A stretch of 64,000 nt of DNA, from positions 64,180 to 128,179 of the forward strand of contig JBHPFA010000002.1 of the NCBI GenBank assembly GCA_042572295.1, given 5' to 3'. The notes under the pieces were generated by a model. That model searched no databases. It was not told where the DNA came from and saw only the letters and a list, made by a program, of their open reading frames with translations. Shown in pieces: positions 1 through 64,000 of this stretch. The stretch's first letter is position 1; the number at the start of each line of letters is the position of its first letter. This DNA is from Nanobdellota archaeon (lineage in GTDB: Archaea; Nanobdellota; Nanobdellia; Pacearchaeales; JAHJTO01). The position numbers and the translations under genes were made by a program.

Positions 1-664
1 CAAAACTATGTCTTAAGGTGTGGGGTGTAATCTTCTTAGTGAACCCTGCTTTTTTAGATGAATTTTTCACTATTTTTTGAATATTTCTAGGAGTTAATGC
101 ATTAGTTTTTGAAAACAAAAGTATATTCTCTGGATATCTTTGCATGAAATCTCTTATCTGAGGGATAAGTTTTTCTGAAAGTATAAACACTCTGTCCTTT
201 TTCCCCTTTCCGGCCCTTACCCAGCCCACTTTTTCTTCTATATTTAGATCTTCTTTCTTAAGATTTACAAGCTCGCTTACTCTCAAACCTGAAGCGTAAA
301 GTAATGAGATAATTAATTTTGATTTTCTATTGTCTGAACCTTCAATAAGTTGGTCAACTTCCCCCTTTGTCAATACCCTTGGTAATCTTTTCTCTTTTTT
401 AGGTACTTCAATTTCTTGGAATATATCTTTCTTAAGAAGTTTTTCGTAAAAGAACCTCAATGAAGCAATAGCAAGTGAAAGTGTCGCTGTTGAAAGCTTA
501 TCCATGCTTGCTAGATAAGACTTAACGTCGTCGACACTTATTGCAGAAGCAGGCTTATTAATATACTCTAAGAATTTTTTATTGAAGAAAACATAATTCT
601 TGATGGTCTTAGCACTTTTTCTTCTTAAACGAAGTTCAGTTTCAAGTTTTCTTAGTTCTTCCAT
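1..664 (-). CDS. xerA: Tyrosine recombinase, XerA/XerC/XerD-like (partial; C-terminus lies beyond the left window edge)
   Basis: Not in the ORF track because no stop lies in the window. Reverse translation from the ATG at 664-662 gives MEELRKLETELRLRRKSAKTIKNYVFFNKKFLEYI...LLYASGLRVSELVNLK...GKGKKDRVF...ITPHTLRHSF. It has an N-terminal core-binding domain, the box I Arg (GLRVSEL) and the H-x-L-R-H box II motif. Confidence 0.85.
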   Translation of the reverse strand, partial: MEELRKLETELRLRRKSAKTIKNYVFFNKKFLEYINKPASAISVDDVKSYLASMDKLSTATLSLAIASLRFFYEKLLKKDIFQEIEVPKKEKRLPRVLTKGEVDQLIEGSDNRKSKLIISLLYASGLRVSELVNLKKEDLNIEEKVGWVRAGKGKKDRVFILSEKLIPQIRDFMQRYPENILLFSKTNALTPRNIQKIVKNSSKKAGFTKKITPHTLRHSF

Positions 665-785
665 CCTCTTTTGGGTATCCTCTCCTATACAAGACCCTAA
701 TGAAAACCCTATTTAAAGTTTCTCTAAGCATTTGGGAGTGTAGAAAGGTTTTAAAACGGTTTTTTCTATAAACAAGAGCTATAAA

Positions 786-1061
786 ATGGTTGGAACTAAG
801 ATAAGAAAATTAGATACTAAACAACTTGAATTAAGATTACCCCAACATGCTAATGATATTTATAATAAAGCCCTTGCTTGGTCAAATAAGACCTATTTAA
901 CACTTCAAAGGATTTGTGTTGAAAGAAAAGGCACTTTGAAAAAAGAAATTGAAGGTAAGAACTACTGTTTTGTTAGCCAATTTATGGGGCAAAAATGCCC
1001 TTATCAGACCTCTTCTAATGGCTCTGAGAAGAGTAAATTTTACTGCAATTATAAGATTTAA
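786..1061 (+). CDS. Hypothetical protein (91 aa)
   Basis: ORF only. A BRE/TATA-like gaaaggttttaaaacgg lies about 30 nt upstream. No family recognised. Confidence 0.3.
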   Translation: MVGTKIRKLDTKQLELRLPQHANDIYNKALAWSNKTYLTLQRICVERKGTLKKEIEGKNYCFVSQFMGQKCPYQTSSNGSEKSKFYCNYKI

Positions 1062-1069
1062 AATGGCCT

Positions 1070-1086
1070 TTTTATCGACGATAAAA
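1070..1086. repeat. Perfect palindrome TTTTATCG-A-CGATAAAA
   Basis: Read directly; 8+1+8 nt. Related ATCGACGAT cores occur at 4102-4110, 6233-6249 and 59806-59816. Function unknown. Confidence 0.5.
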
Positions 1087-1103
1087 GTGTTTTTTTACAA
1101 TGA

Positions 1104-1118
1104 GAAAGGTTTAAAAAG
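1104..1118 (+). promoter_or_regulatory. BRE/TATA-like promoter element (gaaaggtttaaaaag)
   Basis: The TATA-like tttaaaaa ends 22 nt before the ATG at 1139. The same architecture occurs before 4803, 7209, 17562 and 28928, implying leaderless transcripts. Confidence 0.45.
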
Positions 1119-1138
1119 GGTTATCGGGTTGATTTAGA

Positions 1139-1324
1139 ATGGCAATGTATGAAGTGCTAGACTCATTGAAAGGAAGACCAGGATTAGTCTTGGCTGCATT
1201 CATGGTTCAAATTGGTGTTATTATATTGTCTTTAGGAAAGAAAAAAGCAGTTTACAATATTGAGCAAAAAATAGAAAACAAACAAAGAATCGAAACTGCT
1301 TTAACAAATTATGGTCTTAAATAA
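1139..1324 (+). CDS. Small putative membrane protein (61 aa)
   Basis: A hydrophobic core (LVLAAFMVQIGVIILSL) and a promoter-like element 22 nt upstream. Confidence 0.35.
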   Translation: MAMYEVLDSLKGRPGLVLAAFMVQIGVIILSLGKKKAVYNIEQKIENKQRIETALTNYGLK

Positions 1325-1357
1325 ATAGACTTTCGGGCAGGCTAATTTCTGGGTAAA

Positions 1358-1696
1358 ATGACTGGTGTTCTAAAAAAAGAGAGCTATAGGGAATTAATGA
1401 CCAATACTGTTTCTCCAAGGGTTTCTAATTATTCTCTACCTAAGATCCAACAAAAACCAAAAGTAGGTGCTGGAATTTATGAAAATGGTATGAAGTATAT
1501 TGCTTTGGGTGCAATTGTTGGGGGTGCTTGTTTAATGAAGGCTGAAAATTTTATAGGTGGAGGGCTTTCAGGATTATTATTTATGGTGTCCTATATCGAA
1601 CATGCTTCTTGTAAAAATCAGAGAGAGAAAAATGAAAGAGGATTAGTAGAAAGGTTCGGGTTAGAAAACAGGGCTGGTGATCCAAAGTTAAACTAA
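1358..1696 (+). CDS. Hypothetical membrane protein (112 aa)
   Basis: Gly-rich hydrophobic segments (IALGAIVGGACLM, GGGLSGLLFMVSYI). No family recognised. Confidence 0.4.
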   Translation: MTGVLKKESYRELMTNTVSPRVSNYSLPKIQQKPKVGAGIYENGMKYIALGAIVGGACLMKAENFIGGGLSGLLFMVSYIEHASCKNQREKNERGLVERFGLENRAGDPKLN

Positions 1697-1733
1697 AGAC
1701 TTAAAAAGGGTCTTTTATTGAAATTATTATAAA

Positions 1734-2177
1734 ATGGTAATCAAAAAAGGAGACAAAGTAAAGGTTGAATACGAGGGAAAATTCGAAGACGGAACTGTTT
1801 TTGATTCTTCAACTCATGGAGACCATTCACATCCAATAGAGTTTGTTGTTGGAACTGGACAAGTTGTCAAAGGATTTGACAATGCAGTTGAAGGAATGGA
1901 AAAAGACCAAGAGAAAGAATTTACAGTTTCTCCAGATGAAGGATATGGGCAACCAAATCCTGAATTGAAGAAAGAAATTCCACGTACAGTTTTACCTAAA
2001 GACCAAGAACCAAAAGTTGGTGCAATGTTGGTTATGGGAATGCCTAATGGGCAACAAATCCCTGCGAAGATAGTTGCTATTGAAAAAGATACAGTAACTC
2101 TTGACTTAAACCACCCACTAGCTGGAAAGAAATTGCTCTTTAAAGTAAAAGTTGTAGAGATAGAAGCTGGAAAGTAA
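1734..2177 (+). CDS. FKBP-type peptidyl-prolyl cis-trans isomerase (short archaeal/SlyD-like type with IF insert)
   Basis: GDKVKVEYEGKFEDGTVFDSS...PIEFVVGTGQVVKGFDNAVEGM...LDLNHPLAGKKLLFKVKVVEI is the classic FKBP/SlyD signature. Confidence 0.9.
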   Translation: MVIKKGDKVKVEYEGKFEDGTVFDSSTHGDHSHPIEFVVGTGQVVKGFDNAVEGMEKDQEKEFTVSPDEGYGQPNPELKKEIPRTVLPKDQEPKVGAMLVMGMPNGQQIPAKIVAIEKDTVTLDLNHPLAGKKLLFKVKVVEIEAGK

Positions 2178-2181
2178 TACG

Positions 2182-2637
2182 ATGAAACTCGCTATAAAGC
2201 CCTTGAAATTAGGCCGGGGCGGCCATAGAAGAAGGACCCCCTCTGGAAACTTAGCTCTTGCTTATTCAAGATTTCCTATTAATCCTATTTCAAACAAACT
2301 TGTAAGGGTAGTAAAAGACGAGAACCCTCATGTTGCAAAAAGAGTTTATAGTGGTCCTGGGAGTGGATTTTTTGAAGAGTTGTGTTTTATAACTTACATG
2401 GAGACTCAGAAAGCAAAAAAACTTTATGGAGAATCAAACAAGTATTCTCATAAATATGGCTTCAAGTTTCAAGGTACGAGAATTTCTTATGAAAAGAAAG
2501 CAATGGTCTATGGGTGTAATACTGTTTGGGAAGCAAAAGTTTTTGTAAATGGATATCAAAGAAATGTTGATAGTGCTTTGACAAAGATAGTATTTGATGC
2601 TAAAAAATTCATGATTGACGAAAAAAGTCTAAACTGA
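2182..2637 (+). CDS. Hypothetical protein (151 aa)
   Basis: ORF with a basic N-terminus. No family recognised. Confidence 0.4.
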   Translation: MKLAIKPLKLGRGGHRRRTPSGNLALAYSRFPINPISNKLVRVVKDENPHVAKRVYSGPGSGFFEELCFITYMETQKAKKLYGESNKYSHKYGFKFQGTRISYEKKAMVYGCNTVWEAKVFVNGYQRNVDSALTKIVFDAKKFMIDEKSLN

Positions 2638-2704
2638 GAGTTGAATTCTAAAGTATGTTCTTCAATGGGGAAATGGTTAAAAAGGAAAGTTAGGAGGTAT
2701 ATCT

Positions 2705-2857
2705 ATGAAAAAATTGAGGAAATTAGGAGGGCATTTAACCTCTACAGAATATTATATTGCTGAAACTAGGGAAGTTGTTAAAGTTAGAAAACTTGGAAGC
2801 CCTATAAAATTGGACTTAAAGATTGGAGGTAAAAAAGACAGATTTGTTGTAATGTAA
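2705..2857 (+). CDS. Small hypothetical protein (50 aa, below ORF-track cut-off)
   Basis: MKKLRKLGGHLTSTEYYIAETREVVKVRKLGSPIKLDLKIGGKKDRFVVM. A strong SD-like aggaggt lies 6 nt upstream. Its stop is 1 nt before the ATG at 2859. Confidence 0.3.
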   Translation: MKKLRKLGGHLTSTEYYIAETREVVKVRKLGSPIKLDLKIGGKKDRFVVM

Positions 2858-2858
2858 A

Positions 2859-3197
2859 ATGGGAGAAATAGCTAATAGATTAAGAGATAAGATGATTCTT
2901 TATATTGGAAAGGGGTCAAAGAACCTATACTTGGATACTCCAGAAAAGGACTTGATGGATAGGGTTTTGAAAAAATGTGAAAGGACCGGTAAGCCTGCCT
3001 GTATTAGATTAAAGGGGAAAATTGGGATGGAGTTTAAAGAGATGTTTAATTATGATCAAGAGTATGTTTACTTTGGAGGGAAGCCCTTGGTAACAAGTAA
3101 TATTCCAGAATATAGATTAAGAAAACATTTGAAAGGCGTCCCACCACATCTTAAGGGACTTGCCACTAGTTATTTGGATGGTGGAAAGCAAAACTAA
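2859..3197 (+). CDS. Hypothetical protein (112 aa)
   Basis: ORF only. No family recognised. Confidence 0.4.
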   Translation: MGEIANRLRDKMILYIGKGSKNLYLDTPEKDLMDRVLKKCERTGKPACIRLKGKIGMEFKEMFNYDQEYVYFGGKPLVTSNIPEYRLRKHLKGVPPHLKGLATSYLDGGKQN

Positions 3198-3220
3198 TGA
3201 TTAAAAGTTTTAAATGAGAC

Positions 3221-3436
3221 ATGGTAAAGTTCAAATACAATAATATTGAAGAATTGATGGCAGATCCAGTTAAAGAGAAAGATCTCCAAAAAGAAGATCA
3301 AGACCATATTGTTGGAAAGCCAATAGAATATTGGAGGGCTGTCAAGGTCCAAGATAGGGGTGATATAATGGTTGCAAAGTATAGGCTGAATGAAAATGGT
3401 GAATTTATTTACCAAAAACCTAGGGATATCCACTAA
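3221..3436 (+). CDS. Hypothetical protein (71 aa)
   Basis: ORF only; acidic/lysine-rich. Confidence 0.35.
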   Translation: MVKFKYNNIEELMADPVKEKDLQKEDQDHIVGKPIEYWRAVKVQDRGDIMVAKYRLNENGEFIYQKPRDIH

Positions 3437-3598
3437 ATATCAGTTCGCTTAATCAATGTTGTACGAACTATTGGGGCTTAGGAGGAGTTTTTAGCTATTT
3501 TGTGGCTAGTTTTGAAAGACTTGTGATATCTGACCTATCAAGGTGTAAGTTATTGGGATTTTGAGGGAATTTTTCTGCAAAAAAGCACTGATTTTTTG

Positions 3599-3646
3599 GA
3601 TTTTACTCATGCTAAAACTTTTAGCTGATGATTAAAGGTTTTAGCT
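3599..3646. repeat. 48-bp direct repeat, copy 1
   Basis: gattttactcatgctaaaacttttagctgatgattaaaggttttagct is identical to 4016-4063. It contains the palindrome GCTAAAA-C-TTTTAGC and abuts the stop of the 3645..3881 gene. Confidence 0.9.
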
Positions 3647-3881
3647 ATCTGTTTTTCTTACCATAAAGCAAGTTTTCCCAGTAAGTTAATACCTGCCAAA
3701 ATAGGGCAATTAATCCAGATACTAATAAAAGTAAGAAAATGAACTCAAAAAGTGTGGCATCTTCTGGTAGTCCAATTATTGGAACCAAAATTAAGAAAGC
3801 GACTGCACCCATGATAGCACCCTTTTGCCAAGGCCTTCTATTTTGCCACCAATTTTTCTTGATTCTTTGCTTTTTTGCCAT
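3645..3881 (-). CDS. Small membrane protein (78 aa)
   Basis: Basic N-terminus MAKKQRIKKNWWQNRRPWQK followed by two hydrophobic helices. Preferred over the overlapping + ORF 3739..3921. Confidence 0.45.
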   Translation of the reverse strand: MAKKQRIKKNWWQNRRPWQKGAIMGAVAFLILVPIIGLPEDATLFEFIFLLLLVSGLIALFWQVLTYWENLLYGKKNR

Positions 3882-4015
3882 CTTTTATGAACTATTCAGG
3901 AGTTTTTATAGATCTCTGTGAAAGTTAGCTGGTTCTGGCTGGATATATGTGATTTCGCAGTGTGTTTTTGTGATTTTTGACCGGCCTTTGGCCAGATTTT
4001 TGCTGGATTTTTGTT

Positions 4016-4063
4016 GATTTTACTCATGCTAAAACTTTTAGCTGATGATTAAAGGTTTTAGCT
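4016..4063. repeat. 48-bp direct repeat, copy 2
   Basis: Identical to 3599-3646. It lies just 3' of the minus-strand pair 4100..4396 / 4397..4633. Confidence 0.9.
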
Positions 4064-4099
4064 TTTAAAGTTATGAAAATGCGTTGGTTTTTCGTATTT

Positions 4100-4396
4100 T
4101 TATCGACGATTTTTTGACGTTTCTAAAGGGGTATCCCCATATGCTCCGGAAGTGTCAAAACAATAGGGGCAATCTCCAAAAATTTTTCTCCCTTTTGTTA
4201 AAGGAGCACGACATTTACCAGGCTTTACAATATATTCACAATCTTTTACCTTGCCTTCTAATTGATGGGTGAAAGAATCATATCCAATAAAAATTTGGGG
4301 ATTTGCAGGAGTTGTTAAGCAGCCTTCCCCTTCCTCAGTTCTTCCACTACATAAGAGATTACTGAGATCTATTCTAAGAGGAGATTTTTTACCCAT
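4100..4396 (-). CDS. Cys-rich small protein (98 aa)
   Basis: Six Cys, including CPYC. Its start directly abuts the stop of 4397..4633, so they are probably co-transcribed. Confidence 0.4.
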   Translation of the reverse strand: MGKKSPLRIDLSNLLCSGRTEEGEGCLTTPANPQIFIGYDSFTHQLEGKVKDCEYIVKPGKCRAPLTKGRKIFGDCPYCFDTSGAYGDTPLETSKNRR

Positions 4397-4633
4397 TTAT
4401 TTCTTCCTTTTATTTCTTTTTTTGTATTTTCTATGGGCCCAACCTACTGCTGAGCCGATTACTGCTCCAAGTAATGTGATAATCAAAATTGTGATAATTA
4501 TTGCCAAAAGCCTAACCACGATTGGCACTACAAAGTAAGCAACAATTAATAAAAATGCAATCAAGGCCCCTCTTGGTCCTGCGTCTAAATTATCCCAAAG
4601 CATTCTCCATCCAGTTATTTCGTTTTTTGCCAT
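4397..4633 (-). CDS. Small membrane protein (78 aa)
   Basis: MAKNEITGW..., a long hydrophobic core, then the basic tail HRKYKKRNKRKK. Preferred over the + ORF 4269..4538. Confidence 0.45.
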   Translation of the reverse strand: MAKNEITGWRMLWDNLDAGPRGALIAFLLIVAYFVVPIVVRLLAIIITILIITLLGAVIGSAVGWAHRKYKKRNKRKK

Positions 4634-4689
4634 TTTTCTCTTTTTTATTTTACCGTCGACAAACAGCTTTTTAGCAAAATGATGAGGGC

Positions 4690-4727
4690 TGTTTAAGCTG
4701 TTTAAACAGTTGTTTAAGGGTGTTTAA
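4690..4727. promoter_or_regulatory. Array of four phased TGTTTAA boxes (putative operator) in a divergent intergenic region
   Basis: TGTTTAA occurs at 4690, 4699, 4711 and 4721 (spacing 9/12/10 bp), including the palindromic CTGTTTAAACAG. The array lies between the divergent starts at 4633 (-) and 4803 (+). Confidence 0.55.
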
Positions 4728-4802
4728 AGTTAATAAATCTTTGCTTATAATAAGAATATCTAACGAAGGATTTAAATACTAGAAATGGCCTATTTATAGA
4801 CG

Positions 4803-5426
4803 ATGGTTTGGTGGTTATTTTCGTCAAAAGAGGAGCACAATGACCTTAAGACAGAGGTTAAACAGGCTTTCTCAGCGGTTAAAGGTGATCTAAAGAAGGC
4901 TTCTGATTGGATCACTCATTTAAACACCCGTGACAAACACCATGAACATGGTGTTGAAGAGATACATGAGCGTTTATCCTCTATGGAAGAGGAGATTTCT
5001 GAAATGAAAGGCTTTATTGCTTTCTTTTCTACTAAGATGTCCAAACAGCTGTTTAAACAGCGTCAAACAGGTGTTCATAAACAGACAGCTGTTGAAGGTG
5101 TCCAAACACCTGTTCAAACAGCTGTCCAAAGTTCATTTTTACAAAATTTGAGTGTTATGGAAAGAGCAATTGTATGGACTTTACTGAATACTGACCTGAA
5201 ATTGAGTTGTGATGATATATCTTCAATTTTGAACAAAGAGAGGAGTACAGTTAGGGGACAGATCAATTCAATAAAACAGAAGAGTGAGGGCCTTATAGAT
5301 GAGGTCTTAGAAAAGAGTGGAAAAAAGCGATTTTTTATACCTGAAGAGGTAAGGGAAACAGTATTCTCGAAGATGAAAGCTGATAAGGGCTCAAGGAAAA
5401 AACGAAAAAGAGAGAGTGAGTATTAA
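4803..5426 (+). CDS. Coiled-coil / winged-helix DNA-binding protein (paralog of 5991..6779)
   Basis: N-terminal heptad-like region, a Q/K/T/V-rich linker, a C-terminal wHTH-like segment (MERAIVWTLLNTDLKLSCDDISSILNKERSTVRGQINSIKQK) and a shared tail motif (FFIPEEVR versus LKIPPELR in the paralog). TATA-like tttaaata lies at 4771-4778. Confidence 0.55.
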   Translation: MVWWLFSSKEEHNDLKTEVKQAFSAVKGDLKKASDWITHLNTRDKHHEHGVEEIHERLSSMEEEISEMKGFIAFFSTKMSKQLFKQRQTGVHKQTAVEGVQTPVQTAVQSSFLQNLSVMERAIVWTLLNTDLKLSCDDISSILNKERSTVRGQINSIKQKSEGLIDEVLEKSGKKRFFIPEEVRETVFSKMKADKGSRKKRKRESEY

Positions 5427-5430
5427 GCAG

Positions 5431-5483
5431 TTAAACGAACTTCTATTTCTAATTAAACGAACTAAGATGCATGTTAAACGAAC
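5431..5483. repeat. Three direct iterons TTAAACGAACT
   Basis: Copies start at 5431, 5453 and 5474 (spacing 22 and 21 bp), immediately after the stop of 4803..5426. Confidence 0.85.
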
Positions 5484-5489
5484 TAAATG

Positions 5490-5900
5490 ACGACAAAATG
5501 AAAAAAGTGAGAGTTAGAAAGTATGAATAAAGGGTAGAAAATGGTAAAAATGAGCGAAAAGAGGCTTAAGTGTGGCAAAAAGTGAGAGATCTGGGTAGAT
5601 ATAAGGCAGGATAGTAGGAAGTGGGGCCTAAAGGGGAGAAAAATAGGCCATTTTAGAGCAAAAAGTGAGGAATAAGTACGCTTAATCGATAAGTGTGGTA
5701 TGAAAATAGTGAAAAATGAGGTATTTTGATAAAAATAGAGGTTTATGTAGGAAAGAAAGTCCAGTTTTGGTAAGAAAGTGAGAGATAAGCTAGTTAATCG
5801 GTTAAACGAAAAACTGCAGTTTTTAAGGCTTAAACTACTTTGGAGGACAATTTGACTTATTTTGGGTGGTAAGTTGAAAGGAATGTGAGATTTTCTCACA
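5490..5900. repeat. Purine-rich (C-poor on + strand) non-coding region with dispersed AAAGTGAGAG repeats
   Basis: AAAGTGAG(A/G)G occurs at 5504, 5578, 5662 and 5775. TTAAGTGTGG/ATAAGTGTGG occurs at about 5567 and 5689. An inverted GTGAG-ATTTT-CTCAC lies at 5885-5899. The 138-aa minus ORF here is low-complexity and judged spurious. Confidence 0.7.
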
Positions 5901-5990
5901 CTTTGATCCTAAAGTTAACAAAAAATCGCTGATTTTTCATAAAAATATTCCTTAAATTTTTGTAGAATTAAGCCTTAATTCATCAAATTC

Positions 5991-6779
5991 TTAATCTCTA
6001 GTAAATTTATTTAGATCTGTATCTTTACTCAGTCCTCTGATACGCATAAGATTGTCTAACGTAGCCAGATTCCGTAGTTCTGGAGGTATTTTTAGTACAG
6101 TAGTCTTATTATTTAGCCTATTTTTGAGTATTGGTATGCCTTTTTGAGTAATCCTTCTTATATAGTCCCTAATGCTGGAAGAGGTTAAACTAGTCCTTAC
6201 AGCGAGATCTTGATAAGTTACTTGATTTTGTGTTTTATCGACGGTAAAAAGCACTGAAAATATGAAGAATTCTTGCTTCGTTAATGACTCAAATTTCTGC
6301 TTTAAGTCTGATTTCAGTGTGTCCATGAGTTTGGTTAAGTTGCTTATTTGAGTATTTTGTTCGCTTTTATCTGTCGAAGTGTCGAAGAATGTGTCTATGT
6401 GTCGAAGTTTTTCAGGGATGTGTCGAAGATGTGTCGAAGAATGTGTCGAAGTTTCGGGTTGAGGGTTTTGATGAATAGTCGGTTTACCGTCGAGTGGAAA
6501 TAAGGGGGTGTTGTCTGTCTGTGTGTCTATGTGTCGAAGTGTCTGAACCCCTTCATTTCCAGTGGAACTTTCTGGTAAAAGGTTCGTTTTAATTGAGTTA
6601 TTCGGTATTTGGGGAAGTTCTTCTGGATTCATAGACTTTTTTACTAGAATATCATAACGAAGTTCGTTTAATTCTTCTTTTAGTCTGTTAATTTCTTCTT
6701 TTATCCCTTTAATTTCAGAAAAAAATGAAATTTCTTCCTCTTTTTCATTATTTCTAGGATCCATGAATGAGTAGAACAC
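5991..6779 (-). CDS. Coiled-coil / winged-helix DNA-binding protein (paralog of 4803..5426)
   Basis: N-terminal coiled coil (EEINRLKEELNELRYD), a repeat-bearing linker and a C-terminal wHTH-like segment (VTYQDLAVRTSLTSSSIRDYIRRITQKGIPIL). Confidence 0.55.
   Translation of the reverse strand: MFYSFMDPRNNEKEEEISFFSEIKGIKEEINRLKEELNELRYDILVKKSMNPEELPQIPNNSIKTNLLPESSTGNEGVQTLRHIDTQTDNTPLFPLDGKPTIHQNPQPETSTHSSTHLRHIPEKLRHIDTFFDTSTDKSEQNTQISNLTKLMDTLKSDLKQKFESLTKQEFFIFSVLFTVDKTQNQVTYQDLAVRTSLTSSSIRDYIRRITQKGIPILKNRLNNKTTVLKIPPELRNLATLDNLMRIRGLSKDTDLNKFTRD
6371..6541. repeat. Seven copies of (T)GTGTCGAAG embedded in the 5991..6779 coding region
   Basis: GTCGAAG starts at 6373, 6381, 6401, 6422, 6433, 6445 and 6533. 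On the coding strand CTTCGACAC is read in all three frames (TSTH, SSTH, LRHI, FFDT). Confidence 0.85.
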
Positions 6780-6813
6780 AATTAGCTTAAATATTTTGTT
6801 GTATCTGATTGGA

Positions 6814-7122
6814 TTATATATAAGTGTGGTCTTTCTCGTCGTATTTTAGGTTTTGATCATGTACTCTTTGGTATGCTTGGAAAGTATTATTTGTTAATCT
6901 CCAACGTATTCTTCTCAAATAAATTACTCCGCTTGCATTTTTTTTCACGCCAGCGATAAGATTTCCTTTCTCCATTTCAATAAGAAGTCTTTTTAGAAAC
7001 TCTTCATCTCTTGCCATATGCATAGCAATCTCCGACGTGAAAAGGGCTTTCGGAGAGTTTCTAAATAGAACAGACAGTACCTCTTCTTTAATACGATCAA
7101 TTTTATCTTGAGATATTCGCAT
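6814..7122 (-). CDS. Small winged-helix protein (102 aa)
   Basis: SPKALFTSEIAMHMARDEEFLKRLLIEMEKGNLIAGVKK...IRWRLT has an HTH-plus-wing-like pattern. Confidence 0.5.
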   Translation of the reverse strand: MRISQDKIDRIKEEVLSVLFRNSPKALFTSEIAMHMARDEEFLKRLLIEMEKGNLIAGVKKNASGVIYLRRIRWRLTNNTFQAYQRVHDQNLKYDEKDHTYI

Positions 7123-7208
7123 TTTGTTTCAAAGAAACTCTACTATAAAAGTTATTCGGTATAACTACTAACAAAAACATTTAAAACGAACGTTTGGATG
7201 CTTTTTTG

Positions 7209-7796
7209 ATGGCTAGATATCATTCACTTAGGGCAATTTCATGGAATCAAGCTGCTCCAAAGGGAAACGCAGGGAAGGGAATATATGGTGATGAAAAAAA
7301 TAAATTAAATAAAGAGGCCCAAAAAAGAGCTATGAGAAAACTGCCCCCTAAGGATCCAATCTTTGAAAGGAAGAAAAGACTCGATAAAGTAAGGCCCCTT
7401 GCGGAGATTATAAAAAGAAAATTTAAGGAATGCAGGAAAAAAACGAATTATTCTGGTCCTGAAGAGGAAGCATATGTGCCAAGAAAAGAATATGCTAATT
7501 TTTGGTGTCAACAAACTAGGAAAATTAAGGGTACACCAAAAGCAAATGCCTTGATTTGTTTCATTATTGAGATTGAAACTGGAAATCTACTAGAAAGACT
7601 GGTTGATATGGGCACTATTAGAGACACTAATCGTACAAAAAAGACTTTGCTTGAAACTTATGAGCAAAAAATTTCTAATTATGCTGCAGTTTTAGGGAAA
7701 AAAGGGAAGGAATACAAATCTTTGATGTATGGAGTTCTTAAAATACAACCAAAATTTGAATTTAAGCCTTCAAAATTAAAGGCTTACAAGAAATAA
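7209..7796 (+). CDS. Hypothetical basic protein (195 aa)
   Basis: The ORF track starts at a TTG (7194). The ATG at 7209 sits 22 nt after the TATA-like tttaaaac (7180-7187). No family recognised. Confidence 0.45.
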   Translation: MARYHSLRAISWNQAAPKGNAGKGIYGDEKNKLNKEAQKRAMRKLPPKDPIFERKKRLDKVRPLAEIIKRKFKECRKKTNYSGPEEEAYVPRKEYANFWCQQTRKIKGTPKANALICFIIEIETGNLLERLVDMGTIRDTNRTKKTLLETYEQKISNYAAVLGKKGKEYKSLMYGVLKIQPKFEFKPSKLKAYKK

Positions 7797-7801
7797 TTGA
7801 A

Positions 7802-8533
7802 TTATTTAGTAGAAGTTTTCCAAAGTATGTCAAAATAATCTCTGTATGCATCTGCTGCTGATTTATTTTCTATGATTATTGCTTCTGGAATGTCTGTCCA
7901 AAGAATTACTGAGACTTTATTTCCATAAATGTTTGTTGAGACTACACTTTCTTTGATATTTCTTGCAAAAAATCTTATTTCCATATTTTTATTTGGAGTT
8001 TGAGGTGGAGAATCTTTTCTTACTAGACGTTTTATCTTTATATTGTTCTTATCTAAACCTTTTAAGAAGTATGGAAGATAATATGCCATTTTCTCTCGGA
8101 ATTTCCCTGAAGAATCGATTACTAAATTCTCTTGCCCCTTCGCTTCCTTTAGAATATCTTCAAAGACTGCTTTTATTCCCTTGAATCCTTTATACATTGT
8201 AACGTTATGTTTATCTTTTTCTTTTTTGTGTAAGGCATTTAATTCTGGAATTATTATTTCTATCTCCTCTTGCTTTTCTTTTAAGATTTCTACTAACCTT
8301 TGTGGAGATATTGCTTTGAACATTTTTCTATTTGATTCAAGAGCATAAGAAACTAATCCTTTTTTCAATAATTTCCTTAGTGCATCATAACAAGATGTTC
8401 TGTCAATCATTGCTTCCTTTGCAATCTTACCTGCCATCTCTTGTCCAAGTCTAAGAAGTGTTAGATATATCTTTGCTTCATTGTGACTTAGGCCATATTT
8501 TTCTAATATTAGTCTTATGTTTTCGTATTCCAT
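7802..8533 (-). CDS. TrmB-family transcriptional regulator
   Basis: LGLSHNEAKIYLTLLRLGQEMAGKIAKEAMIDRTSCYDALRKLLKKGLVSY is the typical TrmB N-terminal wHTH, followed by a C-terminal effector-like domain. Confidence 0.85.
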   Translation of the reverse strand: MEYENIRLILEKYGLSHNEAKIYLTLLRLGQEMAGKIAKEAMIDRTSCYDALRKLLKKGLVSYALESNRKMFKAISPQRLVEILKEKQEEIEIIIPELNALHKKEKDKHNVTMYKGFKGIKAVFEDILKEAKGQENLVIDSSGKFREKMAYYLPYFLKGLDKNNIKIKRLVRKDSPPQTPNKNMEIRFFARNIKESVVSTNIYGNKVSVILWTDIPEAIIIENKSAADAYRDYFDILWKTSTK

Positions 8534-8997
8534 TATATTTTCCTAGTTAAGATGATCATTTCATCTTTGTATTTTGCTTTTTTCCATGCACTAAGTGCTG
8601 CTTTGTTGTGTAGATCAACTAAAAGTTCAACAATTTTAATATTTTTTGACCTGAAAAACTTCTCAAATGCTTTGACTAGCTTGTTCCCTATGCCTCCTTT
8701 CTGACATTTGGGGTCAACTGCTGCTTCTGAGATATAACCATACCTTTTGAATTTGACAAAAGGGGGATATTCCTTTATTTTTCCAACTGCGTAAGCTAAG
8801 ATTTTTCCGTTTTCTTCATAAACTAGTGCAAGAGAATTTCCTCCCTTCATGAATCCTGTAAGTTTTTCTTTAAAGTAAGCCATTTCTTTGGGGCTAAAAA
8901 AGTGCCTTTTTGGATTGCATTTTATATGGTGCTTTATGAAGTATTTGTGTAGCTCCAGTATTCTGTCTATGTCTTGAGACTTAGCTTTCCTTATCAT
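8533..8997 (-). CDS. GNAT-family N-acetyltransferase
   Basis: AVDPKCQKGGIGNKLVKAFEKF matches the acetyl-CoA binding motif A (Q/RxxGxG/A). Confidence 0.85.
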   Translation of the reverse strand: MIRKAKSQDIDRILELHKYFIKHHIKCNPKRHFFSPKEMAYFKEKLTGFMKGGNSLALVYEENGKILAYAVGKIKEYPPFVKFKRYGYISEAAVDPKCQKGGIGNKLVKAFEKFFRSKNIKIVELLVDLHNKAALSAWKKAKYKDEMIILTRKI

Positions 8998-8998
8998 G

Positions 8999-9625
8999 TT
9001 ATCTCCATTCCTTTTCGAACTGTTTTATAAAGATCTTTAGAAAATTTAGGTAGCTTTTGGCAATTTTCCTGGCTTCCTTAGTGTAAAAATCTTTTAAATC
9101 AAGTAAGAGCATGCATTTTAGAAATTCGAAGATGCTATCTGTATTGTAATCATAGAAACTAGTTAGCACTCTTGAGCCATCTGAGTGGATAATCATATCA
9201 TCTGCATGTTCAACAGCAGTTCTTAGGATACCCATTGCTCCCAAAATGTCAATTTTGTCTGCATCTTGAAGAATTTTTGCTTCAATTGTTGTAGGTTTTT
9301 TGCCTTTGCTTTTCCTATGAACAGAGATACAGTGGACAACTGCTTGAATCTTATTTTTTGGGAAGTTAACTTTCTTTAAGATTTGGGGAGCCATTTTTGC
9401 ACCCTCTTCTGCGTGGTCCTTGCATTTCTTTTGTTCTTGCTTTCTTCTTGCAATATCATGTAAGAGAGTTGCGGCCCTTATTATTTGTAAGTCCACTTTC
9501 TTTTCAGTTCTTGCAATTTGGAGTGCATATCTGTAGACTCTTTGAGTATGGTGGAAGTCGTGACCACCTTTTTTATCAAAATGTTTCCTTGCTTCTTTTT
9601 CAATTTGTTGAGTTAATTGATCCAT
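8999..9625 (-). CDS. HD-domain metal-dependent phosphohydrolase
   Basis: HHTQRVYRYALQIA...AATLLHDIAR...DADKIDILG contains the H...HD...D motifs. Confidence 0.85.
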   Translation of the reverse strand: MDQLTQQIEKEARKHFDKKGGHDFHHTQRVYRYALQIARTEKKVDLQIIRAATLLHDIARRKQEQKKCKDHAEEGAKMAPQILKKVNFPKNKIQAVVHCISVHRKSKGKKPTTIEAKILQDADKIDILGAMGILRTAVEHADDMIIHSDGSRVLTSFYDYNTDSIFEFLKCMLLLDLKDFYTKEARKIAKSYLNFLKIFIKQFEKEWR

Positions 9626-9671
9626 GTTATAGATATACTCCCAACACTATTATAAATATGTTGTGGAAAAC

Positions 9672-9751
9672 CCTACAACACTAATTGATATAATAAAGTT
9701 CGTTTAAGTTATTAAGAGCTGGAAAACCAGCAACAACGGAGGGAAAAAATG
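9672..9751 (+). promoter_or_regulatory. Duplicated promoter/leader module, copy A
   Basis: About 88% identical to 11917-12001. It contains cctacaaca, the atataataaag TATA-like box, AGTTCGTTTAA and the hairpin GCTGG-aaaa-CCAGC (9718-9731), followed by GGAGGG and the ATG. Confidence 0.7.
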
Positions 9752-9898
9752 AAACTCGAACAAAGAATCTGCACAGCAGGAGAAAAAGACTGGAAAGAAG
9801 AATACGGTTTTAGCAAAAAGGAATATACAACTAAAGAAGGTTATAGAGTCTGGGGCTTTGACGAAGAAAGCTACGGAACTTACGGCGGAGGAAACTGA
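9749..9898 (+). CDS. Small hypothetical protein (49 aa)
   Basis: MKLEQRICTAGEKDWKEEYGFSKKEYTTKEGYRVWGFDEESYGTYGGGN. It lies directly behind module copy A with the SD-like GGAGGG. Confidence 0.3.
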   Translation: MKLEQRICTAGEKDWKEEYGFSKKEYTTKEGYRVWGFDEESYGTYGGGN

Positions 9899-9908
9899 AA
9901 CCTTGAAA

Positions 9909-10058
9909 ATGGAGAACACTGAGATAGATGCTCAGATTGAGCAGATCAGAATAAGGTTTCGAAAGCTAAGAATGGCTGTCCAACCGGGCGGACTTGCACC
10001 TGAAACAATTGAAAACTTCAGGAAAAAGATAGAAAACCTTGAAACTCTGAGACAATAA
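9909..10058 (+). CDS. Small coiled-coil protein (49 aa from the ATG; the track ORF starts at TTG 9858)
   Basis: MENTEIDAQIEQIRIRFRKLRMAVQPGGLAPETIENFRKKIENLETLRQ. No family recognised. Confidence 0.3.
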   Translation: MENTEIDAQIEQIRIRFRKLRMAVQPGGLAPETIENFRKKIENLETLRQ

Positions 10059-10103
10059 AGGAAAAAGGAAAAGAATTAAATAAAGACGAATATTTCAATT
10101 GAA

Positions 10104-10847
10104 ATGAAAGAATATGATGAGGTAGCAGAGTTTTACATTAAGAAAAGAAGTGATAAAAGTCGTTTAGATTATAATAGAGACATAGAAATTCCTGCAATGA
10201 TGAAGATGTTGGGAGTTGTTAAAGGAAAAAAGATCTTGGATATGGGCTGTGGCTTTGGTGATAAGGCCCCAAAGCTAATTAAGAAGGGTGCAAAGAGCTA
10301 TGTAGGGTTTGATACAAGCAAAGAATTATTAAAATTTGCAAAAAGGTATGAGAATTCTCAAATTTCTTTCTCTGTTGGAGCAATGGGAAAGAAACTTCCT
10401 TACAAAAGCGGAAGTTTTGACTTAATTTTTTCTTCTTTAGCAGTTCATTATGTTAAAAATTTGAAAACGGTATTTACTGAGGCAAATAGGGTGTTGAGAA
10501 GGGGAGGATTGTTTGTTTTTTCTACACAACATCCAGTTTATAACATGATAAATACAAACAAAAGACATCTTATAGGTATGAAGAAGGTTAAAGGTAAGAG
10601 AATTGTTTATGGAGATTACTTTGATGAGAGCTTAAAAGAGTATGATATGGGTAAGACTGCTGGAATTCTTAAGATCTACCCCTATACTTTTCAGACTTTT
10701 ATTAAAACTTCATTAAATTCTGGTTTTGAGATAGTAGATTACATAGATACGAAGCCCATTCCTGCCTCGAGAAAATACGGCCCTTCAAAATATAATGTTG
10801 CTATGAAGATTCCTTCATTCATTATATTCAAATTAAAGAAGAAATAA
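10104..10847 (+). CDS. Class I SAM-dependent methyltransferase
   Basis: Motif I ILDMGCGFGD and post-I/II elements (DLIFSSLAVHYV). Confidence 0.85.
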   Translation: MKEYDEVAEFYIKKRSDKSRLDYNRDIEIPAMMKMLGVVKGKKILDMGCGFGDKAPKLIKKGAKSYVGFDTSKELLKFAKRYENSQISFSVGAMGKKLPYKSGSFDLIFSSLAVHYVKNLKTVFTEANRVLRRGGLFVFSTQHPVYNMINTNKRHLIGMKKVKGKRIVYGDYFDESLKEYDMGKTAGILKIYPYTFQTFIKTSLNSGFEIVDYIDTKPIPASRKYGPSKYNVAMKIPSFIIFKLKKK

Positions 10848-10848
10848 A

Positions 10849-11433
10849 TCATTCCTTAGAAAACCACTCTGCAAAATCTATTGCATTTTGTACATTATGC
10901 TTTGCATACTTATTTTTTTCTTCTAAAGTCATCTGACTGAAGGTTCTTGTGTCTCCTTTTGGAACAAAAACTGTATCTAAAGGAAAATGTTTCTTTAAAT
11001 TTCCTTTTTGTTTGAGAATTACTTTGCCTTTACATAAATTTGTGAAAACTTTTGTTTTACCGTTGGGACTTGCAAATGCTAAAGCTGATCTAAATTCAGC
11101 TGAACGATTCTTTTTTTGTTTTAATAAATTAATTATTCCTTTAACTCCAATTGTTTGTACTGCAAACTTAGTATTTATTCCTGGGAAGCCGTTTAAACAG
11201 CTGATGAAAAGCCCATTATCCTCACAAACTACTGGTTTCTTTAGAATTTTAACTGCGTCTAACGCTTTTTGTCTTGCAATTTCTTTAACATCGTTCTCTT
11301 TCTTTACCTCTGGCAAGTCTAAATCAACTTGTTTAAGCTTTACGCCATATTTTTCAATCACTGATGCGATCTCAAACACCTTGCTTTGGTTTCCAGATAC
11401 AAAATAAACAGTTGTTTCTTTTTGTTTTGTCAT
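10849..11433 (-). CDS. Non-canonical purine NTP pyrophosphatase (HAM1/RdgB/ITPase family)
   Basis: VYFVSGNQSKVFE...LPEVKKEN...CEDNGLFISCLNGFPGINTKF are HAM1 family signatures. Confidence 0.9.
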   Translation of the reverse strand: MTKQKETTVYFVSGNQSKVFEIASVIEKYGVKLKQVDLDLPEVKKENDVKEIARQKALDAVKILKKPVVCEDNGLFISCLNGFPGINTKFAVQTIGVKGIINLLKQKKNRSAEFRSALAFASPNGKTKVFTNLCKGKVILKQKGNLKKHFPLDTVFVPKGDTRTFSQMTLEEKNKYAKHNVQNAIDFAEWFSKE

Positions 11434-11491
11434 CTTTTTGTTAGTTTCGAAAAAGCTTGGGCGCTATTTAACCCTTTGCTGTAAGATCTGC

Positions 11492-11818
11492 TTATCCTTC
11501 TTGTTCGCCCACATCAAAAAGGTAGTCTTCCCATGCCCTTTCTTGGGGCGTCATTCTTTGATAAAGTTCGTGGGCAGTTGCTGGGCGAGGGGTTGGTTTT
11601 TGGTATTCCTTTGCAGCCTTGGATTCTCTTTCTTTCTTTATTTCATCCATCTCTTCTTCAGTCTGGAAAGAATATGCCATCCCAAACCCATTTCCGAAGT
11701 GTGTTCCAGACACATACCTTTTCTTCTTTTTTTCTTCTTTTTCTACTTCCTCATTAGCTTTTTTAGACCTTTCTTTAGCAAGCTTGTATAGACCTTTTTT
11801 CTTATTATTTCCTAACAT
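11492..11818 (-). CDS. Hypothetical Lys/Glu-rich protein (108 aa)
   Basis: ORF only. It runs divergently from promoter module copy B. Confidence 0.4.
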   Translation of the reverse strand: MLGNNKKKGLYKLAKERSKKANEEVEKEEKKKKRYVSGTHFGNGFGMAYSFQTEEEMDEIKKERESKAAKEYQKPTPRPATAHELYQRMTPQERAWEDYLFDVGEQEG

Positions 11819-11916
11819 TTTGTTCCTCCGTATTGCAGTTTGTTAGCTGCTGCGTCATTGGGCTTTCCTCAAGAGAATATGGCGAGAGGATTACATAAGA
11901 TTGTGTTGTAGAGATT

Positions 11917-12001
11917 CCTACAACAATAATTCATATAATAAAGTTCGCTTAAGTTATTAAGAGCTGGACAAAGGGCCAGCAACAATGGGGGACAAAAAAT
12001 G
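11917..12001 (+). promoter_or_regulatory. Duplicated promoter/leader module, copy B
   Basis: Same order of elements as copy A. The hairpin stem is conserved (GCTGG...CCAGC, 11963-11980) with a different, longer loop. Confidence 0.7.
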
Positions 12002-12535
12002 GCTAAAAAATATGTCTTAACGGGCGGACCTGGAGTCGGAAAAAGCACAACTTTGAAAGTTCTTAGCAACAAAAAAGGAGTCTGCACACTTAGAGAAGCA
12101 GCAACTTATGTGATTACTCAAGAACTTGATAAGGAAAAGCAAGGAAAGGAAGCACAACTACCCTGGACTGACAGAGACGGCTTCCAAAAGAGAGTTTTGG
12201 AACAGCAGCTAAGATGGGAAGAAGGAATACCCTTCCACGCAAGGATCTTCTTAGACAGGGGAGTGATTGATGGACTGGCTTACTACAGACTTGATGGAAT
12301 CACACCACCAAAAGAACTTGAAAAGGCTGCGGAAGAATCAAGATATGACAAAATCTTCTTGCTAGAAAGACTAACAAGCTTTGAAAGAACAACCACAAGA
12401 AGAGAAGATCTTGAAACTGCGCAAAAACTACACTACTTGGTAGAAAAGGAATACAAAAAATACGGCTACAACCCAATCAGAATTCCTGAAGCGGATCCCG
12501 AAAGCAGAGCACACAACATCTTGGGGCTCTACTGA
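11999..12535 (+). CDS. P-loop ATPase (AAA_28/NadR-like kinase family)
   Basis: Walker A LTGGPGVGKSTT. The size and the FLDRGVIDGLAY segment are typical of small NTPase/kinase folds. Confidence 0.7.
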   Translation: MAKKYVLTGGPGVGKSTTLKVLSNKKGVCTLREAATYVITQELDKEKQGKEAQLPWTDRDGFQKRVLEQQLRWEEGIPFHARIFLDRGVIDGLAYYRLDGITPPKELEKAAEESRYDKIFLLERLTSFERTTTRREDLETAQKLHYLVEKEYKKYGYNPIRIPEADPESRAHNILGLY

Positions 12536-12559
12536 ACAAGACATAACCAAAGAAAGAAA

Positions 12560-12964
12560 ATGACTGAAACAATGAAACAAAGTTGTTCATTTCCTAGGAA
12601 AGAGATTTGGACTTGGTATAATATAATGCATGACTTGGAAAATCAAGGGAAGGTTAATGGAGTGGTTTGGAGAGGTTGTGGACCCCAAGGTTATCCTTTT
12701 AGTTTTGATTACAAGGGCAAGGTATTAACAATGACTTGGCAAAAAGATCTTTTCCTTCTTCTTAGTATGGAGAAAGATAGTAAAGATTTCGGAAAGGTTG
12801 TTGAAGGTTTTTCAAAAGTTGTTGAATACAAACCATTCTGTAAGTATCTAGACTGCAAGAACGGAATCTTTACTTATGAATGGGACAAGAAAGACTCAAA
12901 AGGAAGATATGAAGAACTTAAGGGACAAGGACACAAAATAACTTTACTGCAAAAGTTAGAGTAA
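12560..12964 (+). CDS. Hypothetical protein (134 aa)
   Basis: ORF only; Trp-rich. No family recognised. Confidence 0.4.
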   Translation: MTETMKQSCSFPRKEIWTWYNIMHDLENQGKVNGVVWRGCGPQGYPFSFDYKGKVLTMTWQKDLFLLLSMEKDSKDFGKVVEGFSKVVEYKPFCKYLDCKNGIFTYEWDKKDSKGRYEELKGQGHKITLLQKLE

Positions 12965-12989
12965 AGATATAGGGGGAACTGCGAAATGA

Positions 12990-13005
12990 AGCTGTTTAAA
13001 CAGCT
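12990..13005. promoter_or_regulatory. 16-bp perfect palindrome AGCTGTTTAAACAGCT
   Basis: Read directly. The same core occurs at 4698-4709 and 5047-5061. It lies about 110 nt upstream of the lhr ATG. Confidence 0.5.
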
Positions 13006-13113
13006 GTCTTCTAAAATTTTACTCATAGGACTTGTTTGAACAAGTGTGTTAGTATACTATATACGGACCGAAAAATCTTTATAGTCCAAACTCTTACGGG
13101 GGAAGCCTATAAA

Positions 13114-15720
13114 ATGTTTAAACAAGCTAAGTTGAGAGATAAGAAAGAATTGATGGATAGTCTTGATCCCCTTGTTGAAGAATGGTTCTTTTCACGTTTC
13201 AAAGAGTTTTCATTACCCCAGAAATATGGAGTGATGCCTATTTTTGAAAGGAAAAATATTTTGATCTCTGCTCCAACTGGGGGAACCAAGACACTTACTG
13301 CTTTTTTGAGTATCTTAAATTATATTGTAAGCATTGCAAAGAGGGGTGAACTTGAGAATAAAGTTTATGCAACTTATATTTCTCCATTAAAGGCATTGAA
13401 TAATGATATTCAAGTTAACTTAGTTGGGCCTTTGAAAGAAATAAATGAGATTGCAAAGAAAAAAGGAATTGAGATGGATGAGATAAGGGTTTTGGTGAGA
13501 ACAGGAGATACTCCAACATCTGAGAGAGTGAAGATGTTGAAGAAAGCACCACATATTTTAATCACTACTCCAGAAACTTTGGCAATCGTTTTGAATTCTA
13601 CAAAGTTCCATGAAAAATTAAAGGCTTCTGAATTTTTGATTTTGGATGAGATTCATGCACTTGCTGGAAACAAACGTGGGGTTCACTTGAATTTGAGTAT
13701 TGAAAGATTACATGATATGTCAGATATTAAACCTATTCGAATTGGTTTGTCTGCTACTATTGCTCCTTTGGAAGAGATTGCTAAGTATCTAGTAGGGTAT
13801 GAAGGAAATAAGGAAAGGGATTGTTTGATTGCAGATGTCCAGTATACTAAGAAATCTAACTTTGAGGTTTTGTGTCCTGTAAGTAATTTGATTGACACTA
13901 CTGCTGCTGATCAACAATATCATATGTATAAATTATTAGACGAACTTATTCAGGAACATAAGACTACTATTATATTTGCAAATACAAGGGCTGCGACTGA
14001 AAGAGTTGTGCATAACTTGAAAGAAAGGTTTCCTCAAAGATATAATGAAAATATTGGTGCGCACCATTCTTCCTTAAGTAGGGAGATGCGTTTTATGGTT
14101 GAAAGTAGACTTAGAGAAGGGAAGATGAAAGTTGTTGCTACTTCCAGCTCCTTAGAATTGGGAATAGATGTGGGGGCAATAGATTTGGTAATCCTCTTGG
14201 GTTCACCTAAAAGTGTTTCACGTGCTTTGCAAAGGGCTGGTAGGGCAGGACATAAATTAAACGAAGTTAGTAAAGCAAAGTTTGTTGTTTTGGATAGAGA
14301 TGATTTGGTTGAATGTGCTGTGATGATGAAAGAATCTATTGAAAAGCATATTGATCGTGTTCAGATTCCTAGAAATGCATTAGATGTGCTTGCGCAACAG
14401 ATTTATGGTATGGCTATTTCTGGACCAATGCCCATTAAGGATATGTATGCTTTGATTAAGAAGAGTTATTGTTATCATGAATTGAGTATTGATGATTTTT
14501 ATTCTGTAATCTCTTATCTTGCTGGAGAATATGAGTTGAATGCTAGTAATGTTTATGCAAAGATATGGTATGACAGAGAAAGTGGGATGGTTGGAAAGAG
14601 AGGTAAGTTGGCAAGAGTTATTTACATGACAAATATTGGAACTATTCCTGATGAAAGTTTTGTTAATGTAGTTGCGGCGACCCCCTCCGAAAGAAAGGGG
14701 CAGAAAATTGGAATGATTGATGAGGGTTTCTTAGAAAGAATGAAAAAAGGAGATATTTTTGTTTTAGGTGGAGCAAAATACCAATTTCTTTATAGTAAAG
14801 GGATGAATGCTTATGTTAATGCATCTGTTATGAAGAGTCCCACAATCCCTTCTTGGTTTTCAGAGATGTTGCCATTGAGTTTTGATCTTGCAAATGCTAT
14901 TCAAAGGTTTAGAAAGTTAGTTAATCAAAAATTTGAGAGTAAGAAATGTAAGAACGAGATTATTGATTTTATTTCAGAGTATCTTTATGTGAATAAGACC
15001 ACTGCTTCTGCAATTTATGGTTATTTTGATGAACAACATAGATATAGTAAGATACCTCATTCTGAAAGATTGTTAATTGAAGATTTCAAAGACATGTCTA
15101 AGCATTATGTTGTGTTCCATTCTGTTTATGGGAGGAGAGTCAATGATGCTTTATCTAGGGCGCTGGCTTATGTTGTTGGAAGATTTGGGGGCAGAGATAT
15201 AGAAGTCGGAATTAATGATAATGGTTTCTTCTTAGCAAGCAATGATAAGATGAATATTGATAAAGCTTTGAAGAGTTTGACCTCAAAAAATCTTCAAGAG
15301 ATCTTGGATGAGGCAATTGCAAAGACTGAAGTGTTCAAAAGAAGGTTTAGGCATTGTGCAACAAGGGCTTTAATGATATTAAGAAATTATAAGGGCCGTT
15401 CAAAGAGTGTTGGGAGGCAACAATTAGGAAGTCATTTCTTACTTGCAGCAGTTCAGAAAGCAACTACTGAGTTTCCTGTTTTGAGGGAGGCTAAAAGAGA
15501 GATTATGGAAGACTTAATGGATATTAAGAATACTAAATTGGTGTTGGATGCTTTGAAAAATGGAAAAATTAAGACCGTTTATTTGAATAAAGAGTTTCCT
15601 TCTCCTTTTTCATTTGCTTTAATTACACAAGGGCATGCAGACTTGTTGAAAATTGAAGATAAGGTGGCATTTCTAAAAAGAATGCATGAAGGTGTTCTGG
15701 AAAGGATTGGTAAGAAGTAG
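13114..15720 (+). CDS. lhr: Lhr-type ATP-dependent DEAD/DEAH-box helicase (Lhr-core with DEAD_assoc C-terminal domain)
   Basis: Motif I APTGGTKT, motif II LILDEIHAL, SAT-like SATIAP and motif VI QRAGRAGH, plus a long C-terminal Lhr-specific region. Start moved from the track's TTG (13036) to the ATG at 13114. Confidence 0.9.
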   Translation: MFKQAKLRDKKELMDSLDPLVEEWFFSRFKEFSLPQKYGVMPIFERKNILISAPTGGTKTLTAFLSILNYIVSIAKRGELENKVYATYISPLKALNNDIQVNLVGPLKEINEIAKKKGIEMDEIRVLVRTGDTPTSERVKMLKKAPHILITTPETLAIVLNSTKFHEKLKASEFLILDEIHALAGNKRGVHLNLSIERLHDMSDIKPIRIGLSATIAPLEEIAKYLVGYEGNKERDCLIADVQYTKKSNFEVLCPVSNLIDTTAADQQYHMYKLLDELIQEHKTTIIFANTRAATERVVHNLKERFPQRYNENIGAHHSSLSREMRFMVESRLREGKMKVVATSSSLELGIDVGAIDLVILLGSPKSVSRALQRAGRAGHKLNEVSKAKFVVLDRDDLVECAVMMKESIEKHIDRVQIPRNALDVLAQQIYGMAISGPMPIKDMYALIKKSYCYHELSIDDFYSVISYLAGEYELNASNVYAKIWYDRESGMVGKRGKLARVIYMTNIGTIPDESFVNVVAATPSERKGQKIGMIDEGFLERMKKGDIFVLGGAKYQFLYSKGMNAYVNASVMKSPTIPSWFSEMLPLSFDLANAIQRFRKLVNQKFESKKCKNEIIDFISEYLYVNKTTASAIYGYFDEQHRYSKIPHSERLLIEDFKDMSKHYVVFHSVYGRRVNDALSRALAYVVGRFGGRDIEVGINDNGFFLASNDKMNIDKALKSLTSKNLQEILDEAIAKTEVFKRRFRHCATRALMILRNYKGRSKSVGRQQLGSHFLLAAVQKATTEFPVLREAKREIMEDLMDIKNTKLVLDALKNGKIKTVYLNKEFPSPFSFALITQGHADLLKIEDKVAFLKRMHEGVLERIGKK

Positions 15721-15738
15721 TGGTTTAAATCCATTAAT

Positions 15739-15770
15739 CTTAAAAAGGTCTGAATTAAACCTTTTTTAAG
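15739..15770 (+). terminator. Hairpin plus T-run downstream of lhr
   Basis: AAAAAGGT-ctgaattaa-ACCTTTTT followed by T residues, 20 nt after the lhr stop. Confidence 0.45.
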
Positions 15771-15789
15771 GAAAAAGTTTTAGCAAAAA

Positions 15790-16503
15790 ATGGCAAGAAG
15801 AGTTTCATGGAAAAGTGTTGAAAGAATTGTTGATTCTTTAAAGAAGGGAGGAGTGATAATACATCCTTCTGAATATGAAGAATATTGTATTAGTTGTTTA
15901 GTTGATTCTGTAAATGGTGTGGGTAAGATAAGAGAGATGAAAAAATATAAGCCCATAACTGGCCTTTGTGTCGTCTTTCCAAGTTTGGATAAAGTAAGAG
16001 AATATACTTCTATCAATAATGCTCAAATAGAGAAGATTGAAAACAAGTTTAAGGAAAGAAAAGAAGTCTTGACTCGGAGAGTAGAGGAACATGAAAAAGA
16101 GAATGCAGCAGGAAGGTATTGGTATAGGCCTGGAATGAGGAAAAAATGGATAGAGAACAATGTGTATTGGTTCAATGCGCCCAGAAAAGAAGGTTTGATT
16201 TCAGACTATGTCACTGGAGGAAATATAGAAATAACAAAACAGGTACGTTGTAGATTGGCCGTTTATCCAAAGATCTTAGATATAATCAAAGAGGTTGGGC
16301 CTTTAGTAACTGAAAAGGCTTCCATGGGGGCAGTAAGGGCTGCACAAAGGTATAAGGACTTGGATCTGGAGATCCTATCTTATGGAGATTATGTTGTTGA
16401 GGGGACCAATATGGGCAGATTTGAAGAAAAGGAAATTTCAACAAAGTATCTTGGAGTGGAAAAGGAAGAAGTGAAAGAGTCTCAAGAGAAAGTAGTAAAA
16501 TAG
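15790..16503 (+). CDS. Hypothetical protein (237 aa) with a weak YrdC/Sua5-like N-terminal pattern
   Basis: KKGGVIIHPSEYEEYCISCLVDSVNGVGKIREMK loosely resembles the YrdC fold signature. The rest is unassigned. Confidence 0.4.
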   Translation: MARRVSWKSVERIVDSLKKGGVIIHPSEYEEYCISCLVDSVNGVGKIREMKKYKPITGLCVVFPSLDKVREYTSINNAQIEKIENKFKERKEVLTRRVEEHEKENAAGRYWYRPGMRKKWIENNVYWFNAPRKEGLISDYVTGGNIEITKQVRCRLAVYPKILDIIKEVGPLVTEKASMGAVRAAQRYKDLDLEILSYGDYVVEGTNMGRFEEKEISTKYLGVEKEEVKESQEKVVK

Positions 16504-16571
16504 ATTTTTGAAAGGAAAAACTCGTTTTTTACAATAAAGTTTTTAAAGAGGTGTTACGAAAGAATATAGTT

Positions 16572-17522
16572 ATGGAAGAGAGTGTGATCCTTGCAGACCC
16601 TAATTCTAAGGCTTGGCCTTTTGCAAAAAAAGTTTTTGAAATTATTTCGAGATATGAACCTAACTTCTCATTGAAAGAAGTAGAGATTACGCATTTTCGT
16701 GATGGAGAAAGTTTTGTTCATGTGAAAAAAAATGTTCGTGGGCAGAGGTGTTATTTTATTCATGATTCAAGTAAGCGTCCAAATGATTGGATTGTTGAAT
16801 TGATGTTGGTTAATGATGCTCTAAAACGTGCGTCCGTAAGAACTGTGCATGATATCTTACCATATATGAGATATAGTAGACAAGATAGAAAATTAGAATC
16901 TAGAGTCCCTATATCTGCAAGAGTTATTGCAGACTCAATTGGTTATAGGGCAGATAGAGTTATGACTACTGACTTGCATGCTGATCAGATTCAAGGTTTT
17001 TACAACAAACCTTTTGATAATTTGTATGCATTTCCAACAATCGTGGAATATTTGAAATCAAAGCATCCCGAAATTTTGAATAATTGTGTTGTTGTTTCTC
17101 CAGATGCAGGAGGAGTAATTAGAGCAAGAGCTTTTGCTAAAAGATTGAATACACACATTGCAATTATTGATAAAAGGCGTGAAAAACCTGGAGAAATTGC
17201 AGAGATGAGGGTTATTGGAGATATTAAGGATAAGAATGCAATAATTGTTGATGATATTATTGATTCTGGAGGAACTTTAATGGAGGCGACAAAGGCTTTG
17301 AAAAAAATGGGTGCTTTGAAGGTGTATGCTTGTTGTACACATGCAATTCTTACAAACAATGCGATCGAAAAACTTCCAAAAGTTATAGATAAAATGATTG
17401 TTACAGATTCTATACCTCATGAAGATTGGGATGGGATAGAAGTTGTATCCCTCGCTCCGCTTTATGCAGAAGCTATCCGTAGAACAGACAAAGGACAGTC
17501 TATTAGTGCCTTGTATGCGTAG
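16572..17522 (+). CDS. prs: Ribose-phosphate pyrophosphokinase
   Basis: RYSRQDRK, DLHADQIQGFY and the PRPP-binding loop IIVDDIIDSGGT. ATG at 16572 preferred to the track's GTG at 16551. Confidence 0.92.
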   Translation: MEESVILADPNSKAWPFAKKVFEIISRYEPNFSLKEVEITHFRDGESFVHVKKNVRGQRCYFIHDSSKRPNDWIVELMLVNDALKRASVRTVHDILPYMRYSRQDRKLESRVPISARVIADSIGYRADRVMTTDLHADQIQGFYNKPFDNLYAFPTIVEYLKSKHPEILNNCVVVSPDAGGVIRARAFAKRLNTHIAIIDKRREKPGEIAEMRVIGDIKDKNAIIVDDIIDSGGTLMEATKALKKMGALKVYACCTHAILTNNAIEKLPKVIDKMIVTDSIPHEDWDGIEVVSLAPLYAEAIRRTDKGQSISALYA

Positions 17523-17561
17523 ACTCGGAAGGTTTTTATTAGCATTTTATTTCTTTGAATC

Positions 17562-18338
17562 GTGGAAAAGACAGAAATACTTCCTGGAATCGAAGCTGTA
17601 GGGGCTGCTTTGTGGATTGATAAATTAAAGATTTTGATAATTGGAGATGTACATATTGGTTATGAAGAAGCCCTGAGTAAGAGGGGTTTGGCAATTCCAA
17701 GACTCCAGTTTAAAGAATCTATGAATAATATTAGAGAAATTTTAGAATGTGTGGGGAAACCTGAAATAATAGTTATTAATGGGGACTTGAAACATGAATT
17801 TGGAGAGATCTCGGATCAAGAATGGTTTGAAACATCTAAATTTTTAGATTTTTTAATAAAAAATAGTTCTAAAGTTTATTTGATAAAAGGAAACCATGAT
17901 ACAATTCTGGCACCCATAGCAAAAAGGAGAGGTTTAGAGATTGTTGATTATACTTGTTTTGATTTGAAGGAAAAAGCGAAGAAGAAAAGTATTTTTGATA
18001 TTAAACCCCAGAAAATTAAATCCTTTTGTGTGTTACATGGGGACAAAGTTTGGAAAGATAAGTCTGTCAATAATGTAGATTTATTGATTATGGGTCATGA
18101 ACATCCGGCAATCACTTTAGAAGAAGGTCCAAAAAGAGAAAAATATAAGTGTTTCTTGAGTGGGAAGATGAAAAAACAAAGATTAATTATAGCCCCTTCT
18201 TTTTTACCAATAAGTGTGGGTGTTGATATGAGGGGATCAAAATTCCACTCACCATATTTGAAAGGGAATCTTGACAATTTTGAAGTTTTTGTTGTTGGTG
18301 ATAAAGTTTACCGCTTCGGAAAGCTTAAAAATCTTTGA
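17562..18338 (+). CDS. Metallophosphoesterase (MPE/PdeM-like, SbcD-related archaeal family)
   Basis: ALWIDKLKILIIGDVHIGYEE, INGDLKHEF, GNHD, HGD and GHEHP metal-binding motifs. GTG start 22 nt after the TATA-like ggtttttatt. Confidence 0.75.
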   Translation: MEKTEILPGIEAVGAALWIDKLKILIIGDVHIGYEEALSKRGLAIPRLQFKESMNNIREILECVGKPEIIVINGDLKHEFGEISDQEWFETSKFLDFLIKNSSKVYLIKGNHDTILAPIAKRRGLEIVDYTCFDLKEKAKKKSIFDIKPQKIKSFCVLHGDKVWKDKSVNNVDLLIMGHEHPAITLEEGPKREKYKCFLSGKMKKQRLIIAPSFLPISVGVDMRGSKFHSPYLKGNLDNFEVFVVGDKVYRFGKLKNL

Positions 18339-18353
18339 TTCTGTGAAAGTTAG

Positions 18354-18623
18354 ATGGATTTACTCTATAAACCTATTAAAAAAATAAAAAACGCCCTTCA
18401 TAAAGAAAAGTTTTCAATTGTGAAATCTGGCCATAATCAAGTTATTTGTAAATATGATGGAAAAAGGGAAAATAAGGTCAGGGCTATTGAGTCATTACAT
18501 AAACAATTTGAAGAGTATCATATTGGTATAAAGAAAATTGAAAAGAAAAATAGGTTCTTGATTGGACCAAAGGACCAATTAGGTTTAATTGTGCTTAATG
18601 CTTATCAAAAAAGGTGTTTATAG
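18354..18623 (+). CDS. Hypothetical protein (89 aa)
   Basis: ORF only. Confidence 0.35.
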   Translation: MDLLYKPIKKIKNALHKEKFSIVKSGHNQVICKYDGKRENKVRAIESLHKQFEEYHIGIKKIEKKNRFLIGPKDQLGLIVLNAYQKRCL

Positions 18624-18686
18624 AGTATTTGATACTATCAACTACTCGTAAGAAATCTTTATTAAAGGTGGTTTCTATTAATTATC

Positions 18687-19352
18687 ATGAATAAACTAAG
18701 ACTTTCTGCTGTAAGGAAAAGACTTGAAAGAGATATACATAGAGGAGTCACTAAAAAGGATTTTAGCCCTTTTGATATTTATCAGTTTGTTAATGAAGAT
18801 AGAAAAGAAGCCTTTTTAGAAGAGCAGTATGAGGAAGGAAAGACAAGCGCCCAAGATGTTGTGGGGCTGTTGCTTTCTGCACATAGAGAAGTGTACATTT
18901 TTGCTGGAAAGTTTTCTTGGTCTAATTTAGTTAGAAAAGGAATTAAGATAATCGATGTTTTAGAGGATTTGGCTAGAAAAGGTGTCAAAATAAAAATTAT
19001 TTCTGGAATACATTTGCCAGCTATGGATAATATTGAGAAGATACTTGAATTAAATAATAAACTTCCAAAAGAACAATGGATTGAAGTAAGGCATTCTTTC
19101 CAGCCCTTAAGAGCAATAATTGTAGATGATAAGATTATGAGATTAAAGGAAGTTAAAAAGCCATCTGATTATGGGGCCGGAAGTAAGAAAAAGAAGACCA
19201 CTTTTATTTTTTATTCAATTTATGATAAAGACTGGATAAGATGGTTGAGGGGTATCTTTATGGACTATTTTAAAGCTGGAGATTATCCTGCTGCAAGAGT
19301 TCGTGAGTTGAAAAAGATCCAAAAAGTTGAATATACTTCGAAGAAAAGGTAA
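18687..19352 (+). CDS. Hypothetical protein (221 aa), possibly a degenerate PLD-like fold
   Basis: GVKIKIISGIH...LRAIIVDDKIMRLKE resembles the region around PLD HKD motifs, but the His is absent. Confidence 0.35.
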   Translation: MNKLRLSAVRKRLERDIHRGVTKKDFSPFDIYQFVNEDRKEAFLEEQYEEGKTSAQDVVGLLLSAHREVYIFAGKFSWSNLVRKGIKIIDVLEDLARKGVKIKIISGIHLPAMDNIEKILELNNKLPKEQWIEVRHSFQPLRAIIVDDKIMRLKEVKKPSDYGAGSKKKKTTFIFYSIYDKDWIRWLRGIFMDYFKAGDYPAARVRELKKIQKVEYTSKKR

Positions 19353-19368
19353 TGAATTCTTATTTTTT

Positions 19369-19449
19369 GCTGAGATGGCAGAATGGTATTGCATCGGTCT
19401 CGAAAACCGAGCCCTCACGGGTCCGAAGGTTCGATTCCTTCTCTCAGCG
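19369..19449 (+). tRNA. tRNA-Ser (anticodon CGA), type II with long variable arm; no encoded CCA
   Basis: Hand-folded. Acceptor GCTGAGA/TCTCAGC, D stem GCAG/TTGC, anticodon stem TCGGT/ACCGA with loop CTCGAAA, 14-nt variable arm GCCCTCACGGGTCC, T arm GAAGG-TTCGATT-CCTTC, discriminator G. Confidence 0.88.
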
Positions 19450-19484
19450 TCAAAATTTAAATACATAGATATTCTTCTTCTTAT

Positions 19485-19904
19485 ATGATAAGAAGGGGAG
19501 TTGTAGCAGTTGTTTTTAGAAAAGATAAAGGAAAGAATAAATACCTACTTCTTAGAAGAAAACTTCATTGGAAAGGTTGGGAATTGTTAAAAGGTGGATG
19601 TAAGGCTGGTGAAAGGAAAAATACTAGCTTATTGAGAGAAGTTAAAGAAGAAATTGGTGTAAAAGAATTAATTTTTGAAGAAACAAAGTATATCAATAAA
19701 TTCAAATATCAAAAAGAGTATGTGAAAGATCATAGAAAATATTCTGGTGTGAGGAATTCAGCCTATGTTGTTGAAATTTTTACAAAGAAAATTAAATTTG
19801 ATAATAAAGAACACAGTGGTTTTAAATGGGCTGGGAAAAAAGAAACTTTGAAGCTTTTAACATGGGATGATCAAAAGGAAATCTTTAGAAAAATTGTAAA
19901 ATAA
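19485..19904 (+). CDS. NUDIX hydrolase
   Basis: Nudix box GGCKAGERKNTSLLREVKEEIGV. Confidence 0.85.
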   Translation: MIRRGVVAVVFRKDKGKNKYLLLRRKLHWKGWELLKGGCKAGERKNTSLLREVKEEIGVKELIFEETKYINKFKYQKEYVKDHRKYSGVRNSAYVVEIFTKKIKFDNKEHSGFKWAGKKETLKLLTWDDQKEIFRKIVK

Positions 19905-19906
19905 AT

Positions 19907-20332
19907 TTATTTTTTAGGAGTATTTTCAGCACCAATTTGCGGTAATCTCAAATGAAGGGGCAATCCCATATCTTCTTCAAGTTCAAATGCTTTTACATTA
20001 CATTTATTGAAGATAGTATTATAAACAGCTAATTTTGTTTCTTGATCAGAGATTGTTTTATTCTTTTTCCAACCTTCTAAAATTTCTTTTGCTTTTTCTG
20101 ATGGTAAGGCAACTAGAATAGTTCCAGCAAATTTTATACTTGCTAAATCAGGAGTATATTCAATATCATAAGAGAAATCAAACTTCAAAGGCATTTGTCC
20201 TTCAGGAAGACTTATTTTTCTTTCTTCAACATTATTCATACTAATCTGAGATTTTACATCAACTTGCTGGTTACCAGAAGTAGCTTTTCTATCTACATGA
20301 ATTTTCGAAAATGTAAATCCTATAACTGTCAT
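19907..20332 (-). CDS. Hypothetical protein (141 aa)
   Basis: Well-formed ORF, probably co-transcribed with the PRC-barrel gene upstream. No family recognised. Confidence 0.45.
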   Translation of the reverse strand: MTVIGFTFSKIHVDRKATSGNQQVDVKSQISMNNVEERKISLPEGQMPLKFDFSYDIEYTPDLASIKFAGTILVALPSEKAKEILEGWKKNKTISDQETKLAVYNTIFNKCNVKAFELEEDMGLPLHLRLPQIGAENTPKK

Positions 20333-20349
20333 TTTATTTATTTAAGAAA

Positions 20350-20607
20350 TTATGCTAATTCTTCTTCATTCACTACAACAAAATCGCCTATTGCCAACAA
20401 TGAATGATAAGGAATTAATAATTCTCCTTCCTTTGTTTGTTCTAAAGTTAAAGAATTGGTATAAGCAGTTGGAGATGCAATCAACAAGTGAATCAATTCA
20501 CCAGTCTTTGTATCAAATGCTATATCTTTAACTACACCTAATCTGCGACCTTCTTTAGTCACAACATTTTTGCCTAAAACTTCTCTCAAAGGTTTTTTCT
20601 CTTTCAT
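20350..20607 (-). CDS. PRC-barrel domain protein (85 aa)
   Basis: GKNVVTKEGRRLGVVKDIAFDTKTGELIHLLI...LLIPYHSLLAIGDFVVV is the typical small archaeal PRC-barrel pattern. Confidence 0.75.
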   Translation of the reverse strand: MKEKKPLREVLGKNVVTKEGRRLGVVKDIAFDTKTGELIHLLIASPTAYTNSLTLEQTKEGELLIPYHSLLAIGDFVVVNEEELA

Positions 20608-20820
20608 TAAATAATAAATAGGTAAATTGTTTATAAATGTTTCTATGATTTTAGGGTTATTTCAGTCACTAATTTTTAAAGGGATTATTTGTAAAATGAG
20701 GGAGAAAATGGTAAAGATTGGTTAAAGAAAGAGTATATTTGAAGATCTTTATTAGTTATATTATTAAAAGAGTAATAGTCGTAGTATAATTGGATTAAAA
20801 GAACTAATTAAAAATAAGGG

Positions 20821-20849
20821 GTGTGTCCCCCTTGTTTCTCATGGAAAGG
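20821..20849 (-). repeat. ORB-like box 1
   Basis: The reverse complement reads ...TTTCCATGAGAAACAAGGGGGACACAC: a TCCA..GAAAC core plus a G-string. Confidence 0.55.
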
Positions 20850-20973
20850 TTTAAAAAGAAAACTCAAAATCTCTTCTTTATTCTTTATTTATATTTATAA
20901 ATATTTATATTATATATTATATATATTATATTATTATATACCTCATTTTTACGACGAGAGACACTGTTTTAAC

Positions 20974-20997
20974 CTCCACTGGAAACCAGGGTGTCTC
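20974..20997 (+). repeat. ORB-like box 2
   Basis: CTCCACTGGAAACCAGGGTGTCTC, bracketed by the inverted repeat GAGAGACAC / GTGTCTCT. Confidence 0.6.
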
Positions 20998-21055
20998 TAC
21001 CTTAAGATTTTTCCATTTATTTTTAGTAATTCTTACAAGCATTTATAAGCAAACT

Positions 21056-21076
21056 CTCCATTGGAAGCATAGGTTG
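21056..21076 (+). repeat. ORB-like box 3
   Basis: CTCCATTGGAAGCATAGGTTG, in the same orientation as box 2. Confidence 0.5.
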
Positions 21077-21176
21077 TTAAAGTAAGTATTTGAACAAGGA
21101 TATATTTATAAAAAGTATTGGGTAATTTTCTTTGTTGAATAATTACTTCAACAAAACTCTTAAAGGAGGTTGATAA

Positions 21177-22385
21177 ATGGGTGTTGAACTTGATGACATA
21201 TTTGATTCGTTTACAAAGAATAGTATCTTTCAAGATAAACATGTTCTTCAAGCAAACTATAATCCTGAAACAATCCCCCATAGGGATGATCAAATAAAAC
21301 AAATTGCTGCAATTCTTGCTCCAACATTAAGATTAGACAAACCTTCAAACCTTTTTATCTATGGAAAGACTGGAACTGGAAAAACTTTGTCTGTTCAATA
21401 TGTTTGTAATCAATTAGAGAAAAGGGCTAAACAAAATAAAGCTAATTTGAAGTTTTTTTATATTAATTGCAAACTGAAAAAGGTAGCAGATACTGAATAT
21501 AGGATTCTTGCAGAGCTATTAAGACAATTAGGCAAGCAAGTTCCTTCTACTGGGCTACCTACCGATCAAATTTATCATAGATTTATTCAAACAATTGATG
21601 ATTCAAAAAAATTGATTGTTATTGTTTTAGATGAAGTTGATCAAGCAGTTAAAAAGATTGAAGATAACTTTCTTTATAACTTAACAAGATTAAATTCAGA
21701 ATTAAAAAACTCTCAATTAACAATTATAGGTATAAGTAATGATTTAGTTTTCTTAGACAATGTAGATCCCCGTGTAAAGAGTTCTCTTTCTGAAGAAGAA
21801 ATTGTTTTTCCACCATACAATGCATTACAAATACAAGATATTTTAAGAGAAAGGGCGAAGCTTGCATTTAAAGAAAAAGCTATTGGCGATGGAGTTATAG
21901 AGAAATGTTCTGCATATGCTGCTAGGGAACATGGAGATGCTAGGAGGGCCTTAGATTTGTTAAGGATTGCTGGAGAACTTACAGAAAGGGAAGGGAAAAA
22001 GGAAGTAAATATAAATTATATTGATTCTGCTAAACAAAAAATAGAGAAAGATAAGATTATAGATATTATTTCAACACAACCTAAACAATTTCAATTAGTT
22101 TTGTTAGCAATTATGGCTCTTACTGATTCTAGGAAGAATGAGAAGATATTTACTGGGGACACTTTTAATTCATATCGTGATTTTTGTGAACAAACTGGAA
22201 CAGAGCCTTTAACACAAAGGCGTGTTGGAGATATTCTGTCTGAGTTTGATATGTTGGGTATAATAAATGCTCAAGTTGTAAGTAAAGGGAGACATGGAAG
22301 GACAAAAGAGATCAAACTTTCAATCCCTCCTCATTTAATAAATAAATCAAAGATAATAGTTAGGGATTCATTAGGTTTAAAGTAA
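21177..22385 (+). CDS. cdc6: Orc1/Cdc6 replication initiator
   Basis: PHRDDQIKQIA, Walker A YGKTGTGKT, Walker B VIVLDEVD, sensor motifs and a C-terminal winged helix. SD aggaggt lies 6 nt upstream. Confidence 0.95.
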   Translation: MGVELDDIFDSFTKNSIFQDKHVLQANYNPETIPHRDDQIKQIAAILAPTLRLDKPSNLFIYGKTGTGKTLSVQYVCNQLEKRAKQNKANLKFFYINCKLKKVADTEYRILAELLRQLGKQVPSTGLPTDQIYHRFIQTIDDSKKLIVIVLDEVDQAVKKIEDNFLYNLTRLNSELKNSQLTIIGISNDLVFLDNVDPRVKSSLSEEEIVFPPYNALQIQDILRERAKLAFKEKAIGDGVIEKCSAYAAREHGDARRALDLLRIAGELTEREGKKEVNINYIDSAKQKIEKDKIIDIISTQPKQFQLVLLAIMALTDSRKNEKIFTGDTFNSYRDFCEQTGTEPLTQRRVGDILSEFDMLGIINAQVVSKGRHGRTKEIKLSIPPHLINKSKIIVRDSLGLK

Positions 22386-22413
22386 ATTTAGAGTAAGGCT
22401 TAGAGGAAATTAG

Positions 22414-24012
22414 ATGAATAGTGCAGAAGCATTTTTGAGAGAAGGTATTCTGGTAGATCCAGATGTTAGTGAACACCTTAAGGGTGTTAAAGTCCCCCTA
22501 GTCGAAATTATCAAAAGTTTAGATATTAATTTTTTATCAAGAAAAGGTTTAATGGATAATTATTATAAAATAAGACTAATTCTAGAAAATCTTAAAGATA
22601 GGAAAGGTCCTGGAGAAAAAGGTGCTATAGAAGAAACAATTAACTTTCTTTCAACATTCTCTAATGAAGGGTCTTCTCAATTGCAAGTTCAAAAAGAAGA
22701 AGAGAAGAAAGAAGAAGAGACTGTTTTGAATATTTGTAAAAAAGATTTCTTTTCTAGAAAAATAAAAATCTTGAAATGTTATAATTCAGTTCCAAGGGAA
22801 ATTAATGTACAGGATTTTGTAGGTTATTTTAAAGCAAGATATAATTCAATCAAATCAATGTTAAAAGAACACACAGATTTACCAAATTTAACCTTAATCA
22901 ACAAGCTTTCTCAAAATAATAAGAACATTTCTATTATTGGGATGGTTATTAGTAAAAGAGTTACAAAAAATAAAAATGTTCTTTATGAAGTGGAGGATTT
23001 AACTGGTAGAATTAAAATTCTTGTTAATATAAATAAACCAGAATTAATTGAGATGACTAAAGAAATTCTTCTTGATGAAGTTGTTGGATTCAAATGTAGT
23101 GGAAGTTCGGAAATTTTATTTGTAAATGATATTGTTTTTCCAGGTGTTGATACTCTTTCAAGAAAAAAGTCGCTTTCAGAGGAGGAGATTTATGCAGCTT
23201 TTATTTCAGATGTTCATTTAGGCTCAGATGTATTCTTAGAAGAGAATTTTGTAAAATTTATTGATTGGATTAATGGAAAAACTGGAACAGATGAACAAAA
23301 AGCCCAAAGTAAGAAAATAAAATATCTTTTTATGACTGGGGATAATGTTGATGGAGTGGGTATTTTTCCTGGACAAGAGACAAAATTAAAAATTACAGAC
23401 TTGAGAGAACAATATTCAAAATTAACTGAACTTCTTAAGAAGATTAGGAAGGAGATTACAATAATTATGTGTCCTGGACAGCACGACTCTGTTAGGCTTG
23501 GAGAACCTCAACCACCTATCGGGGAAGAATATGCTGAAGAGCTTTGCAGGATGGAAAATGTGATAATGGTGAGTAATCCTGCGATGGTGGAAATTGATGC
23601 AGCACCAGGGAAAGATGGAATTAAAGTTCTGATGTATCATGGTGCTAGTTTTCATGCGATAGTTAATGAAATTGAGGAATTACGTTTAGGAAATGCAAGA
23701 AGAGAACCAACTAAAATTGTAAAGTATGTATTAAAGAAAAGACATTTAGGAATTCCTCATTTGAATACTGTACATATTCCTTATCCAGATGTGGATCCAT
23801 TGGTTATTGATGAAATGCCTGACGTAATTGTTACAGGGGATTTACATAGAACTGATGTTGCTAACTATAAAGGGGTTTTGATGGTTGCTTCTTCTTGTTG
23901 GCAACCCCAAACAGATTTTGAGGCCAAGGTAGGAAATGTTCCAGACCCTTGTAAAGTTCCATTACTTAATCTTAAAGATTGGAGGGTTAAGATTTTAGAT
24001 TTTAGTAGTTAA
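22414..24012 (+). CDS. polB: DNA polymerase II (PolD) small subunit DP1
   Basis: OB-fold plus calcineurin-like phosphoesterase motifs (FISDVHLGS, MTGDNVDG, PGQHD, YHGAS). It sits immediately upstream of DP2. Confidence 0.93.
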   Translation: MNSAEAFLREGILVDPDVSEHLKGVKVPLVEIIKSLDINFLSRKGLMDNYYKIRLILENLKDRKGPGEKGAIEETINFLSTFSNEGSSQLQVQKEEEKKEEETVLNICKKDFFSRKIKILKCYNSVPREINVQDFVGYFKARYNSIKSMLKEHTDLPNLTLINKLSQNNKNISIIGMVISKRVTKNKNVLYEVEDLTGRIKILVNINKPELIEMTKEILLDEVVGFKCSGSSEILFVNDIVFPGVDTLSRKKSLSEEEIYAAFISDVHLGSDVFLEENFVKFIDWINGKTGTDEQKAQSKKIKYLFMTGDNVDGVGIFPGQETKLKITDLREQYSKLTELLKKIRKEITIIMCPGQHDSVRLGEPQPPIGEEYAEELCRMENVIMVSNPAMVEIDAAPGKDGIKVLMYHGASFHAIVNEIEELRLGNARREPTKIVKYVLKKRHLGIPHLNTVHIPYPDVDPLVIDEMPDVIVTGDLHRTDVANYKGVLMVASSCWQPQTDFEAKVGNVPDPCKVPLLNLKDWRVKILDFSS

Positions 24013-24019
24013 TTAAAAA

Positions 24020-27000
24020 ATGCAGAAATATTTTAAAGAAATTGAGAATAAAGTAAAGGTTGCTTACTCTTTAGCAGGAGAAGCACGTAGAAAAGGGTAT
24101 GATCCTGTTTCTGCTGTTGAAATTCCTTTGGCAACTAGTTTGGCAGAAAGAGTTACTGGGTTAATTTCTACTAAGTATGCTCAATTAAAAGATGATAAGA
24201 TAGTAAAGAGGATTAGGGAACTTGAAACACAGTATAGTATGTTGGATCCTGCTGTAGCATTTAAGATTTCTGAAGAAGTTTCTAAAGAAAAGTTTTGTAA
24301 ATTTAAAGATAAGCTTGAAGCGATTGATGCGGGAATAAGAATAGGTTTAGCATATCTTACTTTAGGGGTCGTTTCTTCACCTTTAGAAGGGTTCACACAT
24401 TTTAAATTAAAAAAGACTGAGAAGGGCGAGGATTTTTTTTCAATTTTCTTTTCAGGACCAATAAGGTCAGCAGGGGGAACTGCAGCAGCAACCTGTGTAG
24501 TTCTAGCAGATTATTTGAGGGAAAATGCAGGTTATGCAAGATATGATCCTACTGAAGCAGAGGTTAATAGAACTGTTACAGAGTTATATGATTATCATGA
24601 GAGGGTTACTAACCTACAATATCTTCCTACTGAAAAAGAAATTAAGATTATTGCTTCAAATCTTCCAATTCAAATAAATGGAGATCCTTCAGAAAAGTTT
24701 GAGGTAAGTAATTTTAAAGATCTTCCAAGAATTGAAACAAATATTATTAGAAATGGTGTTTGTTTGGTTACTGGAGAAGGTGTTGCATTAAAGGCTGCAA
24801 AGCTTTTGAAAATTGTTAGAAATTTGAAAGAAAAAGGATTTGTTTTGACTGGTTGGGATTGGCTTTCAGATTTGGCTAAAATGAAGAAAGTTGCAGAAAC
24901 AAAACCAGAACCTTCTGCAGTTTATATTAAAGACTTGGTTGCAGGAAGGCCGGTTTTAACACACCCATCAAGATCTGGTGGATTTAGGTTAAGGTATGGC
25001 CGGGCAAGGAATAGTGGATTTAGTGCAACTTCTATTCATCCTGCATCAATGGTGGCATTGGATAATTTTATTGCAATAGGTACACAACTAAGAACTGAAA
25101 GACCAGGAAAATCTACAGTAGTAACTAGTTGTGATACTATTGAAGGTCCAATTATTAAATTAAAAGATGGGTCTGTGGTTGTTCCAAAAACCTATGAGGA
25201 AGCTAAAGAAATCAAAAAAGATATACTTGAAATTCTTTACCTTGGAGATATTTTAATTAGTTATGGAGATTTCTTTAATAGAAATTACCCTTTGATGCCT
25301 TGTGGATATAATGAAGAATGGTGGGGTTTGGAAGTTGAAGAGAAAAAGGGCAAGGTTAAAGATTTTTTGAATGTAAGTTTTGAAGAAGCAGTAGAATTCA
25401 GTAAAAAATATGATGTTTCACTTTATCCAAAATATACTTTTTATTGGAGTCAGGTAAATCACAATTCTTTTATGGCTTTATTGAAAGTTCTTAAAACTTC
25501 TAAGTTAGAAAATGGAGAAATAGTGTTTGATTATGTAGAAAGTGTTAATAAAGCAAAGCGTTGCTTGGAAATTTTGGGAGTTCCCCATTTAGTTAAGGAA
25601 GGTAGAGTTATAATTGATAAAGAAAATTCTAAATATTTACTTTTGAATTTAGGAGTAGAAAAACTTTCAGAAGTTGATAAAATGATTGGGCAGCATGAAG
25701 ACCGTGAAGGTGTTTTAAATTTCCTAAATAGTTTTTTGAAAATAAAAATTGCAGATAAGGCTGGAACTTTTGTTGGATCAAGAATGGGAAGGCCTGAAAA
25801 AGCAAAAATGCGTAAATTAATTGGTTCTCCACATACTTTATTTCCAGTTGGACAAGAAGGGGGGAGATTTAGGAGTGTACAGGAGGCAGCGGAACACCAA
25901 GTTACTTCTGAGTTTCCAATTCATTTTTGTGAGACTTGTAAAAAAGAGACTATCTACTTTATTTGTGAAGATTGTGGAAATAAAACTAAAAAGTTGTTAA
26001 ATTGTCCAAAATGTGAAAGAAATGTAACTGAAGTTTGTCCAGAGCATGGTGGTCTTCAAGCAGGAGTAGTTAAATCTTATATGAGGAAGAAAGTAGATAT
26101 AGGTCATTATCTCCAATCTGCTGCAAAATTAATGAATATTCAAAAACATGAAATTCCTCCTCTAATTAAAGGAACAAAAGGGATACTTTCTTCAAACCGT
26201 ATTCCAGAACATTTGGCTAAAGGAATTTTACGTGCACAATATGCAATTAATGTGAATAAAGATGGGACTGCTAGGTATGATGCAACAGAATTGCCTATAA
26301 CTCATTTTAAACCATGTGAGGTGGGTACTTCTATTCCAAGGCTTATTGAGTTGGGTTATACTAAAGATGCCTATGGAAAGAAATTAGAAAGGAAGGATCA
26401 AATTTTAGAAATATTTCCCCAAGATATTATTCTTCCAGATTGTCCAGAAACACCTGATATCAAAGCAAGTGAGGCCTTTTTGAAGGTTGCAAAATTTATG
26501 GATAATCTCCTTGTCAGACTTTATGGGCTCAAACCATTTTATAATGCTAGCACTAAAGAAGATCTTACTGGACATTTGATGGTTTGTATTGCCCCACATA
26601 ATGCTGCAGGGGTCGTTGCAAGAGTTATAGGCTTTAGTCATGCTCAGGCTTTGTTGGCAAGCCCATATATGCACGGGGCTATGAGGAGAGATGCTGATGG
26701 GGATGAAGCTGCTTTTATGTTGTTACTAGATACATTAATCAATTTTTCTAGAGAATATCTTTCTACACATAGGGGTGCAACCCAGGATTGTCCAATTATT
26801 TTGAATGCAAGGATAAGGGCTGGAGAAGTTGATGATATGGTGTTTAATATTGACGTTACTCCAAGACTTCCATTAGAACTTTATCGTGCTGCTCAAGAGT
26901 ATAAACCTCCACATAGTGTTAAGGTGGAACAAATAAGTGATAGGCTTGGAAAGACAGATAGTGATGCTTTCAAGAATTTATGGTTTTCCCATGATACAAC

Positions 27001-27457
27001 TGATATGAATTATGGAGCAATTTGTTCAGCATATAAAACTTTGGCAACTATGGCCGAAAAGGTTGAACATCAAATGAAACTTGCAGAGATAATTCGTGCA
27101 GTTGATACTACTGATACTGCAAGATTGGTTATTGAGAGACATTTTATTAGAGACACAAGGGGTAATTTAAGAAAATTTAGTAGTCAACAATTTAGATGTA
27201 TTGGATGTAATGCTAAATTTAGAAGGCCACCTTTGGTGGGGAAATGTACTAGTTGTGGTGGAAAAATAATATTTACGATTTCAAAAGGAAGTATCATTAA
27301 GTATTTAGATCATTCACTTAATCTTGCTAAGAATTATAGTGTTTCAGATTATCTTAAACAAAGTTTGGATTTAACAAAAAGTTTTATCAATAGTATTTTT
27401 GGCAAGGATATTGATAAGCAGGTTACAATGAAGCAATGGTTTGGGGAAAAGAGTTAA
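24020..27457 (+). CDS. polC: DNA polymerase II (PolD) large subunit DP2
   Basis: 1145 aa with conserved PolD DP2 blocks (GPIRSAGGTAAA, GRPVLTHPSR, SRMGRPEK, Cys clusters CETCKKET...CEDCG and CIGCNAKF...CTSCGG). No intein-sized insertion. Confidence 0.95.
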   Translation: MQKYFKEIENKVKVAYSLAGEARRKGYDPVSAVEIPLATSLAERVTGLISTKYAQLKDDKIVKRIRELETQYSMLDPAVAFKISEEVSKEKFCKFKDKLEAIDAGIRIGLAYLTLGVVSSPLEGFTHFKLKKTEKGEDFFSIFFSGPIRSAGGTAAATCVVLADYLRENAGYARYDPTEAEVNRTVTELYDYHERVTNLQYLPTEKEIKIIASNLPIQINGDPSEKFEVSNFKDLPRIETNIIRNGVCLVTGEGVALKAAKLLKIVRNLKEKGFVLTGWDWLSDLAKMKKVAETKPEPSAVYIKDLVAGRPVLTHPSRSGGFRLRYGRARNSGFSATSIHPASMVALDNFIAIGTQLRTERPGKSTVVTSCDTIEGPIIKLKDGSVVVPKTYEEAKEIKKDILEILYLGDILISYGDFFNRNYPLMPCGYNEEWWGLEVEEKKGKVKDFLNVSFEEAVEFSKKYDVSLYPKYTFYWSQVNHNSFMALLKVLKTSKLENGEIVFDYVESVNKAKRCLEILGVPHLVKEGRVIIDKENSKYLLLNLGVEKLSEVDKMIGQHEDREGVLNFLNSFLKIKIADKAGTFVGSRMGRPEKAKMRKLIGSPHTLFPVGQEGGRFRSVQEAAEHQVTSEFPIHFCETCKKETIYFICEDCGNKTKKLLNCPKCERNVTEVCPEHGGLQAGVVKSYMRKKVDIGHYLQSAAKLMNIQKHEIPPLIKGTKGILSSNRIPEHLAKGILRAQYAINVNKDGTARYDATELPITHFKPCEVGTSIPRLIELGYTKDAYGKKLERKDQILEIFPQDIILPDCPETPDIKASEAFLKVAKFMDNLLVRLYGLKPFYNASTKEDLTGHLMVCIAPHNAAGVVARVIGFSHAQALLASPYMHGAMRRDADGDEAAFMLLLDTLINFSREYLSTHRGATQDCPIILNARIRAGEVDDMVFNIDVTPRLPLELYRAAQEYKPPHSVKVEQISDRLGKTDSDAFKNLWFSHDTTDMNYGAICSAYKTLATMAEKVEHQMKLAEIIRAVDTTDTARLVIERHFIRDTRGNLRKFSSQQFRCIGCNAKFRRPPLVGKCTSCGGKIIFTISKGSIIKYLDHSLNLAKNYSVSDYLKQSLDLTKSFINSIFGKDIDKQVTMKQWFGEKS

Positions 27458-27481
27458 AAGTAAAGGATTGTGTAAATAAAA

Positions 27482-28168
27482 ATGGTAAAAGTGCTTGAAG
27501 GAAAATTATCAAAGATAACTAAATTTTCTCCTACTGTGAAGTTCTTTGAGTTTGATCTCGGAGAAGTTTTTGATTTTTTACCTGGACAATTTGTCATGGT
27601 TGAGAAAGATGGTGTGAAGAGGGCTTATTCTTTAGCTTCTCAGCCAGGGAAGAAGACAATTGAGTTGTGTGTTACAATAGTTTCTGGGGGAAAGCTTACA
27701 ACTAAGTTGGATGATATGCCTTTGGGAGGAAAAGTCAAAGTTACAGGACCTTATTCAATGTATGGAAGGGATATTTTGAAGATGGATAATGATGTAATTT
27801 TTATTGCTACAGGAAGTGGGGTGACTCCTATGAGGTGCTTGTTGAATTATTTGCTTAATAATAATTTCAAACATAAAATTACCTTGATTTTTGGATTTAG
27901 ATATGAAGAAGATTTCCTATTCAAAGCAGAATTTAAACAACTTGCCGAGAAACATGATAATTTTGATTTAGTTATTACTGCAAGCCAACCAAAAGAACTG
28001 AAGACTTGGGGCAAGAGTGTTGGAAGAGTGACAAAGATTATTGATCAATATGTTGATGATAAATCGGATTATTTTATTTGTGGCCTTAATAATATGGTTA
28101 GTGATGTTAAACGAATTCTAGTAGAAAAAGGCGTGGAGAAAGAGAGAATACACGCAGAGTCTTGGTAA
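27482..28168 (+). CDS. FAD/NAD(P)-binding oxidoreductase (ferredoxin-NADP reductase-like fold)
   Basis: RAYSLAS (RxYS FAD motif) and IATGSGVTPM (NAD(P)-binding GxGxxP). No Fe-S C-terminal extension. Confidence 0.75.
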   Translation: MVKVLEGKLSKITKFSPTVKFFEFDLGEVFDFLPGQFVMVEKDGVKRAYSLASQPGKKTIELCVTIVSGGKLTTKLDDMPLGGKVKVTGPYSMYGRDILKMDNDVIFIATGSGVTPMRCLLNYLLNNNFKHKITLIFGFRYEEDFLFKAEFKQLAEKHDNFDLVITASQPKELKTWGKSVGRVTKIIDQYVDDKSDYFICGLNNMVSDVKRILVEKGVEKERIHAESW

Positions 28169-28219
28169 GTTTGTTTTATAAAATAAATAAAAGAAGAAAA
28201 AAAATAAAAAAATAAAAAT

Positions 28220-28483
28220 TTATCTCCTTTTCAAAGCCCTGCCGACAGCTGTTCCTACTGCTGCTCCAATTGTAGCTGCGATTAATGCTGCTTTTTCTGG
28301 ATTTTTCTTAACATAAGCTTTTAGTTGTTTTTCACCTTGTTGCAACTTTACTTTAGCTCTTTTTAATTCTGCTTGTGTTCTCTTCTTTAATTTTGCTTTT
28401 TGCGCAGAGGTTAATTTTAGCTTCTTTAATTTTGCAGCAACTTTTTTAACAACTTTTTTTCTTTTTGCTTTCTTTTTAGCCAT
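28220..28483 (-). CDS. Lys-rich protein with C-terminal Gly-zipper helix (87 aa)
   Basis: About 40% Lys by eye; AALIAATIGAAVGTAVG near the C-terminus. Confidence 0.4.
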   Translation of the reverse strand: MAKKKAKRKKVVKKVAAKLKKLKLTSAQKAKLKKRTQAELKRAKVKLQQGEKQLKAYVKKNPEKAALIAATIGAAVGTAVGRALKRR

Positions 28484-28804
28484 TTATTTTTTTACCTCCT
28501 TTGCAAGTTTATACTTTAGGAAGAATCCTATTGCTAACATAATTGCTCCGATATAGAGTAATATTTGGGAATTAGATAATGTTAATGATTCTTTCAAATA
28601 ACTGTAAAATGAAAATATCAATGCTAGTAATCCCAATCCTACCAATAATGATGAAAGGAGTATTTGGGATAGCCTTTTTTGTAGCGTAACAAATTTTTCT
28701 TCTATTCCTTCGATTAATTTGTCTGTAAGAGTGTTTAATATTTTCTTACCCATGTTAATGGTGTCTATACTCAACAAACTTTTCTTTTTATTACCTCTTT
28801 TCAT
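28484..28804 (-). CDS. Small membrane protein (106 aa)
   Basis: Two hydrophobic helices. Its stop abuts the start of 28220..28483. Confidence 0.4.
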   Translation of the reverse strand: MKRGNKKKSLLSIDTINMGKKILNTLTDKLIEGIEEKFVTLQKRLSQILLSSLLVGLGLLALIFSFYSYLKESLTLSNSQILLYIGAIMLAIGFFLKYKLAKEVKK

Positions 28805-28927
28805 TGTGTTATTAGGGTTTTTTCTTTTATAAAATCTTTTGTTTTGCTTAATTAATTTTTCAGTAATGAATAAATTGCCAAAAACTTACACAAAATATTA
28901 AAAGGGGTATTTCTTCATTTTTTTATC

Positions 28928-29677
28928 ATGGTAAAAATAGGCATTATTGGAGGTTCCGGATTGGATAATCCTGGAATCTTAGAAGAAACAAAAGATATTG
29001 AGGTAGAAACCCCTTATGGAAAACCCAGTTCTCCACTTAAATTAGGTAAGATCAAAGGGAAAGAAGTGGTTCTTTTGGCAAGACACGGTAGAGAACATAC
29101 AATACCACCTACACAAGTCAATTTTAGGGCGAATATTCACGCTTTGAAAGAACAAGGGTGTACACATATAATTGCTACAACTGCTGTGGGGAGTTTAAAG
29201 GAAGAAATAGGTAGAGGAGATTTTGTTATTTTGGATCAATTCATTGATTTTACTAGACATAGGAAAGTTACTTTCCATGAAAGTTTTGAACCACATAAAC
29301 CAATACATACACCAATGGCAGAACCCTTTGATAAAAAATTGAGAGAATTGTTGATTAATACTTGTAATGGGCTTCAGCTAAAAAATCATGATAAAGGAAC
29401 AGTAGTTACAATTGAAGGGCCACGTTTTTCAACAAAAGCAGAAAGTCATATGTTTCGTGGATGGGGTGCGGATGTAATTAATATGTCAATTGCTCCAGAA
29501 GCTGCACTTGCTAATGAAGCAGGAGTCCCTTATGCTGCCGTTGCCATGTCAACAGATTATGATTGTTGGAAGGAAGATGAAGCCCCTGTAACTTGGGAAG
29601 AGATTTTGAAGACCTTTAAAGCAAATGTAGAGAGAGTAACTAAACTTTTAGTTGAAACGATTTCTAAAGTCGAGTAA
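28928..29677 (+). CDS. mtnP: S-methyl-5'-thioadenosine phosphorylase (PNP/MTAP family)
   Basis: IGIIGGSGL, ARHGREH, the VNFRANI..L pattern and INMS are MTAP hallmarks. Confidence 0.9.
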   Translation: MVKIGIIGGSGLDNPGILEETKDIEVETPYGKPSSPLKLGKIKGKEVVLLARHGREHTIPPTQVNFRANIHALKEQGCTHIIATTAVGSLKEEIGRGDFVILDQFIDFTRHRKVTFHESFEPHKPIHTPMAEPFDKKLRELLINTCNGLQLKNHDKGTVVTIEGPRFSTKAESHMFRGWGADVINMSIAPEAALANEAGVPYAAVAMSTDYDCWKEDEAPVTWEEILKTFKANVERVTKLLVETISKVE

Positions 29678-29680
29678 GTA

Positions 29681-30370
29681 TTAGTTTAAAACATCATAAA
29701 CAAGATGTAAATAAGAATTCTTTAATTTTTTATATGTTTTTAACTTAAGTGCCTTAATTTTTTTCAAATCTTTGTCTGAAAATAAAGATTTTCCATCAAT
29801 TAATGTAGAAGTATTACTTCCCCCAACAAGTGCTGGAGCAATCACAAGAGAAACCCGATCTATTAGTCCTTTTCTAGATAAAATAGAATTCAAATTTCCT
29901 CCTGACTGGATAGTTATCTTATCTATTTTGTATTTCTTTTTTAACCTCTTAAAAAGGTCTGAAAATACTACTTTTTTTGGATAATAGATTAGTTCTAGCC
30001 TGTCTTTAAACTTAAATGCTGGATGATTTTTGTTTGATGTGATGAGATATAGTTTTTTAGTGTTGTTAATTAAGTTAAGAACACCTTGTTTTTTTAAATA
30101 ATTATTATCAAGAATTATGAAGCTAACAGGCAGACCTTTAATTGGATTTTTGTTTGTGTTAACTCCAATTTTGGACATAACTCTCCCAGTATTTAACGAG
30201 TGGGAATCTGTTTTTCTTTCTAATGCATAATATTGCTGAAGGCCTTCTTTAATACCCTTAATTCTTGGGAGGTCTTTATCCATGTCCCTTTTATCTGATT
30301 CTCCAGTAGATATCTTCCCGTCAAGAGATTCAAGTAAAAATAATGTGTTAAATGTTCTACCTCTTTTCAT
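29681..30370 (-). CDS. RibD C-terminal domain / dihydrofolate reductase-like reductase
   Basis: LLESLDGKISTGE..., IQSGGNLNSILSRKGLIDRVSLVIAPALVGG. Start trimmed to the ATG at 30370, because the track's 5' extension overlaps the upstream gene. Confidence 0.65.
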   Translation of the reverse strand: MKRGRTFNTLFLLESLDGKISTGESDKRDMDKDLPRIKGIKEGLQQYYALERKTDSHSLNTGRVMSKIGVNTNKNPIKGLPVSFIILDNNYLKKQGVLNLINNTKKLYLITSNKNHPAFKFKDRLELIYYPKKVVFSDLFKRLKKKYKIDKITIQSGGNLNSILSRKGLIDRVSLVIAPALVGGSNTSTLIDGKSLFSDKDLKKIKALKLKTYKKLKNSYLHLVYDVLN

Positions 30371-30402
30371 ATCTATCCTCAAGGATCTAGGCATATAAAC
30401 TT

Positions 30403-31602
30403 TTAGATTAGCAACCATAAAATAACTGGTATGATTAGACATCCCATTAAGTTCATTTTTCTTACTTGCTTCTTTATTGTTAAAATGCCTATGGCACTTG
30501 CAGTGATTAAGACAATTAATGAATAAAAACCCGAAAGGAATAAAGACATTATTATTAGGAAGATGATTACTGTCCAACAGATTTTCCCATAATCTACTTT
30601 TTGGATGTTCTTCGCAAAGAACTTAGATATTGCTATGCCTATGAATACAGAGAAGCTTCCTGCAACCAACATTACAAATAAAAGAGTTGTGAGCTGTAAT
30701 AATGTCATTTCATTTAGTAGGGTGTTTACTGCAGCAGCAGTTCCACTTCTTGATTTTCCAATAGTATAAATTGCTACGAAAGTTAGTCCCATTACTATGG
30801 TATTTATTGCACCTAATAATATAAGGAAACCTTTCTGAGTCAATTTTCCAGAGATTTGTGATCCAAGAACTGCGGCCTGTGCTGCACCAAGTCCTGGAAG
30901 AAAAGAACATATAGGGGCACTGACAATACTTGCCCCCAAGGCCTTCGTTATTTCTTTTTTTGAAACGTCTACTTTAGATATTTTTTGTTCTGGAATCTTT
31001 GTTTTTTGATTTATACTATCCAATAATATGCTTATACCAAATAGACCAGTCAATAAAGGGAATAAAGGTTGTTTTATTACCATAAAATTAAGGGTTGCTA
31101 TTCCCAATACTCCTGAAAGTAAGAAAATGAAGAAGGCCCAAAATCTGTTATTTTCTTTTAGGATTAAGAATAATGAAGCAACAATTAAGATATAAGGTAT
31201 TGATTTTTCTATAAGGGGGTAGGCCTTGGGAAGGATGAATAAAACTAGGGGGGTTATTAATAACATTAACAAAAGGCCAAAATAGCTTCCAATTATGCTT
31301 AGTTTTACTGCTTCATATCCCAAACCCTTCATTAGCATTTTATGTCCTGGAAGAACCCCTAGGGCCGTTGATTCTTCAGGAGCTCCAAGAAAAATGCTTG
31401 GAATGAAATCTATGAATGTGTGAGTGATTGACATGCTTACTATAAATACTACTAAAGGGAAGGTGTCTGTATATTGTAATAAAAATGTGGAAGCAGCGAT
31501 AAGAGAAACTGCAACCAAGTTAATATGAACTCCTGGAATCAAGCCTGTAAAGACTCCAAAAATTATACCTACCAAAATTGCAGCTGTTATTTCAAGAAAC
31601 AT
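30403..31602 (-). CDS. TctA-family (DUF112) membrane transporter-like protein
   Basis: About 10-12 TM segments with repeated G..PG.G motifs (TGLIPGVHIN, FLPGLGAAQAAVLG). Confidence 0.65.
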   Translation of the reverse strand: MFLEITAAILVGIIFGVFTGLIPGVHINLVAVSLIAASTFLLQYTDTFPLVVFIVSMSITHTFIDFIPSIFLGAPEESTALGVLPGHKMLMKGLGYEAVKLSIIGSYFGLLLMLLITPLVLFILPKAYPLIEKSIPYILIVASLFLILKENNRFWAFFIFLLSGVLGIATLNFMVIKQPLFPLLTGLFGISILLDSINQKTKIPEQKISKVDVSKKEITKALGASIVSAPICSFLPGLGAAQAAVLGSQISGKLTQKGFLILLGAINTIVMGLTFVAIYTIGKSRSGTAAAVNTLLNEMTLLQLTTLLFVMLVAGSFSVFIGIAISKFFAKNIQKVDYGKICWTVIIFLIIMSLFLSGFYSLIVLITASAIGILTIKKQVRKMNLMGCLIIPVILWLLI

Positions 31603-31676
31603 CTTTGTTTTAGATACTTATATTGCTTATCTTGGAATATAAAAAAGCTTTTTAAGGGGTCAAAACTGGGTTTGTT

Positions 31677-33161
31677 ATGAAAAAGAAGATTTTATTCATA
31701 AATCCTTCACAATCTGCACCTATTGGAGCAAAATGTACAAATTTCAAGATTCCTTTGGGATTTATTTATATGGCTGGATCCTTAGAGAAAAAAGGATTTG
31801 AAGTAAAAATTTTAGATTGTCCTCTTCACTATAAAAAACGTAGGGTGATTAATAAAGAATCTGTTAGGATGGGTCTTTTTCCTTCAGATGTTATAAAACA
31901 AATAAAAGATTTTAATCCAGACATTGTTGGTGTTTCATGTGCCTATACTGCCTTTGAAAAAGATTCCTTTGAAACGATAAAAGCAGTGAGAAAAGCCTCT
32001 AAAGAAATGAAGAAAAAAATATTGATTGTTGTTGGTGGGGCCCATACTTCTGCAAACTCAAAATTTGTATTGAGGAACAAAGATATCGATATTGCTGTTT
32101 TGGGAGAAGGTGAAGAAACAATTTTAGAAATAGCAGAAAAATATCAAAAAGGAAAATCTCTGACAAATATATTGGGGACAGCGACTATTGACAAAGGTAA
32201 GTTTAAAGAAAATAAAAGAAGAGATTATATACAAAATTTAGATGCTCTTTCTCCAGCATGGCATTTATTAGAATTGCCTCTTTATTTTGACCATCCAGAT
32301 AATTCTTGGGCCACTATGAGATCTCCAACAGTAGACATAGTTACAAGCAGGGGGTGTCCAGGAAATTGTGTTTTTTGTTCAATACATACAGTGTGGGGGC
32401 ACAAATGGAGAGCAAGGTCAGCTAAAAATGTGGTTGATGAAATAGAAATGTTAGTTAAGAAATATGGTGTAAGGCAGTTTAGAATGCAAGATGACAATAT
32501 ATCTTTAGATAAAAAACGAATAATTGAGATATGTGATGAAATTGTTAAGAGAAAATTGGATATCAAATGGGATACTCCTAATGGGGTAGCAATCTGGACT
32601 CTTAATGAAGAAGTTATTGGTAAGATGGCAAAAGCCGGATGTTATAGAATTACTTTTGGTATAGAAAGCGCTTGTTTAAACACTCAAAAATATGTTAGGA
32701 AAGTAATAGACTTTAATAAGATTAGAAAAATAATTGATATTTGTCATAAAAAAAGAATGTGGGTTTGTTCCACTTTTATAATCGGTTTCCCTTATGAAAA
32801 AAAGGAAGACATAGAAGAAACAAGGAATTTCATTTTAACTTCTAAGATTAATTTTCCATTTATTTATGTTGCACAGCCTTATTTGGGTACAGATATGTAT
32901 AAAGATTTTCAAAAAGAGGGTTTAATGAAAGGTATCAAGTACACAAGCCATATTGGAAAGTCCAAGTATAATACTTTATATCTCAAAAATGAAGAATTAA
33001 ATAATTTCAGAGATAAACTTTACAAAGAGTTTTATATTAGAAAATCATTATCTTTTCTAAATCCTGTAAAATTTTACAAAGAGTTTTTATCTAAAATTAA
33101 AAGCTTTGAGGATCTTCGCTATATCTTAAAAAATGTATTGTTTATTGCCTTGAGGGGTTAA
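31677..33161 (+). CDS. B12-binding-domain radical SAM protein (class B)
   Basis: N-terminal cobalamin-binding-like Rossmann domain (DIVGVSC..., VVGGAHTS) and the cluster motif SRGCPGNCVFCS. Confidence 0.85.
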   Translation: MKKKILFINPSQSAPIGAKCTNFKIPLGFIYMAGSLEKKGFEVKILDCPLHYKKRRVINKESVRMGLFPSDVIKQIKDFNPDIVGVSCAYTAFEKDSFETIKAVRKASKEMKKKILIVVGGAHTSANSKFVLRNKDIDIAVLGEGEETILEIAEKYQKGKSLTNILGTATIDKGKFKENKRRDYIQNLDALSPAWHLLELPLYFDHPDNSWATMRSPTVDIVTSRGCPGNCVFCSIHTVWGHKWRARSAKNVVDEIEMLVKKYGVRQFRMQDDNISLDKKRIIEICDEIVKRKLDIKWDTPNGVAIWTLNEEVIGKMAKAGCYRITFGIESACLNTQKYVRKVIDFNKIRKIIDICHKKRMWVCSTFIIGFPYEKKEDIEETRNFILTSKINFPFIYVAQPYLGTDMYKDFQKEGLMKGIKYTSHIGKSKYNTLYLKNEELNNFRDKLYKEFYIRKSLSFLNPVKFYKEFLSKIKSFEDLRYILKNVLFIALRG

Positions 33162-33859
33162 TTCCAAGGTTTATGTAAATGTCTTGGCTTAATTTCAGAG
33201 TCTAAAAATAAATCATAACCTTCTTTTTTTGCATCTATGCAGAAAAACATATCATCAAAAGCCACCTTGTTTTGCTCATATCTGAATTTTACTTTATTTA
33301 ATACTTCTTTGCTAATCAAAACACAACCGACTCCTATGCCTCCAACTTTAATTAATCCTTTATTTAGGATTTCTTGAGGGTTTGCCCTTCTTATTTTATC
33401 GCCTTCTTGCAAATAAACTAATGAAAGTTCTATTGTGATTTTTTTTATTTCTTTAGTTTCTTTATCTTGCACTACTAGGGTCATTGGTTTACCATAATAT
33501 CCTGCAACAATGTCTTTTTGATGCTCTAAGAACTTAATCAATATATTTTTTTCTGGAATAATGTCTTGTTCTAAAGAAAAGAAATAATCATAATCTTCTT
33601 TCATTGCTTTTTCCCTCAGCAGATTTCTAGAATGGACTATCCTTTCTTTTACGTTTTCGAAATAAGGGGCTTTTATCACCTTAATTCCCTTTTTCTTTAA
33701 ATTATTGAAAAAATCTTCTGATTGGGAGTTATCGGCTAGAAGATAATCAACTTCATGCTTTCCTTTTGAGAATTCGATTATTTCTTCTACTCTTTTAATC
33801 CACAAATCTATACAATAAGAATATCTTTCATAAGTGGGACAACCAATTAATATTTTCAT
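33158..33859 (-). CDS. GT-A fold glycosyltransferase-like protein
   Basis: KILIGCPTYERYSY..., a D-rich acceptor/donor loop (LEQD) and GIGVGCVLISKEV. The family assignment is tentative. Confidence 0.5.
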   Translation of the reverse strand: MKILIGCPTYERYSYCIDLWIKRVEEIIEFSKGKHEVDYLLADNSQSEDFFNNLKKKGIKVIKAPYFENVKERIVHSRNLLREKAMKEDYDYFFSLEQDIIPEKNILIKFLEHQKDIVAGYYGKPMTLVVQDKETKEIKKITIELSLVYLQEGDKIRRANPQEILNKGLIKVGGIGVGCVLISKEVLNKVKFRYEQNKVAFDDMFFCIDAKKEGYDLFLDSEIKPRHLHKPWN

Positions 33860-33861
33860 TT

Positions 33862-35646
33862 TTATACTGGAAGGGGGACCAATTCACCCATGGCATTAAT
33901 TATATTGTTATTACAGTTAGAACAGTGGCCACATGAATCTTTATTATCATCACAGTCGGAAGTTGTTTTTTGACGATAATCTATGAAGTTTTGCATAATC
34001 TTAGTTATCTCTTTTTCTTTTAGACCTTCAGTTTTACTAAGTTTAACTTTGTCTTTACCAGAAAACTTTCCAAGAAAGTAATTTCCTTCTTTATCTACAT
34101 AACCGATCTTACTTTTTCCAGTTTGGCCTACAAAATAAATATTTTCTGAACCCATTTCGGGTTCTTTTTCGTTTAAGTAAGAAACAATAATTTCTTTGAA
34201 ATCTAAATGTGTGTAAAGTTCTTTTATCTCTTTTTCTTCTAAATTTGGATTAATTATAACTAAAGGGATTTGGTAATTCTGTAATTTTCTTTCATAATCT
34301 CCTTTTTCTCCATGGTCTGAGATGATTACTATGAAGGCATCTTCAAGGATTTCTTCTTTTTCTAAAAATTCATAAATCTCTAGTAAATAATCGTTATAAT
34401 ATTCTATTCTACTCTTTCCAATTTCTTTATAGTACTCAGATCCATGCCCATAAATTAATTCTTGCATTAAAAAGAGCCCTTTATCTTTGTTATCCTTAAT
34501 GATTTCTTTTACTTCATCAATTACTGCGTTGTCTTCGCATCCAAAAAGGAATTCAAATTCATCAAGACAGAAATATTCTCCCTTTGTTTCTTCTGGAGAG
34601 TTGATTATTGAAACATCTGTCCAGTTATGGACTCTCATTAAAGTAATGGGTTTGCTCAAGGCAGCAATGGCTTGAGTGTGATAGTTATTTTGATTAAAAA
34701 GATCTACAATATTTTTTTCTTCAAGCACATATCCATAAAAGTTTATCCAATCTTTGATGTAACATTCAAATGGAATGTAATGGGATCCTAGAAGGACCCA
34801 TATTGAAGTTCTACTGTCTTGGTTTGTGGTGTAGTAGTTCGAAAATAAATGGGAATATTTTTCTGTTTTCTTAAAGAAATTTCTTTCTTCAGGTATTTTG
34901 GCAATTTCACTTTCAAAAACAGGATAAGATATCTCCTCCATGATGAATAATAGCACTTTTTTACCTTCTGGGAGAGAATAATCTGAATAATCTGTAATTC
35001 TTTTATCAAAAGTTTCAGGATTGTATTCTCTTTCTTGAATTGCTTTGGTTGTAAAAGATACTTCTCCAACATAATCTTTGAATAATTTTTCTGAAATAGT
35101 GTTTGTGTACATATTAGAAACAATTCCGGGGCTGAACAAAAGCACTATTATTGAGAGTATGATTAAAATGATGAAACTAATTTTAAGATAAGGTTGTATT
35201 TTTTTGAGGAACTTTGGATTTGCTAATGCCGCAAAACAAATTAAACCAATAATTATTGGAATCATTGCTAAATATTTTACATGTATTAAGTCTGTTAGAA
35301 CTATACTTATATTACTTATATTTAAATTACCCATTGTAAATTTCATTTGTATTGATCTATCCAGGAGTAGGGAGTTTACACTGAAGACTATAAAATGAAA
35401 TATTGCAGTAATAAAGAATAATACTCTTGTTGTGAGGAATAAGGCCTTCTTATCCTTTGTTTTTTGTTCTATAAAAGAGAATATCAGATATATTATAATT
35501 AGAACTAGGAAATCAAATAAGGAATTTGCAAAAATCCCCCAGTAATTTTTTGAAAAAAAGAACTTGATTAAGAATAAAATGGCCCCCATCAATAAAACTA
35601 ACCTAAGAGTATAGTTCTCAAGTGTAAAAAACTCCTTCTTATCCAT
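33862..35646 (-). CDS. Membrane-anchored sulfatase/phosphoglycerol-transferase (LTA-synthase-like) family protein
   Basis: About five N-terminal TM helices followed by an alkaline-phosphatase-superfamily domain (VLLFIMEE..., VIISDHGEKGD). Cys-rich C-terminal tail DCDDNKDSCGHCSNCNNN. Confidence 0.6.
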   Translation of the reverse strand: MDKKEFFTLENYTLRLVLLMGAILFLIKFFFSKNYWGIFANSLFDFLVLIIIYLIFSFIEQKTKDKKALFLTTRVLFFITAIFHFIVFSVNSLLLDRSIQMKFTMGNLNISNISIVLTDLIHVKYLAMIPIIIGLICFAALANPKFLKKIQPYLKISFIILIILSIIVLLFSPGIVSNMYTNTISEKLFKDYVGEVSFTTKAIQEREYNPETFDKRITDYSDYSLPEGKKVLLFIMEEISYPVFESEIAKIPEERNFFKKTEKYSHLFSNYYTTNQDSRTSIWVLLGSHYIPFECYIKDWINFYGYVLEEKNIVDLFNQNNYHTQAIAALSKPITLMRVHNWTDVSIINSPEETKGEYFCLDEFEFLFGCEDNAVIDEVKEIIKDNKDKGLFLMQELIYGHGSEYYKEIGKSRIEYYNDYLLEIYEFLEKEEILEDAFIVIISDHGEKGDYERKLQNYQIPLVIINPNLEEKEIKELYTHLDFKEIIVSYLNEKEPEMGSENIYFVGQTGKSKIGYVDKEGNYFLGKFSGKDKVKLSKTEGLKEKEITKIMQNFIDYRQKTTSDCDDNKDSCGHCSNCNNNIINAMGELVPLPV

Positions 35647-35768
35647 ATTTATTCTTTCGAAACTGAATTTATAAGCTTTTGTAAGGCTGGGGGCAATTAT
35701 TCCATTATCTCCATAAATAGCTTCTCTGACTTGGAAATTTTTATATAGTGTCCTTTTTTAAGAGTGTG

Positions 35769-36650
35769 ATGGAAATTAAGGCAAGAAGGGTTGAGTCACC
35801 TTCCTCTATCAATACCTATAATACCTGTCCCAGGAAGTACTATTATAATTATATAGAAAGACTGCCTACAAAAGGAAATATCCATACAATCAAAGGGAAT
35901 GTGGTGCATTCAGTGCTTGAAACCTTCTTCGATCAAGAGATTCCAGAGAATATCAATTATGACAATGCAGGAGAATGGTTCAAGAAACAGTTATTTTCTC
36001 TTTTTGCTAAGTTTTGGAAAGAAAAAAAAGACTTAGTCAAAGAAATAGCTATTTCTGAAGGAGAAGAAGCAGTAGGAATTAATGATTGTGTTGATATAAT
36101 CTATTTGTGGGCTGGTTTGCTTATTGATAAAATGGAGAAAACTGACCTTCCATTTAAAGAAGCTTTTCAAGTGTTTAAACCAAAACATAAAGAGCAGTAT
36201 TTCAAGTCTAGTTACCTTTCAGTTCATGGATTTGTAGATGTCATCGAGGAAATTAATAACAGTATAAGATTAATGGACTATAAAACTTCTAGTTCTTCTT
36301 ATATTAGTGATGATTATTTGTTGCAATTAGGAATCTATGCCTTGCTTTATCAAGAAGCTTTTAATTCTCCTCCTCAAGAAGTAGGAATTTATTTTTTAAG
36401 GGATGTAAATGGGGAGAAGGTATTGAAAGTTACAGATTATCTTTTAAACAATGCAAAAAGGAAAATTCTTGAGCATCATGGAAAGACCCAATCTGGAGAG
36501 ATAAGGGCTTATCCAAGAAAACCTTCTTATTTGTGTAAATGGTCTACTGGACAATGCGATTTCTATAATTTTTGTTATAACAAAAAAGGAGCATTAAAAG
36601 AAGAAAGTCCTTGTAAAGCAGTAAAGCAAGCTGTTGAACTTAAGGCATGA
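35769..36650 (+). CDS. PD-(D/E)XK nuclease with Cas4/AddB-like Fe-S Cys cluster (stand-alone Cas4-like/RecB-family exonuclease)
   Basis: N-terminal Cys (CPRKYYY), the D..(D/E)xK core (VHGFVDV, LMDYKTS), QLGIYALL and the C-terminal CKWSTGQCDFYNFC. Confidence 0.7.
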   Translation: MEIKARRVESPSSINTYNTCPRKYYYNYIERLPTKGNIHTIKGNVVHSVLETFFDQEIPENINYDNAGEWFKKQLFSLFAKFWKEKKDLVKEIAISEGEEAVGINDCVDIIYLWAGLLIDKMEKTDLPFKEAFQVFKPKHKEQYFKSSYLSVHGFVDVIEEINNSIRLMDYKTSSSSYISDDYLLQLGIYALLYQEAFNSPPQEVGIYFLRDVNGEKVLKVTDYLLNNAKRKILEHHGKTQSGEIRAYPRKPSYLCKWSTGQCDFYNFCYNKKGALKEESPCKAVKQAVELKA

Positions 36651-36700
36651 AAACCTTTTTAATCAAAGGTGACTTGAATAATTCATCAAAAAGAGGCTAA

Positions 36701-37690
36701 ATGAAAGTTGTAATTAATGGTTTTGGAAGAATTGGTAGACAGTTTTTTCAGGCTGCTTTGGAACAGAATCTACCCGTAGAATTTATCATTAATGGTATCT
36801 CTAATCCAGAGAATGCAGCCTACCTTTTAAAATATGATTCTGTTTATGGGAAGTCTAAGTTGAGTGTTCATGTTTCTAAGGGTGATTTGGTTATTGGAAA
36901 ACATAAAATAAAGGTTTTGAATGAAAGAGATCCTAAAAAGTTTCCTTGGAAAAAATTGAAAGTGGATTTAGTTATTGAGTCCACTGGGAAGTTTAGATCT
37001 AAAGAATTGGCTATGGCTCATGTTAATGCGGGTGCAAAGAGGGTGTTGATTACTGCAACTGCAAAAAATGTTGATGCACTTATTGTTCCAGGAATCAATT
37101 CTAAAACTTTGAAAAAAGAACATAAAGTAATTTCTATGGCTTCTTGCACTACAAATTGTGTTACTCCCATGTTTAAGATAGTTGATGATGTTTTTGGAAT
37201 TAAGGAAGGATTCATGGTTACTGCACACAGTTATACCTCTTCACAAAGACTTGTTGATGGAACTCATAAAGATTTTAGGAGGGGAAGGAGTGCTGCGAAT
37301 AATATTGTTCCAACAAGTACAAGTGCAGCAGATGCTGCCGCGAAAGTTTTGCCACACTTAAAAGGAAAACTTGATGGATATGCATTAAGAGTCCCTGTTG
37401 TTGATGGTTCTGTAGTTGATTTGAGTATAGAAGTTAAGAAAAAGCCAACTGTTGATAAAATAAATAATGCTTTTAAGAAATTTTCAAATGGAAAATTAAA
37501 AGGGATTGTAGAATATTCGAAGGAACCTTTAGTCTCTACAGATATTTTAAGGAATTCTCATTCATGTATTTTTGATTCTTTATTAACAAAAGTCAGGGGT
37601 AATCTGATTAATATTGTTGGATGGTACGATAATGAGTGGGGCTACTCTTCAAGATTGGTTGATATTGTAAGGATAATTAAAAAACTTTAA
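36701..37690 (+). CDS. gap: Glyceraldehyde-3-phosphate dehydrogenase, type I (bacterial/eukaryal class)
   Basis: INGFGRIGR, active site ASCTTNC and WYDNEWGYS are class I GAPDH hallmarks, not the archaeal class II. Confidence 0.92.
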   Translation: MKVVINGFGRIGRQFFQAALEQNLPVEFIINGISNPENAAYLLKYDSVYGKSKLSVHVSKGDLVIGKHKIKVLNERDPKKFPWKKLKVDLVIESTGKFRSKELAMAHVNAGAKRVLITATAKNVDALIVPGINSKTLKKEHKVISMASCTTNCVTPMFKIVDDVFGIKEGFMVTAHSYTSSQRLVDGTHKDFRRGRSAANNIVPTSTSAADAAAKVLPHLKGKLDGYALRVPVVDGSVVDLSIEVKKKPTVDKINNAFKKFSNGKLKGIVEYSKEPLVSTDILRNSHSCIFDSLLTKVRGNLINIVGWYDNEWGYSSRLVDIVRIIKKL

Positions 37691-37703
37691 AGAGGAATAA
37701 AAA

Positions 37704-38858
37704 TTGAAGACTCTTGATAGTATTGATGTAAAAGGCAAGGTTGTTTTAGTGAGGGTGGATCTTAATTCTTCTGTTGTTAAAGGTAAAGTTTTTGATTCTC
37801 CAAGATTCAAAGCGCATTCTGAAACAATTAAAGAGCTAAAGAAGAAGAAGGCCAAGGTAATTATCTTGGCACACCAAGGAAGGCCTGGCAATAAGGATTT
37901 TTTAGGTTTGAAGAAACATGCTAGGATATTGAATAAATATGTCAAGGTTAAATTTGTTGGTGATGTGATTGGAAAAAAAGCTTTGAGAGCAATTTCCGAA
38001 TTAAAAAATGGAGATGCCTTACTTTTAGATAATGTAAGAAAATTGAAAGAGGAGTTTAAACCTTCAAATAGGAATAAACTAGTCAAAGTTTTATCAAAAG
38101 TTTCAGATATTTATGTGCAAGATGCTTTTTCTGTGGTGCATAGAAATCAAACTTCTGTTGTAAGTTTTCCAAAATCTCTTCCTCCCTATGTTGGAAGGAC
38201 TCTTGAGAGAGAATTGAAGTCTCTCAGTAAATTAAAAGCTTCTGGGAAAAAGTCAGTTTATCTTGTTGGTGGAATAAAGATTGGAGAAGAGTTTAGCTTG
38301 ATTGAAAAAGCGATTAAGGAAAATAAGACTGTTCTTACTGGAGGATATCTTGGATCGCTATGTTTAATTGCTAAAGGGTATGATGTTGGTTCTTTAAGCA
38401 AAGTTTTGCGTAAGAAGGGAGAATACAAATATCTTTCAAAAATAAAGAAGTATATCAAAAGTGGCAAACTTGTTTCCCCTATAGATATTGCAGTGAGTAT
38501 CAATGGAAAAAGAAAAGAACTTTCCTTATCAGCTCTTCCAACAGATTACCCTATCTTAGACATAGGGAAGAAAACTGTAGGGCTTTACAAAGATTATCTC
38601 AGAAAGGCGAATTTTGTAGTCATAAGGGGTGCTCCCGGTTATGCTGAGCTTAAGAATTTTAGATGGGGAACTGAACAATTATTAAGAGCAATCGCCTCTT
38701 CAAACTCTTTTTCCATTATGGGTGGAGGAAGTTTATCTACCATTGTCAAAGAATTAAGAATAAATACTAAAAGATTCTCCTATATTAGTCTTGCAGGGGG
38801 CGCTTTTGTTAGATATCTAGCAGGAGAAAGACTTCCAGGATTAGAGGTGTTAAAATGA
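37704..38858 (+). CDS. pgk: Phosphoglycerate kinase (archaeal type), TTG start
   Basis: VRVDLNS, ILAHQGRPG and GGGS...AGGAF. TTG start with agagga 7 nt upstream. Confidence 0.9.
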   Translation: MKTLDSIDVKGKVVLVRVDLNSSVVKGKVFDSPRFKAHSETIKELKKKKAKVIILAHQGRPGNKDFLGLKKHARILNKYVKVKFVGDVIGKKALRAISELKNGDALLLDNVRKLKEEFKPSNRNKLVKVLSKVSDIYVQDAFSVVHRNQTSVVSFPKSLPPYVGRTLERELKSLSKLKASGKKSVYLVGGIKIGEEFSLIEKAIKENKTVLTGGYLGSLCLIAKGYDVGSLSKVLRKKGEYKYLSKIKKYIKSGKLVSPIDIAVSINGKRKELSLSALPTDYPILDIGKKTVGLYKDYLRKANFVVIRGAPGYAELKNFRWGTEQLLRAIASSNSFSIMGGGSLSTIVKELRINTKRFSYISLAGGAFVRYLAGERLPGLEVLK

Positions 38859-39640
38859 AATATTCAATTGGAGTAGATATTGGTGGAACAAAGATTGCAT
38901 GTGGTTTAGTTGATTCTAAAGGAAATCTTAGGAAAAAAGTTTTGTATAAAACTGGAAAGATTAAGAAAGAAGCCTTGAATAGAATCAAGAAAGCAGTCTC
39001 TTTGTTGCTTGAAGGTGTAAGGGATGATGTGAAAGGGATTGGAGTAGGAATTCCTGGAACAATTAGTAAAACTGGAAAACTTGACGATCTTCCAAACTTA
39101 AGAATTCTTGAAGGAACAGATTTGGTTGGATTTTTGAAAAAGAGTTTTAAGAAAAAAGTAATTATGGAAAATGATGCTTCTTGTGCAGCACTTGGAGAAT
39201 ATAAATTTGGAGTTGGTCGTGGTGTAAAGAATTTATATGTGGTGACTTTAGGAACTGGAGTTGGTGGTGGTGTGATAATTGATGGAAAACTTTATACTGG
39301 GAGAGGAAATGCTTCTGAACCAGGACATATGTTAATTGGAAAACAAGAATGGGAAGATGTCTGTTCTGGTAAGGCGTTAAGTAAATTCCTTAAAAAAGGT
39401 GAAAAAAGAGGTTATGAAGATTATTCTTATTATTTGGGAATCGGTTTGAGCAACATAATCAAATTATATGATCCTGAATTGATTGTTTTAACTGGAGGTG
39501 TTACAATTCGAAAAGATTATTTTTTGAAAAAAGCAATTAAGGTAGCTAAGCAAAACACTTTCTTTCCAATCTGTGAGATTAAGGCTTCTAACTTTCCAGA
39601 AGACATAGGTATTATCGGTGCAGCAGCCCTTATCTTTTGA
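38855..39640 (+). CDS. ROK-family sugar kinase (glucokinase-like)
   Basis: GVDIGGTKIACGLVD, ENDASCAALGE, LGTGVGGGVI and EPGHM. ATGA overlap with the pgk stop. Confidence 0.8.
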   Translation: MKYSIGVDIGGTKIACGLVDSKGNLRKKVLYKTGKIKKEALNRIKKAVSLLLEGVRDDVKGIGVGIPGTISKTGKLDDLPNLRILEGTDLVGFLKKSFKKKVIMENDASCAALGEYKFGVGRGVKNLYVVTLGTGVGGGVIIDGKLYTGRGNASEPGHMLIGKQEWEDVCSGKALSKFLKKGEKRGYEDYSYYLGIGLSNIIKLYDPELIVLTGGVTIRKDYFLKKAIKVAKQNTFFPICEIKASNFPEDIGIIGAAALIF

Positions 39641-39953
39641 TATCTTGGGCTTCAATTTCTAATTTTCCGTAATATTCATCTACTTTTCCTATTACTTCTA
39701 ATTTATCTCCTTTTGAGATCTCTAATCTTTGGAAAGAGACTACTCTTATGGATCCGCTTTTGTCAGATAGGTCAAAATAATTGCCCTTTTGGCCGATACT
39801 CATTACTTCTCCAGACACTTTAACGAATGAGTCAATGGTTGATTCATCAATTTCAGAGATTTCCTGCGTTTTTGGCTCTAAATAGTAGGCTAAAACTGCT
39901 AAAATAAGGGTGCCAATTAAGGCAGTAATCAGTGCAATTTTGGCTATTCTCAT
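39630..39953 (-). CDS. Membrane-anchored OB-fold protein
   Basis: N-terminal TM helix, then VKVSGEVMSI...IRVVSF...DKLEVIGKVDEYYGKLEI (tRNA_anti-like OB pattern). Confidence 0.55.
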   Translation of the reverse strand: MRIAKIALITALIGTLILAVLAYYLEPKTQEISEIDESTIDSFVKVSGEVMSIGQKGNYFDLSDKSGSIRVVSFQRLEISKGDKLEVIGKVDEYYGKLEIEAQDIKR

Positions 39954-40013
39954 ACATAGTTCGTTTTAATCAAAAGATTTAAATAGTTGTTATCACGCTG
40001 TAATGAATACAAA

Positions 40014-41918
40014 ATGGTCAAAAAACTAGATTATACATCTAATGCCCTAAAAAAGGCAGTTAGCGACGATAAGCCAGCAGATTCTGCCTTTAAGGGGTTG
40101 AAAAAGGCAGCTTTAGCGGCTGGATATGGGCTATCTTTATTCATAAGTTCTTTGGCCCCAGCAGCAAATGCCCTGGCAGAAGACTTCAAGAATGCTGGAG
40201 AAATCTTTGATAATATTCAGTATTCTTATGATAGTATTGTTAATATGGCAGTTCAAAAGGGATGTGATGAGAAATATCTTGAAAAAAGTATTAGTTGGTG
40301 GTCAAATGACTTCCTGAAGACCAATCCAGGATACTTAGATAATTTACCAGATAGCGAAAAAGAGTCTTTGAAGGATATATTACAAAATCATGGTAAGGCT
40401 CTTAAAAAGAAATTTGATGTTGCTTGTCCTCAAGTGGGAGAATTATCAGAAACTGTTCCTGTACCAGAACCTAAGAAAAAGGAAGTTCCAAAAGCAAAAC
40501 CTCAAGAAGACTTAGAAGAGAAAGTAAAGGCTATTGAACCTAGGGAAGATCCCACTCCTCAAATACCTAATTATTTTATTCAATCCTCAAAATATGAAGC
40601 TCAAGGTAAGGCCTTGATGAATGAAAGTCCAAGAAGGGCTAAAAAGTTGTTCAAGAAATCTCTAAAGTTACTTTCAAAAGATAAAGGTGGAGACTACTCT
40701 AGCACTAAAAAAGAATTGTTAGAATCTATCGAAGACTGTAATACTTTGGTTAGTGCAGAGAGATTAAGTAATACCTATAAAAAAGTTGAAAATCATATTA
40801 CAGAAGCAAATAATGCTAAAATGCCGGAAAAGATATTAAAACATTTCAAAAAGGCATTAAAAAGTTTAGAAAGAATCGGAGATCAAGGGGGAAAGTATGA
40901 TTCTCTTAAGACACAGTTAGAAGATGAAATTAGTTATTATGATGATGCAGCAAAAGGTGATCCTAAAAAAGAAAAAGAAAAGAAGGATACTATTTTTGCT
41001 AAGGTAGATAGATTAGGAGACAGAGTCTTGGATAGAAAAGGAACTTTCAAGAAGTATGGATCAGATTTATCAAGATATGCTGGAAGGGCTGGACCAAATA
41101 GGTTTGGGGCTGGATGGCTTAAGAAAAGAATTGAAACAGGAACTATAGCAACTTTTCGTGGACCATTTATTGATTTGAGATTACATCCCGATCTTCATAA
41201 ACTTTTGGGAGCGGATAGAAAAGGTGAGGAAAATCTAATTTCAGAAGTTGATTTAACTTACAAAACTTTAGGTGGTAGTTTAGAGAATATTACTGGTGCT
41301 AATGCAAGTCTTAAGGACTTGTTATTTAAGTTCAAATTAGGATTTGATCTTGGAAAACCTAAGGGAGAGGTTAAAAACACTTATATCAGGGCCGCAGTGG
41401 GATATTTTTATAATAGTCAAAATTTAGATGTTGAAATGTCTAAATATAACCTTGAGACTAATAGAAGTGTAAGCAATGAAGGAGCTGTACTGTTGCTAGG
41501 TCTAAGAGGAAAGAATTGGAACTTGACTTTGGAAGATATGTTGAGTACAAAGATGACTACAAGTGACCAAGTAAAGATTGATAATGAAGTAACTTACTCA
41601 AGCAAGGATCTTAAATCAAACGGGAATCAATTCTCTTTAGCATTTGAGTATTCTCCAAAACACAGTCTTTATTTGGCGACAAATTTTAACATGTCTAATT
41701 TTTCATATGCTTTATCAAGTCAAGAGACAAAAGAATTGGGATTCGAAGTTGGAAAGAATTTTGCATTAGATAAGAAGATTTTGGGTTCTCAACCAGTAAT
41801 TATTAGACCATCAGTTTACTGGCTAACTACTAAGTATGACAGTACGGATGATAATTCTGGAAAGGGTAGTGCGAAAGAATTTGGGCTTAAGCTAAATTAT
41901 GTTTTTGGAAACAAGTAA
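40014..41918 (+). CDS. Secreted/envelope protein with helical-repeat middle and beta-rich C-terminal domain
   Basis: Signal/anchor-like h-region with AxA (LFISSLAPAANA-LAED), an internal duplication (KKLFKKSLKLLSKDKGGDYSS / KHFKKALKSLERIGDQGGKYDS) and a C-terminal ~250 aa with alternating hydrophobic strands ending ...EFGLKLNYVFGNK. ATG at 40014 preferred to the TTG at 39987. Confidence 0.5.
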   Translation: MVKKLDYTSNALKKAVSDDKPADSAFKGLKKAALAAGYGLSLFISSLAPAANALAEDFKNAGEIFDNIQYSYDSIVNMAVQKGCDEKYLEKSISWWSNDFLKTNPGYLDNLPDSEKESLKDILQNHGKALKKKFDVACPQVGELSETVPVPEPKKKEVPKAKPQEDLEEKVKAIEPREDPTPQIPNYFIQSSKYEAQGKALMNESPRRAKKLFKKSLKLLSKDKGGDYSSTKKELLESIEDCNTLVSAERLSNTYKKVENHITEANNAKMPEKILKHFKKALKSLERIGDQGGKYDSLKTQLEDEISYYDDAAKGDPKKEKEKKDTIFAKVDRLGDRVLDRKGTFKKYGSDLSRYAGRAGPNRFGAGWLKKRIETGTIATFRGPFIDLRLHPDLHKLLGADRKGEENLISEVDLTYKTLGGSLENITGANASLKDLLFKFKLGFDLGKPKGEVKNTYIRAAVGYFYNSQNLDVEMSKYNLETNRSVSNEGAVLLLGLRGKNWNLTLEDMLSTKMTTSDQVKIDNEVTYSSKDLKSNGNQFSLAFEYSPKHSLYLATNFNMSNFSYALSSQETKELGFEVGKNFALDKKILGSQPVIIRPSVYWLTTKYDSTDDNSGKGSAKEFGLKLNYVFGNK

Positions 41919-41919
41919 A

Positions 41920-44900
41920 ATGAATAATTTAATGAAGAAATTAGTTATGGTATTTGTATTATTAATGGTAATTCCAGGAGTTTTAGCTTTAGGCATTTCT
42001 CCAGCAACTCCAGATACTACAGATGGTCTAACTTGTACTGGGGGAGAACAGGGATTTACTTACAAATGGTTCCATAGTTCAGTTGCAGATCCTAATTATC
42101 TAGATAGTGGGATAAGCTTACTTCCAACCCAGACTTCAAAAGGTTTAACGATTTTTTGTCAGACTTATTTTGACCTTCCTCTTGGAGGGGGTTCTGTTCC
42201 GGGAGTCTCTACAAGTATTGTGATAGGGAATGCACCACCTCTTGCTCCAGTAGTTTCATTTATTGGAGAGTCTTATTTTGCTAATTCTGCCATTAATGTT
42301 TTTGCTAATGCTACAGATCCAGATAGTGATCCTAAGACTTACTATTATACTTTCAGAAATCAAACAGCAGTATTGCAAACAGGTACTTCGAACACTTATG
42401 CCTGTTCATGGCAGAATTGTACAAAACATACAAACATTAGTGTAGAAGTTGCAACTTTTGATGGAACTGATTATTCTCTTACAAACACTACAAATTTATC
42501 CTTAATATTAAATTCAGCACCAGTTATTTCCTCATTTGTGCCTGTTAATCCAAATCTTTACATTTATGAGTTACTTAATGCTTCTTTGACTGTTACAGAT
42601 GCAGACAATGATTCTTTAGCAGCTATTTTCCAATTTTATAATTTTAATTCTTCAACTATAGTACAAGCTTTTTCAGGCGTAAATGCATATAGTCTTGCTT
42701 TATCTGATGCACATGATACTATTGGAGTTACAGTTAATGTTAGTGATCTAGATGCAGTTCCTACTCAGAGTTTCTTTAATTTGACAGTTCTTAATAGCGA
42801 TCCTATTTGGAACCTGTCAAGTGTAAGCTTTAATCAAGGTCAAACCCTTTTCCTTAATTTAAGTTTGAATGGTAGCGATTCAGATGGTGATGCTTTAAGC
42901 TTTAGTAGAGTGGATCCAGCAAATGTTACTTCAACACTTAATGGGGATAACTTGACAATTAGTTCAATAGGAAATTTTGCAGGAACACAGAATATTAACT
43001 TGACTGTTACAGATGCTTATGGGGGATCTTTGAATTATAGTTTACCAGTTACAGTTATTGATACAGGAGATCCTTTTGTGAATATTACTTCTCCAGTGGA
43101 TGGTTTTGAATATAATACTACTTCAAGAAACGCTACAATCAATTATACAATAAATGATAATGGTGTGTTAGACACTTGTTGGTATGTATCTAATTTTAAT
43201 GGAACTAATAATGTTGCTTGTGGCGGAAACTCCTTGAATTTTTATAATCTAGCTGATGGGAATTATAACTTTACTTTATTTGCAAATGATACACTGAATA
43301 ATGAAGCAAATGATACTTTGAGTTTCTCAGTATCATTAAATGATGCCCCTATTTGGAATTTGTCAAATATCAGTTTTGATCAGAATACTTCTTATTTCCT
43401 TAATATGAGTTTGAATAGTAGTGATCAAGATGGAGATCCTTTAACTTATAGTTCAGTTAGTGCAGCAAATATAACTGCAACTGTTAATGGAGATAATTTA
43501 ACAATTACACATGATACATTGTTTTTGGGAGCTCAAACAGTTAATTTGACTGTAAGTGATGGAACTTTAAGTGCTACTCAAGTTGTGTTAGTTACAATTT
43601 TAGATGCAGAAAATCCTTTTGTAAATATTACTTCTCCAGCCCTTTGGACTAATTATACCTCTACAAAGAATGTTACTGTTAATTATACTATTACAGATAA
43701 TGGTAATTTGAGTGCTTGTTGGTATAGTTTGAACGGTGGAGCGAGCCAAAGTCTAAATTGTAGTGGAAATTCTTTCAATTTCACTAACATGGCTGATCAA
43801 AACCATTCAGTTGTGGTGTATGCTAATGATTCAAGAAATAATCTTGGAAGCGATATTGTGAACTTTACAGTTGATTTTAATACAGTTCCGAGTGTTTCTT
43901 CAGTCATTTTGAATTCAGGGGCTAGAACAGCTGATGATTTAATTTGTAATTTTACATTAACAGATTTAGAACAAACTGCCTCTGATGCTTTAACTGCAAA
44001 TTATACTTGGTTTAAGGATAATGTTGCTGATTTGAGTGGAACAATCACAGCAACTAATGGAACTGCTAAGTGGATTACTCTTGATTCTGGAAATACTAGT
44101 AAGGGAGAAAATTGGACTTGTCAAATAACTTCTTTTGATAATAAAGAATATGGAAGTGTTTTGAACTCAAGTGGTTCAGTAATATTGAATACTGTTCCAG
44201 TATTGAATACAAGTATTTCAGATCCTTCTCAACCTTGGTTACAAAATACTAACAAATCAATTGATCTTACTGATGCATTCTCAGATGTTGATGGGGATGA
44301 TTTGAATTATACTGCTTCAGTTGCGCAAAACATAACTGCCTATATAGACAACTCAACAAATATGGTTATTCTAGAGCCAGATGTAGGATTTAGTGGTGTG
44401 AGGACAATTAACTTTACTGCGTGGGATGATGAAGATGGGAATATCACTTCTTTAAATGTTAACTTAAATGTAGGGGTTAGCACAATAATTGATTCTTTCA
44501 TAGCAGGAACTAATTATTCTGGAACTTTCTATCTTTCAAATGTAACTGGAGTGACTGTATCTACAATTAATATATCAAATGTTACAGGATCACCACTTAC
44601 TGTGTATAATTCTACTGTATTCAATTCAACTATAATTGATTCTGAGTTGTTTAATTGTATTGTTCTTGATTCAAGATTAGAAGGAATGTTCTGTTCGGAT
44701 GCTTTTATTGACCCTTCAGATGTTAAATATAGCAATATCACTGGAAGTAATATAACAGATTCTCACGTTTGGTATAGTAATGTGACCTATTCTAATGTAA
44801 GTCTTTCAAGTATCGATAATTCAACTGTGACAGGTGCCAATGTTAATGATTCTAATGTAAGCTTGTCTATAGTTACTGGAGATTCCAATTTAGAGAATGC

Positions 44901-46362
44901 AATAGTTATTCTTTCAAATTTAACAGATACAAATGTAACTGATTCAACATTAACAAATGTCACAGCAATTGGTTCAACTATATTTAATTCAACAATTGCC
45001 AATAACACTTTGAACTTTGCAAATGTTTCTAATGGTGTGCTTTACAATGGAACTATGTTGTTACAGAATGGATCAGTCTATAATGCTTCTGATGTTGGCC
45101 AACAAAATTTAACAAGTTTGGTTAATTCTCCCCCTATTGCGAATATTTTTGCTCCTTTAGACTTAAGCAGCCATGATAATGGTGTTACAATAGTGTTTAA
45201 TGCAACTGGAAGTACTGATGTGAATATTGGTGGATTATTGGCTGATAATATTACTTATAATTGGGACTTTGGAAATGGTGTAAGTGTCAATACGACTAAT
45301 GTGACTCATTCCTATACTTATACTGTAGATGGGCCTTATAATGTTACTTTGACAGTTACTGATAATTATAATGAAACAGATACGGATATGATTGGTATAA
45401 CTGTTTCTACCCCCGTTGTACCTCCAATAATTCCTGGAGGAAGTCCTGGTGGAAGTACAAATGATAATGGAGAAGAAGTAACATTATCTAAAGGACAGAC
45501 TAAAAGACTTTCTCAAAATGGATATATTAGATTTAAGTTCTTAAATGAGTTCCATAAAGTTACATTAGAGAGGATTTATTCTGACTTTGTTAAAGTTAAA
45601 GTAGAATCTACACCACAAACTGGAATATTGAAAGTAAATGATGTAGGAAAGTTTGATTTGAATGATGATGGAACGTATGATCTTAAACTTACACTTACAA
45701 AATTAACCTCTTCAATTGCTACATTCAGATTTGAATCAACATCTGAGAAGATTGTAGTAGATGAGCCTGAACCAGAAGCAGAAGCAGGAAATGAAACAGC
45801 TGAGGAAGAACCTGAAATAGAAGAAGAAAAAGAAGAAGGCAAGATTAGCAAATGGTGGAATACTATTACTGGAAAAGCGAGTTCTAGTTGGAATAGTGCT
45901 AAAGAGTTTTCAATCCATGAGAAGTTTAAGAACTTCTGGACTTGGTTAAAGGAGAAATTCAGTAAAGATGAAGTAGAAGCAGGAAATGAAACAGCTGAGG
46001 AAGAACCTGAAATAGAAGAAGAAAAAGAAGAAGGCAAGATAAGCAAATGGTGGAAAAATCTTACTACGAAAGTAAAAGACTTTACTTCAAAAGTAAAAGA
46101 CTTTTTATCCAACAATAAGAAAAACTTAATCCCTGCTGCTATAGGGGTAGTTGTTCTTGGATTCTTAGGATGGGTCTTATTCAAATTAAAGAAAGGAAAT
46201 CAACCAGTTAAATCAAAAGTCAGACCTCTTGTTGGTGGGGAGAAAGAAGTCCCAGTAGAAAAGAAAAAGAAATGGAAAAATCCAATTAAAGTTGTGGGCA
46301 ATGCTATAAGAAATAGTTTGGTTAAGGTTTTAGAAAAGCTATTAAATAAATTAAAAAAGTAA
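41920..46362 (+). CDS. Giant (~1480 aa) cell-surface glycoprotein/adhesin with Ig/cadherin-like repeats, beta-helix-like region, PKD domain and C-terminal TM anchor
   Basis: Signal peptide MNNLMKKLVMVFVLLMVIPGVLALG and very many N-x-S/T sequons. A ~180-aa two-domain unit is repeated (DPIWNLSSVSF.../APIWNLSNISF...). PKD-like NWDFGNG...YNVTLTVTD; anchor AAIGVVVLGFLGWVLF plus a basic tail. The ATG lies 2 nt after the upstream stop. Confidence 0.75.
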   Translation: MNNLMKKLVMVFVLLMVIPGVLALGISPATPDTTDGLTCTGGEQGFTYKWFHSSVADPNYLDSGISLLPTQTSKGLTIFCQTYFDLPLGGGSVPGVSTSIVIGNAPPLAPVVSFIGESYFANSAINVFANATDPDSDPKTYYYTFRNQTAVLQTGTSNTYACSWQNCTKHTNISVEVATFDGTDYSLTNTTNLSLILNSAPVISSFVPVNPNLYIYELLNASLTVTDADNDSLAAIFQFYNFNSSTIVQAFSGVNAYSLALSDAHDTIGVTVNVSDLDAVPTQSFFNLTVLNSDPIWNLSSVSFNQGQTLFLNLSLNGSDSDGDALSFSRVDPANVTSTLNGDNLTISSIGNFAGTQNINLTVTDAYGGSLNYSLPVTVIDTGDPFVNITSPVDGFEYNTTSRNATINYTINDNGVLDTCWYVSNFNGTNNVACGGNSLNFYNLADGNYNFTLFANDTLNNEANDTLSFSVSLNDAPIWNLSNISFDQNTSYFLNMSLNSSDQDGDPLTYSSVSAANITATVNGDNLTITHDTLFLGAQTVNLTVSDGTLSATQVVLVTILDAENPFVNITSPALWTNYTSTKNVTVNYTITDNGNLSACWYSLNGGASQSLNCSGNSFNFTNMADQNHSVVVYANDSRNNLGSDIVNFTVDFNTVPSVSSVILNSGARTADDLICNFTLTDLEQTASDALTANYTWFKDNVADLSGTITATNGTAKWITLDSGNTSKGENWTCQITSFDNKEYGSVLNSSGSVILNTVPVLNTSISDPSQPWLQNTNKSIDLTDAFSDVDGDDLNYTASVAQNITAYIDNSTNMVILEPDVGFSGVRTINFTAWDDEDGNITSLNVNLNVGVSTIIDSFIAGTNYSGTFYLSNVTGVTVSTINISNVTGSPLTVYNSTVFNSTIIDSELFNCIVLDSRLEGMFCSDAFIDPSDVKYSNITGSNITDSHVWYSNVTYSNVSLSSIDNSTVTGANVNDSNVSLSIVTGDSNLENAIVILSNLTDTNVTDSTLTNVTAIGSTIFNSTIANNTLNFANVSNGVLYNGTMLLQNGSVYNASDVGQQNLTSLVNSPPIANIFAPLDLSSHDNGVTIVFNATGSTDVNIGGLLADNITYNWDFGNGVSVNTTNVTHSYTYTVDGPYNVTLTVTDNYNETDTDMIGITVSTPVVPPIIPGGSPGGSTNDNGEEVTLSKGQTKRLSQNGYIRFKFLNEFHKVTLERIYSDFVKVKVESTPQTGILKVNDVGKFDLNDDGTYDLKLTLTKLTSSIATFRFESTSEKIVVDEPEPEAEAGNETAEEEPEIEEEKEEGKISKWWNTITGKASSSWNSAKEFSIHEKFKNFWTWLKEKFSKDEVEAGNETAEEEPEIEEEKEEGKISKWWKNLTTKVKDFTSKVKDFLSNNKKNLIPAAIGVVVLGFLGWVLFKLKKGNQPVKSKVRPLVGGEKEVPVEKKKKWKNPIKVVGNAIRNSLVKVLEKLLNKLKK
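45781..45859 (+). repeat. 79-bp intragenic direct repeat, copy 1
   Basis: gaagcaggaaatgaaacagctgaggaagaacctgaaatagaagaagaaaaagaagaaggcaagat[t/a]agcaaatggtggaa; one mismatch to 45976-46054. Encodes EAGNETAEEEPEIEEEKEEGKISKWW. Confidence 0.9.
45976..46054 (+). repeat. 79-bp intragenic direct repeat, copy 2
   Basis: See copy 1. The offset is 195 bp (65 codons, in frame). Confidence 0.9.
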
Positions 46363-46399
46363 ACGATAACTTTATAATTCTTAATTCTCCGGAGTGATT

Positions 46400-47788
46400 A
46401 TGTATTTCCATGTATTATTAGGAACAGAATGCAATTCTCAATGCAGATATTGTTATACTAAGAGCTGCAATGATTTTGGAAACGATCTTTCCAAGAAATT
46501 TAAAATAGATTTCTCAATGCCTCCAAAGCTTGAGTATTCTATTGAAGATTTGAAGAAGTTTGTTAAAGCTGAAGAAGGAAAAAGTCCTCATGTATTGACT
46601 TTTTATGGTGGAGAGCCTTTAATGCATATAGAAAAGATAAAAGAGACTATGGATTCTATTGATGCGAGGTATATGATTCAGACTAATGGGTTGTTGTTAG
46701 ATAAGTTGGGTAAGGAATATGTCAATCGTTTTGATATTATGCTTATTTCCCTTGATGGAGATAAAGCGATAACTGATTTTAATAGGGGCAAAGGAACTTA
46801 TGAGAGAGTCATGAAGAATATTGATTTGATTAAGAAGAATGGATTCAAAGGAGAGCTGATTGCAAGAATGGTGGTTGATGAACATTCTATGTTGTCAAAA
46901 CAAGTAAAACATTTAGTTGATGTAGGATTTACCTCTATTCATTGGCAATTGGATGCAGGGTTTAAGGTGAAGATTCTTTTGGCTGATATTCATGGGGCAT
47001 TAGATAATACTCCTTGGGATGTTTTAGAGAGAAGATATGGTTATTATGAAGCAGTTATTCCGACATTGATTAAATCAATGGGTGTAGATATTAAGGATTT
47101 GGAGATTGTTAAGGGAAGCACTTTTCAATTAAAGAAAGAATTTATGTATGATGTTTTAAGATTTTCAACATTTGCTTCAATGCATGATACTCATAAAGCT
47201 GCATCAGAAGTTGTTAAGCAAGGAGATAATCCAAAACTTGCTGGTTTGATTTATCCAGTAATGCAAGCTTTAGATGAGGTTTATTTAGAAGCTGATGCAC
47301 AACTTGGAGGAACAGATCAAAGAAAGATTTTTGTTTTAGCAAGAGAGACTTTGCCTAAGTTAGGGTATAAACCTAGGGTAGAAGTTATTAATCCTTTTAT
47401 TCCAGGACTTATTGGGAAGAAGATGTCTTCTTCTATTGAGAAATCTAAGATTGATTTCTTGGATGATGAGAAGACCGTTTTGGAAAAAGTGAAAAGTGCA
47501 GATTTTGTTGCAGGAAGTTCAGATAATGGAGTTATGGCCTTTTTGAAATATATTGTTTTTACTCTTAAAGGGGATAAAAAAGAGAAGTTTGTTATTGAAA
47601 GGCCCGAAAAGTACGGAGGGAATTTAGAATTCTCTAAATATGAAGAAGTTGAGAAATTAGTTCTTGATAAAAAGATACATCCTCTTGATTTGAAGAATGC
47701 TGTTGCTAAAGAAGTAAATAATTTATTGGTTTTATTCAGAAAAAATAAAGCAAAATTTGAAAAATTAGCTAAAATAGCTTATAGTTAA
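46400..47788 (+). CDS. Chimeric ORF: radical SAM core (N-terminal ~187 aa) fused in frame to an N-terminally truncated archaeal-type tyrosyl-tRNA synthetase
   Basis: CNSQCRYC (46430-46453), FYGGEPL and radical SAM core strands. From about 46961, KVKILLADIHGALDN..., IYPVMQALDE, GGTDQRKI, KMSSS (47420-47434), RPEKYGGNLEF and HPLDLKNAVA match TyrRS. The HIGH motif and first ~60 TyrRS residues are absent. Confidence 0.7.
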   Translation: MYFHVLLGTECNSQCRYCYTKSCNDFGNDLSKKFKIDFSMPPKLEYSIEDLKKFVKAEEGKSPHVLTFYGGEPLMHIEKIKETMDSIDARYMIQTNGLLLDKLGKEYVNRFDIMLISLDGDKAITDFNRGKGTYERVMKNIDLIKKNGFKGELIARMVVDEHSMLSKQVKHLVDVGFTSIHWQLDAGFKVKILLADIHGALDNTPWDVLERRYGYYEAVIPTLIKSMGVDIKDLEIVKGSTFQLKKEFMYDVLRFSTFASMHDTHKAASEVVKQGDNPKLAGLIYPVMQALDEVYLEADAQLGGTDQRKIFVLARETLPKLGYKPRVEVINPFIPGLIGKKMSSSIEKSKIDFLDDEKTVLEKVKSADFVAGSSDNGVMAFLKYIVFTLKGDKKEKFVIERPEKYGGNLEFSKYEEVEKLVLDKKIHPLDLKNAVAKEVNNLLVLFRKNKAKFEKLAKIAYS

Positions 47789-48207
47789 TTAAAAAGATTT
47801 CTTGGATTAGTAGTTTGTTGTGGAGGGTTTAAATCTTTTCTCCATTTTTGAATTAATTCAAATGCTTCTAATTGATCCATCTTTAATTTGTCCCTTAGAT
47901 GTGTGAGGGTTTCACCTTCACCCTTTTTTTGTTCCTTGAATAGTTGTTCAAGTTCTTCTTTAGGGATTACTCTGTTCTTTTCTTCCCAAGCTAAACGTTT
48001 TGGAGTTTTTGCCCCACATTCAGGACAGAAGTTTTCAGTTCCATTCATTTCTAGGCTACAACCCTTACATAATTTTGGAAGTTCTGTCTTTTTTTCTATG
48101 ACTGTTTTGTATCCTGCACGGTTTCCAGAAACAAGTTTGGAAAAAGCATCTGTTATGACTCCTTCCTTTTGATACTGTCTTAAATCCCTACAACTTCCAC
48201 CACTCAT
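47785..48207 (-). CDS. Zinc-ribbon protein (140 aa)
   Basis: CKGCSLEMNGTENFCPECGAKTP (CxxC...CxxC) plus a helical C-terminal half. Confidence 0.5.
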   Translation of the reverse strand: MSGGSCRDLRQYQKEGVITDAFSKLVSGNRAGYKTVIEKKTELPKLCKGCSLEMNGTENFCPECGAKTPKRLAWEEKNRVIPKEELEQLFKEQKKGEGETLTHLRDKLKMDQLEAFELIQKWRKDLNPPQQTTNPRNLFN

Positions 48208-48278
48208 TTTAATGCAAGATTATTAGATAATTTGACTTATTTAAAGTTTATTGTATTTTCTAATTTCCCGACGAAGGA

Positions 48279-49190
48279 TTATCTTAAATGGAGCTCTACA
48301 ATGTCTTTATCCTTTAATCTATGTTCTATACCCACACCTTGTCCGGGGAATTTTGCAGATTTTCCCCAGATTTTTGCAAATTTAAATTTTCTTAGGAAAT
48401 CTTTATGGACTTTGCTGGCCATGTCTTCTATTTTTGATCCTTCATTTAGAACTAATGGCTGTTTTGTGTGTTCTTTTCCCGGCTCTTTTGTATATACTCT
48501 TATCAGTTCAAGGTCTTCAAATATCTTCTTTTTTAATTCGTCTAGTCCTTCTCCAGTTTTAGCAGAAATTTTAAACGCATTCTTGAATAAAGATAATTTT
48601 TTTATTTCACTTTCTGGAAGAATGTCTGATTTATTTATTAGGAATATTTTTGGAGTAAAAGTATTTTCTTTTTTTAAGTAAGTTGAGATTTTGCTTAATT
48701 CTGGAAGAGATGTTGCTAATATCAAAACAATTTCTGCAACCTTTGCAACACTCAACCATTCACGAAAATCTTCTCCTATTGTTAATGGTGGAAGCTCTAC
48801 TGTTTGAACATTTATTCCTCCAAGGTTTAAAGTTCCAATCTCTGGTTTGGTTGTTGTGAATGGATAATCTTCTATTTGGGGTTTGGCATTTGTTAATTTA
48901 GTTAGGAGAGTACTTTTTCCAGAATTTGGAAAACCAATTATTACTATTTGAGCATCTCCTTCTTTTTTAACACCTGTAGAACGACCTCTTTTTTTAGTGC
49001 CTTCTTTTTTTAATTCCTTTTTTAATTTTGATAATCTGCTTCTTAGTCCTGCAAGCAAGTTTTCAGAACCTTTGTGTTTTGGGGCATGCTTGATCATCTC
49101 TTCTAATCCAGCAATTTTTTCTTCTGTTGTTATGGCGGCTAGGAATTGCTTTGAAGCCACACCATATTCAGGTCCTGCGTTAATTGGCAT
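48279..49190 (-). CDS. Obg/DRG-family GTPase with C-terminal TGS domain
   Basis: G1 GFPNSGKST, G2 FTT, G4 NKSD and the TGS-like IRVYTKEPGK...GQGVGIEHRLKDKDIVEL. Confidence 0.85.
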   Translation of the reverse strand: MPINAGPEYGVASKQFLAAITTEEKIAGLEEMIKHAPKHKGSENLLAGLRSRLSKLKKELKKEGTKKRGRSTGVKKEGDAQIVIIGFPNSGKSTLLTKLTNAKPQIEDYPFTTTKPEIGTLNLGGINVQTVELPPLTIGEDFREWLSVAKVAEIVLILATSLPELSKISTYLKKENTFTPKIFLINKSDILPESEIKKLSLFKNAFKISAKTGEGLDELKKKIFEDLELIRVYTKEPGKEHTKQPLVLNEGSKIEDMASKVHKDFLRKFKFAKIWGKSAKFPGQGVGIEHRLKDKDIVELHLR

Positions 49191-49202
49191 AGAAATATGA
49201 TT

Positions 49203-49357
49203 AGGAGCCCATTGATAAATTTAACGTTGTTACTCAGTTATCTCTTTTTTGCTTGTTTTGTCTCTTTCAGCTGGAAGGTTTCTTTTAATTTTCTCTTTAA
49301 GGCTAAGTTACTGCGGTTTAGTCGGAAATGCTTGTCTTCTGCGTTATCTGGGCTCCT
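49203..49357. repeat. 155-bp element bounded by 14-bp terminal inverted repeats
   Basis: AGGAGCCCA-tt-GATAA (49203-49218) pairs with TTATC-TGGGCTCCT (49344-49357). It could be a long hairpin RNA or a MITE-like element; it overlaps the likely promoter of the GTPase gene. Confidence 0.5.
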
Positions 49358-49454
49358 TTATTGTTTTACTAACTGTTTATTTCAAACTTAAAACTCCTTT
49401 TATCTATTTTCTCTAAATCTCCTAATATCTGCTGTTTATGTAGGAGCATGAATC

Positions 49455-49710
49455 TTCCAAAAAAGTGATTTTGAAGATATTTGCATCTAAGCAAAACATA
49501 AAGATACATTGCGTAGTACATCCTTGAGGGTATTAGCTGAGGCATTCTAAACCTTGAAGATAAGGGGAGGCGACTGGATAAAATTTACCAGTGAGAATTA
49601 AGACGTAGTCTCCGCTATCCTCTTCAGTTTCACTCTCAAGAAAAACCTGGATTGGGTCCATGAGCATGATTTCCCTTAGCCCGTGGATCCCTCCAGCTAA
49701 CTTCTTTTTT
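49455..49710. ncRNA. Candidate structured non-coding RNA (unassigned; RNase P RNA is one hypothesis if read on the minus strand)
   Basis: No credible ORF. Hand count gives about 44% G+C over 49501-49700 against AT-rich flanks. A long-range helix pairs TTAGCTG(A)GG (about 49533-49542) with CCTCCAGCTAA (about 49690-49700). T-runs lie at both ends. On the minus strand, a TATA-like tataaata lies ~23 nt upstream and there are GAGAGTGAAAC / GGAGGGATCCACGGGC motifs. Confidence 0.35.
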
Positions 49711-49822
49711 CAATACGTTTAAACTATTTATATCCTCTGAAAAGGGGTTGTTACTCGAGAATTAAGGCATTTGATGTTAAGGCTAAAATAGGTTTTAAAT
49801 ACCTTTTTGGTCTTAAATCTTG

Positions 49823-51049
49823 ATGCCAAAAGTGGATAAATTCTATAGGCAGGTTTTGCCTAATGGTCTAAAAGTTATCTTTGAAAGGAGAGATATTCCA
49901 TTAGTTGTGACTATGGCTGCTACTAAATTTGGTTCTGGCTATGAGCCTGCTGGGATTAAAGGGATTGCTCATTTAATGGAGCATACTGTTTTTAGGCGTA
50001 CAAAAACAAGGACTTCTCAAGAAGTCACTTCTTTGATTGAGAATCAAGGAGGGAAGCTTAATGCTTTTACTGATGATACTATAACTGCTTATTATTCTAA
50101 ATTAAGGTCTGATCATTTTGAAATAGGTATGGATGTGATTTCTGATATTGCTCTTAATCCTGCTCTAATGAAAAGAGATATGGATATGGAGAAAAAGATT
50201 GTTTTGCAAGAGATAAAGATGAATCACGATAATCCTGCAAGGCATGCTTTGCATAAATTGATTGAACAACTGTATGCAAATCCCTTTGGGATGTCTGGAT
50301 TAGGGACTCCTGAGACTGTTTCAAGGATTACTAAGACAATGATGCAGAAATATCATAGTATTTACTATAGTCCTTCAAATATGGTCATGTCTGTTGTGGG
50401 GAAAGCAGAGGTGGATCATATCTGGAATTTGTCTAGAAAGTATTTTATGAAGAAATCAGTTCAAAGGCAGATTGATAAAATACAAAAGCCTACAATTAGT
50501 GCTGGGCCTTTTGGAAACTATATTGAAAAAAGAAGAGAAATGGATCAAGCACATGTAATGTTGGGTTATCATATGCCTACTTTACAAAATAAATTAAGAT
50601 ATGCTGCTGAGATTTTTAATAATATTCTGGGATGTGGGTTCACTTCTAAATTGTTCCAACAAATTAGGGAGAAAAGAGGCTTGGCTTATGCAGTCTATAG
50701 CGATGTTTCTCAAGATGTAGATTATGCTTTAGGATATATCTATATGGGGACTGATAAAGAGAAAGCTGATTCTGCCACTAAATTGGCTCTGGCTGAATTA
50801 AAGAAGATGCAGAAGATTGATATTAAAGAAGTGAATGAGGCTAAAGAGAGATTGATTGGAAAGTATGCCTTGAAGAATGAGAATAGTGAAGATGTTGCTC
50901 TGAATCTGTTGATGGAAGAGCTGAATGGGGACGGAAAGAATTATTATAAGTATGTTGCAAATGTTTCTGAAGTTAAATTAGAAGATGTTAGACAAGTTGC
51001 GAAGATTGCTCAAATTGCTTCTTCTATGATTCTCCCAGAAGATAAATAA
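49823..51049 (+). CDS. M16-family (pitrilysin/insulinase-like) zinc peptidase
   Basis: Inverted zinc motif HLMEH plus a downstream E, and a two-lobed M16 layout. Confidence 0.88.
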   Translation: MPKVDKFYRQVLPNGLKVIFERRDIPLVVTMAATKFGSGYEPAGIKGIAHLMEHTVFRRTKTRTSQEVTSLIENQGGKLNAFTDDTITAYYSKLRSDHFEIGMDVISDIALNPALMKRDMDMEKKIVLQEIKMNHDNPARHALHKLIEQLYANPFGMSGLGTPETVSRITKTMMQKYHSIYYSPSNMVMSVVGKAEVDHIWNLSRKYFMKKSVQRQIDKIQKPTISAGPFGNYIEKRREMDQAHVMLGYHMPTLQNKLRYAAEIFNNILGCGFTSKLFQQIREKRGLAYAVYSDVSQDVDYALGYIYMGTDKEKADSATKLALAELKKMQKIDIKEVNEAKERLIGKYALKNENSEDVALNLLMEELNGDGKNYYKYVANVSEVKLEDVRQVAKIAQIASSMILPEDK

Positions 51050-51050
51050 A

Positions 51051-51593
51051 ATGCGTTGTTTTATCTCAATTGACTTGCCAAAAGAGTTACAATTAGAGTT
51101 AGCGAGAGTTCAAAAAGAAATTGAAGATATTGATGTTAAGATGAATTTGGTTGATACAGATAAGATTCATCTTACAATGAAATTTCTTGGAGAATTAAAT
51201 GATTTGCAGGTTGAAAATGTTGTCAAGGTTCTAAAAGAATTGAGATTTAATAAGTTCAAGGCTAAATTAGAGAGGATTGGTGTGTTTCCTAATGCAAGTT
51301 TCATAAGAGTTGTTTGGTTGGGTGTTAAGCCAAGGGAAGAATTCGTTAAGATTCATGATAAGATTGATCATGAACTGCATCAAATTAGATTTAAGAAAGA
51401 TCAAATCTTTGAAAATCATGCGACTTTATCAAGAGTTAAGTGGCTGAAAGATAAAACAAAATATTTTGAGAAACTTCATAAAATAGAGGTTAAGCCTTTG
51501 GAATTTACCGTCGACAAAATTCATTTAAAGAAGTCCACTTTAACTGAGAGTGGACCTATCTATGAGGATTTGTTTGTTTTAGAATTGGATTGA
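51051..51593 (+). CDS. thpR: RNA 2',3'-cyclic phosphodiesterase (2H family, ThpR/LigT-like)
   Basis: Two H-x-T/S-x motifs: HLTMKF and HATLSR. Confidence 0.88.
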   Translation: MRCFISIDLPKELQLELARVQKEIEDIDVKMNLVDTDKIHLTMKFLGELNDLQVENVVKVLKELRFNKFKAKLERIGVFPNASFIRVVWLGVKPREEFVKIHDKIDHELHQIRFKKDQIFENHATLSRVKWLKDKTKYFEKLHKIEVKPLEFTVDKIHLKKSTLTESGPIYEDLFVLELD

Positions 51594-52496
51594 TTTTTGG
51601 AATTTCTCTTTTCCAAGTTCTTTTAAGTATTTTATTCTTTTTAAGTGGGCTATGTAATACCACCTAAGAGGTTCATCTAGTCCCCAAACAAAATATCTTA
51701 ACATTCCAGACATTATTGCTTCATATAAATGGGACTTTTCCCATTCTGTGAGTTTTCTTTGACTTTCATAGCCTTTTAATATTGATTTTAATAATTTTTT
51801 ATTTCTTATGCCAATAGTTAAAGTCATTCCCAAGTCAAATAACATAAATCCTCTATTAATTTCATCCCAGTCGATTACTTTGTAGACTTTATTTCCTTTA
51901 AACTTTACATGTTCAGTAGTGAATTCTTCGTGACATAGTGCTTTTGGTTGGTTTTTTGGAATTTTAAAATCTTTAAGAAATTTTTCTGCGTATATCTTTA
52001 ATTCCTTTAAAAGTTTTGGAGGATTTTTATGATGGTTTTTGCTTTTATTGAATAATCTTAAATAAAATTCTGGTCCTTTGGTGGAGCGAAATCTTGAACT
52101 TTTAGTTAATTTGTGCAGTCTTCCAAGTGTTTTTCCAAATTCATAGGCTTGTATGGTGGGCCTTTTTGTATGTTTAATACTTATGAATTCAAAAATTGCC
52201 ATAGGCTTTTTCTTGTATAATAGGTAATTATTTTTCTTTTTAGTTTGAATAATCTTTATAGAGGGGTAATTCTTTTTTTCTAAGAAATGTAACAGCTCCA
52301 ATCCCCTTTTTATACATTTAAAGTCTTTCCAATATGTTTTTAGAAAATATTTTCCTTTAGAAGTTGTTATTATGAAACAATCTTGTGCACCAGTGTCTTC
52401 CCTAGTTATCTGTTTTGTTTTCTTGAACTTTCCAAGATTGTAATTTTCAAGTATCTTATCAAAGTCTTGTTTTTTCATTTTACTTTTTTTGTCCAA
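51579..52496 (-). CDS. Aminoglycoside/choline-kinase-like phosphotransferase (APH fold)
   Basis: N-lobe pattern (FIITTSKGKYFLKTY) and a catalytic-loop-like CHEEFTTEHV...VIDWDE. The loop deviates from the canonical HxDxxxxN. Confidence 0.55.
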   Translation of the reverse strand: MDKKSKMKKQDFDKILENYNLGKFKKTKQITREDTGAQDCFIITTSKGKYFLKTYWKDFKCIKRGLELLHFLEKKNYPSIKIIQTKKKNNYLLYKKKPMAIFEFISIKHTKRPTIQAYEFGKTLGRLHKLTKSSRFRSTKGPEFYLRLFNKSKNHHKNPPKLLKELKIYAEKFLKDFKIPKNQPKALCHEEFTTEHVKFKGNKVYKVIDWDEINRGFMLFDLGMTLTIGIRNKKLLKSILKGYESQRKLTEWEKSHLYEAIMSGMLRYFVWGLDEPLRWYYIAHLKRIKYLKELGKEKFQKSIQF

Positions 52497-53259
52497 TATA
52501 GTAGTCAGTGTAATATTTCTTTTCCTTATTTAGAACATAGATTCCAGATTCAAGAGTTTTGAAATGTTTTTTGAATAAATCTTCTCCGAAATGTCCGAGG
52601 ATGGCGATGACTCCACCATTTTTTAGGTATTTTTTTATTTTCCCCAAGCTTTTATCTAATTCAGATCTTTTGAAGTAAGAAGAACTTCCAAAAGAAAAGA
52701 AACTTGTTATCAAATCGTATTTTTTATTTAATTTTAAGTTTCTTACATCTTGTTTTGAGAAGGAACATTTTTTCAGCCCTTTCTTTTTCTTAGCATAGTT
52801 TAACATTCCTTGAGAAAAATCAATTAAAGTTGTTGGATGAAATCCTTTTTTAACAAACATTTCAGTTATAATCCCAGTTCCTGCGCCCAGATCTAATAAG
52901 TTTCCTTTATTTTTGTATTTACTTACCTTACTTAGCAAGAATTTTCCAGCATTTAGATTATGTTTTCCTTTTATTATACTTTTATCATAATCGGAAGCCC
53001 ATTTATCATAGAACTTTTCCATTTCTTTCTCAGTGTAATTAACTGGAAGAAATAATCCTTGGGGCAAGTATACTTGATAACGTTGAATTCTCTGTCCTTC
53101 TTGGCCTTTCTTGCCTAAATGGACCATTATAAAAAAAGTATCTTTTGGAACACCTTTTATTTTGATCCAGGCTGGACGTCCTTTAGACTTTTTATCATAT
53201 TCTACTCTAAGAGGATATTTTTTTGGATCTACTCCTTTGTATAGTTTTCTTAATTTCAT
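52480..53259 (-). CDS. Class I SAM-dependent methyltransferase with N-terminal extension
   Basis: Motif I LLDLGAGTGIIT and post-I LIDFS. Confidence 0.75.
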   Translation of the reverse strand: MKLRKLYKGVDPKKYPLRVEYDKKSKGRPAWIKIKGVPKDTFFIMVHLGKKGQEGQRIQRYQVYLPQGLFLPVNYTEKEMEKFYDKWASDYDKSIIKGKHNLNAGKFLLSKVSKYKNKGNLLDLGAGTGIITEMFVKKGFHPTTLIDFSQGMLNYAKKKKGLKKCSFSKQDVRNLKLNKKYDLITSFFSFGSSSYFKRSELDKSLGKIKKYLKNGGVIAILGHFGEDLFKKHFKTLESGIYVLNKEKKYYTDYYIGQKK

Positions 53260-53261
53260 TT

Positions 53262-53912
53262 TTAATGATATTTAGTGTCAATTATTCTTTTTATTATTTC
53301 TGCTTTCTTCTTTCCGACCTTTGGAACTTTAGTTAATTCCCTTATATCTGCGTTCATTATTGCGTTTATTGATTTGAAATGTTTTAGAAGATTCTTTGCT
53401 AAGTTTGGACCGACGCTGGGAAAACCTTCAATTATTATTTGTTGCCTTTCTTTTAAGCTATGGGCTTTTCTAGTTATTGTTAAACTAAATTCTTTTTGAG
53501 GTTTATTCATCCTTCTGAGTAATAGATGTAGGTATTTTGCAGTATCTTGAGAATCATCTGTAAATATCATTGGTACTTCCAAATCCAATGCAACACTTGT
53601 TAACATTCCTCTAACAGCGTTTTCATTTATTTTTGGATGAGAAGATGGTTTATAGATGTCTTCTTCAGCAATACCTTCAACCAAAAGTAAAGGTTTTTTG
53701 AAGTTTTTTTTCAAGTCTTTAAGTTGATGTACTAAACGTTTGTTGATCATACTTCCAACGAAGTCTCCAATTGTTTTTCTTTCAATTCCAATGTCTTTTC
53801 CGATGATATAATCTGCAAGTTTAAGATGTTTTATTTCATAAGGTGTTTCAAGTTCTGCTAATTCTGCAATAACTAAAGAATTCTTTTCACGATAATCTAT
53901 TAAGATTTTCAT
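53262..53912 (-). CDS. ERCC4/XPF-type nuclease with C-terminal (HhH)2 (Hef nuclease module as a separate gene)
   Basis: ILIDYREKNS, the GIERKTIGDFVGS (ERK motif), LLLVEG, and the HhH-like GPNLAKNLLKHF / VGKKKAEII. Confidence 0.85.
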   Translation of the reverse strand: MKILIDYREKNSLVIAELAELETPYEIKHLKLADYIIGKDIGIERKTIGDFVGSMINKRLVHQLKDLKKNFKKPLLLVEGIAEEDIYKPSSHPKINENAVRGMLTSVALDLEVPMIFTDDSQDTAKYLHLLLRRMNKPQKEFSLTITRKAHSLKERQQIIIEGFPSVGPNLAKNLLKHFKSINAIMNADIRELTKVPKVGKKKAEIIKRIIDTKYH

Positions 53913-53951
53913 TGAATAGTCAATTGATTAAGGCTTTTTATGGTTTCTGTT

Positions 53952-55484
53952 TTAGAACAAAGTGTTTTGCCTTGTCTTTTCAGGGTTATCGAGTTTTTGT
54001 TTTATCTCTCCAAGAATTTTGTACATCTTTTTCTCTTTTCTTGCAGAAACAAAGTAATTTATTTCATCTTTTGTTTTCTTTGTCAATAGGACAATGAGTT
54101 TTCCAGGTTTAAGTCTAGCAGTACGTCCCCGGCGCTGAATAGACCTAATAGCACTAGGAATTGGTTCATAAAAAATAACTGCACTAACTTCTGGAAGGTC
54201 AAGTCCCTCTTCACCAATGCTTGTTGCAGTAAGTGCATTAACTTCTCTGAACCTAAACTCATTCAATACATGTTGTTGTTCTTTTTGACTTAATCCAGTG
54301 TCATCTTTTTTCATCTGGCCTACAAAAACACGAGATTTGATTCCAGGAATTTCATTTATGAGCTTATTTATGGCCACAACAGTATCTCTGTATTGTGCAA
54401 AGATAATGAAACGTGCCTTAGGATTAGCTTTTATCTCATTTTCAACAACTTCTTTTAACTTTTCCATTTTTGGATGAGATATTCCTCCTAATTGTTGAGT
54501 CATTTTAGTGAATGCAGTCATGAAGTCTGGGTTATTTGCTATTTGTTTTGCCGCCTTGCTTTTTCCTTTGTTTGAATCATCGATTATTTTTTGGAAATAT
54601 TTGTGGGTTTGAGAAATTCCTTGAGTTTCAATTAATTCTAGTGCATGTCCCACTTTTATCGCTTGAGCACATACAGACATTCCTCTTAAAACATTGAAAT
54701 GCTTGTCACCTCCTTTAAGTCTTCCAGCAAGTCTCATTTGTAGATCTAATAATGTTTTTTTGTTTCCTGGGCCGAATAGAAGTTTTCTGTTTTTTAATTC
54801 CATAATTTTACTAGCATAAATGTGTTTGATTAGATCACTTATTTCAATTATTTCTTTTGTTAAATCTACTTTTAATGTTTCATGACTTAATTTTTCTACA
54901 TAAGCCTTGACATCTTCACTTTCCCTATGTCTTGCTTCTATTTTTTGGATGTTTAGATTTTCACAAATGTTCCTTATTGTTTCATTATCACTTCCTGGAG
55001 AAGCAGTCATTCCAATTATTCTTGGAGAACTAACTGTGTGAGGGGTTTCAAGGAACTTTTTAGCAACATAAGTGTAATCATAATTTTTCAAACATCTATG
55101 TGCTTCATCTTCTACTAATAATGAGACTTCTGAAAGGTCTATTTTTCTTTTCTTTAAGTCATTTGCAATACATTGGGGTGTTGAGAATATGACATTTGCC
55201 ATTTGCCATAACTTTTCTCTTTCTTTTGCATCAACCTTTCCAGTAAACATTTGCAATTCAGCATAGAGCTCTGGAAGGTTTTCTTCAAAATATTTGAAGT
55301 GTTGTTCGACCAATGGTCTTGTAGGGGCAAGAATCAATATTTTTCCTTTTGGAAACTTCTCTAAATAATGTTTCATTAAGAGAAAGGCAATGAGGGTCTT
55401 TCCCAGGCCTGTAGGAATTACAATTAGAGTGTTATGGTCCTTTGCTGTTTCTAGTATAACTTTTTGATATTCTCGAGGTTCCAT
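53952..55484 (-). CDS. hef: Hef/FANCM-type SF2 helicase module
   Basis: PREYQ, motif I PTGLGKT, motif II VEDEAHR, TASPG and motif VI QRRGRTAR, with an inserted helical domain between the RecA lobes. Confidence 0.88.
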   Translation of the reverse strand: MEPREYQKVILETAKDHNTLIVIPTGLGKTLIAFLLMKHYLEKFPKGKILILAPTRPLVEQHFKYFEENLPELYAELQMFTGKVDAKEREKLWQMANVIFSTPQCIANDLKKRKIDLSEVSLLVEDEAHRCLKNYDYTYVAKKFLETPHTVSSPRIIGMTASPGSDNETIRNICENLNIQKIEARHRESEDVKAYVEKLSHETLKVDLTKEIIEISDLIKHIYASKIMELKNRKLLFGPGNKKTLLDLQMRLAGRLKGGDKHFNVLRGMSVCAQAIKVGHALELIETQGISQTHKYFQKIIDDSNKGKSKAAKQIANNPDFMTAFTKMTQQLGGISHPKMEKLKEVVENEIKANPKARFIIFAQYRDTVVAINKLINEIPGIKSRVFVGQMKKDDTGLSQKEQQHVLNEFRFREVNALTATSIGEEGLDLPEVSAVIFYEPIPSAIRSIQRRGRTARLKPGKLIVLLTKKTKDEINYFVSARKEKKMYKILGEIKQKLDNPEKTRQNTLF

Positions 55485-55527
55485 GGTTAAGATAAGACTT
55501 TTAAATGGACTGGTGCTTTAAAGATTT

Positions 55528-55800
55528 ATGATACTCAAGATAATGGGTTTATTTGACCTATTTGTTGCATTTAATCTAATAGCAAGAGCTTGGGGGTGGG
55601 AATTCCAGAACCTTATCTTCATCGCATTTGGTTATCTATTAATTAAAGGTCTGTTGTTTTTTAAGGATCCAATGAGTATCTTAGAATTACTTATAGGAAT
55701 TATATTGATTTCCAGTCTAATATTTACCTGGCCCAAAATTGTCTTACTTATAGCAGCTTTAATAGTTCTACAGAAAGGGGCTTTTAGCCTTCTTAGTTAA
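55528..55800 (+). CDS. Small membrane protein (90 aa)
   Basis: Three hydrophobic helices. No family recognised. Confidence 0.4.
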   Translation: MILKIMGLFDLFVAFNLIARAWGWEFQNLIFIAFGYLLIKGLLFFKDPMSILELLIGIILISSLIFTWPKIVLLIAALIVLQKGAFSLLS

Positions 55801-56492
55801 AGTTTTAAGTAGTAATACAAGAATACTGCTACGATTCCTATTATTATAGCAAGGAGTAATGCAGGTACTGCTCCTGTCAAGTCTAAAAGAATCAGCATTG
55901 CTAAAGCAAAGATAACTGCAAATACCCCTAAGAATCTTGAACCGAATAAAACCTTTGCACCATCTAGATTACTTATTGGGATTAAGTTGAATAATATGAA
56001 CATAAGGTTTATTTTTGCGAAATCTCCAAATCCAAGTAAATAACTTACAAATGCAAGAACAGCGTTGAGTAATAGGCCTCCAATAGCTATCAATGCAAGA
56101 TCCCATTCAGTTACTTCTGAGAATTTTCTCCTAGCTCTTGATTTTAATGGAGAGGCTTCAAAAGTAATTATTGCTAGCCAGCTGATAAATCCATCAGTAA
56201 TCCAAATTAAGAAGACTGGTAGAATAAACCATATAGGGAATAATTTTTTGAAGTACATCCATTTCCAAAATCCATAACGTTTTATGTGCCAATGACTAAT
56301 TTTCGCATCTGCATCATAGAATAATGCAGTTAGTTTTCTCCCCACAGTGTTTACTGTTAGTATTAATAATCCTAGTAAAAACCAAATAAACCAACTTTTT
56401 AGATTAAATTCTGTGAAGGTGGTGAATGCAATTATATAACCTAAAACCAGAGCTGATGAAGCTAAAGTTAACATCTCTTTCCAATCTATCAT
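55797..56492 (-). CDS. Site-2-protease (M50)-like membrane protein lacking the HExxH zinc site
   Basis: It retains FNLIPISNLDGAKV (55959-55991, the M50 NxxPxxxLDG motif). At the HExxH position it reads NTVGR (56338-56352). Confidence 0.6.
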   Translation of the reverse strand: MIDWKEMLTLASSALVLGYIIAFTTFTEFNLKSWFIWFLLGLLILTVNTVGRKLTALFYDADAKISHWHIKRYGFWKWMYFKKLFPIWFILPVFLIWITDGFISWLAIITFEASPLKSRARRKFSEVTEWDLALIAIGGLLLNAVLAFVSYLLGFGDFAKINLMFILFNLIPISNLDGAKVLFGSRFLGVFAVIFALAMLILLDLTGAVPALLLAIIIGIVAVFLYYYLKL

Positions 56493-56596
56493 CTAATCTA
56501 GAATTAAGCATGTTTTAAAAATTTATAGTTATTGGTCCCCTATGAGAAAAGTATATAAAGGAAAAATGGCGAAGTATACTATAAACAGGAGATATA

Positions 56597-56869
56597 ATGA
56601 AACTACGAAAATTGAGAGGAATGATTGGAGCCAAAGTGTTTACAGATGCTGGCGATTATTTTGGAGAAATTGAGGAAGCAAACTTGATGGATAACAAAGT
56701 AGATGGCTGGAAAATTAAGGTTGCTAGAGATTCAAGTTTAGTAGGATTCTTAGGGGGAGCTAAAGGGCTTATAATACCTCACCAGTTCGTAAGAGCTATG
56801 GGTGATATTGTTATCGTAAGCAAATCTACAGTTCCTGCTGGAGAAGACGACGAAATTTTAGCTGCGTAA
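56597..56869 (+). CDS. PRC-barrel domain protein (90 aa)
   Basis: GAKVFTDAGDYFGEIEEANLMDNKVDGWKIKV...IIPHQFVRAMGDIVIV. SD caggag lies upstream. Confidence 0.75.
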   Translation: MKLRKLRGMIGAKVFTDAGDYFGEIEEANLMDNKVDGWKIKVARDSSLVGFLGGAKGLIIPHQFVRAMGDIVIVSKSTVPAGEDDEILAA

Positions 56870-56879
56870 ATAAAAAAAG

Positions 56880-57401
56880 ATGGCTTTAGAACAATTTAGC
56901 TTATTAGGAAGTCCGTTTCTGACAAACATAGTTCTACCTTTTGTGCTTGTTTTTACTATATTATTCGCTATTCTTGAAAAGACAGAGCTTCTTGGAAAGA
57001 AAAGAGATGTTAATGCAATAGTATCTTTAGTGATGGGATTATTGGCTGTAGGAGTTCCAGCAGCTATTGGAGTTATCCAAGATCTTATTCCAGTAATTGC
57101 AGTTTTAATGATTATATTATTTGCATGGTTTTTAATATTTGGATTCGTAGGATCTAGATTCTGGAAAGATAGTAAAGATGATTTTTGGTCACCTGGATTG
57201 CAAAAGACTTTCTTGATATTATTGGGAGTTGTTATATTGGGTGTAATTACTTGGGCTACAGGATTATTTGATTATGTGATACTTGATGAAGCATTAACTG
57301 CAAAAGTAATTCAAATTACTTTACTGGTTGGAGCGATAGTGGCAGTTATTGCAGTTGTTATTGGAGCCGATCCAAAAGGGAAGAAGGAGAGTGACGAATA
57401 A
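56880..57401 (+). CDS. Uncharacterised multi-pass membrane protein, tandem paralog 1
   Basis: Shares the N-terminal block VLPFVLVFTILFAILEKTELLGKKRDVNAIVSLV with the next two genes. Confidence 0.6.
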   Translation: MALEQFSLLGSPFLTNIVLPFVLVFTILFAILEKTELLGKKRDVNAIVSLVMGLLAVGVPAAIGVIQDLIPVIAVLMIILFAWFLIFGFVGSRFWKDSKDDFWSPGLQKTFLILLGVVILGVITWATGLFDYVILDEALTAKVIQITLLVGAIVAVIAVVIGADPKGKKESDE

Positions 57402-57403
57402 AA

Positions 57404-58000
57404 ATGGCATATCCTTATGCATATGGTGCTTTTGACTTTAATTCAGTTATGCAACAATGGTATGGAATTGGATTATTCGATGTAATATTACCTATAATTC
57501 TTATTTTTACTTTAGTCTTTGCAATCTTGCAAAGGACTAGAATTCTTGGACAAAACAAGAGCATTGATGCTGTTGTTTCTTTAGTTATTTCATTTTTTGC
57601 AATAAGTAATCCTGAAGTGTCTGCATTTATGATGAGATTGTTTAGTGATGCAGCTTTAGGGATATCTATACTTTTGGTATTCTTACTAATTGTAGGGTTT
57701 GTTAATGCAAGAATTGACCCTAAAGCTTGGAGAAATGTTACACTCTTTGGAGGATTGGGAGTGTTTTTCTGGACAATGTCTAGAGCAGCAGACTTTTTTG
57801 GAGGGAATTTAATTTTCTCAGGCCAATGGTGGTTGAATAATTCTTGGTGGATAGTTCCATTAATCATGTTTGGTTTCTTTATGTTTATAGTAGTGGGCTC
57901 TGGAGATAATGAGAAGCCGGGGCAGAAGATTGCAAAGGCTAGGAAACAGCTTGCAGAAGATATGGGAGTACCTCTACAAGACTTTTATATGGGGACCTAG
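57404..58000 (+). CDS. Uncharacterised multi-pass membrane protein, tandem paralog 2
   Basis: ILPIILIFTLVFAILQRTRILGQNKSIDAVVSLV. There is a 2-nt gap to the previous gene. Confidence 0.6.
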   Translation: MAYPYAYGAFDFNSVMQQWYGIGLFDVILPIILIFTLVFAILQRTRILGQNKSIDAVVSLVISFFAISNPEVSAFMMRLFSDAALGISILLVFLLIVGFVNARIDPKAWRNVTLFGGLGVFFWTMSRAADFFGGNLIFSGQWWLNNSWWIVPLIMFGFFMFIVVGSGDNEKPGQKIAKARKQLAEDMGVPLQDFYMGT

Positions 58001-58003
58001 TAA

Positions 58004-58501
58004 ATGGCAACTTCTTTAATTTTTGTAATGCCTATGTTGGCTTTTTTATTTGTTTTCATAGTTAGTTTTGCATTGTTATCTAAAACAAAGTTTCTTGGAG
58101 ATAATCAAACAACCAATATTTTGGTCAGTTTTTTGATTGCTGTGATGTTTGTTATTAATCCCCCTGCAACTAAAGTCACTTTAACTACAGTGCCTTGGTT
58201 AGCTGTGTTGATGGTTGTTTTATTATTTATAATGATGATTTTGGTTTTTGTAAGGGGAAGTTTAGATGATCTTGTTAAGAGCAAGGTAGTGGCTGCAATA
58301 CTTGTTGCAGCGATTCTTCTTGTATTCTTGGGGGCATCAGTTAATGTTTTTGGTCCTTTGATTAATATGATTTCAGAAGGAAGTCTTGAACCTGCACAAG
58401 GGACAGCATTAGAATTATTCTTAAGTCCAGCAGTTATTGGGGGAGTAGTTTTGTTAGTAATTGCAGGAATAAGTTATTGGCTTTTAACTATGAGAGAATA
58501 G
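58004..58501 (+). CDS. Uncharacterised multi-pass membrane protein, tandem paralog 3
   Basis: MLAFLFVFIVSFALLSKTKFLGDNQTTNILVSFL. There is a 3-nt gap to the previous gene. Confidence 0.55.
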   Translation: MATSLIFVMPMLAFLFVFIVSFALLSKTKFLGDNQTTNILVSFLIAVMFVINPPATKVTLTTVPWLAVLMVVLLFIMMILVFVRGSLDDLVKSKVVAAILVAAILLVFLGASVNVFGPLINMISEGSLEPAQGTALELFLSPAVIGGVVLLVIAGISYWLLTMRE

Positions 58502-58503
58502 AA

Positions 58504-59292
58504 TTATTTTTGCTTTTTCTTAGATTTTGCTTTAAGTTCGTCTGTTATCTTCCCTAATTCTTTTACATTTCCAACTAAAGAAGGGAGTATCTTTCCAAGA
58601 GTATTTTCTAGAGAAGTCATTTCAGCACCAAGGCCTTTTACTCCGTGTCCATATTCATTCATCTTTGCTAGGAGGGCTGCTTGTAATTTGTCTAAGGAAG
58701 ATTCTAGTCTTTTTATTCTGTCATCAACACTAGTTATTCTTTTTTCTGCATAAGTTTTCCATTCAATGACATCTGCAATCTTTGATTTGACTTCTTGCCA
58801 TTTTTCATTAACTATTTCTTCAGCAATCTCTTCAATAGCTTCTGTGTTTATCTTTGGAGCAATTGCTTCTTCGTCATATGATGGATAAGTATAGGGGTAA
58901 GCTCCTTCTGGGGCTTGCATTTGTGGTTGTTGAGGTATTGGTTGTGGCTGAGGCTGGGGAGGCATAGGAGGTATTACAGAAGGTTTTGGAACCGGAGTCT
59001 CTACTTGTCCTGGAAGTGGTGGAAGAGGAGGTAATGCATTTTTTGGAGGCAATTGTGGTGGTAACTGGGGCATGGGTTGTTGAGGTATTGCTGATGGTTG
59101 AAATCCTAGTTGGGAAGGTAGAGGTTTTGTTTCTGACATCTCTATTTCTTGCTTTATTCTTGCTTGGTTTAAAGAATCATGTATCTGAACTGGATTGAAT
59201 CCTTGTTCAGTAAGTTTACCGATTATTTGTGGATCACTCATGCCTTGTTTAGACATGTTGATGACTTCTTCTATTGGTGTTTTTTTTGCCAT
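58504..59292 (-). CDS. Three-part protein: small helical N-domain, Pro/Gln-rich linker, C-terminal coiled coil
   Basis: MSKQGMSDPQIIGKLTEQGFNPVQIHDSL; about 80 aa of PQ-rich sequence (PQQPMPQLPPQLPP...); C-terminal heptads (RIKRLESSLDKLQAALLAKM). Confidence 0.55.
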   Translation of the reverse strand: MAKKTPIEEVINMSKQGMSDPQIIGKLTEQGFNPVQIHDSLNQARIKQEIEMSETKPLPSQLGFQPSAIPQQPMPQLPPQLPPKNALPPLPPLPGQVETPVPKPSVIPPMPPQPQPQPIPQQPQMQAPEGAYPYTYPSYDEEAIAPKINTEAIEEIAEEIVNEKWQEVKSKIADVIEWKTYAEKRITSVDDRIKRLESSLDKLQAALLAKMNEYGHGVKGLGAEMTSLENTLGKILPSLVGNVKELGKITDELKAKSKKKQK

Positions 59293-59345
59293 TTTACCTC
59301 TCTTTATGAAATTAACTATTTTTGGATATTTTTATAGTTTTAGTT

Positions 59346-59744
59346 TTAATTGATATAACTTTTTCCATGTTTTTTGGGAGGATTTTGAGCCTTTTCTAAA
59401 GCCTCATCAATCATCTTCTTTACTTCATCCTCTCTTACAAACTTAAGAGGGTCCCAAATTTTCATAGACTTTTCAATCACTTTTAGTTCTTCTCTTCTTG
59501 AGAAGTTTTCTGTTTCTTGGATTATGTTTTCGACATTATCTTTTATCCTTTCGATATCTAAACTCATTTCTTTTATTTCATCTTTTAATGAAGCAACATC
59601 TTCTCTTAGAGTTTCTTCTTGTTTTAAGAATGATTGGCCCAATAGCAGAGATTTTTCTTTTAGCATATTCTGCTTTTCTTCAATATTTTTGACTTTTGTG
59701 GCTAATCCTGTCAAAAATGCAGTGGGATCTAATTGTTCAACCAT
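59346..59744 (-). CDS. Coiled-coil protein (132 aa)
   Basis: Continuous heptad-like sequence (LREDVASLKDEIKEMSLDIERIKDNVENII). It runs divergently from the ATPase gene. Confidence 0.5.
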   Translation of the reverse strand: MVEQLDPTAFLTGLATKVKNIEEKQNMLKEKSLLLGQSFLKQEETLREDVASLKDEIKEMSLDIERIKDNVENIIQETENFSRREELKVIEKSMKIWDPLKFVREDEVKKMIDEALEKAQNPPKKHGKSYIN

Positions 59745-59764
59745 CTTTTATCTCTTTTTTTAAT

Positions 59765-59786
59765 CGAAAGCTATATTAAGCTTTCG
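59765..59786. promoter_or_regulatory. Inverted repeat CGAAAGC-tatattaa-GCTTTCG in the divergent promoter region
   Basis: Read directly. It is followed by CTTATC-gagt-GATAAG and TATCG-A-CGATA palindromes (59790-59816). Confidence 0.45.
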
Positions 59787-59871
59787 TTGCTTATCGAGTG
59801 ATAAGTATCGACGATATATAAACTTAATCTTCTTTAGTGAGGGGATAAGTTATTTGTTAAAAGAGGATAAA

Positions 59872-62154
59872 ATGATTTTCAAATCTGGAACTAAACTGTA
59901 CCATAATGAAGTTGTAAGAGATGCCGGAGAAGAGGCAATGTATGTCAATTATATTGGTTATCCTTCTGTTCCTTCTTTAGCTGATTCGGCTTTAGTCATG
60001 TCAAGAACGGTTGATGGACTTATTTCTACACCAAAAGTTTCTAGAATGGTTTTTGTACAACAAAGAAATTACTCTTATCCTTTTGCTCAAGTTAATTTGC
60101 TTAGAGAGATTGCACAGATCTATACTTATTTAATTGATCAGGAGAAGATTCTTTCTTCTACAAAGTTAATCTCTTGTCAAGCTTGTCTGCCAGATAATCA
60201 TAATGCCCTTAGATGGCTTGTTTTAGCTTTATTGAAGCAAGATCCTATTGGGTGTTATGTTGAGGCTAAGAGGATTCTTCGTGAATCAAGGATAAATCTT
60301 CCAAAGTTATCTCCTAGTTGTAAGAGCTGTGGGGAGAATTTCATTAAAATTCTTGAACAAATAATCTTAATGCTTAAAGAGACTACAATGATTAAAACTG
60401 TGGAAGCGGATCTTGTAGCTCATCGTCTTGGAAATCGAGATCTTTATAGAAGATTTTTTAGACCAGATATTATCCCTAACTTTACTTTTACCAGATTAAT
60501 GGCCTCTATCCCTGCTGGAGCAGAGCTTCTTGATGAATATACTTTGGAAAAAGGTTTTGATAAGACTACTGTTTCAATATTAAAAGTTCCAAATGTTCCT
60601 AAACCAATCTATCATTTAACACCTCCTGAATTCACTTTGAAGGATGAGTTTTATGAGTTGGTTGATTTGGCTAGAAGTGTTTTGATTGAACATCGTCCAA
60701 AAGCAGAAGAATTTGTAGACCCTACAAGGACAAGAGAGGTTTTCTTTAATATTTCTAGAGATTTGTTAAGGGAGTTGGCTGAGTCAAGAAAAGTTTCTGT
60801 AAGTTATAGGCAGTTGAATAAGTTAGCTTCTATTTTGGTGAGGCATACTATTGGTTTTGGTTTAGTTGAAGTTTTATTACAAGATGAGAACTTGCAAGAT
60901 ATTGTTATCAATGCTCCTATTGGACAGACACCTATTTTTTTGAGACATGGGAAGTGGGAAGAATGTACGACTAATATTTTGCCTTCTTCAGAAGATGCAG
61001 ATGCATGGGCTGCAAGATTTAGAATGTTGTCCGGAAGACCTTTAGATGAGGCAAACCCAGTTTTAGATACTGATTTGTCAATTGGAAATGTAAGAGCAAG
61101 AGTTTCAGTTATCCAAAGACCTTTATCCCCACAAGGATTGTCTTATGCTTTTAGAAGACATAGAGAAATGCCTTGGACTTTGCCATTATTCATTAAGAAT
61201 AGAATGTTAACTCCTCTTGCTTCTGGAATTTTAGGATTTTTAGTTGATGGTGGAAGAACTATTTTGGTTGCTGGAACAAGAAGCTCTGGAAAAACTTCTT
61301 TGTTAGGGTCTTTGATGTTAGAGATAATGCCACGTACAAGAATTATTGCTGTTGAAGATACTTTAGAGATGCCTCTTGATTCAATGAGGAAGTTAGGGTA
61401 TAATGTTGTAAGTATGAAAGTGCGTTCAGCTTTGTTAAAGGAGACTACTGAAATGCCTGCAGATGAAGGGATAAGAACTAGTCTGCGTTTAGGGGACAGT
61501 AGCTTGATTGTTGGTGAGGTTAGAAGTGTTGAAGCTAAAGCACTTTATGAAGCGATGAGAATTGGAGCTTTAGCAAATGTTGTTGCAGGAACCATTCATG
61601 GTGGTTCACCTTATGCTGTTTTTGATAGGGTTGTTAATGATTTAGGAGTTCCTGTTACAAGTTTTAAAGCAACAGATATGATCATAGTCGCAAATCCAAT
61701 TAAAACCCCTGATGGGTTGCATAGTGTCAGAAGAGTTACACAGCTTACAGAAGTAAGAAAAAAGTGGAAGGAGGATCCTTTGTTAGAGAAAGGATTTTCA
61801 GATTTGATGAATTATAACGTCAAAAAAGATATGCTAGAACCTACTTCCGATTTGATCAATGGAGAAAGTGAAGTGATTAAATCAATTGCTGGCCAAGTTA
61901 AAGGTTGGGCTGGAAATTGGGATGCTATCTGGGATAATATTTTGTTAAGAGCAAAAGTAAAAGAAACTCTTGTGAGGCAAGCTTTACATCTTAAAAAGCC
62001 AGGAATACTTGAAGCGCCTTTTATGGTCCAGAGCAATAATGCTTTCCATGAGATTGCTGATAAGGTTACAGCAGATGTAGGAATTCCTATAGGAAAGACA
62101 GTTTATCATGATTGGGAGAAATGGCTCAAGAAAGAGATTAGGAATATGAAATGA
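59872..62154 (+). CDS. Type II/IV secretion-family ATPase (archaeal FlaI/PilB/VirB11-like) with long N-terminal extension
   Basis: Walker A GTRSSGKTS (61273-61299), Walker B/Asp box IIAVEDTLE and the His box region GTIHGG. The ~430-aa N-terminal region carries CQAC (60175-60186) and CKSC (60319-60330). ATG at 59872 with agagga upstream. Confidence 0.85.
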   Translation: MIFKSGTKLYHNEVVRDAGEEAMYVNYIGYPSVPSLADSALVMSRTVDGLISTPKVSRMVFVQQRNYSYPFAQVNLLREIAQIYTYLIDQEKILSSTKLISCQACLPDNHNALRWLVLALLKQDPIGCYVEAKRILRESRINLPKLSPSCKSCGENFIKILEQIILMLKETTMIKTVEADLVAHRLGNRDLYRRFFRPDIIPNFTFTRLMASIPAGAELLDEYTLEKGFDKTTVSILKVPNVPKPIYHLTPPEFTLKDEFYELVDLARSVLIEHRPKAEEFVDPTRTREVFFNISRDLLRELAESRKVSVSYRQLNKLASILVRHTIGFGLVEVLLQDENLQDIVINAPIGQTPIFLRHGKWEECTTNILPSSEDADAWAARFRMLSGRPLDEANPVLDTDLSIGNVRARVSVIQRPLSPQGLSYAFRRHREMPWTLPLFIKNRMLTPLASGILGFLVDGGRTILVAGTRSSGKTSLLGSLMLEIMPRTRIIAVEDTLEMPLDSMRKLGYNVVSMKVRSALLKETTEMPADEGIRTSLRLGDSSLIVGEVRSVEAKALYEAMRIGALANVVAGTIHGGSPYAVFDRVVNDLGVPVTSFKATDMIIVANPIKTPDGLHSVRRVTQLTEVRKKWKEDPLLEKGFSDLMNYNVKKDMLEPTSDLINGESEVIKSIAGQVKGWAGNWDAIWDNILLRAKVKETLVRQALHLKKPGILEAPFMVQSNNAFHEIADKVTADVGIPIGKTVYHDWEKWLKKEIRNMK

Positions 62155-62591
62155 GACTTCCAATAACTATTGAAACAATAGTTTTTAGAAAAAATAAAAG
62201 TAAGTATTCCTTTTTATTATTGAAAAGAATTAAAAAAAGAGGAGGGTTTTGGCAATTTTTAACAGGGGGATTAGAAGATACTGATAAGTCTCATATTGGA
62301 TGTGCTAAAAGAGAATTTCAAGAAGAATTAGGTCTTGATGTAAAAGTTATTAAGGAAATTATAGAAGACATGCCACATTTCGAGTTTGTGGGTGATTTTA
62401 AAGATAAGAAAAAAACAACTTTTAAAGAATATGTTTTTGGTTTTGAAGTTGATGAAAAATTGAAGTTCGAACACATTGAGAATGATGAACATGAAGATCT
62501 CAAATGGTGTTCTTTTGAAGAGTGTATAAGTTTATTACATTTTGAGAATAACAAAGATGCTCTAAGGAATTTAATAAAGAGGTTGAAATGA
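62151..62591 (+). CDS. NUDIX hydrolase
   Basis: Nudix box GGLEDTDKSHIGCAKREFQEELGL. ATGA overlap with the ATPase stop. Confidence 0.8.
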   Translation: MRLPITIETIVFRKNKSKYSFLLLKRIKKRGGFWQFLTGGLEDTDKSHIGCAKREFQEELGLDVKVIKEIIEDMPHFEFVGDFKDKKKTTFKEYVFGFEVDEKLKFEHIENDEHEDLKWCSFEECISLLHFENNKDALRNLIKRLK

Positions 62592-63166
62592 AAAGGAAAA
62601 TAGTTTTAATTGATGGAATGCCGACTACTGGAAAATCAACTACTTCTTACAATCTAGCTAAAAGTTTGCCTGGTTGGGTGTTTATTGATATTTGGCGTAT
62701 TAAAGATATTTTTGAACCTATTGGATATTCAAAGAAGTTAGATAAGAAAGAGAAACAGGCTTTGATGGAACTTTCAAAAAAGACAGTTGTTGATTTAGTG
62801 AAGGGTGTGATAAAAGGTACTAAAAGAAAGATTATTTTACAGGAAGCTACGGTTGAATTTGTCAAGGAGAAACTTGGAAAAGACTTGAAAAAGAATGGCT
62901 ATAAAATTTATACCGTACAATTGACTGTTCCTTTCAAACAAGCCATTAAAAGGAATAGAAAAAGGGGAAAACCTATTTTAAATTTTTTAAAAGGATGGGA
63001 TGAAAAAAAGTGGAAAGACAAGATAAAAAGCAAAATTAAAAGAGGAGACCTTGTTGCAGACACTTTTAAGAATAATCCTAAAAGAGTTGTTGAGATTATC
63101 TTGAAAGGAATTGGTGAAAAGTCAAAAAAGCACCCTTATGCAGATAAAATAAGGAAATTTTGGTAA
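62588..63166 (+). CDS. P-loop kinase-like protein (AAA_33-like)
   Basis: Walker A DGMPTTGKSTT. ATGA overlap with the NUDIX stop. Confidence 0.6.
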   Translation: MKRKIVLIDGMPTTGKSTTSYNLAKSLPGWVFIDIWRIKDIFEPIGYSKKLDKKEKQALMELSKKTVVDLVKGVIKGTKRKIILQEATVEFVKEKLGKDLKKNGYKIYTVQLTVPFKQAIKRNRKRGKPILNFLKGWDEKKWKDKIKSKIKRGDLVADTFKNNPKRVVEIILKGIGEKSKKHPYADKIRKFW

Positions 63167-63228
63167 TAATTCTTCTCAAGGAAACATTCAAAAAGTTGTT
63201 TTTCTTATAATTACTAGTAAAAGAGGCT

Positions 63229-64000
63229 ATGGTAAGAAGTAAGCGAGTAGATGATATCTTGAAAAAGTATGAAGGGAAAGTAGAGAGGTCTCTGAAGGAT
63301 GAAGAAAGTGGATATTCTAGAGAGTATTTGAAATTTAAGGAAGAGATCCGGCCTAAATTAGGTTTATATGAAAAATTGGCTAAAGGTATTGGGAATACTA
63401 TCAAGTTAAAGTTGAGTGAGAAAGACGAAAAGAGATTTAGAAGAGCTATTGATACTGCTCATTTGGAAATAACTCCTTCAGATGCTGCAATGTTTGCTTT
63501 GGCAGCACCTCTTTTGTTGACTTTCTTGTTTTTAGTTATGGGGGTAGGTTTGTATTTTGCCGAAATCGAGTTTCCTTTGGTTGTGGTTGCTGTTTTAATG
63601 GGGATTATTGCTTTTGTTTATTATTATGCAAATCAACTTCCTAGAATTCTTGCCCAAAGATGGAGACTGCAAGCATCTTCACAGATGGTGCCTGCAATTT
63701 TGTATATAATCATTTTTATGAAGCATACTAGTAACTTAGAAAGAGCAATAAAGTTTGCTTCAGATCATTTACAGCCACCTCTTTCATTAGATTTCAAGAA
63801 AATAATTTGGGATGTTGAAACTGGAAAGTATTCTACAATCAAATCTTCTTTAGATGATTATCTTGAAAAATGGAAGGGCTATAGTTTTGAGTTTGTTGAA
63901 TCCTTTCATTTAATTGAAAGCAGTTTGTATGAACCTATTGAGGCAAGAAGGCTTGAGATTCTTGAAAAAGCATTAAGTGTAATGCTCGACGGTGTTTATG
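63229..64000 (+). CDS. FlaJ/TadC/PilC-like type IV filament platform membrane protein (partial; continues beyond the right window edge)
   Basis: Not in the ORF track because there is no stop. MVRSKRVDDILKKYEGK..., a cytoplasmic helical region, a pair of TM helices (AAPLLLTFLFLVMGVGLYF, LVVVAVLMGIIAFVYYY), then a T2SS-F-like helical domain (SSQMVPAILYIIIFMKHTSNLERAIKFAS). Confidence 0.6.
   Translation, partial: MVRSKRVDDILKKYEGKVERSLKDEESGYSREYLKFKEEIRPKLGLYEKLAKGIGNTIKLKLSEKDEKRFRRAIDTAHLEITPSDAAMFALAAPLLLTFLFLVMGVGLYFAEIEFPLVVVAVLMGIIAFVYYYANQLPRILAQRWRLQASSQMVPAILYIIIFMKHTSNLERAIKFASDHLQPPLSLDFKKIIWDVETGKYSTIKSSLDDYLEKWKGYSFEFVESFHLIESSLYEPIEARRLEILEKALSVMLDGVY

Follow-up and report, generated by a model that had tools for sequence, protein, structure and literature searches.

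Positions 40014-41918 (+ strand) of the 64,000-nucleotide stretch of DNA that was analysed, hereafter called the window, raise the question whether a small archaeon exports a protein that ends in a porin-type beta-barrel. To our knowledge, porin-type barrels have been regarded as a feature of bacterial and organellar outer membranes only, and we know of no outer membrane in the archaeal group to which the host belongs, nor of any cultured member or characterised envelope among Woesearchaeota-type DPANN archaea. The locus is best explained as a putative two-gene cell-envelope module restricted to a single genus-level lineage of Woesearchaeota-type DPANN archaea, and the two main readings of its smaller protein, a peripheral docking domain and a lipid-embedded barrel, are weighed below.

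The gene, its promoter and its host

The open reading frame was found as it had been given in the preliminary description, running from the ATG at 40014 to the TAA at 41916-41918 and encoding 634 aa, and all seven strand peptides quoted from it were present in the translation. The gene does abut the one downstream, although the spacing is 1 base between the stop codon (ending at 41918) and the next ATG (41920) and not the 2 nt that had been claimed. The source genome measures 0.86 Mb (856 kb) and is 77% complete, and it contains no paralogue of the 634-aa protein. The best relatives of the neighbouring PGK came from Woesearchaeota, Pacearchaeota, and Nanoarchaeota MAGs, which agrees with the archaeal host assumed earlier and supports the prediction of a Woesearchaeota/Pacearchaeota-type DPANN archaeon.

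Upstream of the gene, a TATA box (TTTAAATA, 39978-39985, + strand) and an adjoining block (TGTTATCAC, 39988-39996, + strand) showed no or almost no change across the three orthologous loci, despite the strong divergence of the protein. The start ATG lies 28 nt 3' of the TATA box, so that the mRNA would be leaderless or carry a very short leader. On the basis of this conservation the gene is predicted to have its own strongly conserved archaeal TATA promoter. The combined promoter motif occurs once in the whole 856-kb genome, and a regulon sharing the promoter block was ruled out by this uniqueness.

Relatives and conservation

Only two relatives, P0002 and P0003, were found among ~1.8 billion representative proteins; the database-wide search was made with a single sequence, and P0003 shows that there are family members beyond the reach of phmmer. 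P0002 is 34% identical to the window protein (P0001) overall and 43% identical in the C-terminal beta module. P0003, which is encoded in a genome of the same genus, is homologous in the beta module (z=8.1, with the score reached by 0 of 500 shuffles; blastp E 1.6e-4), whereas comparison of the N-terminal halves with P0003 gave a z of ~1, and from this difference the beta module is taken to be the conserved core of the family. The three orthologues are intact and full-length (634-698 aa), share the same architecture and position in different organisms, and are all singletons in a 15-billion-protein collection. Word-index searches with the protein, a 2-sequence profile, and a C-domain profile returned the query only or nothing. 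No relatives came from scanning genome and metagenome contigs for patterns or from searching 24 syntenic PGK loci of other DPANN MAGs with an HMM, and profile searches (A2, P0003, and A3) of 400 genomes of the order yielded chance matches only.

When the window was compared with L002/L003, protein identities were 68% for ROK, 57% for the OB-fold protein, 49% for PGK, 45% for the giant glycoprotein, and 34% for the gene under study, which by this measure is the fastest-evolving of the locus. An orphan with only two relatives in ~1.8 billion representative proteins could be a chance or decaying ORF with no function, but the existence of three intact orthologues with a common architecture, position, and conserved promoter, together with the significant conservation of the C-domain, makes this extremely unlikely. 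Given these intact orthologues and the near-invariant promoter block, 40014-41918 is judged to be a real, constrained gene.

Export signal

A signal peptide was predicted at residues 1-55 (40014..40178, + strand), in which a long polar n-region is followed by the h-region AALAAGYGLSLFISSLA and a c-region reading PAANALA, with a predicted cut at A55/E56. Residues 32-55 (AALAAGYGLSLFISSLAPAANALA, followed by ED) are the sole hydrophobic segment of the protein, and their maximum Kyte-Doolittle value over a 19-mer is 1.43, less than a usual TM anchor needs. The segment terminates in A-x-A, a layout that P0002 and P0003 share; P0002 also retains KAALAAGY, and each of the three family proteins has a site of the A-x-A type. 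The n-region is positively charged, the h-region falls within 13-20 residues, positions -1 and -3 hold small residues, and no later TM segment follows; these sequence features, from which the cleavage was inferred, support export of the protein by means of a predicted Sec-type signal peptide. Of the signal/anchor-like N-terminus noted previously, the signal-peptide features were borne out in all three proteins, but the hydrophobicity of 1.43 is low for a TM anchor. A lipoprotein signal, an archaeosortase (PGF-CTERM) anchor, and a second TM segment were also looked for and are absent from the sequence.

The N-terminus might alternatively be a class III (type IV pilin-like) signal that is cut after K-[A/S] and leaves the helix in place as a membrane or filament anchor, as the K-A/A-L or K-S/L-L found directly before the hydrophobic stretch in all three proteins would allow. 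That stretch, however, is weak (KD 1.43), is rich in S, G, Y, and P, and is closed in each of the three proteins by a classical A-x-A site for signal peptidase I, and an n-region of 30 residues, as found here, is atypical for pilins; such a signal is accordingly considered improbable.

Helical half and linkers

The predicted mature protein begins with a helical domain at residues 56-145 (40179..40448, + strand; AF2 helices with pLDDT 42-58), in which P0001 and P0002 share, without any change, a Cys pair (C84 and C138) and a WW motif (W95 and W96). It is followed by a Pro/Lys/Glu-rich linker, residues 146-185 (40449..40568, + strand), which was delimited by composition and has no secondary structure in the AF2 model (pLDDT ~30). 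The next region, residues 186-315 (40569..40958, + strand), is a duplicated helical hairpin and the sole confidently modelled part of the protein (AF2 pLDDT 70-88). The internal duplication reported for the helical region is true: its repeat cores, residues ~205-240 and ~270-305, aligned with a score of 67 against 29.9 +/- 5.6 for shuffled sequences (z ~6.6). The best Foldseek probabilities for residues 186-315 were 0.7-0.8, to the LIP5 tandem MIT domain at a non-significant E of ~0.3, and a weak, likewise non-significant Pfam MIT match (E 0.021) was obtained at the corresponding place of P0003. The resemblance to tandem MIT (the LIP5/Vta1 N-terminal domain, PDB 2lxl and 4txr) and to TPR hairpins is one of fold type only; MIT domains are cytosolic binders of ESCRT-III, whereas region 186-315 is placed outside the cell here. 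A Lys/Glu-rich linker, residues 316-359 (40959..41090, + strand), leads into the beta module and contains a low-confidence AF2 DSSP helix at 318-333.

The beta module and the possible porin-type barrel

The conserved module at residues 360-634 (41091..41918, + strand, stop codon included) is basic and all-beta and comprises ~275 aa, so that a helical half and a beta-rich C-terminal module are both present as described earlier. From AF2 DSSP assignments and the alignment, the model being of low confidence, it was divided into ~12-14 amphipathic strands of 7-12 residues each, mostly arranged in hairpins. The pI of the module is 9.3, 9.3, and 9.7 in the three proteins, which share 23-43% identity, and the module contains no Cys. 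Sequons are not enriched in the family proteins, which have 7, 2, and 7 of them where 4.7, 7.3, and 6.4 would be expected. Tandem Ig-like domains within the module were rejected, as no internal repeat was detected (z<2). Structure prediction, which had been proposed as a check, produced no barrel in the module (pLDDT 24-30), a result that says little with two sequences. The module reached a pLDDT of ~24 in the full-length AF2 model and a mean pLDDT of 30 by itself, and no usable fold emerged from either model, both of which were built on 2-sequence alignments lacking the divergent P0003; a Foldseek search with the low-confidence module model was uninformative (TM<=0.15).

If the module were an OMP-type closed beta-barrel of 12-14 strands, it would be embedded in lipid, with the helical half as a stalk in an autotransporter- or OmpM/SlpA-like layout, and would serve to anchor the giant glycoprotein layer or to set its position; the lipid could belong to the archaeal cell membrane, to an outer layer not yet recognised, or to the membrane of a host. 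The strands are long (7-12 residues), amphipathic, and set in consecutive hairpins, and a helix directly precedes the module, as in autotransporters. Hydrophobic-Gly-hydrophobic triplets occur 1.7-2.35 times per 100 aa in the family modules, while the medians were 1.58 in 17 E. coli barrels and 0.39 in 34 soluble beta controls, of which two reached 1.7. On the hydrophobic face the aromatic fraction is 0.29-0.31 (0.34 in barrels and 0.15 in soluble proteins), but the overall aromatic content (0.10-0.11) is lower than in 16 of the 17 barrels. A four-feature logistic model, fitted to the first control set and 95% correct on an independent second set, scored the three modules at 0.60, 0.75, and 0.79 (0.52-0.79 for the logistic scores overall), whereas LDA on the same features gave 0.21, 0.89, and 0.27. 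Proteome-wide the module ranked 74th of 389 ORFs, the classifier being unspecific outside beta-rich proteins and its output weak evidence only. Taken together, the strand statistics place the module at the boundary between porins and soluble proteins, leaning to the porin-like side. The hydrophobic/polar alternation of the strands, which had been offered as evidence of a barrel, is no higher than in soluble beta proteins. The density of dyad-amphipathic strands was dropped as a discriminator after fimbrial and Ig-like soluble proteins were found to score like porins.

The remote-homology check against OMP, autotransporter, and toxin families gave no significant match in Pfam, NCBIfam, or PDB. 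Full-length Pfam and NCBIfam scans returned weak matches only (E>=0.007), to unrelated non-barrel families, and the isolated C-domains had no Pfam or NCBIfam match at E<=10. The top PDB profile match for all three related queries was a segment of the FecA barrel, residues 556-663, which was not significant at E=0.073, the value having fallen from 0.88 once the divergent homologue was added. The match (PDB 1kmo/1pnz, residues ~556-686), the best in PDB and the only one to recur, covers ~104 positions with several strands aligned and a common hairpin, F/Y-S-P-K-H ... L-G; however, the plug domain and TonB box of FecA are lacking here and other TonB-dependent receptors in PDB were unmatched. Such a match could stem from composition and periodicity. 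No signal was obtained when the family profile was compared by hhalign with 12 E. coli barrels (scores 9.7-18), or with soluble beta proteins and the giant glycoproteins. The aromatic residue reported near the C-terminus is F631, fourth from the end (...FGLKLNYVF-GNK), but it is neither terminal nor conserved: R occupies this position in P0002 and P0003 extends 13 residues past the last strand, so a terminal aromatic beta-signal is not a family property. Omp85/BamA (PF01103) had no match in the six-frame translation of the 77% complete genome, while all seven diderm controls were matched. The module is moreover basic, unlike typical bacterial barrels, and the host group has no known outer membrane. 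The porin-type barrel of the preliminary description is therefore retained in part: a strand-rich module with statistics leaning porin-like is present, but a closed barrel is not established.

The giant glycoprotein and the proposed role

The downstream gene (41920..46362, + strand) encodes a giant surface glycoprotein of 1480 aa with Big_9/PKD domains (Pfam) and a C-terminal TM anchor. It contains 89 N-x-S/T sequons where 34.6 are expected (2-2.6x expected in the orthologues), and it is acidic, with a pI of 4.3 (4.1-4.3 in the three orthologues) and its stalk, at residues ~1240-1400, has a pI of 4.6, calculated for the window copy only. Its orthologue lies directly downstream in all three loci, after a 1-nt gap in the window, with an 11-nt overlap in G001, and after 61 nt in L002. 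The suggested check on the distribution of the gene pair was thus answered positively, the pair being kept wherever the family occurs, in three genomes or contigs; in the same-family genomes G002 and G003 both genes are absent. This pattern supports a functional pairing of the protein with the giant glycoprotein, as predicted from gene order.

We propose that the signal peptide would be cut at A55/E56 to leave a mature protein with no membrane anchor of its own, in which a helical spacer that diverges fast, made up of the Cys-pair domain, the flexible linker, and the MIT/TPR-like bundles, precedes the conserved beta module. The module, basic and presumably poorly glycosylated, would act as a peripheral docking domain beneath the glycan canopy. 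It would attach there to the giant glycoprotein by the latter's acidic stalk, to the anionic membrane face, or to both, and would hold the helical half in the gap that separates membrane from surface layer. The evidence for binding between module and glycoprotein is circumstantial, being drawn from charge complementarity. The sheet of the module may also be a meander that curls round into a closed barrel, with no bilayer spanning assumed.

A beta domain docking peripherally on the glycoprotein or membrane is favoured, at somewhat under an even chance, by the conserved pairing, the basic module opposite an acidic partner, and the lack of sequon enrichment, as well as by the failure to find an OMP-family match, a conserved terminal aromatic, or Omp85. 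The docking reading is weakened by triplets and an aromatic-rich hydrophobic face that are more barrel-like than in most soluble beta controls, by a best PDB match to a transmembrane barrel segment, and by the expectation that a soluble fold with 12-14 long hairpin strands should match a known family, none of which was found. The OMP-type barrel with a helical stalk is a serious but minority possibility, and a closed barrel embedded in lipid is held to be rather less than probable. The full proposal, in which an Omp85-less, monoderm-type DPANN archaeon exports an autotransporter/OmpM-like protein with a 12-14-strand barrel, inserted into its own or its host's lipid layer, and a stalk tethering a giant coat, is regarded as less likely than not; if it held, the family would represent a further, very rapidly evolving branch of an archaeal set of porin-like barrels that has gone unrecognised. 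The beta module might instead be a pore-forming or membrane-binding part of a device used at host contact and subject to arms-race turnover; the gene is the fastest-evolving of its locus (34% identity against 45-68% for its neighbours), the protein would be left without its own anchor once the signal peptide was cut off, a basic module would favour anionic membranes, and DPANN archaea are described in the literature as living mostly attached to hosts (for example PMC11329633). Aerolysin/ETX-MTX2, leukocidin, MACPF/CDC, and other toxin families were, however, unmatched in Pfam, NCBIfam, and PDB, and a structural role would account just as well for the conserved pairing with a structural glycoprotein, so that a host-directed device is thought unlikely.

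Comparison with known systems

The locus provides a concrete, conserved two-gene surface module that can be expressed and tested. Were the module a true barrel, it would add to the hints that ultra-small archaea use this type of protein, and the questions would be which membrane it entered and how it was inserted without BamA. Were it a soluble docking domain, the protein would be an ordinary lineage-specific surface-layer accessory, and the alternating-strand criterion would be a poor flag for archaeal porins. In line with the preliminary description, no described archaeal counterpart was found in literature and database searches; a possible PopA relative in Altiarchaeales is mentioned in one sentence of a report (PMC12228718).

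Type Va autotransporters and the OmpM/SlpA tethers have the same order of parts as the protein described here, namely a signal peptide, a non-barrel part (helical in this case), a helix, and a strand-rich C-terminus of ~275-290 aa. The autotransporter domain PF03797 is nevertheless lacking here, and hhalign against the Ag43 beta-domain scored 13.9; the SLH and porin domains of OmpM/SlpA are also lacking according to Pfam, and the helical part consists of MIT/TPR-like hairpins. Both systems belong to diderm bacteria, whereas the present protein comes from an archaeon with no known outer membrane and no detected Omp85. Scans of all Pfam families and of PDB sequences returned no S-layer protein family. 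In SlaA/SlaB of the Sulfolobales, SlaB has beta domains, a coiled coil, and a TM helix in that order. The present locus differs, in a comparison of layouts made by description only, in that the C-terminal TM anchor is carried by the large subunit and none by the small one. It resembles SlaA/SlaB in its adjacent, co-oriented genes for a large glycosylated protein and a smaller helical/beta partner, one of the two being TM-anchored, and this co-oriented pair has been kept together in all three carriers.

Gene structure, promoter, and source organism

The reading frame of P0001 was unbroken from the ATG at 40014 to the TAA at 41916-41918 and encoded 634 aa, and all of the strand peptides quoted in the preliminary description were found in its translation. 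A single base separated its stop codon from the ATG (41920) of the downstream gene (41920-46362, + strand), which encodes a membrane-anchored giant glycoprotein with Big_9/PKD domains. The source genome comprised 14 contigs and 0.86 Mb. Its archaeal origin was borne out by the neighboring PGK, which matched MAGs of Woesearchaeota, Pacearchaeota, and Nanoarchaeota at 43-50% identity; judged from sequence, the source organism is a DPANN archaeon.

At 39978-39985, 28 nt ahead of the ATG, there was a perfect archaeal TATA box (TTTAAATA), directly followed by TGTTATCAC. The resulting promoter block (39978-39996) had counterparts at approximately 925-945 of metagenome contig L002 and approximately 8262-8282 of L046, a locus of the same-genus genome G001, with the consensus TTTAAATA plus TGTTRTCAC. 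The block was invariant or nearly so in these two orthologous loci, start codons aligned within 3 nt, and the TATA box combined with the adjoining motif occurred once in the whole source genome. Since the block is conserved and the start codons align, the ATG at 40014 was taken as the start of a leaderless or nearly leaderless mRNA, and the upstream TTG at 39987 is not needed as a start. The sequences suggest that the block is a conserved element dedicated to control, for instance a regulator site or an initially transcribed region.

Homolog searches and distribution of the family

Searches of Pfam, NCBIfam, and PDB sequences with P0001 gave no significant match. An exhaustive phmmer search of 1.84 billion representative proteins returned P0002 as the sole relative (649 aa, E 1e-96, 34% identity, full length). 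P0002 is encoded on two short metagenome contigs (L002 and L003) in the same neighborhood as in the window, with the order PGK, ROK kinase, divergent membrane-anchored OB-fold gene, P0002, and a 1193-aa Big_9/PKD protein. Because sequence searches of 60 related genomes for relatives of P0001 found none, the giant glycoprotein was used as a search handle. Its only clear ortholog (42-46% identity) was in G001, and directly upstream, overlapping its start by 11 nt, was a 698-aa ORF (P0003) with the build of P0001: signal peptide, long helical region, and a strand-rich tail of ~290 aa. The tails of P0003 and P0001 were compared by local alignment (z=8.1; none of 500 shuffles scored as high), blastp (E 1.6e-4, 29% identity over 150 aa), and hhalign (E 0.011, colinear, 181 columns), and their strand motifs corresponded one-to-one (e.g., QFSLAFEYSPKHSLYLATNF versus RFSLSGQVSPVESLTLGLNY); by these alignments the tails are homologous. 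The N-terminal halves were no longer alignable (z about 1), save for a common MIT/TPR-like hairpin motif. Across the three organisms the promoter block was almost invariant, whereas the N-terminal halves of the proteins had diverged beyond recognition.

No further members were found in 400 genomes of the order using three different queries, at 24 loci that are syntenic in other DPANN MAGs, or in genome and metagenome contig scans, and no paralog was found within the source genome. P0001, P0002, and P0003 were each singletons in a 15-billion-protein collection. Identity between the window and L002/L003 was 68% for ROK, 57% for the OB-fold protein, 49% for PGK, 45% for the giant protein, and 34% for the P0001 gene, which by this measure is the fastest-evolving of its neighborhood.

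Domain organization

The sole hydrophobic segment of P0001 (residues 32-55; AALAAGYGLSLFISSLAPAANALA, then ED) had a maximum 19-residue Kyte-Doolittle value of 1.43 and ended in an A-x-A site. The N-terminus (residues 1-55) was read as a Sec signal peptide, cleavable and with a polar and unusually long (30 aa) n-region. It is followed by a helical domain (residues 56-145) that carries a WW motif and a conserved Cys pair (C84, C138), a Pro/Lys/Glu linker (146-185), duplicated hairpins (186-315), a Lys/Glu linker with a helix (316-359), and the beta module (360-634). The internal duplication noted earlier was recovered (~205-240 versus ~270-305, score 67; shuffles 29.9 +/- 5.6). AF2, run with a 2-sequence alignment, was confident only for residues ~185-315 (pLDDT 70-88), modeled as helical hairpins, for which the best Foldseek matches, LIP5 tandem MIT domains and TPR proteins, were non-significant.

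The beta module has neither Cys nor an internal repeat, so a string of Ig-like domains was ruled out. Its pI was 9.3, 9.3, and 9.7 in the three proteins, which share just 23-43% identity in this region; the giant glycoprotein is acidic (pI 4.1-4.3; stalk pI 4.6). N-glycosylation sequons numbered 66-89 in the giant glycoprotein (29-35 expected) and 7, 2, and 7 in the P0001 family (4.7, 7.3, and 6.4 expected). The stalk (residues ~1240-1400 and window 45781-46054), which contains two acidic repeats of nearly the same sequence (EAGNETAEEEPEIEEEKEEGKISKWW), is a candidate site at which the basic beta module may dock.

Neighboring genes and other loci

A small membrane-anchored OB-fold protein with tRNA_anti-codon/BOF Pfam matches is encoded divergently from the P0001 gene at 39630-39953 (- strand). 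Its position was kept in L002 and L003, and no OB-fold gene was among the ORFs listed for G001 (ORF list alone); the protein may be an optional third component. Compared with window 36701-39640, the G001 locus kept the P0001/giant-glycoprotein pair in a different neighborhood: no ROK kinase was detectable in the G001 genome, and the genes upstream of the pair were unrelated. Therefore, the two-gene module moves or persists as a unit.

After the giant glycoprotein gene, an ORF at 46394-47788 of the window had Pfam matches over two stretches, Radical_SAM/Fer4_12 at residues 8-161 and class I Tyr/Trp-tRNA synthetase at residues 181-445. In the metagenome relative, the ORF that follows the giant glycoprotein gene (L002 6564-6866) runs off the contig, and its product starts with MAKSILRKGLETLALGGILGVVGCATS, which resembles a lipobox (L-x-G-C) though the setting is archaeal. 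Three further giant ORFs of 5559, 4525, and 3739 aa were located on contig C3 of the source genome (41921-58600, 86071-99648, and 102718-113937, all - strand), some windows of which had a high barrel-likeness score and appreciable strand coverage.

Role in the envelope and the porin-type barrel

P0001 proved to be a real, constrained, exported protein. The conserved core of its family is a basic all-beta module, and its gene, which has a conserved promoter of its own, lies immediately ahead of that for a giant acidic glycoprotein bearing a membrane anchor. The pairing of the two genes was kept wherever the family occurs. We infer that the two products work together in the envelope. The beta module would be a peripheral docking domain that lies beneath the glycan canopy and binds the acidic stalk and/or the anionic surface of the membrane. 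This docking reading is tentatively favored, at somewhat short of an even chance, because basic charge is conserved without sequon enrichment, barrel-family and insertase signals are absent, and the C-terminus is not conserved.

The preliminary description had instead proposed a porin-type beta-barrel. That the module is genuinely a barrel of the outer-membrane type, embedded in lipid and bearing a helical stalk, is a credible but rather doubtful reading. The only recurrent PDB match of the module, a stretch of several strands in the FecA barrel sharing an F/Y-S-P-K-H hairpin turn, speaks for it, improving from E 0.88 to 0.073 (still non-significant) once the divergent homolog joined the profile. 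Control sets were assembled from E. coli K-12. The barrel class had 17 members; the soluble class had 31 beta proteins (fimbrial subunits and chaperones, propellers, cupredoxin, jelly-rolls, lipocalin-like, beta-helix, and LptA/C) and was raised to 34 by the three archaeal giant glycoproteins. The density of alternating strands, on which the barrel had been proposed, did not separate the two classes; four finer features did, namely hydrophobic-Gly-hydrophobic triplets, how much of the hydrophobic face is aromatic, how much of the polar face is Gly, and aromatic content overall. After training on the first control set, a logistic model classified a second, independent set with 95% accuracy and gave the three modules scores of 0.60, 0.75, and 0.79; LDA with these four features was less stable (0.21, 0.89, and 0.27). 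The classifier leans only modestly toward a porin-like module. Against the barrel, overall aromatic content (0.10-0.11) was lower than in 16 of 17 barrels, and the classifier was unspecific in the source proteome, where the P0001 module ranked 74th among 389 ORFs. AF2 pLDDT for the module was ~24 in the full-length run and averaged 30 when it was run alone, and Foldseek on this low-confidence model returned noise (TM<=0.15). Pfam barrel families gave no match even at E<=10, nor did hhalign of the module family against 12 E. coli barrels, and no Omp85 was found in the source genome (control diderm genomes matched 7/7). The C-terminal aromatic likened to that of bacterial barrels was not conserved: F631 of P0001, followed by GNK, is R in P0002, and P0003 has 13 further residues after its last strand. 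The observation of P0001 itself stood and the interpretation first given to it was partly supported, with the direct tests of the barrel failed or negative.

A host-directed pore-former is very improbable, and a pilin-type signal that would leave an N-terminal anchor on P0001 marginally more so; these readings overlap with docking and the barrel and are not strictly exclusive. P0001 is of moderate interest, and of high interest only should the barrel be confirmed. The locus represents a two-gene surface module specific to its lineage, with a possibly porin-like beta module in the small subunit, and for comparison the open literature devotes no more than one sentence to a possible porin-like relative in Altiarchaeales (PMC12228718).

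Follow-up and report, generated by a model that had tools for sequence, protein, structure and literature searches.

The open reading frame and its surroundings

The window, i.e., the whole 64,000-nucleotide stretch of DNA that was analysed, carries at 46394..47788 on the plus strand a single open frame that encodes 464 residues when read from a GTG at 46394. The ATG at 46400 is the likely start, because relatives begin with MYFHV, and translation from this codon gives a 462-residue protein identical to NCBI MFC1685773.1, which is annotated as "tyrosine--tRNA ligase". The product of 46400-47788 (+) consists of the first 186-190 residues of a radical SAM/SPASM enzyme of family TIGR04084, joined in frame to a truncated tyrosyl-tRNA synthetase (TyrRS) of the DPANN/eukaryote type from which the first ~61-64 residues, and with them the HIGH region, are missing. 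An in-frame radical SAM-TyrRS ORF had been described by the initial annotation and is present in the sequence, with profile matches far beyond chance. The motif positions given there were also correct (CNSQCRYC at 46430-46453 and KMSSS at 47420-47434), and FYGGEPL, RPEKYGG and HPLDLKNAVA were found in the translation. The features of the locus are as follows.

39630..39953 (-), 107-aa gene that matches an OB-fold (tRNA_anti-codon-like) gene; left-flank synteny anchor
41899..46362 (+), repeat-rich surface-type protein of 1487 aa, directly upstream of the ORF; left-flank context
46371..46378 (+), A/T-rich box TTTATAAT, ~25-30 nt 5' of the ATG; consensus match
46400..47788 (+), chimeric ORF, from translation, Pfam and NCBIfam profiles and identity to MFC1685773.1
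46400..46954 (+), radical SAM-derived segment (TIGR04084), equivalent to residues 1-183 of the 369-aa orthologue in genome L002
46955..46963 (+), junction GCA GGG TTT (Ala-Gly-Phe), encoded here by both parents
46964..47788 (+), tyrS-derived segment, equivalent to residues 65-340 of L002 TyrRS
47785..48207 (-), conserved Zn-ribbon-like gene (CxxC...CPEC) of 140 aa, with a 4-nt overlap with the tyrS stop codon
48279..49190 (-), DRG/TGS-type GTPase; right-side synteny anchor

The box upstream of the ATG may be an archaeal promoter of the TATA type that served the radical SAM parent, its match to the TATA-type consensus being not above shuffle expectation. Given this candidate promoter, transcription of the chimera would be probable, provided that the locus is real.

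Radical SAM-derived segment

Domain boundaries, which the initial annotation had left to profile searches, were placed at residues 10-161 of the ORF for Pfam Radical_SAM (E 3e-16) and at residues 181-445 for Pfam tRNA-synt_1b (profile positions 28-291 of 292, E 4e-42). NCBIfam TIGR04084 matched residues 8-188 of the ORF (E 3e-44) over profile positions 2-165 of 347 only, in agreement with the earlier description of a radical SAM core that lacks SPASM, and with a score of 151.2 bits, below the family cutoff of 225. Residues 3-190 of the ORF were 58% identical to residues 1-186 of the L002 radical SAM protein. In an alignment with relatives, homology ran through S-[IV]-H-W-Q-[LI]-[DN]-A-G-F and then ended, and the C-terminal 183 residues of the parent (L002 residues 187-369), the whole SPASM domain included, were missing from the ORF. 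No SPASM half was detected elsewhere in the 64-kb window in any frame, tblastn matches being at chance level only.

Like the TIGR04084 (AF0577-type) proteins, whose function is uncharacterised, the ORF has a CX3CX2C cluster motif, a GGE-type SAM-binding motif (in FYGGEP) and SIHWQLDAGF; unlike them it has no SPASM auxiliary-cluster domain and scores under the cutoff. Judged from the conserved segments that remain (CX3CX2C, GGE, QTNG, SLDG, ELIARM and SIHWQL), what is retained would be roughly the strands of the partial barrel, with all that follows these strands probably lost. SPASM enzymes need their auxiliary-cluster domain. At near-invariant columns the radical SAM part departed from its relatives in 2 of 37, as compared with an average of 0.73 and a maximum of 4 among the relatives themselves. 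Radical SAM relatives of ~200 aa were considered as a natural SPASM-less form of the family and were rejected as such, these being full-length genes split by frameshifts at differing positions. A full-text literature search on TIGR04084 returned no relevant paper.

TyrRS-derived segment

NCBIfam PRK08560 (TyrRS) matched residues 187-454 of the ORF over profile positions 61-330 of 342, and in a search of PDB the TyrRS part started at residue 56 of human TyrRS (E 6e-76) and at residue 57 of M. jannaschii TyrRS. At the other end, alignments extended to residue 338 of human TyrRS and to the C-terminus of the relatives. Identity was 48% to human TyrRS, 35% to M. jannaschii TyrRS and 72% to residues 60-337 of L002 TyrRS, the last over residues 186-463 of the ORF. 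The KMSSS loop aligned with KMSSS or KMSAS of the relatives, GGTDQRK was present in the tyrS-derived segment, and an archaeal/eukaryotic-type C-terminal anticodon-binding domain followed, with RPEKYGG and HPLDLKNAVA conserved. Departures were noted at 1 of 96 near-invariant columns, the average among 70 intact relatives being 1.34 and the maximum 6.

Against nine full-length relatives, homology started abruptly at AGFKVKILLAD, and the ~60 residues that precede this point in the relatives, including GTAPTGxPHxGY of the HIGH region, had no counterpart in the ORF. Absence of the HIGH-containing N-terminus, as originally reported, was thus evident from the alignment, and what the TyrRS segment lacks comprises the first strand and first helix as well as the HIGH-motif region. 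In class I synthetases, activation of the amino acid is not possible once the first strand and HIGH region are gone. Six-frame tblastn searches with the N-termini of human TyrRS, M. jannaschii TyrRS and five close relatives gave chance-level matches only, and neither a second tyrS nor a TyrRS N-terminal piece was found in the 64-kb window, as had been stated at the outset for a second tyrS.

The segment resembles archaeal/eukaryote-type TyrRS of DPANN archaea (P0005 and P0002; compare human mini-TyrRS, 1N3L/5THH, and M. jannaschii TyrRS, 1J1U) in GGTDQRK, KMSSS, the anticodon-binding region and its native locus, and differs from these DPANN enzymes in that the N-terminal tyrosine-binding element and the HIGH region are gone, with a foreign half-domain instead. 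It belongs to the DPANN/eukaryote-like TyrRS clade, which fits the account by Mukai et al. (2017, PMC5370408) of TyrRS genes that moved laterally between DPANN archaea, CPR bacteria and eukaryotes.

Gene order in relatives

The closest TyrRS with usable gene context was that of L002 (GCA_053535015.1). In this genome the plus strand carries, in order, a radical SAM gene at 8524-9633 (369 aa), an ORF at 9673-9942 (89 aa) and tyrS at 10001-11023 (340 aa), followed by a minus-strand gene of 146 aa that overlaps the tyrS stop. The Zn-ribbon-like gene of the window is the orthologue of this 146-aa gene (49% identity), and the N-terminal part of the 1487-aa protein on the other side of the chimera resembles a 618-aa protein upstream of the L002 radical SAM gene. 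Missing from the window is the equivalent of L002 nucleotides 9082-10192 (1,111 nt), a span that runs from the SPASM-encoding half of the radical SAM gene across the small ORF to codon 64 of tyrS.

A wider block of genes was common to the window and several relatives, in the order PolD-DP2, TctA (-), OB-fold gene (-), tyrS, DRG/TGS GTPase (-), M16 peptidase and LigT. The OB-fold gene lies upstream of radical SAM/tyrS in L002 and, according to precomputed gene calls, upstream of tyrS in L015, L016 and L018. The DRG/TGS GTPase comes after tyrS in L010 and L013-L017 and, in L018, ~3.6 kb downstream of it. Since the window is collinear with relatives on both sides of the chimera, the locus is the native tyrS locus and the flanks form one syntenic block. 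The remaining genes in the window were intact.

Adjacency of radical SAM and tyrS genes was noted in one relative lineage only, that of L002. The tyrS genes of L003 and L004 are 100% identical to that of L002 and lie on short contigs without upstream context, and no radical SAM gene was found upstream of tyrS in the fetched flanks of L006-L019. The adjacency was probably ancestral to the window, as judged from this one genome, which is ~28-42% diverged from it at the protein level.

The junction

Both parent families encode Ala-Gly-Phe at the breakpoint, the radical SAM family within ...HWQ[LI][DN]AGF[WY]... and the TyrRS family within ...LKAGFKVKILLAD.... The DNA of the window reads CAA TTG GAT GCA GGG TTT up to this point and AAG GTG AAG past it; the corresponding L002 sequences are GAT GCA GGG TTT TAT in the radical SAM gene and AAA GCT GGA TTT CAT in tyrS. 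Because Ala-Gly-Phe is encoded there by both, the 9 nt at 46955-46963 cannot be assigned to either parent, and the breakpoint originally put at about 46961 is refined to this interval. The microhomology GCAGGGTTT (AGF) is thus encoded at the breakpoint by both parent families. Direct 9-nt matches between the AT-rich radical SAM and tyrS genes of L002 numbered 30 pairs, 15 of them in the same codon register. Since matches of this length are common and both genes read Ala-Gly-Phe in one register, an in-frame join is automatic and unremarkable.

Alignments with the profiles and with L002 indicated that in each parent the cut falls within the catalytic domain, away from domain borders. GC content and skew were continuous across the junction, and the window contains no Ns. 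Collapse of a k-mer graph at a repeat was considered as a source of the join and rejected, the shared sequence being at most ~9 nt, with no longer repeat near the junction. Identity of this length is far too short for such collapse, and the junction therefore existed in physical DNA molecules.

An AF2 model of the chimera had a mean pLDDT of 68.5, and values were <50 in much of the TyrRS core, as also at the junction. This model was set aside as evidence, since it came from a mixed alignment that combines proteins with no relationship, and since the stability of a truncated protein is beyond what AF2 can assess.

Searches for the same architecture

The initial annotation had proposed a search of related genomes for the same fusion; protein and metagenome collections were searched and none was found. 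The only such protein in a search of 5.8 billion was P0001, which has the same sequence. A 181-aa query centred on the junction gave one-sided matches only, with no match that spanned the junction among 1.84 billion representatives, and four ambiguous matches to this query proved to be single-family proteins. A degenerate pattern for the junction peptide had 0 matches in 241 million metagenome records and an exact 40-mer from just past the junction had 0 matches in JGI metagenome contigs, the organism's exact DNA being absent from that collection. Across all the protein and metagenome searches that were run, the architecture was thus a singleton, with no recurrence in other genomes. The ~120 closest TyrRS relatives were all single-domain proteins, mostly of ~338 aa, with no second Pfam domain, and a literature search on radical SAM-TyrRS fusions returned nothing relevant.

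The nearest parallel is the B2-TyrRS of CPR bacteria (PMC5370408), in which a foreign domain likewise precedes an archaeal/eukaryote-type TyrRS in an uncultured lineage with small genomes. In these N-terminal fusions the TyrRS core is complete, and they are known from several organisms (PMC5370408), unlike the present chimera, in which the synthetase core is truncated and which was seen once.

Origin of the chimera

The gene order in L002 and the composition of the junction point, with high probability, to a local deletion between neighbouring genes that made a non-functional chimera, whichever way the deletion arose. According to this proposal, an ancestor (DPANN; Nanoarchaeota, Pacearchaeota/Woesearchaeota-like) would have had a radical SAM/SPASM gene, a small ORF and tyrS on one strand, as in L002. 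The loss would have covered about 1.1 kb, from the Ala-Gly-Phe codons in the radical SAM gene to those in tyrS, and the ends would have been joined at the ~9-nt microhomology, whose shared register would have kept the frame automatically. The deleted DNA would have included the SPASM half along with the small ORF, and ~61-64 codons from the start of tyrS.

Each feature of a deletion-generated chimeric ORF that can be sought in a sequence is present here. The ORF resembles chimeric ORFs from microhomology-mediated deletion in its adjacent co-oriented parents, the missing DNA between them, the truncation of both and the microhomology in register; it differs from the usual case in one respect, namely that one parent is an essential gene. 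The event is accordingly of an ordinary kind, a microhomology deletion that fused neighbours, in an unusual place. As a working enzyme, the product fails on the defining features of both parent families. Because it has no first strand, HIGH region, first helix or auxiliary-cluster domain, the chimera is regarded as a by-product and not an enzyme, and the activities of both parents have probably been lost. Of the three explanations first offered, between which no choice had been made, that of a deletion-generated pseudogene was upheld as to the deletion, the parents being adjacent and co-oriented in L002 and the stretch between them being absent here, while for its other half, loss of function, we rely on inference from the missing parts. 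Sequence decay was seen in neither half of the ORF, and the event is therefore recent or technical; if it took place in the organism, it would have been very recent.

Two origins of this deletion were weighed, both of them forms of the explanation above. The join may be a technical artefact or a non-consensus or minority allele, the assembler having followed a chimeric template (from template switching at microhomology in whole-genome amplification, PCR or library preparation) or a rare deletion variant, in which case the organism would have intact radical SAM/SPASM, small ORF and tyrS genes; this was given a little less than an even chance. Template switching in vitro is known to make use of short microhomologies and to produce joins of this type, and a technical or minority origin would account for the apparent destruction of an essential single-copy gene at its native locus, for the lack of decay in either half and for a junction seen once, in one deposited contig. 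Against it, the window is otherwise without signs of poor assembly, and in a shotgun library made without amplification the correct path would normally prevail over a single chimeric molecule. Alternatively, the deletion may be real and fixed, with a fresh pseudogene tolerated by means of a second tyrS, e.g., a laterally acquired one, beyond the window; this was considered possible and on the whole unlikely. The signature of the join is that of microhomology-mediated deletion in living cells, the junction must have been in physical DNA, ~9 nt being too short for graph collapse, the rest of the window is cleanly assembled with its genes intact, and the lateral movement of TyrRS among DPANN, CPR and eukaryotes (PMC5370408) offers a route to a spare copy. 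On the other hand, the affected tyrS is the native, syntenic one, neither half has decayed, no second tyrS is present in the 64 kb seen, and a spare copy is not expected of aminoacyl-tRNA synthetases, whose genes are in single-copy core orthogroups of 208 complete Nanobdellota genomes (bioRxiv 10.64898/2026.05.13.725050; TyrRS is not named individually). Because the locus is the native one and synthetases belong to the single-copy core of the phylum, we lean slightly toward a technical or non-fixed origin over one in vivo. All readings other than these two were, taken together, judged improbable.

That the ORF is a real fusion with a new function, one of the possibilities given in the initial annotation, was rated highly improbable. 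In such a protein the retained TyrRS parts (for dimerisation, KMSKS and anticodon binding) would target the radical SAM core to tRNA(Tyr) or a Tyr-related substrate, and in its favour are a frame open over 462 codons, a candidate promoter upstream, intact CX3CX2C, GGE-type, KMSSS and anticodon-binding elements and conservation equal to that of working relatives. However, the in-register microhomology makes an open frame automatic, and lack of decay, although it would also fit a selected fusion, is equally expected of a very recent or artefactual join, with nothing else to favour selection. No search gave a second instance of the architecture, both domains are cut within their folds, and the B2-TyrRS fusions, by contrast, have a full core and recur (PMC5370408). 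Still less probable is a split TyrRS, in which a HIGH-containing N-terminal piece encoded elsewhere would assemble in trans with the segment seen here. Split protein genes are known in Nanoarchaeota, as in Nanoarchaeum equitans, and the search for an N-terminal piece covered 64 kb of a 162-kb contig. But that fragment is absent from the window, the ~120 closest TyrRS relatives are all single-domain with most of ~338 aa, and a split gene would be expected to have its own start codon rather than an in-frame join to one half of its upstream neighbour in L002, with precisely the intervening DNA missing. The least credible reading is a mis-join of two unrelated contigs or organisms, i.e., an assembly or binning chimera, to which the uniqueness of the protein and the unrelated functions of its halves might seem to point. 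Both flanks lie in one syntenic block common to relatives, the parents are neighbours in L002, GC content and skew are continuous and the ~9 nt shared are too few for a graph mis-join; synteny, adjacency in L002 and uniform composition thus serve to exclude this reading. The assembly chimera among the original suggestions therefore falls as a mis-join of unrelated DNA, given the collinear flanks and uniform composition, and survives as a possible local technical deletion.

Also very improbable, if a shade less so than a fusion with a new function, are outcomes of greater consequence, namely that a fixed deletion destroyed the only native tyrS, so that the organism would depend on a laterally acquired second TyrRS or on its host for Tyr-tRNA(Tyr), or that the chimera was recruited as a radical SAM protein that would bind tRNA(Tyr). 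If the deletion were real and fixed, a core translation gene would have been lost from its native locus in a symbiotic archaeon. Fixed loss of tyrS is not favoured by present evidence over a recent or technical deletion. As a one-off, the chimera is almost certainly a dead gene, or else an artefact of library or assembly, and it is no new enzyme.

Annotation of MFC1685773.1

The main value of these findings is one of caution, since MFC1685773.1 is named as a tyrosine--tRNA ligase, yet is without the HIGH region and is not to be counted as a working TyrRS. Taken at its name, this record would mislead estimates of genome completeness, metabolic reconstructions and surveys of domain architecture. 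The source of the name was evident from profile scores. Thus, the ORF scored 110 with TIGR00234, under the cutoff of 113.8, whereas with NF006330 it scored 221.8 bits against a cutoff of 220 despite the truncation, and it is because this cutoff was cleared, by 1.8 bits, that the protein carries the NCBI name.

Public annotation of the chimera and short relatives of its radical SAM part

The truncated chimera, in which part of a TIGR04084 radical SAM/SPASM gene runs in frame into an incomplete tyrS, is publicly named 'tyrosine--tRNA ligase' (NCBI MFC1685773.1, window 46394-47788). Its score of 221.8 exceeds the NF006330 equivalog cutoff of 220 by 1.8 bits even though the HIGH region is absent, and the name is a case in which rule-based annotation masks a broken essential gene.

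Gene calls of about 200 aa were frequent, on long contigs, among TIGR04084 radical SAM/SPASM relatives. In all three of the short-called loci inspected (L001 854-1971, L020 2501-3632 and L021 2501-3633), reading resumed in a different frame, with break points that differed between loci. A natural short form of about 200 aa was rejected, since each of these genes runs on in another frame; these short-called relatives look like frameshift errors or pseudogenes. The contig names of L020 and L021 are Flye-style, and an MFS gene next to the short gene of L021 was likewise split.

Affinities of the TyrRS part

The TyrRS part of the window (46964-47788) was 48% identical to human cytoplasmic TyrRS (E 6e-76) as compared with 35% for M. 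jannaschii TyrRS. This archaeon and its relatives have a TyrRS much nearer to the eukaryotic cytoplasmic enzyme than to that of M. jannaschii. One member of P0045, a cluster of relative TyrRS proteins, is labelled Candidatus Daviesbacteria (CPR) by NCBI and named 'Tyrosine-tRNA ligase, cytoplasmic'. Both observations fit the picture of lateral transfer of TyrRS among DPANN, CPR and eukaryotes (Mukai et al., 2017; PMC5370408).

Genes around the chimeric ORF

The following genes lie on either side of the chimeric ORF:

41899-46362, + strand, surface-type protein of 1487 aa with a predicted C-terminal membrane anchor
47785-48207, - strand, zinc-ribbon-like protein of 140 aa with a CxxC...CPEC motif

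The 1487-aa protein contains two copies of an acidic, glutamate-rich repeat, AGNETAEEEPEIEEEKEEGKISKWW, encoded by 78-nt direct repeats (45800-45877 and 45995-46072) that are 91% identical. At the matching place in the related locus L002 is a 618-aa protein similar to its N-terminal region. The 140-aa protein, for which a Pfam search gave no match, is encoded by a gene with a 4-nt overlap at the tyrS stop codon, and this tail-to-tail arrangement is also kept in L002 with a 146-aa counterpart.

The stretch missing from the window includes a small ORF seen in L002:

L002 9673-9942, ORF of 89 aa, flanked by the radical SAM/SPASM gene and by tyrS

This ORF had zero Pfam matches and, because it is sited directly after the gene for a SPASM-type enzyme, is a candidate partner or substrate peptide of that enzyme.

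TctA was found 1-5 kb upstream of tyrS in relatives; in the window, about 15 kb separates TctA (30403-31602) from the chimeric ORF, including:

31677-41918, B12-binding radical SAM protein, sulfatase-family protein, PD-(D/E)XK nuclease, GAPDH, PGK and ROK kinase

This part of the genome is a variable island. Further upstream is the PolD large subunit:

24020-27457, DP2, 1145 aa, full profile coverage

The window DP2 is without an intein; its L015 orthologue (L015 1-2917) is 1655 aa long, the catalytic domain being interrupted by an intein and a LAGLIDADG endonuclease.
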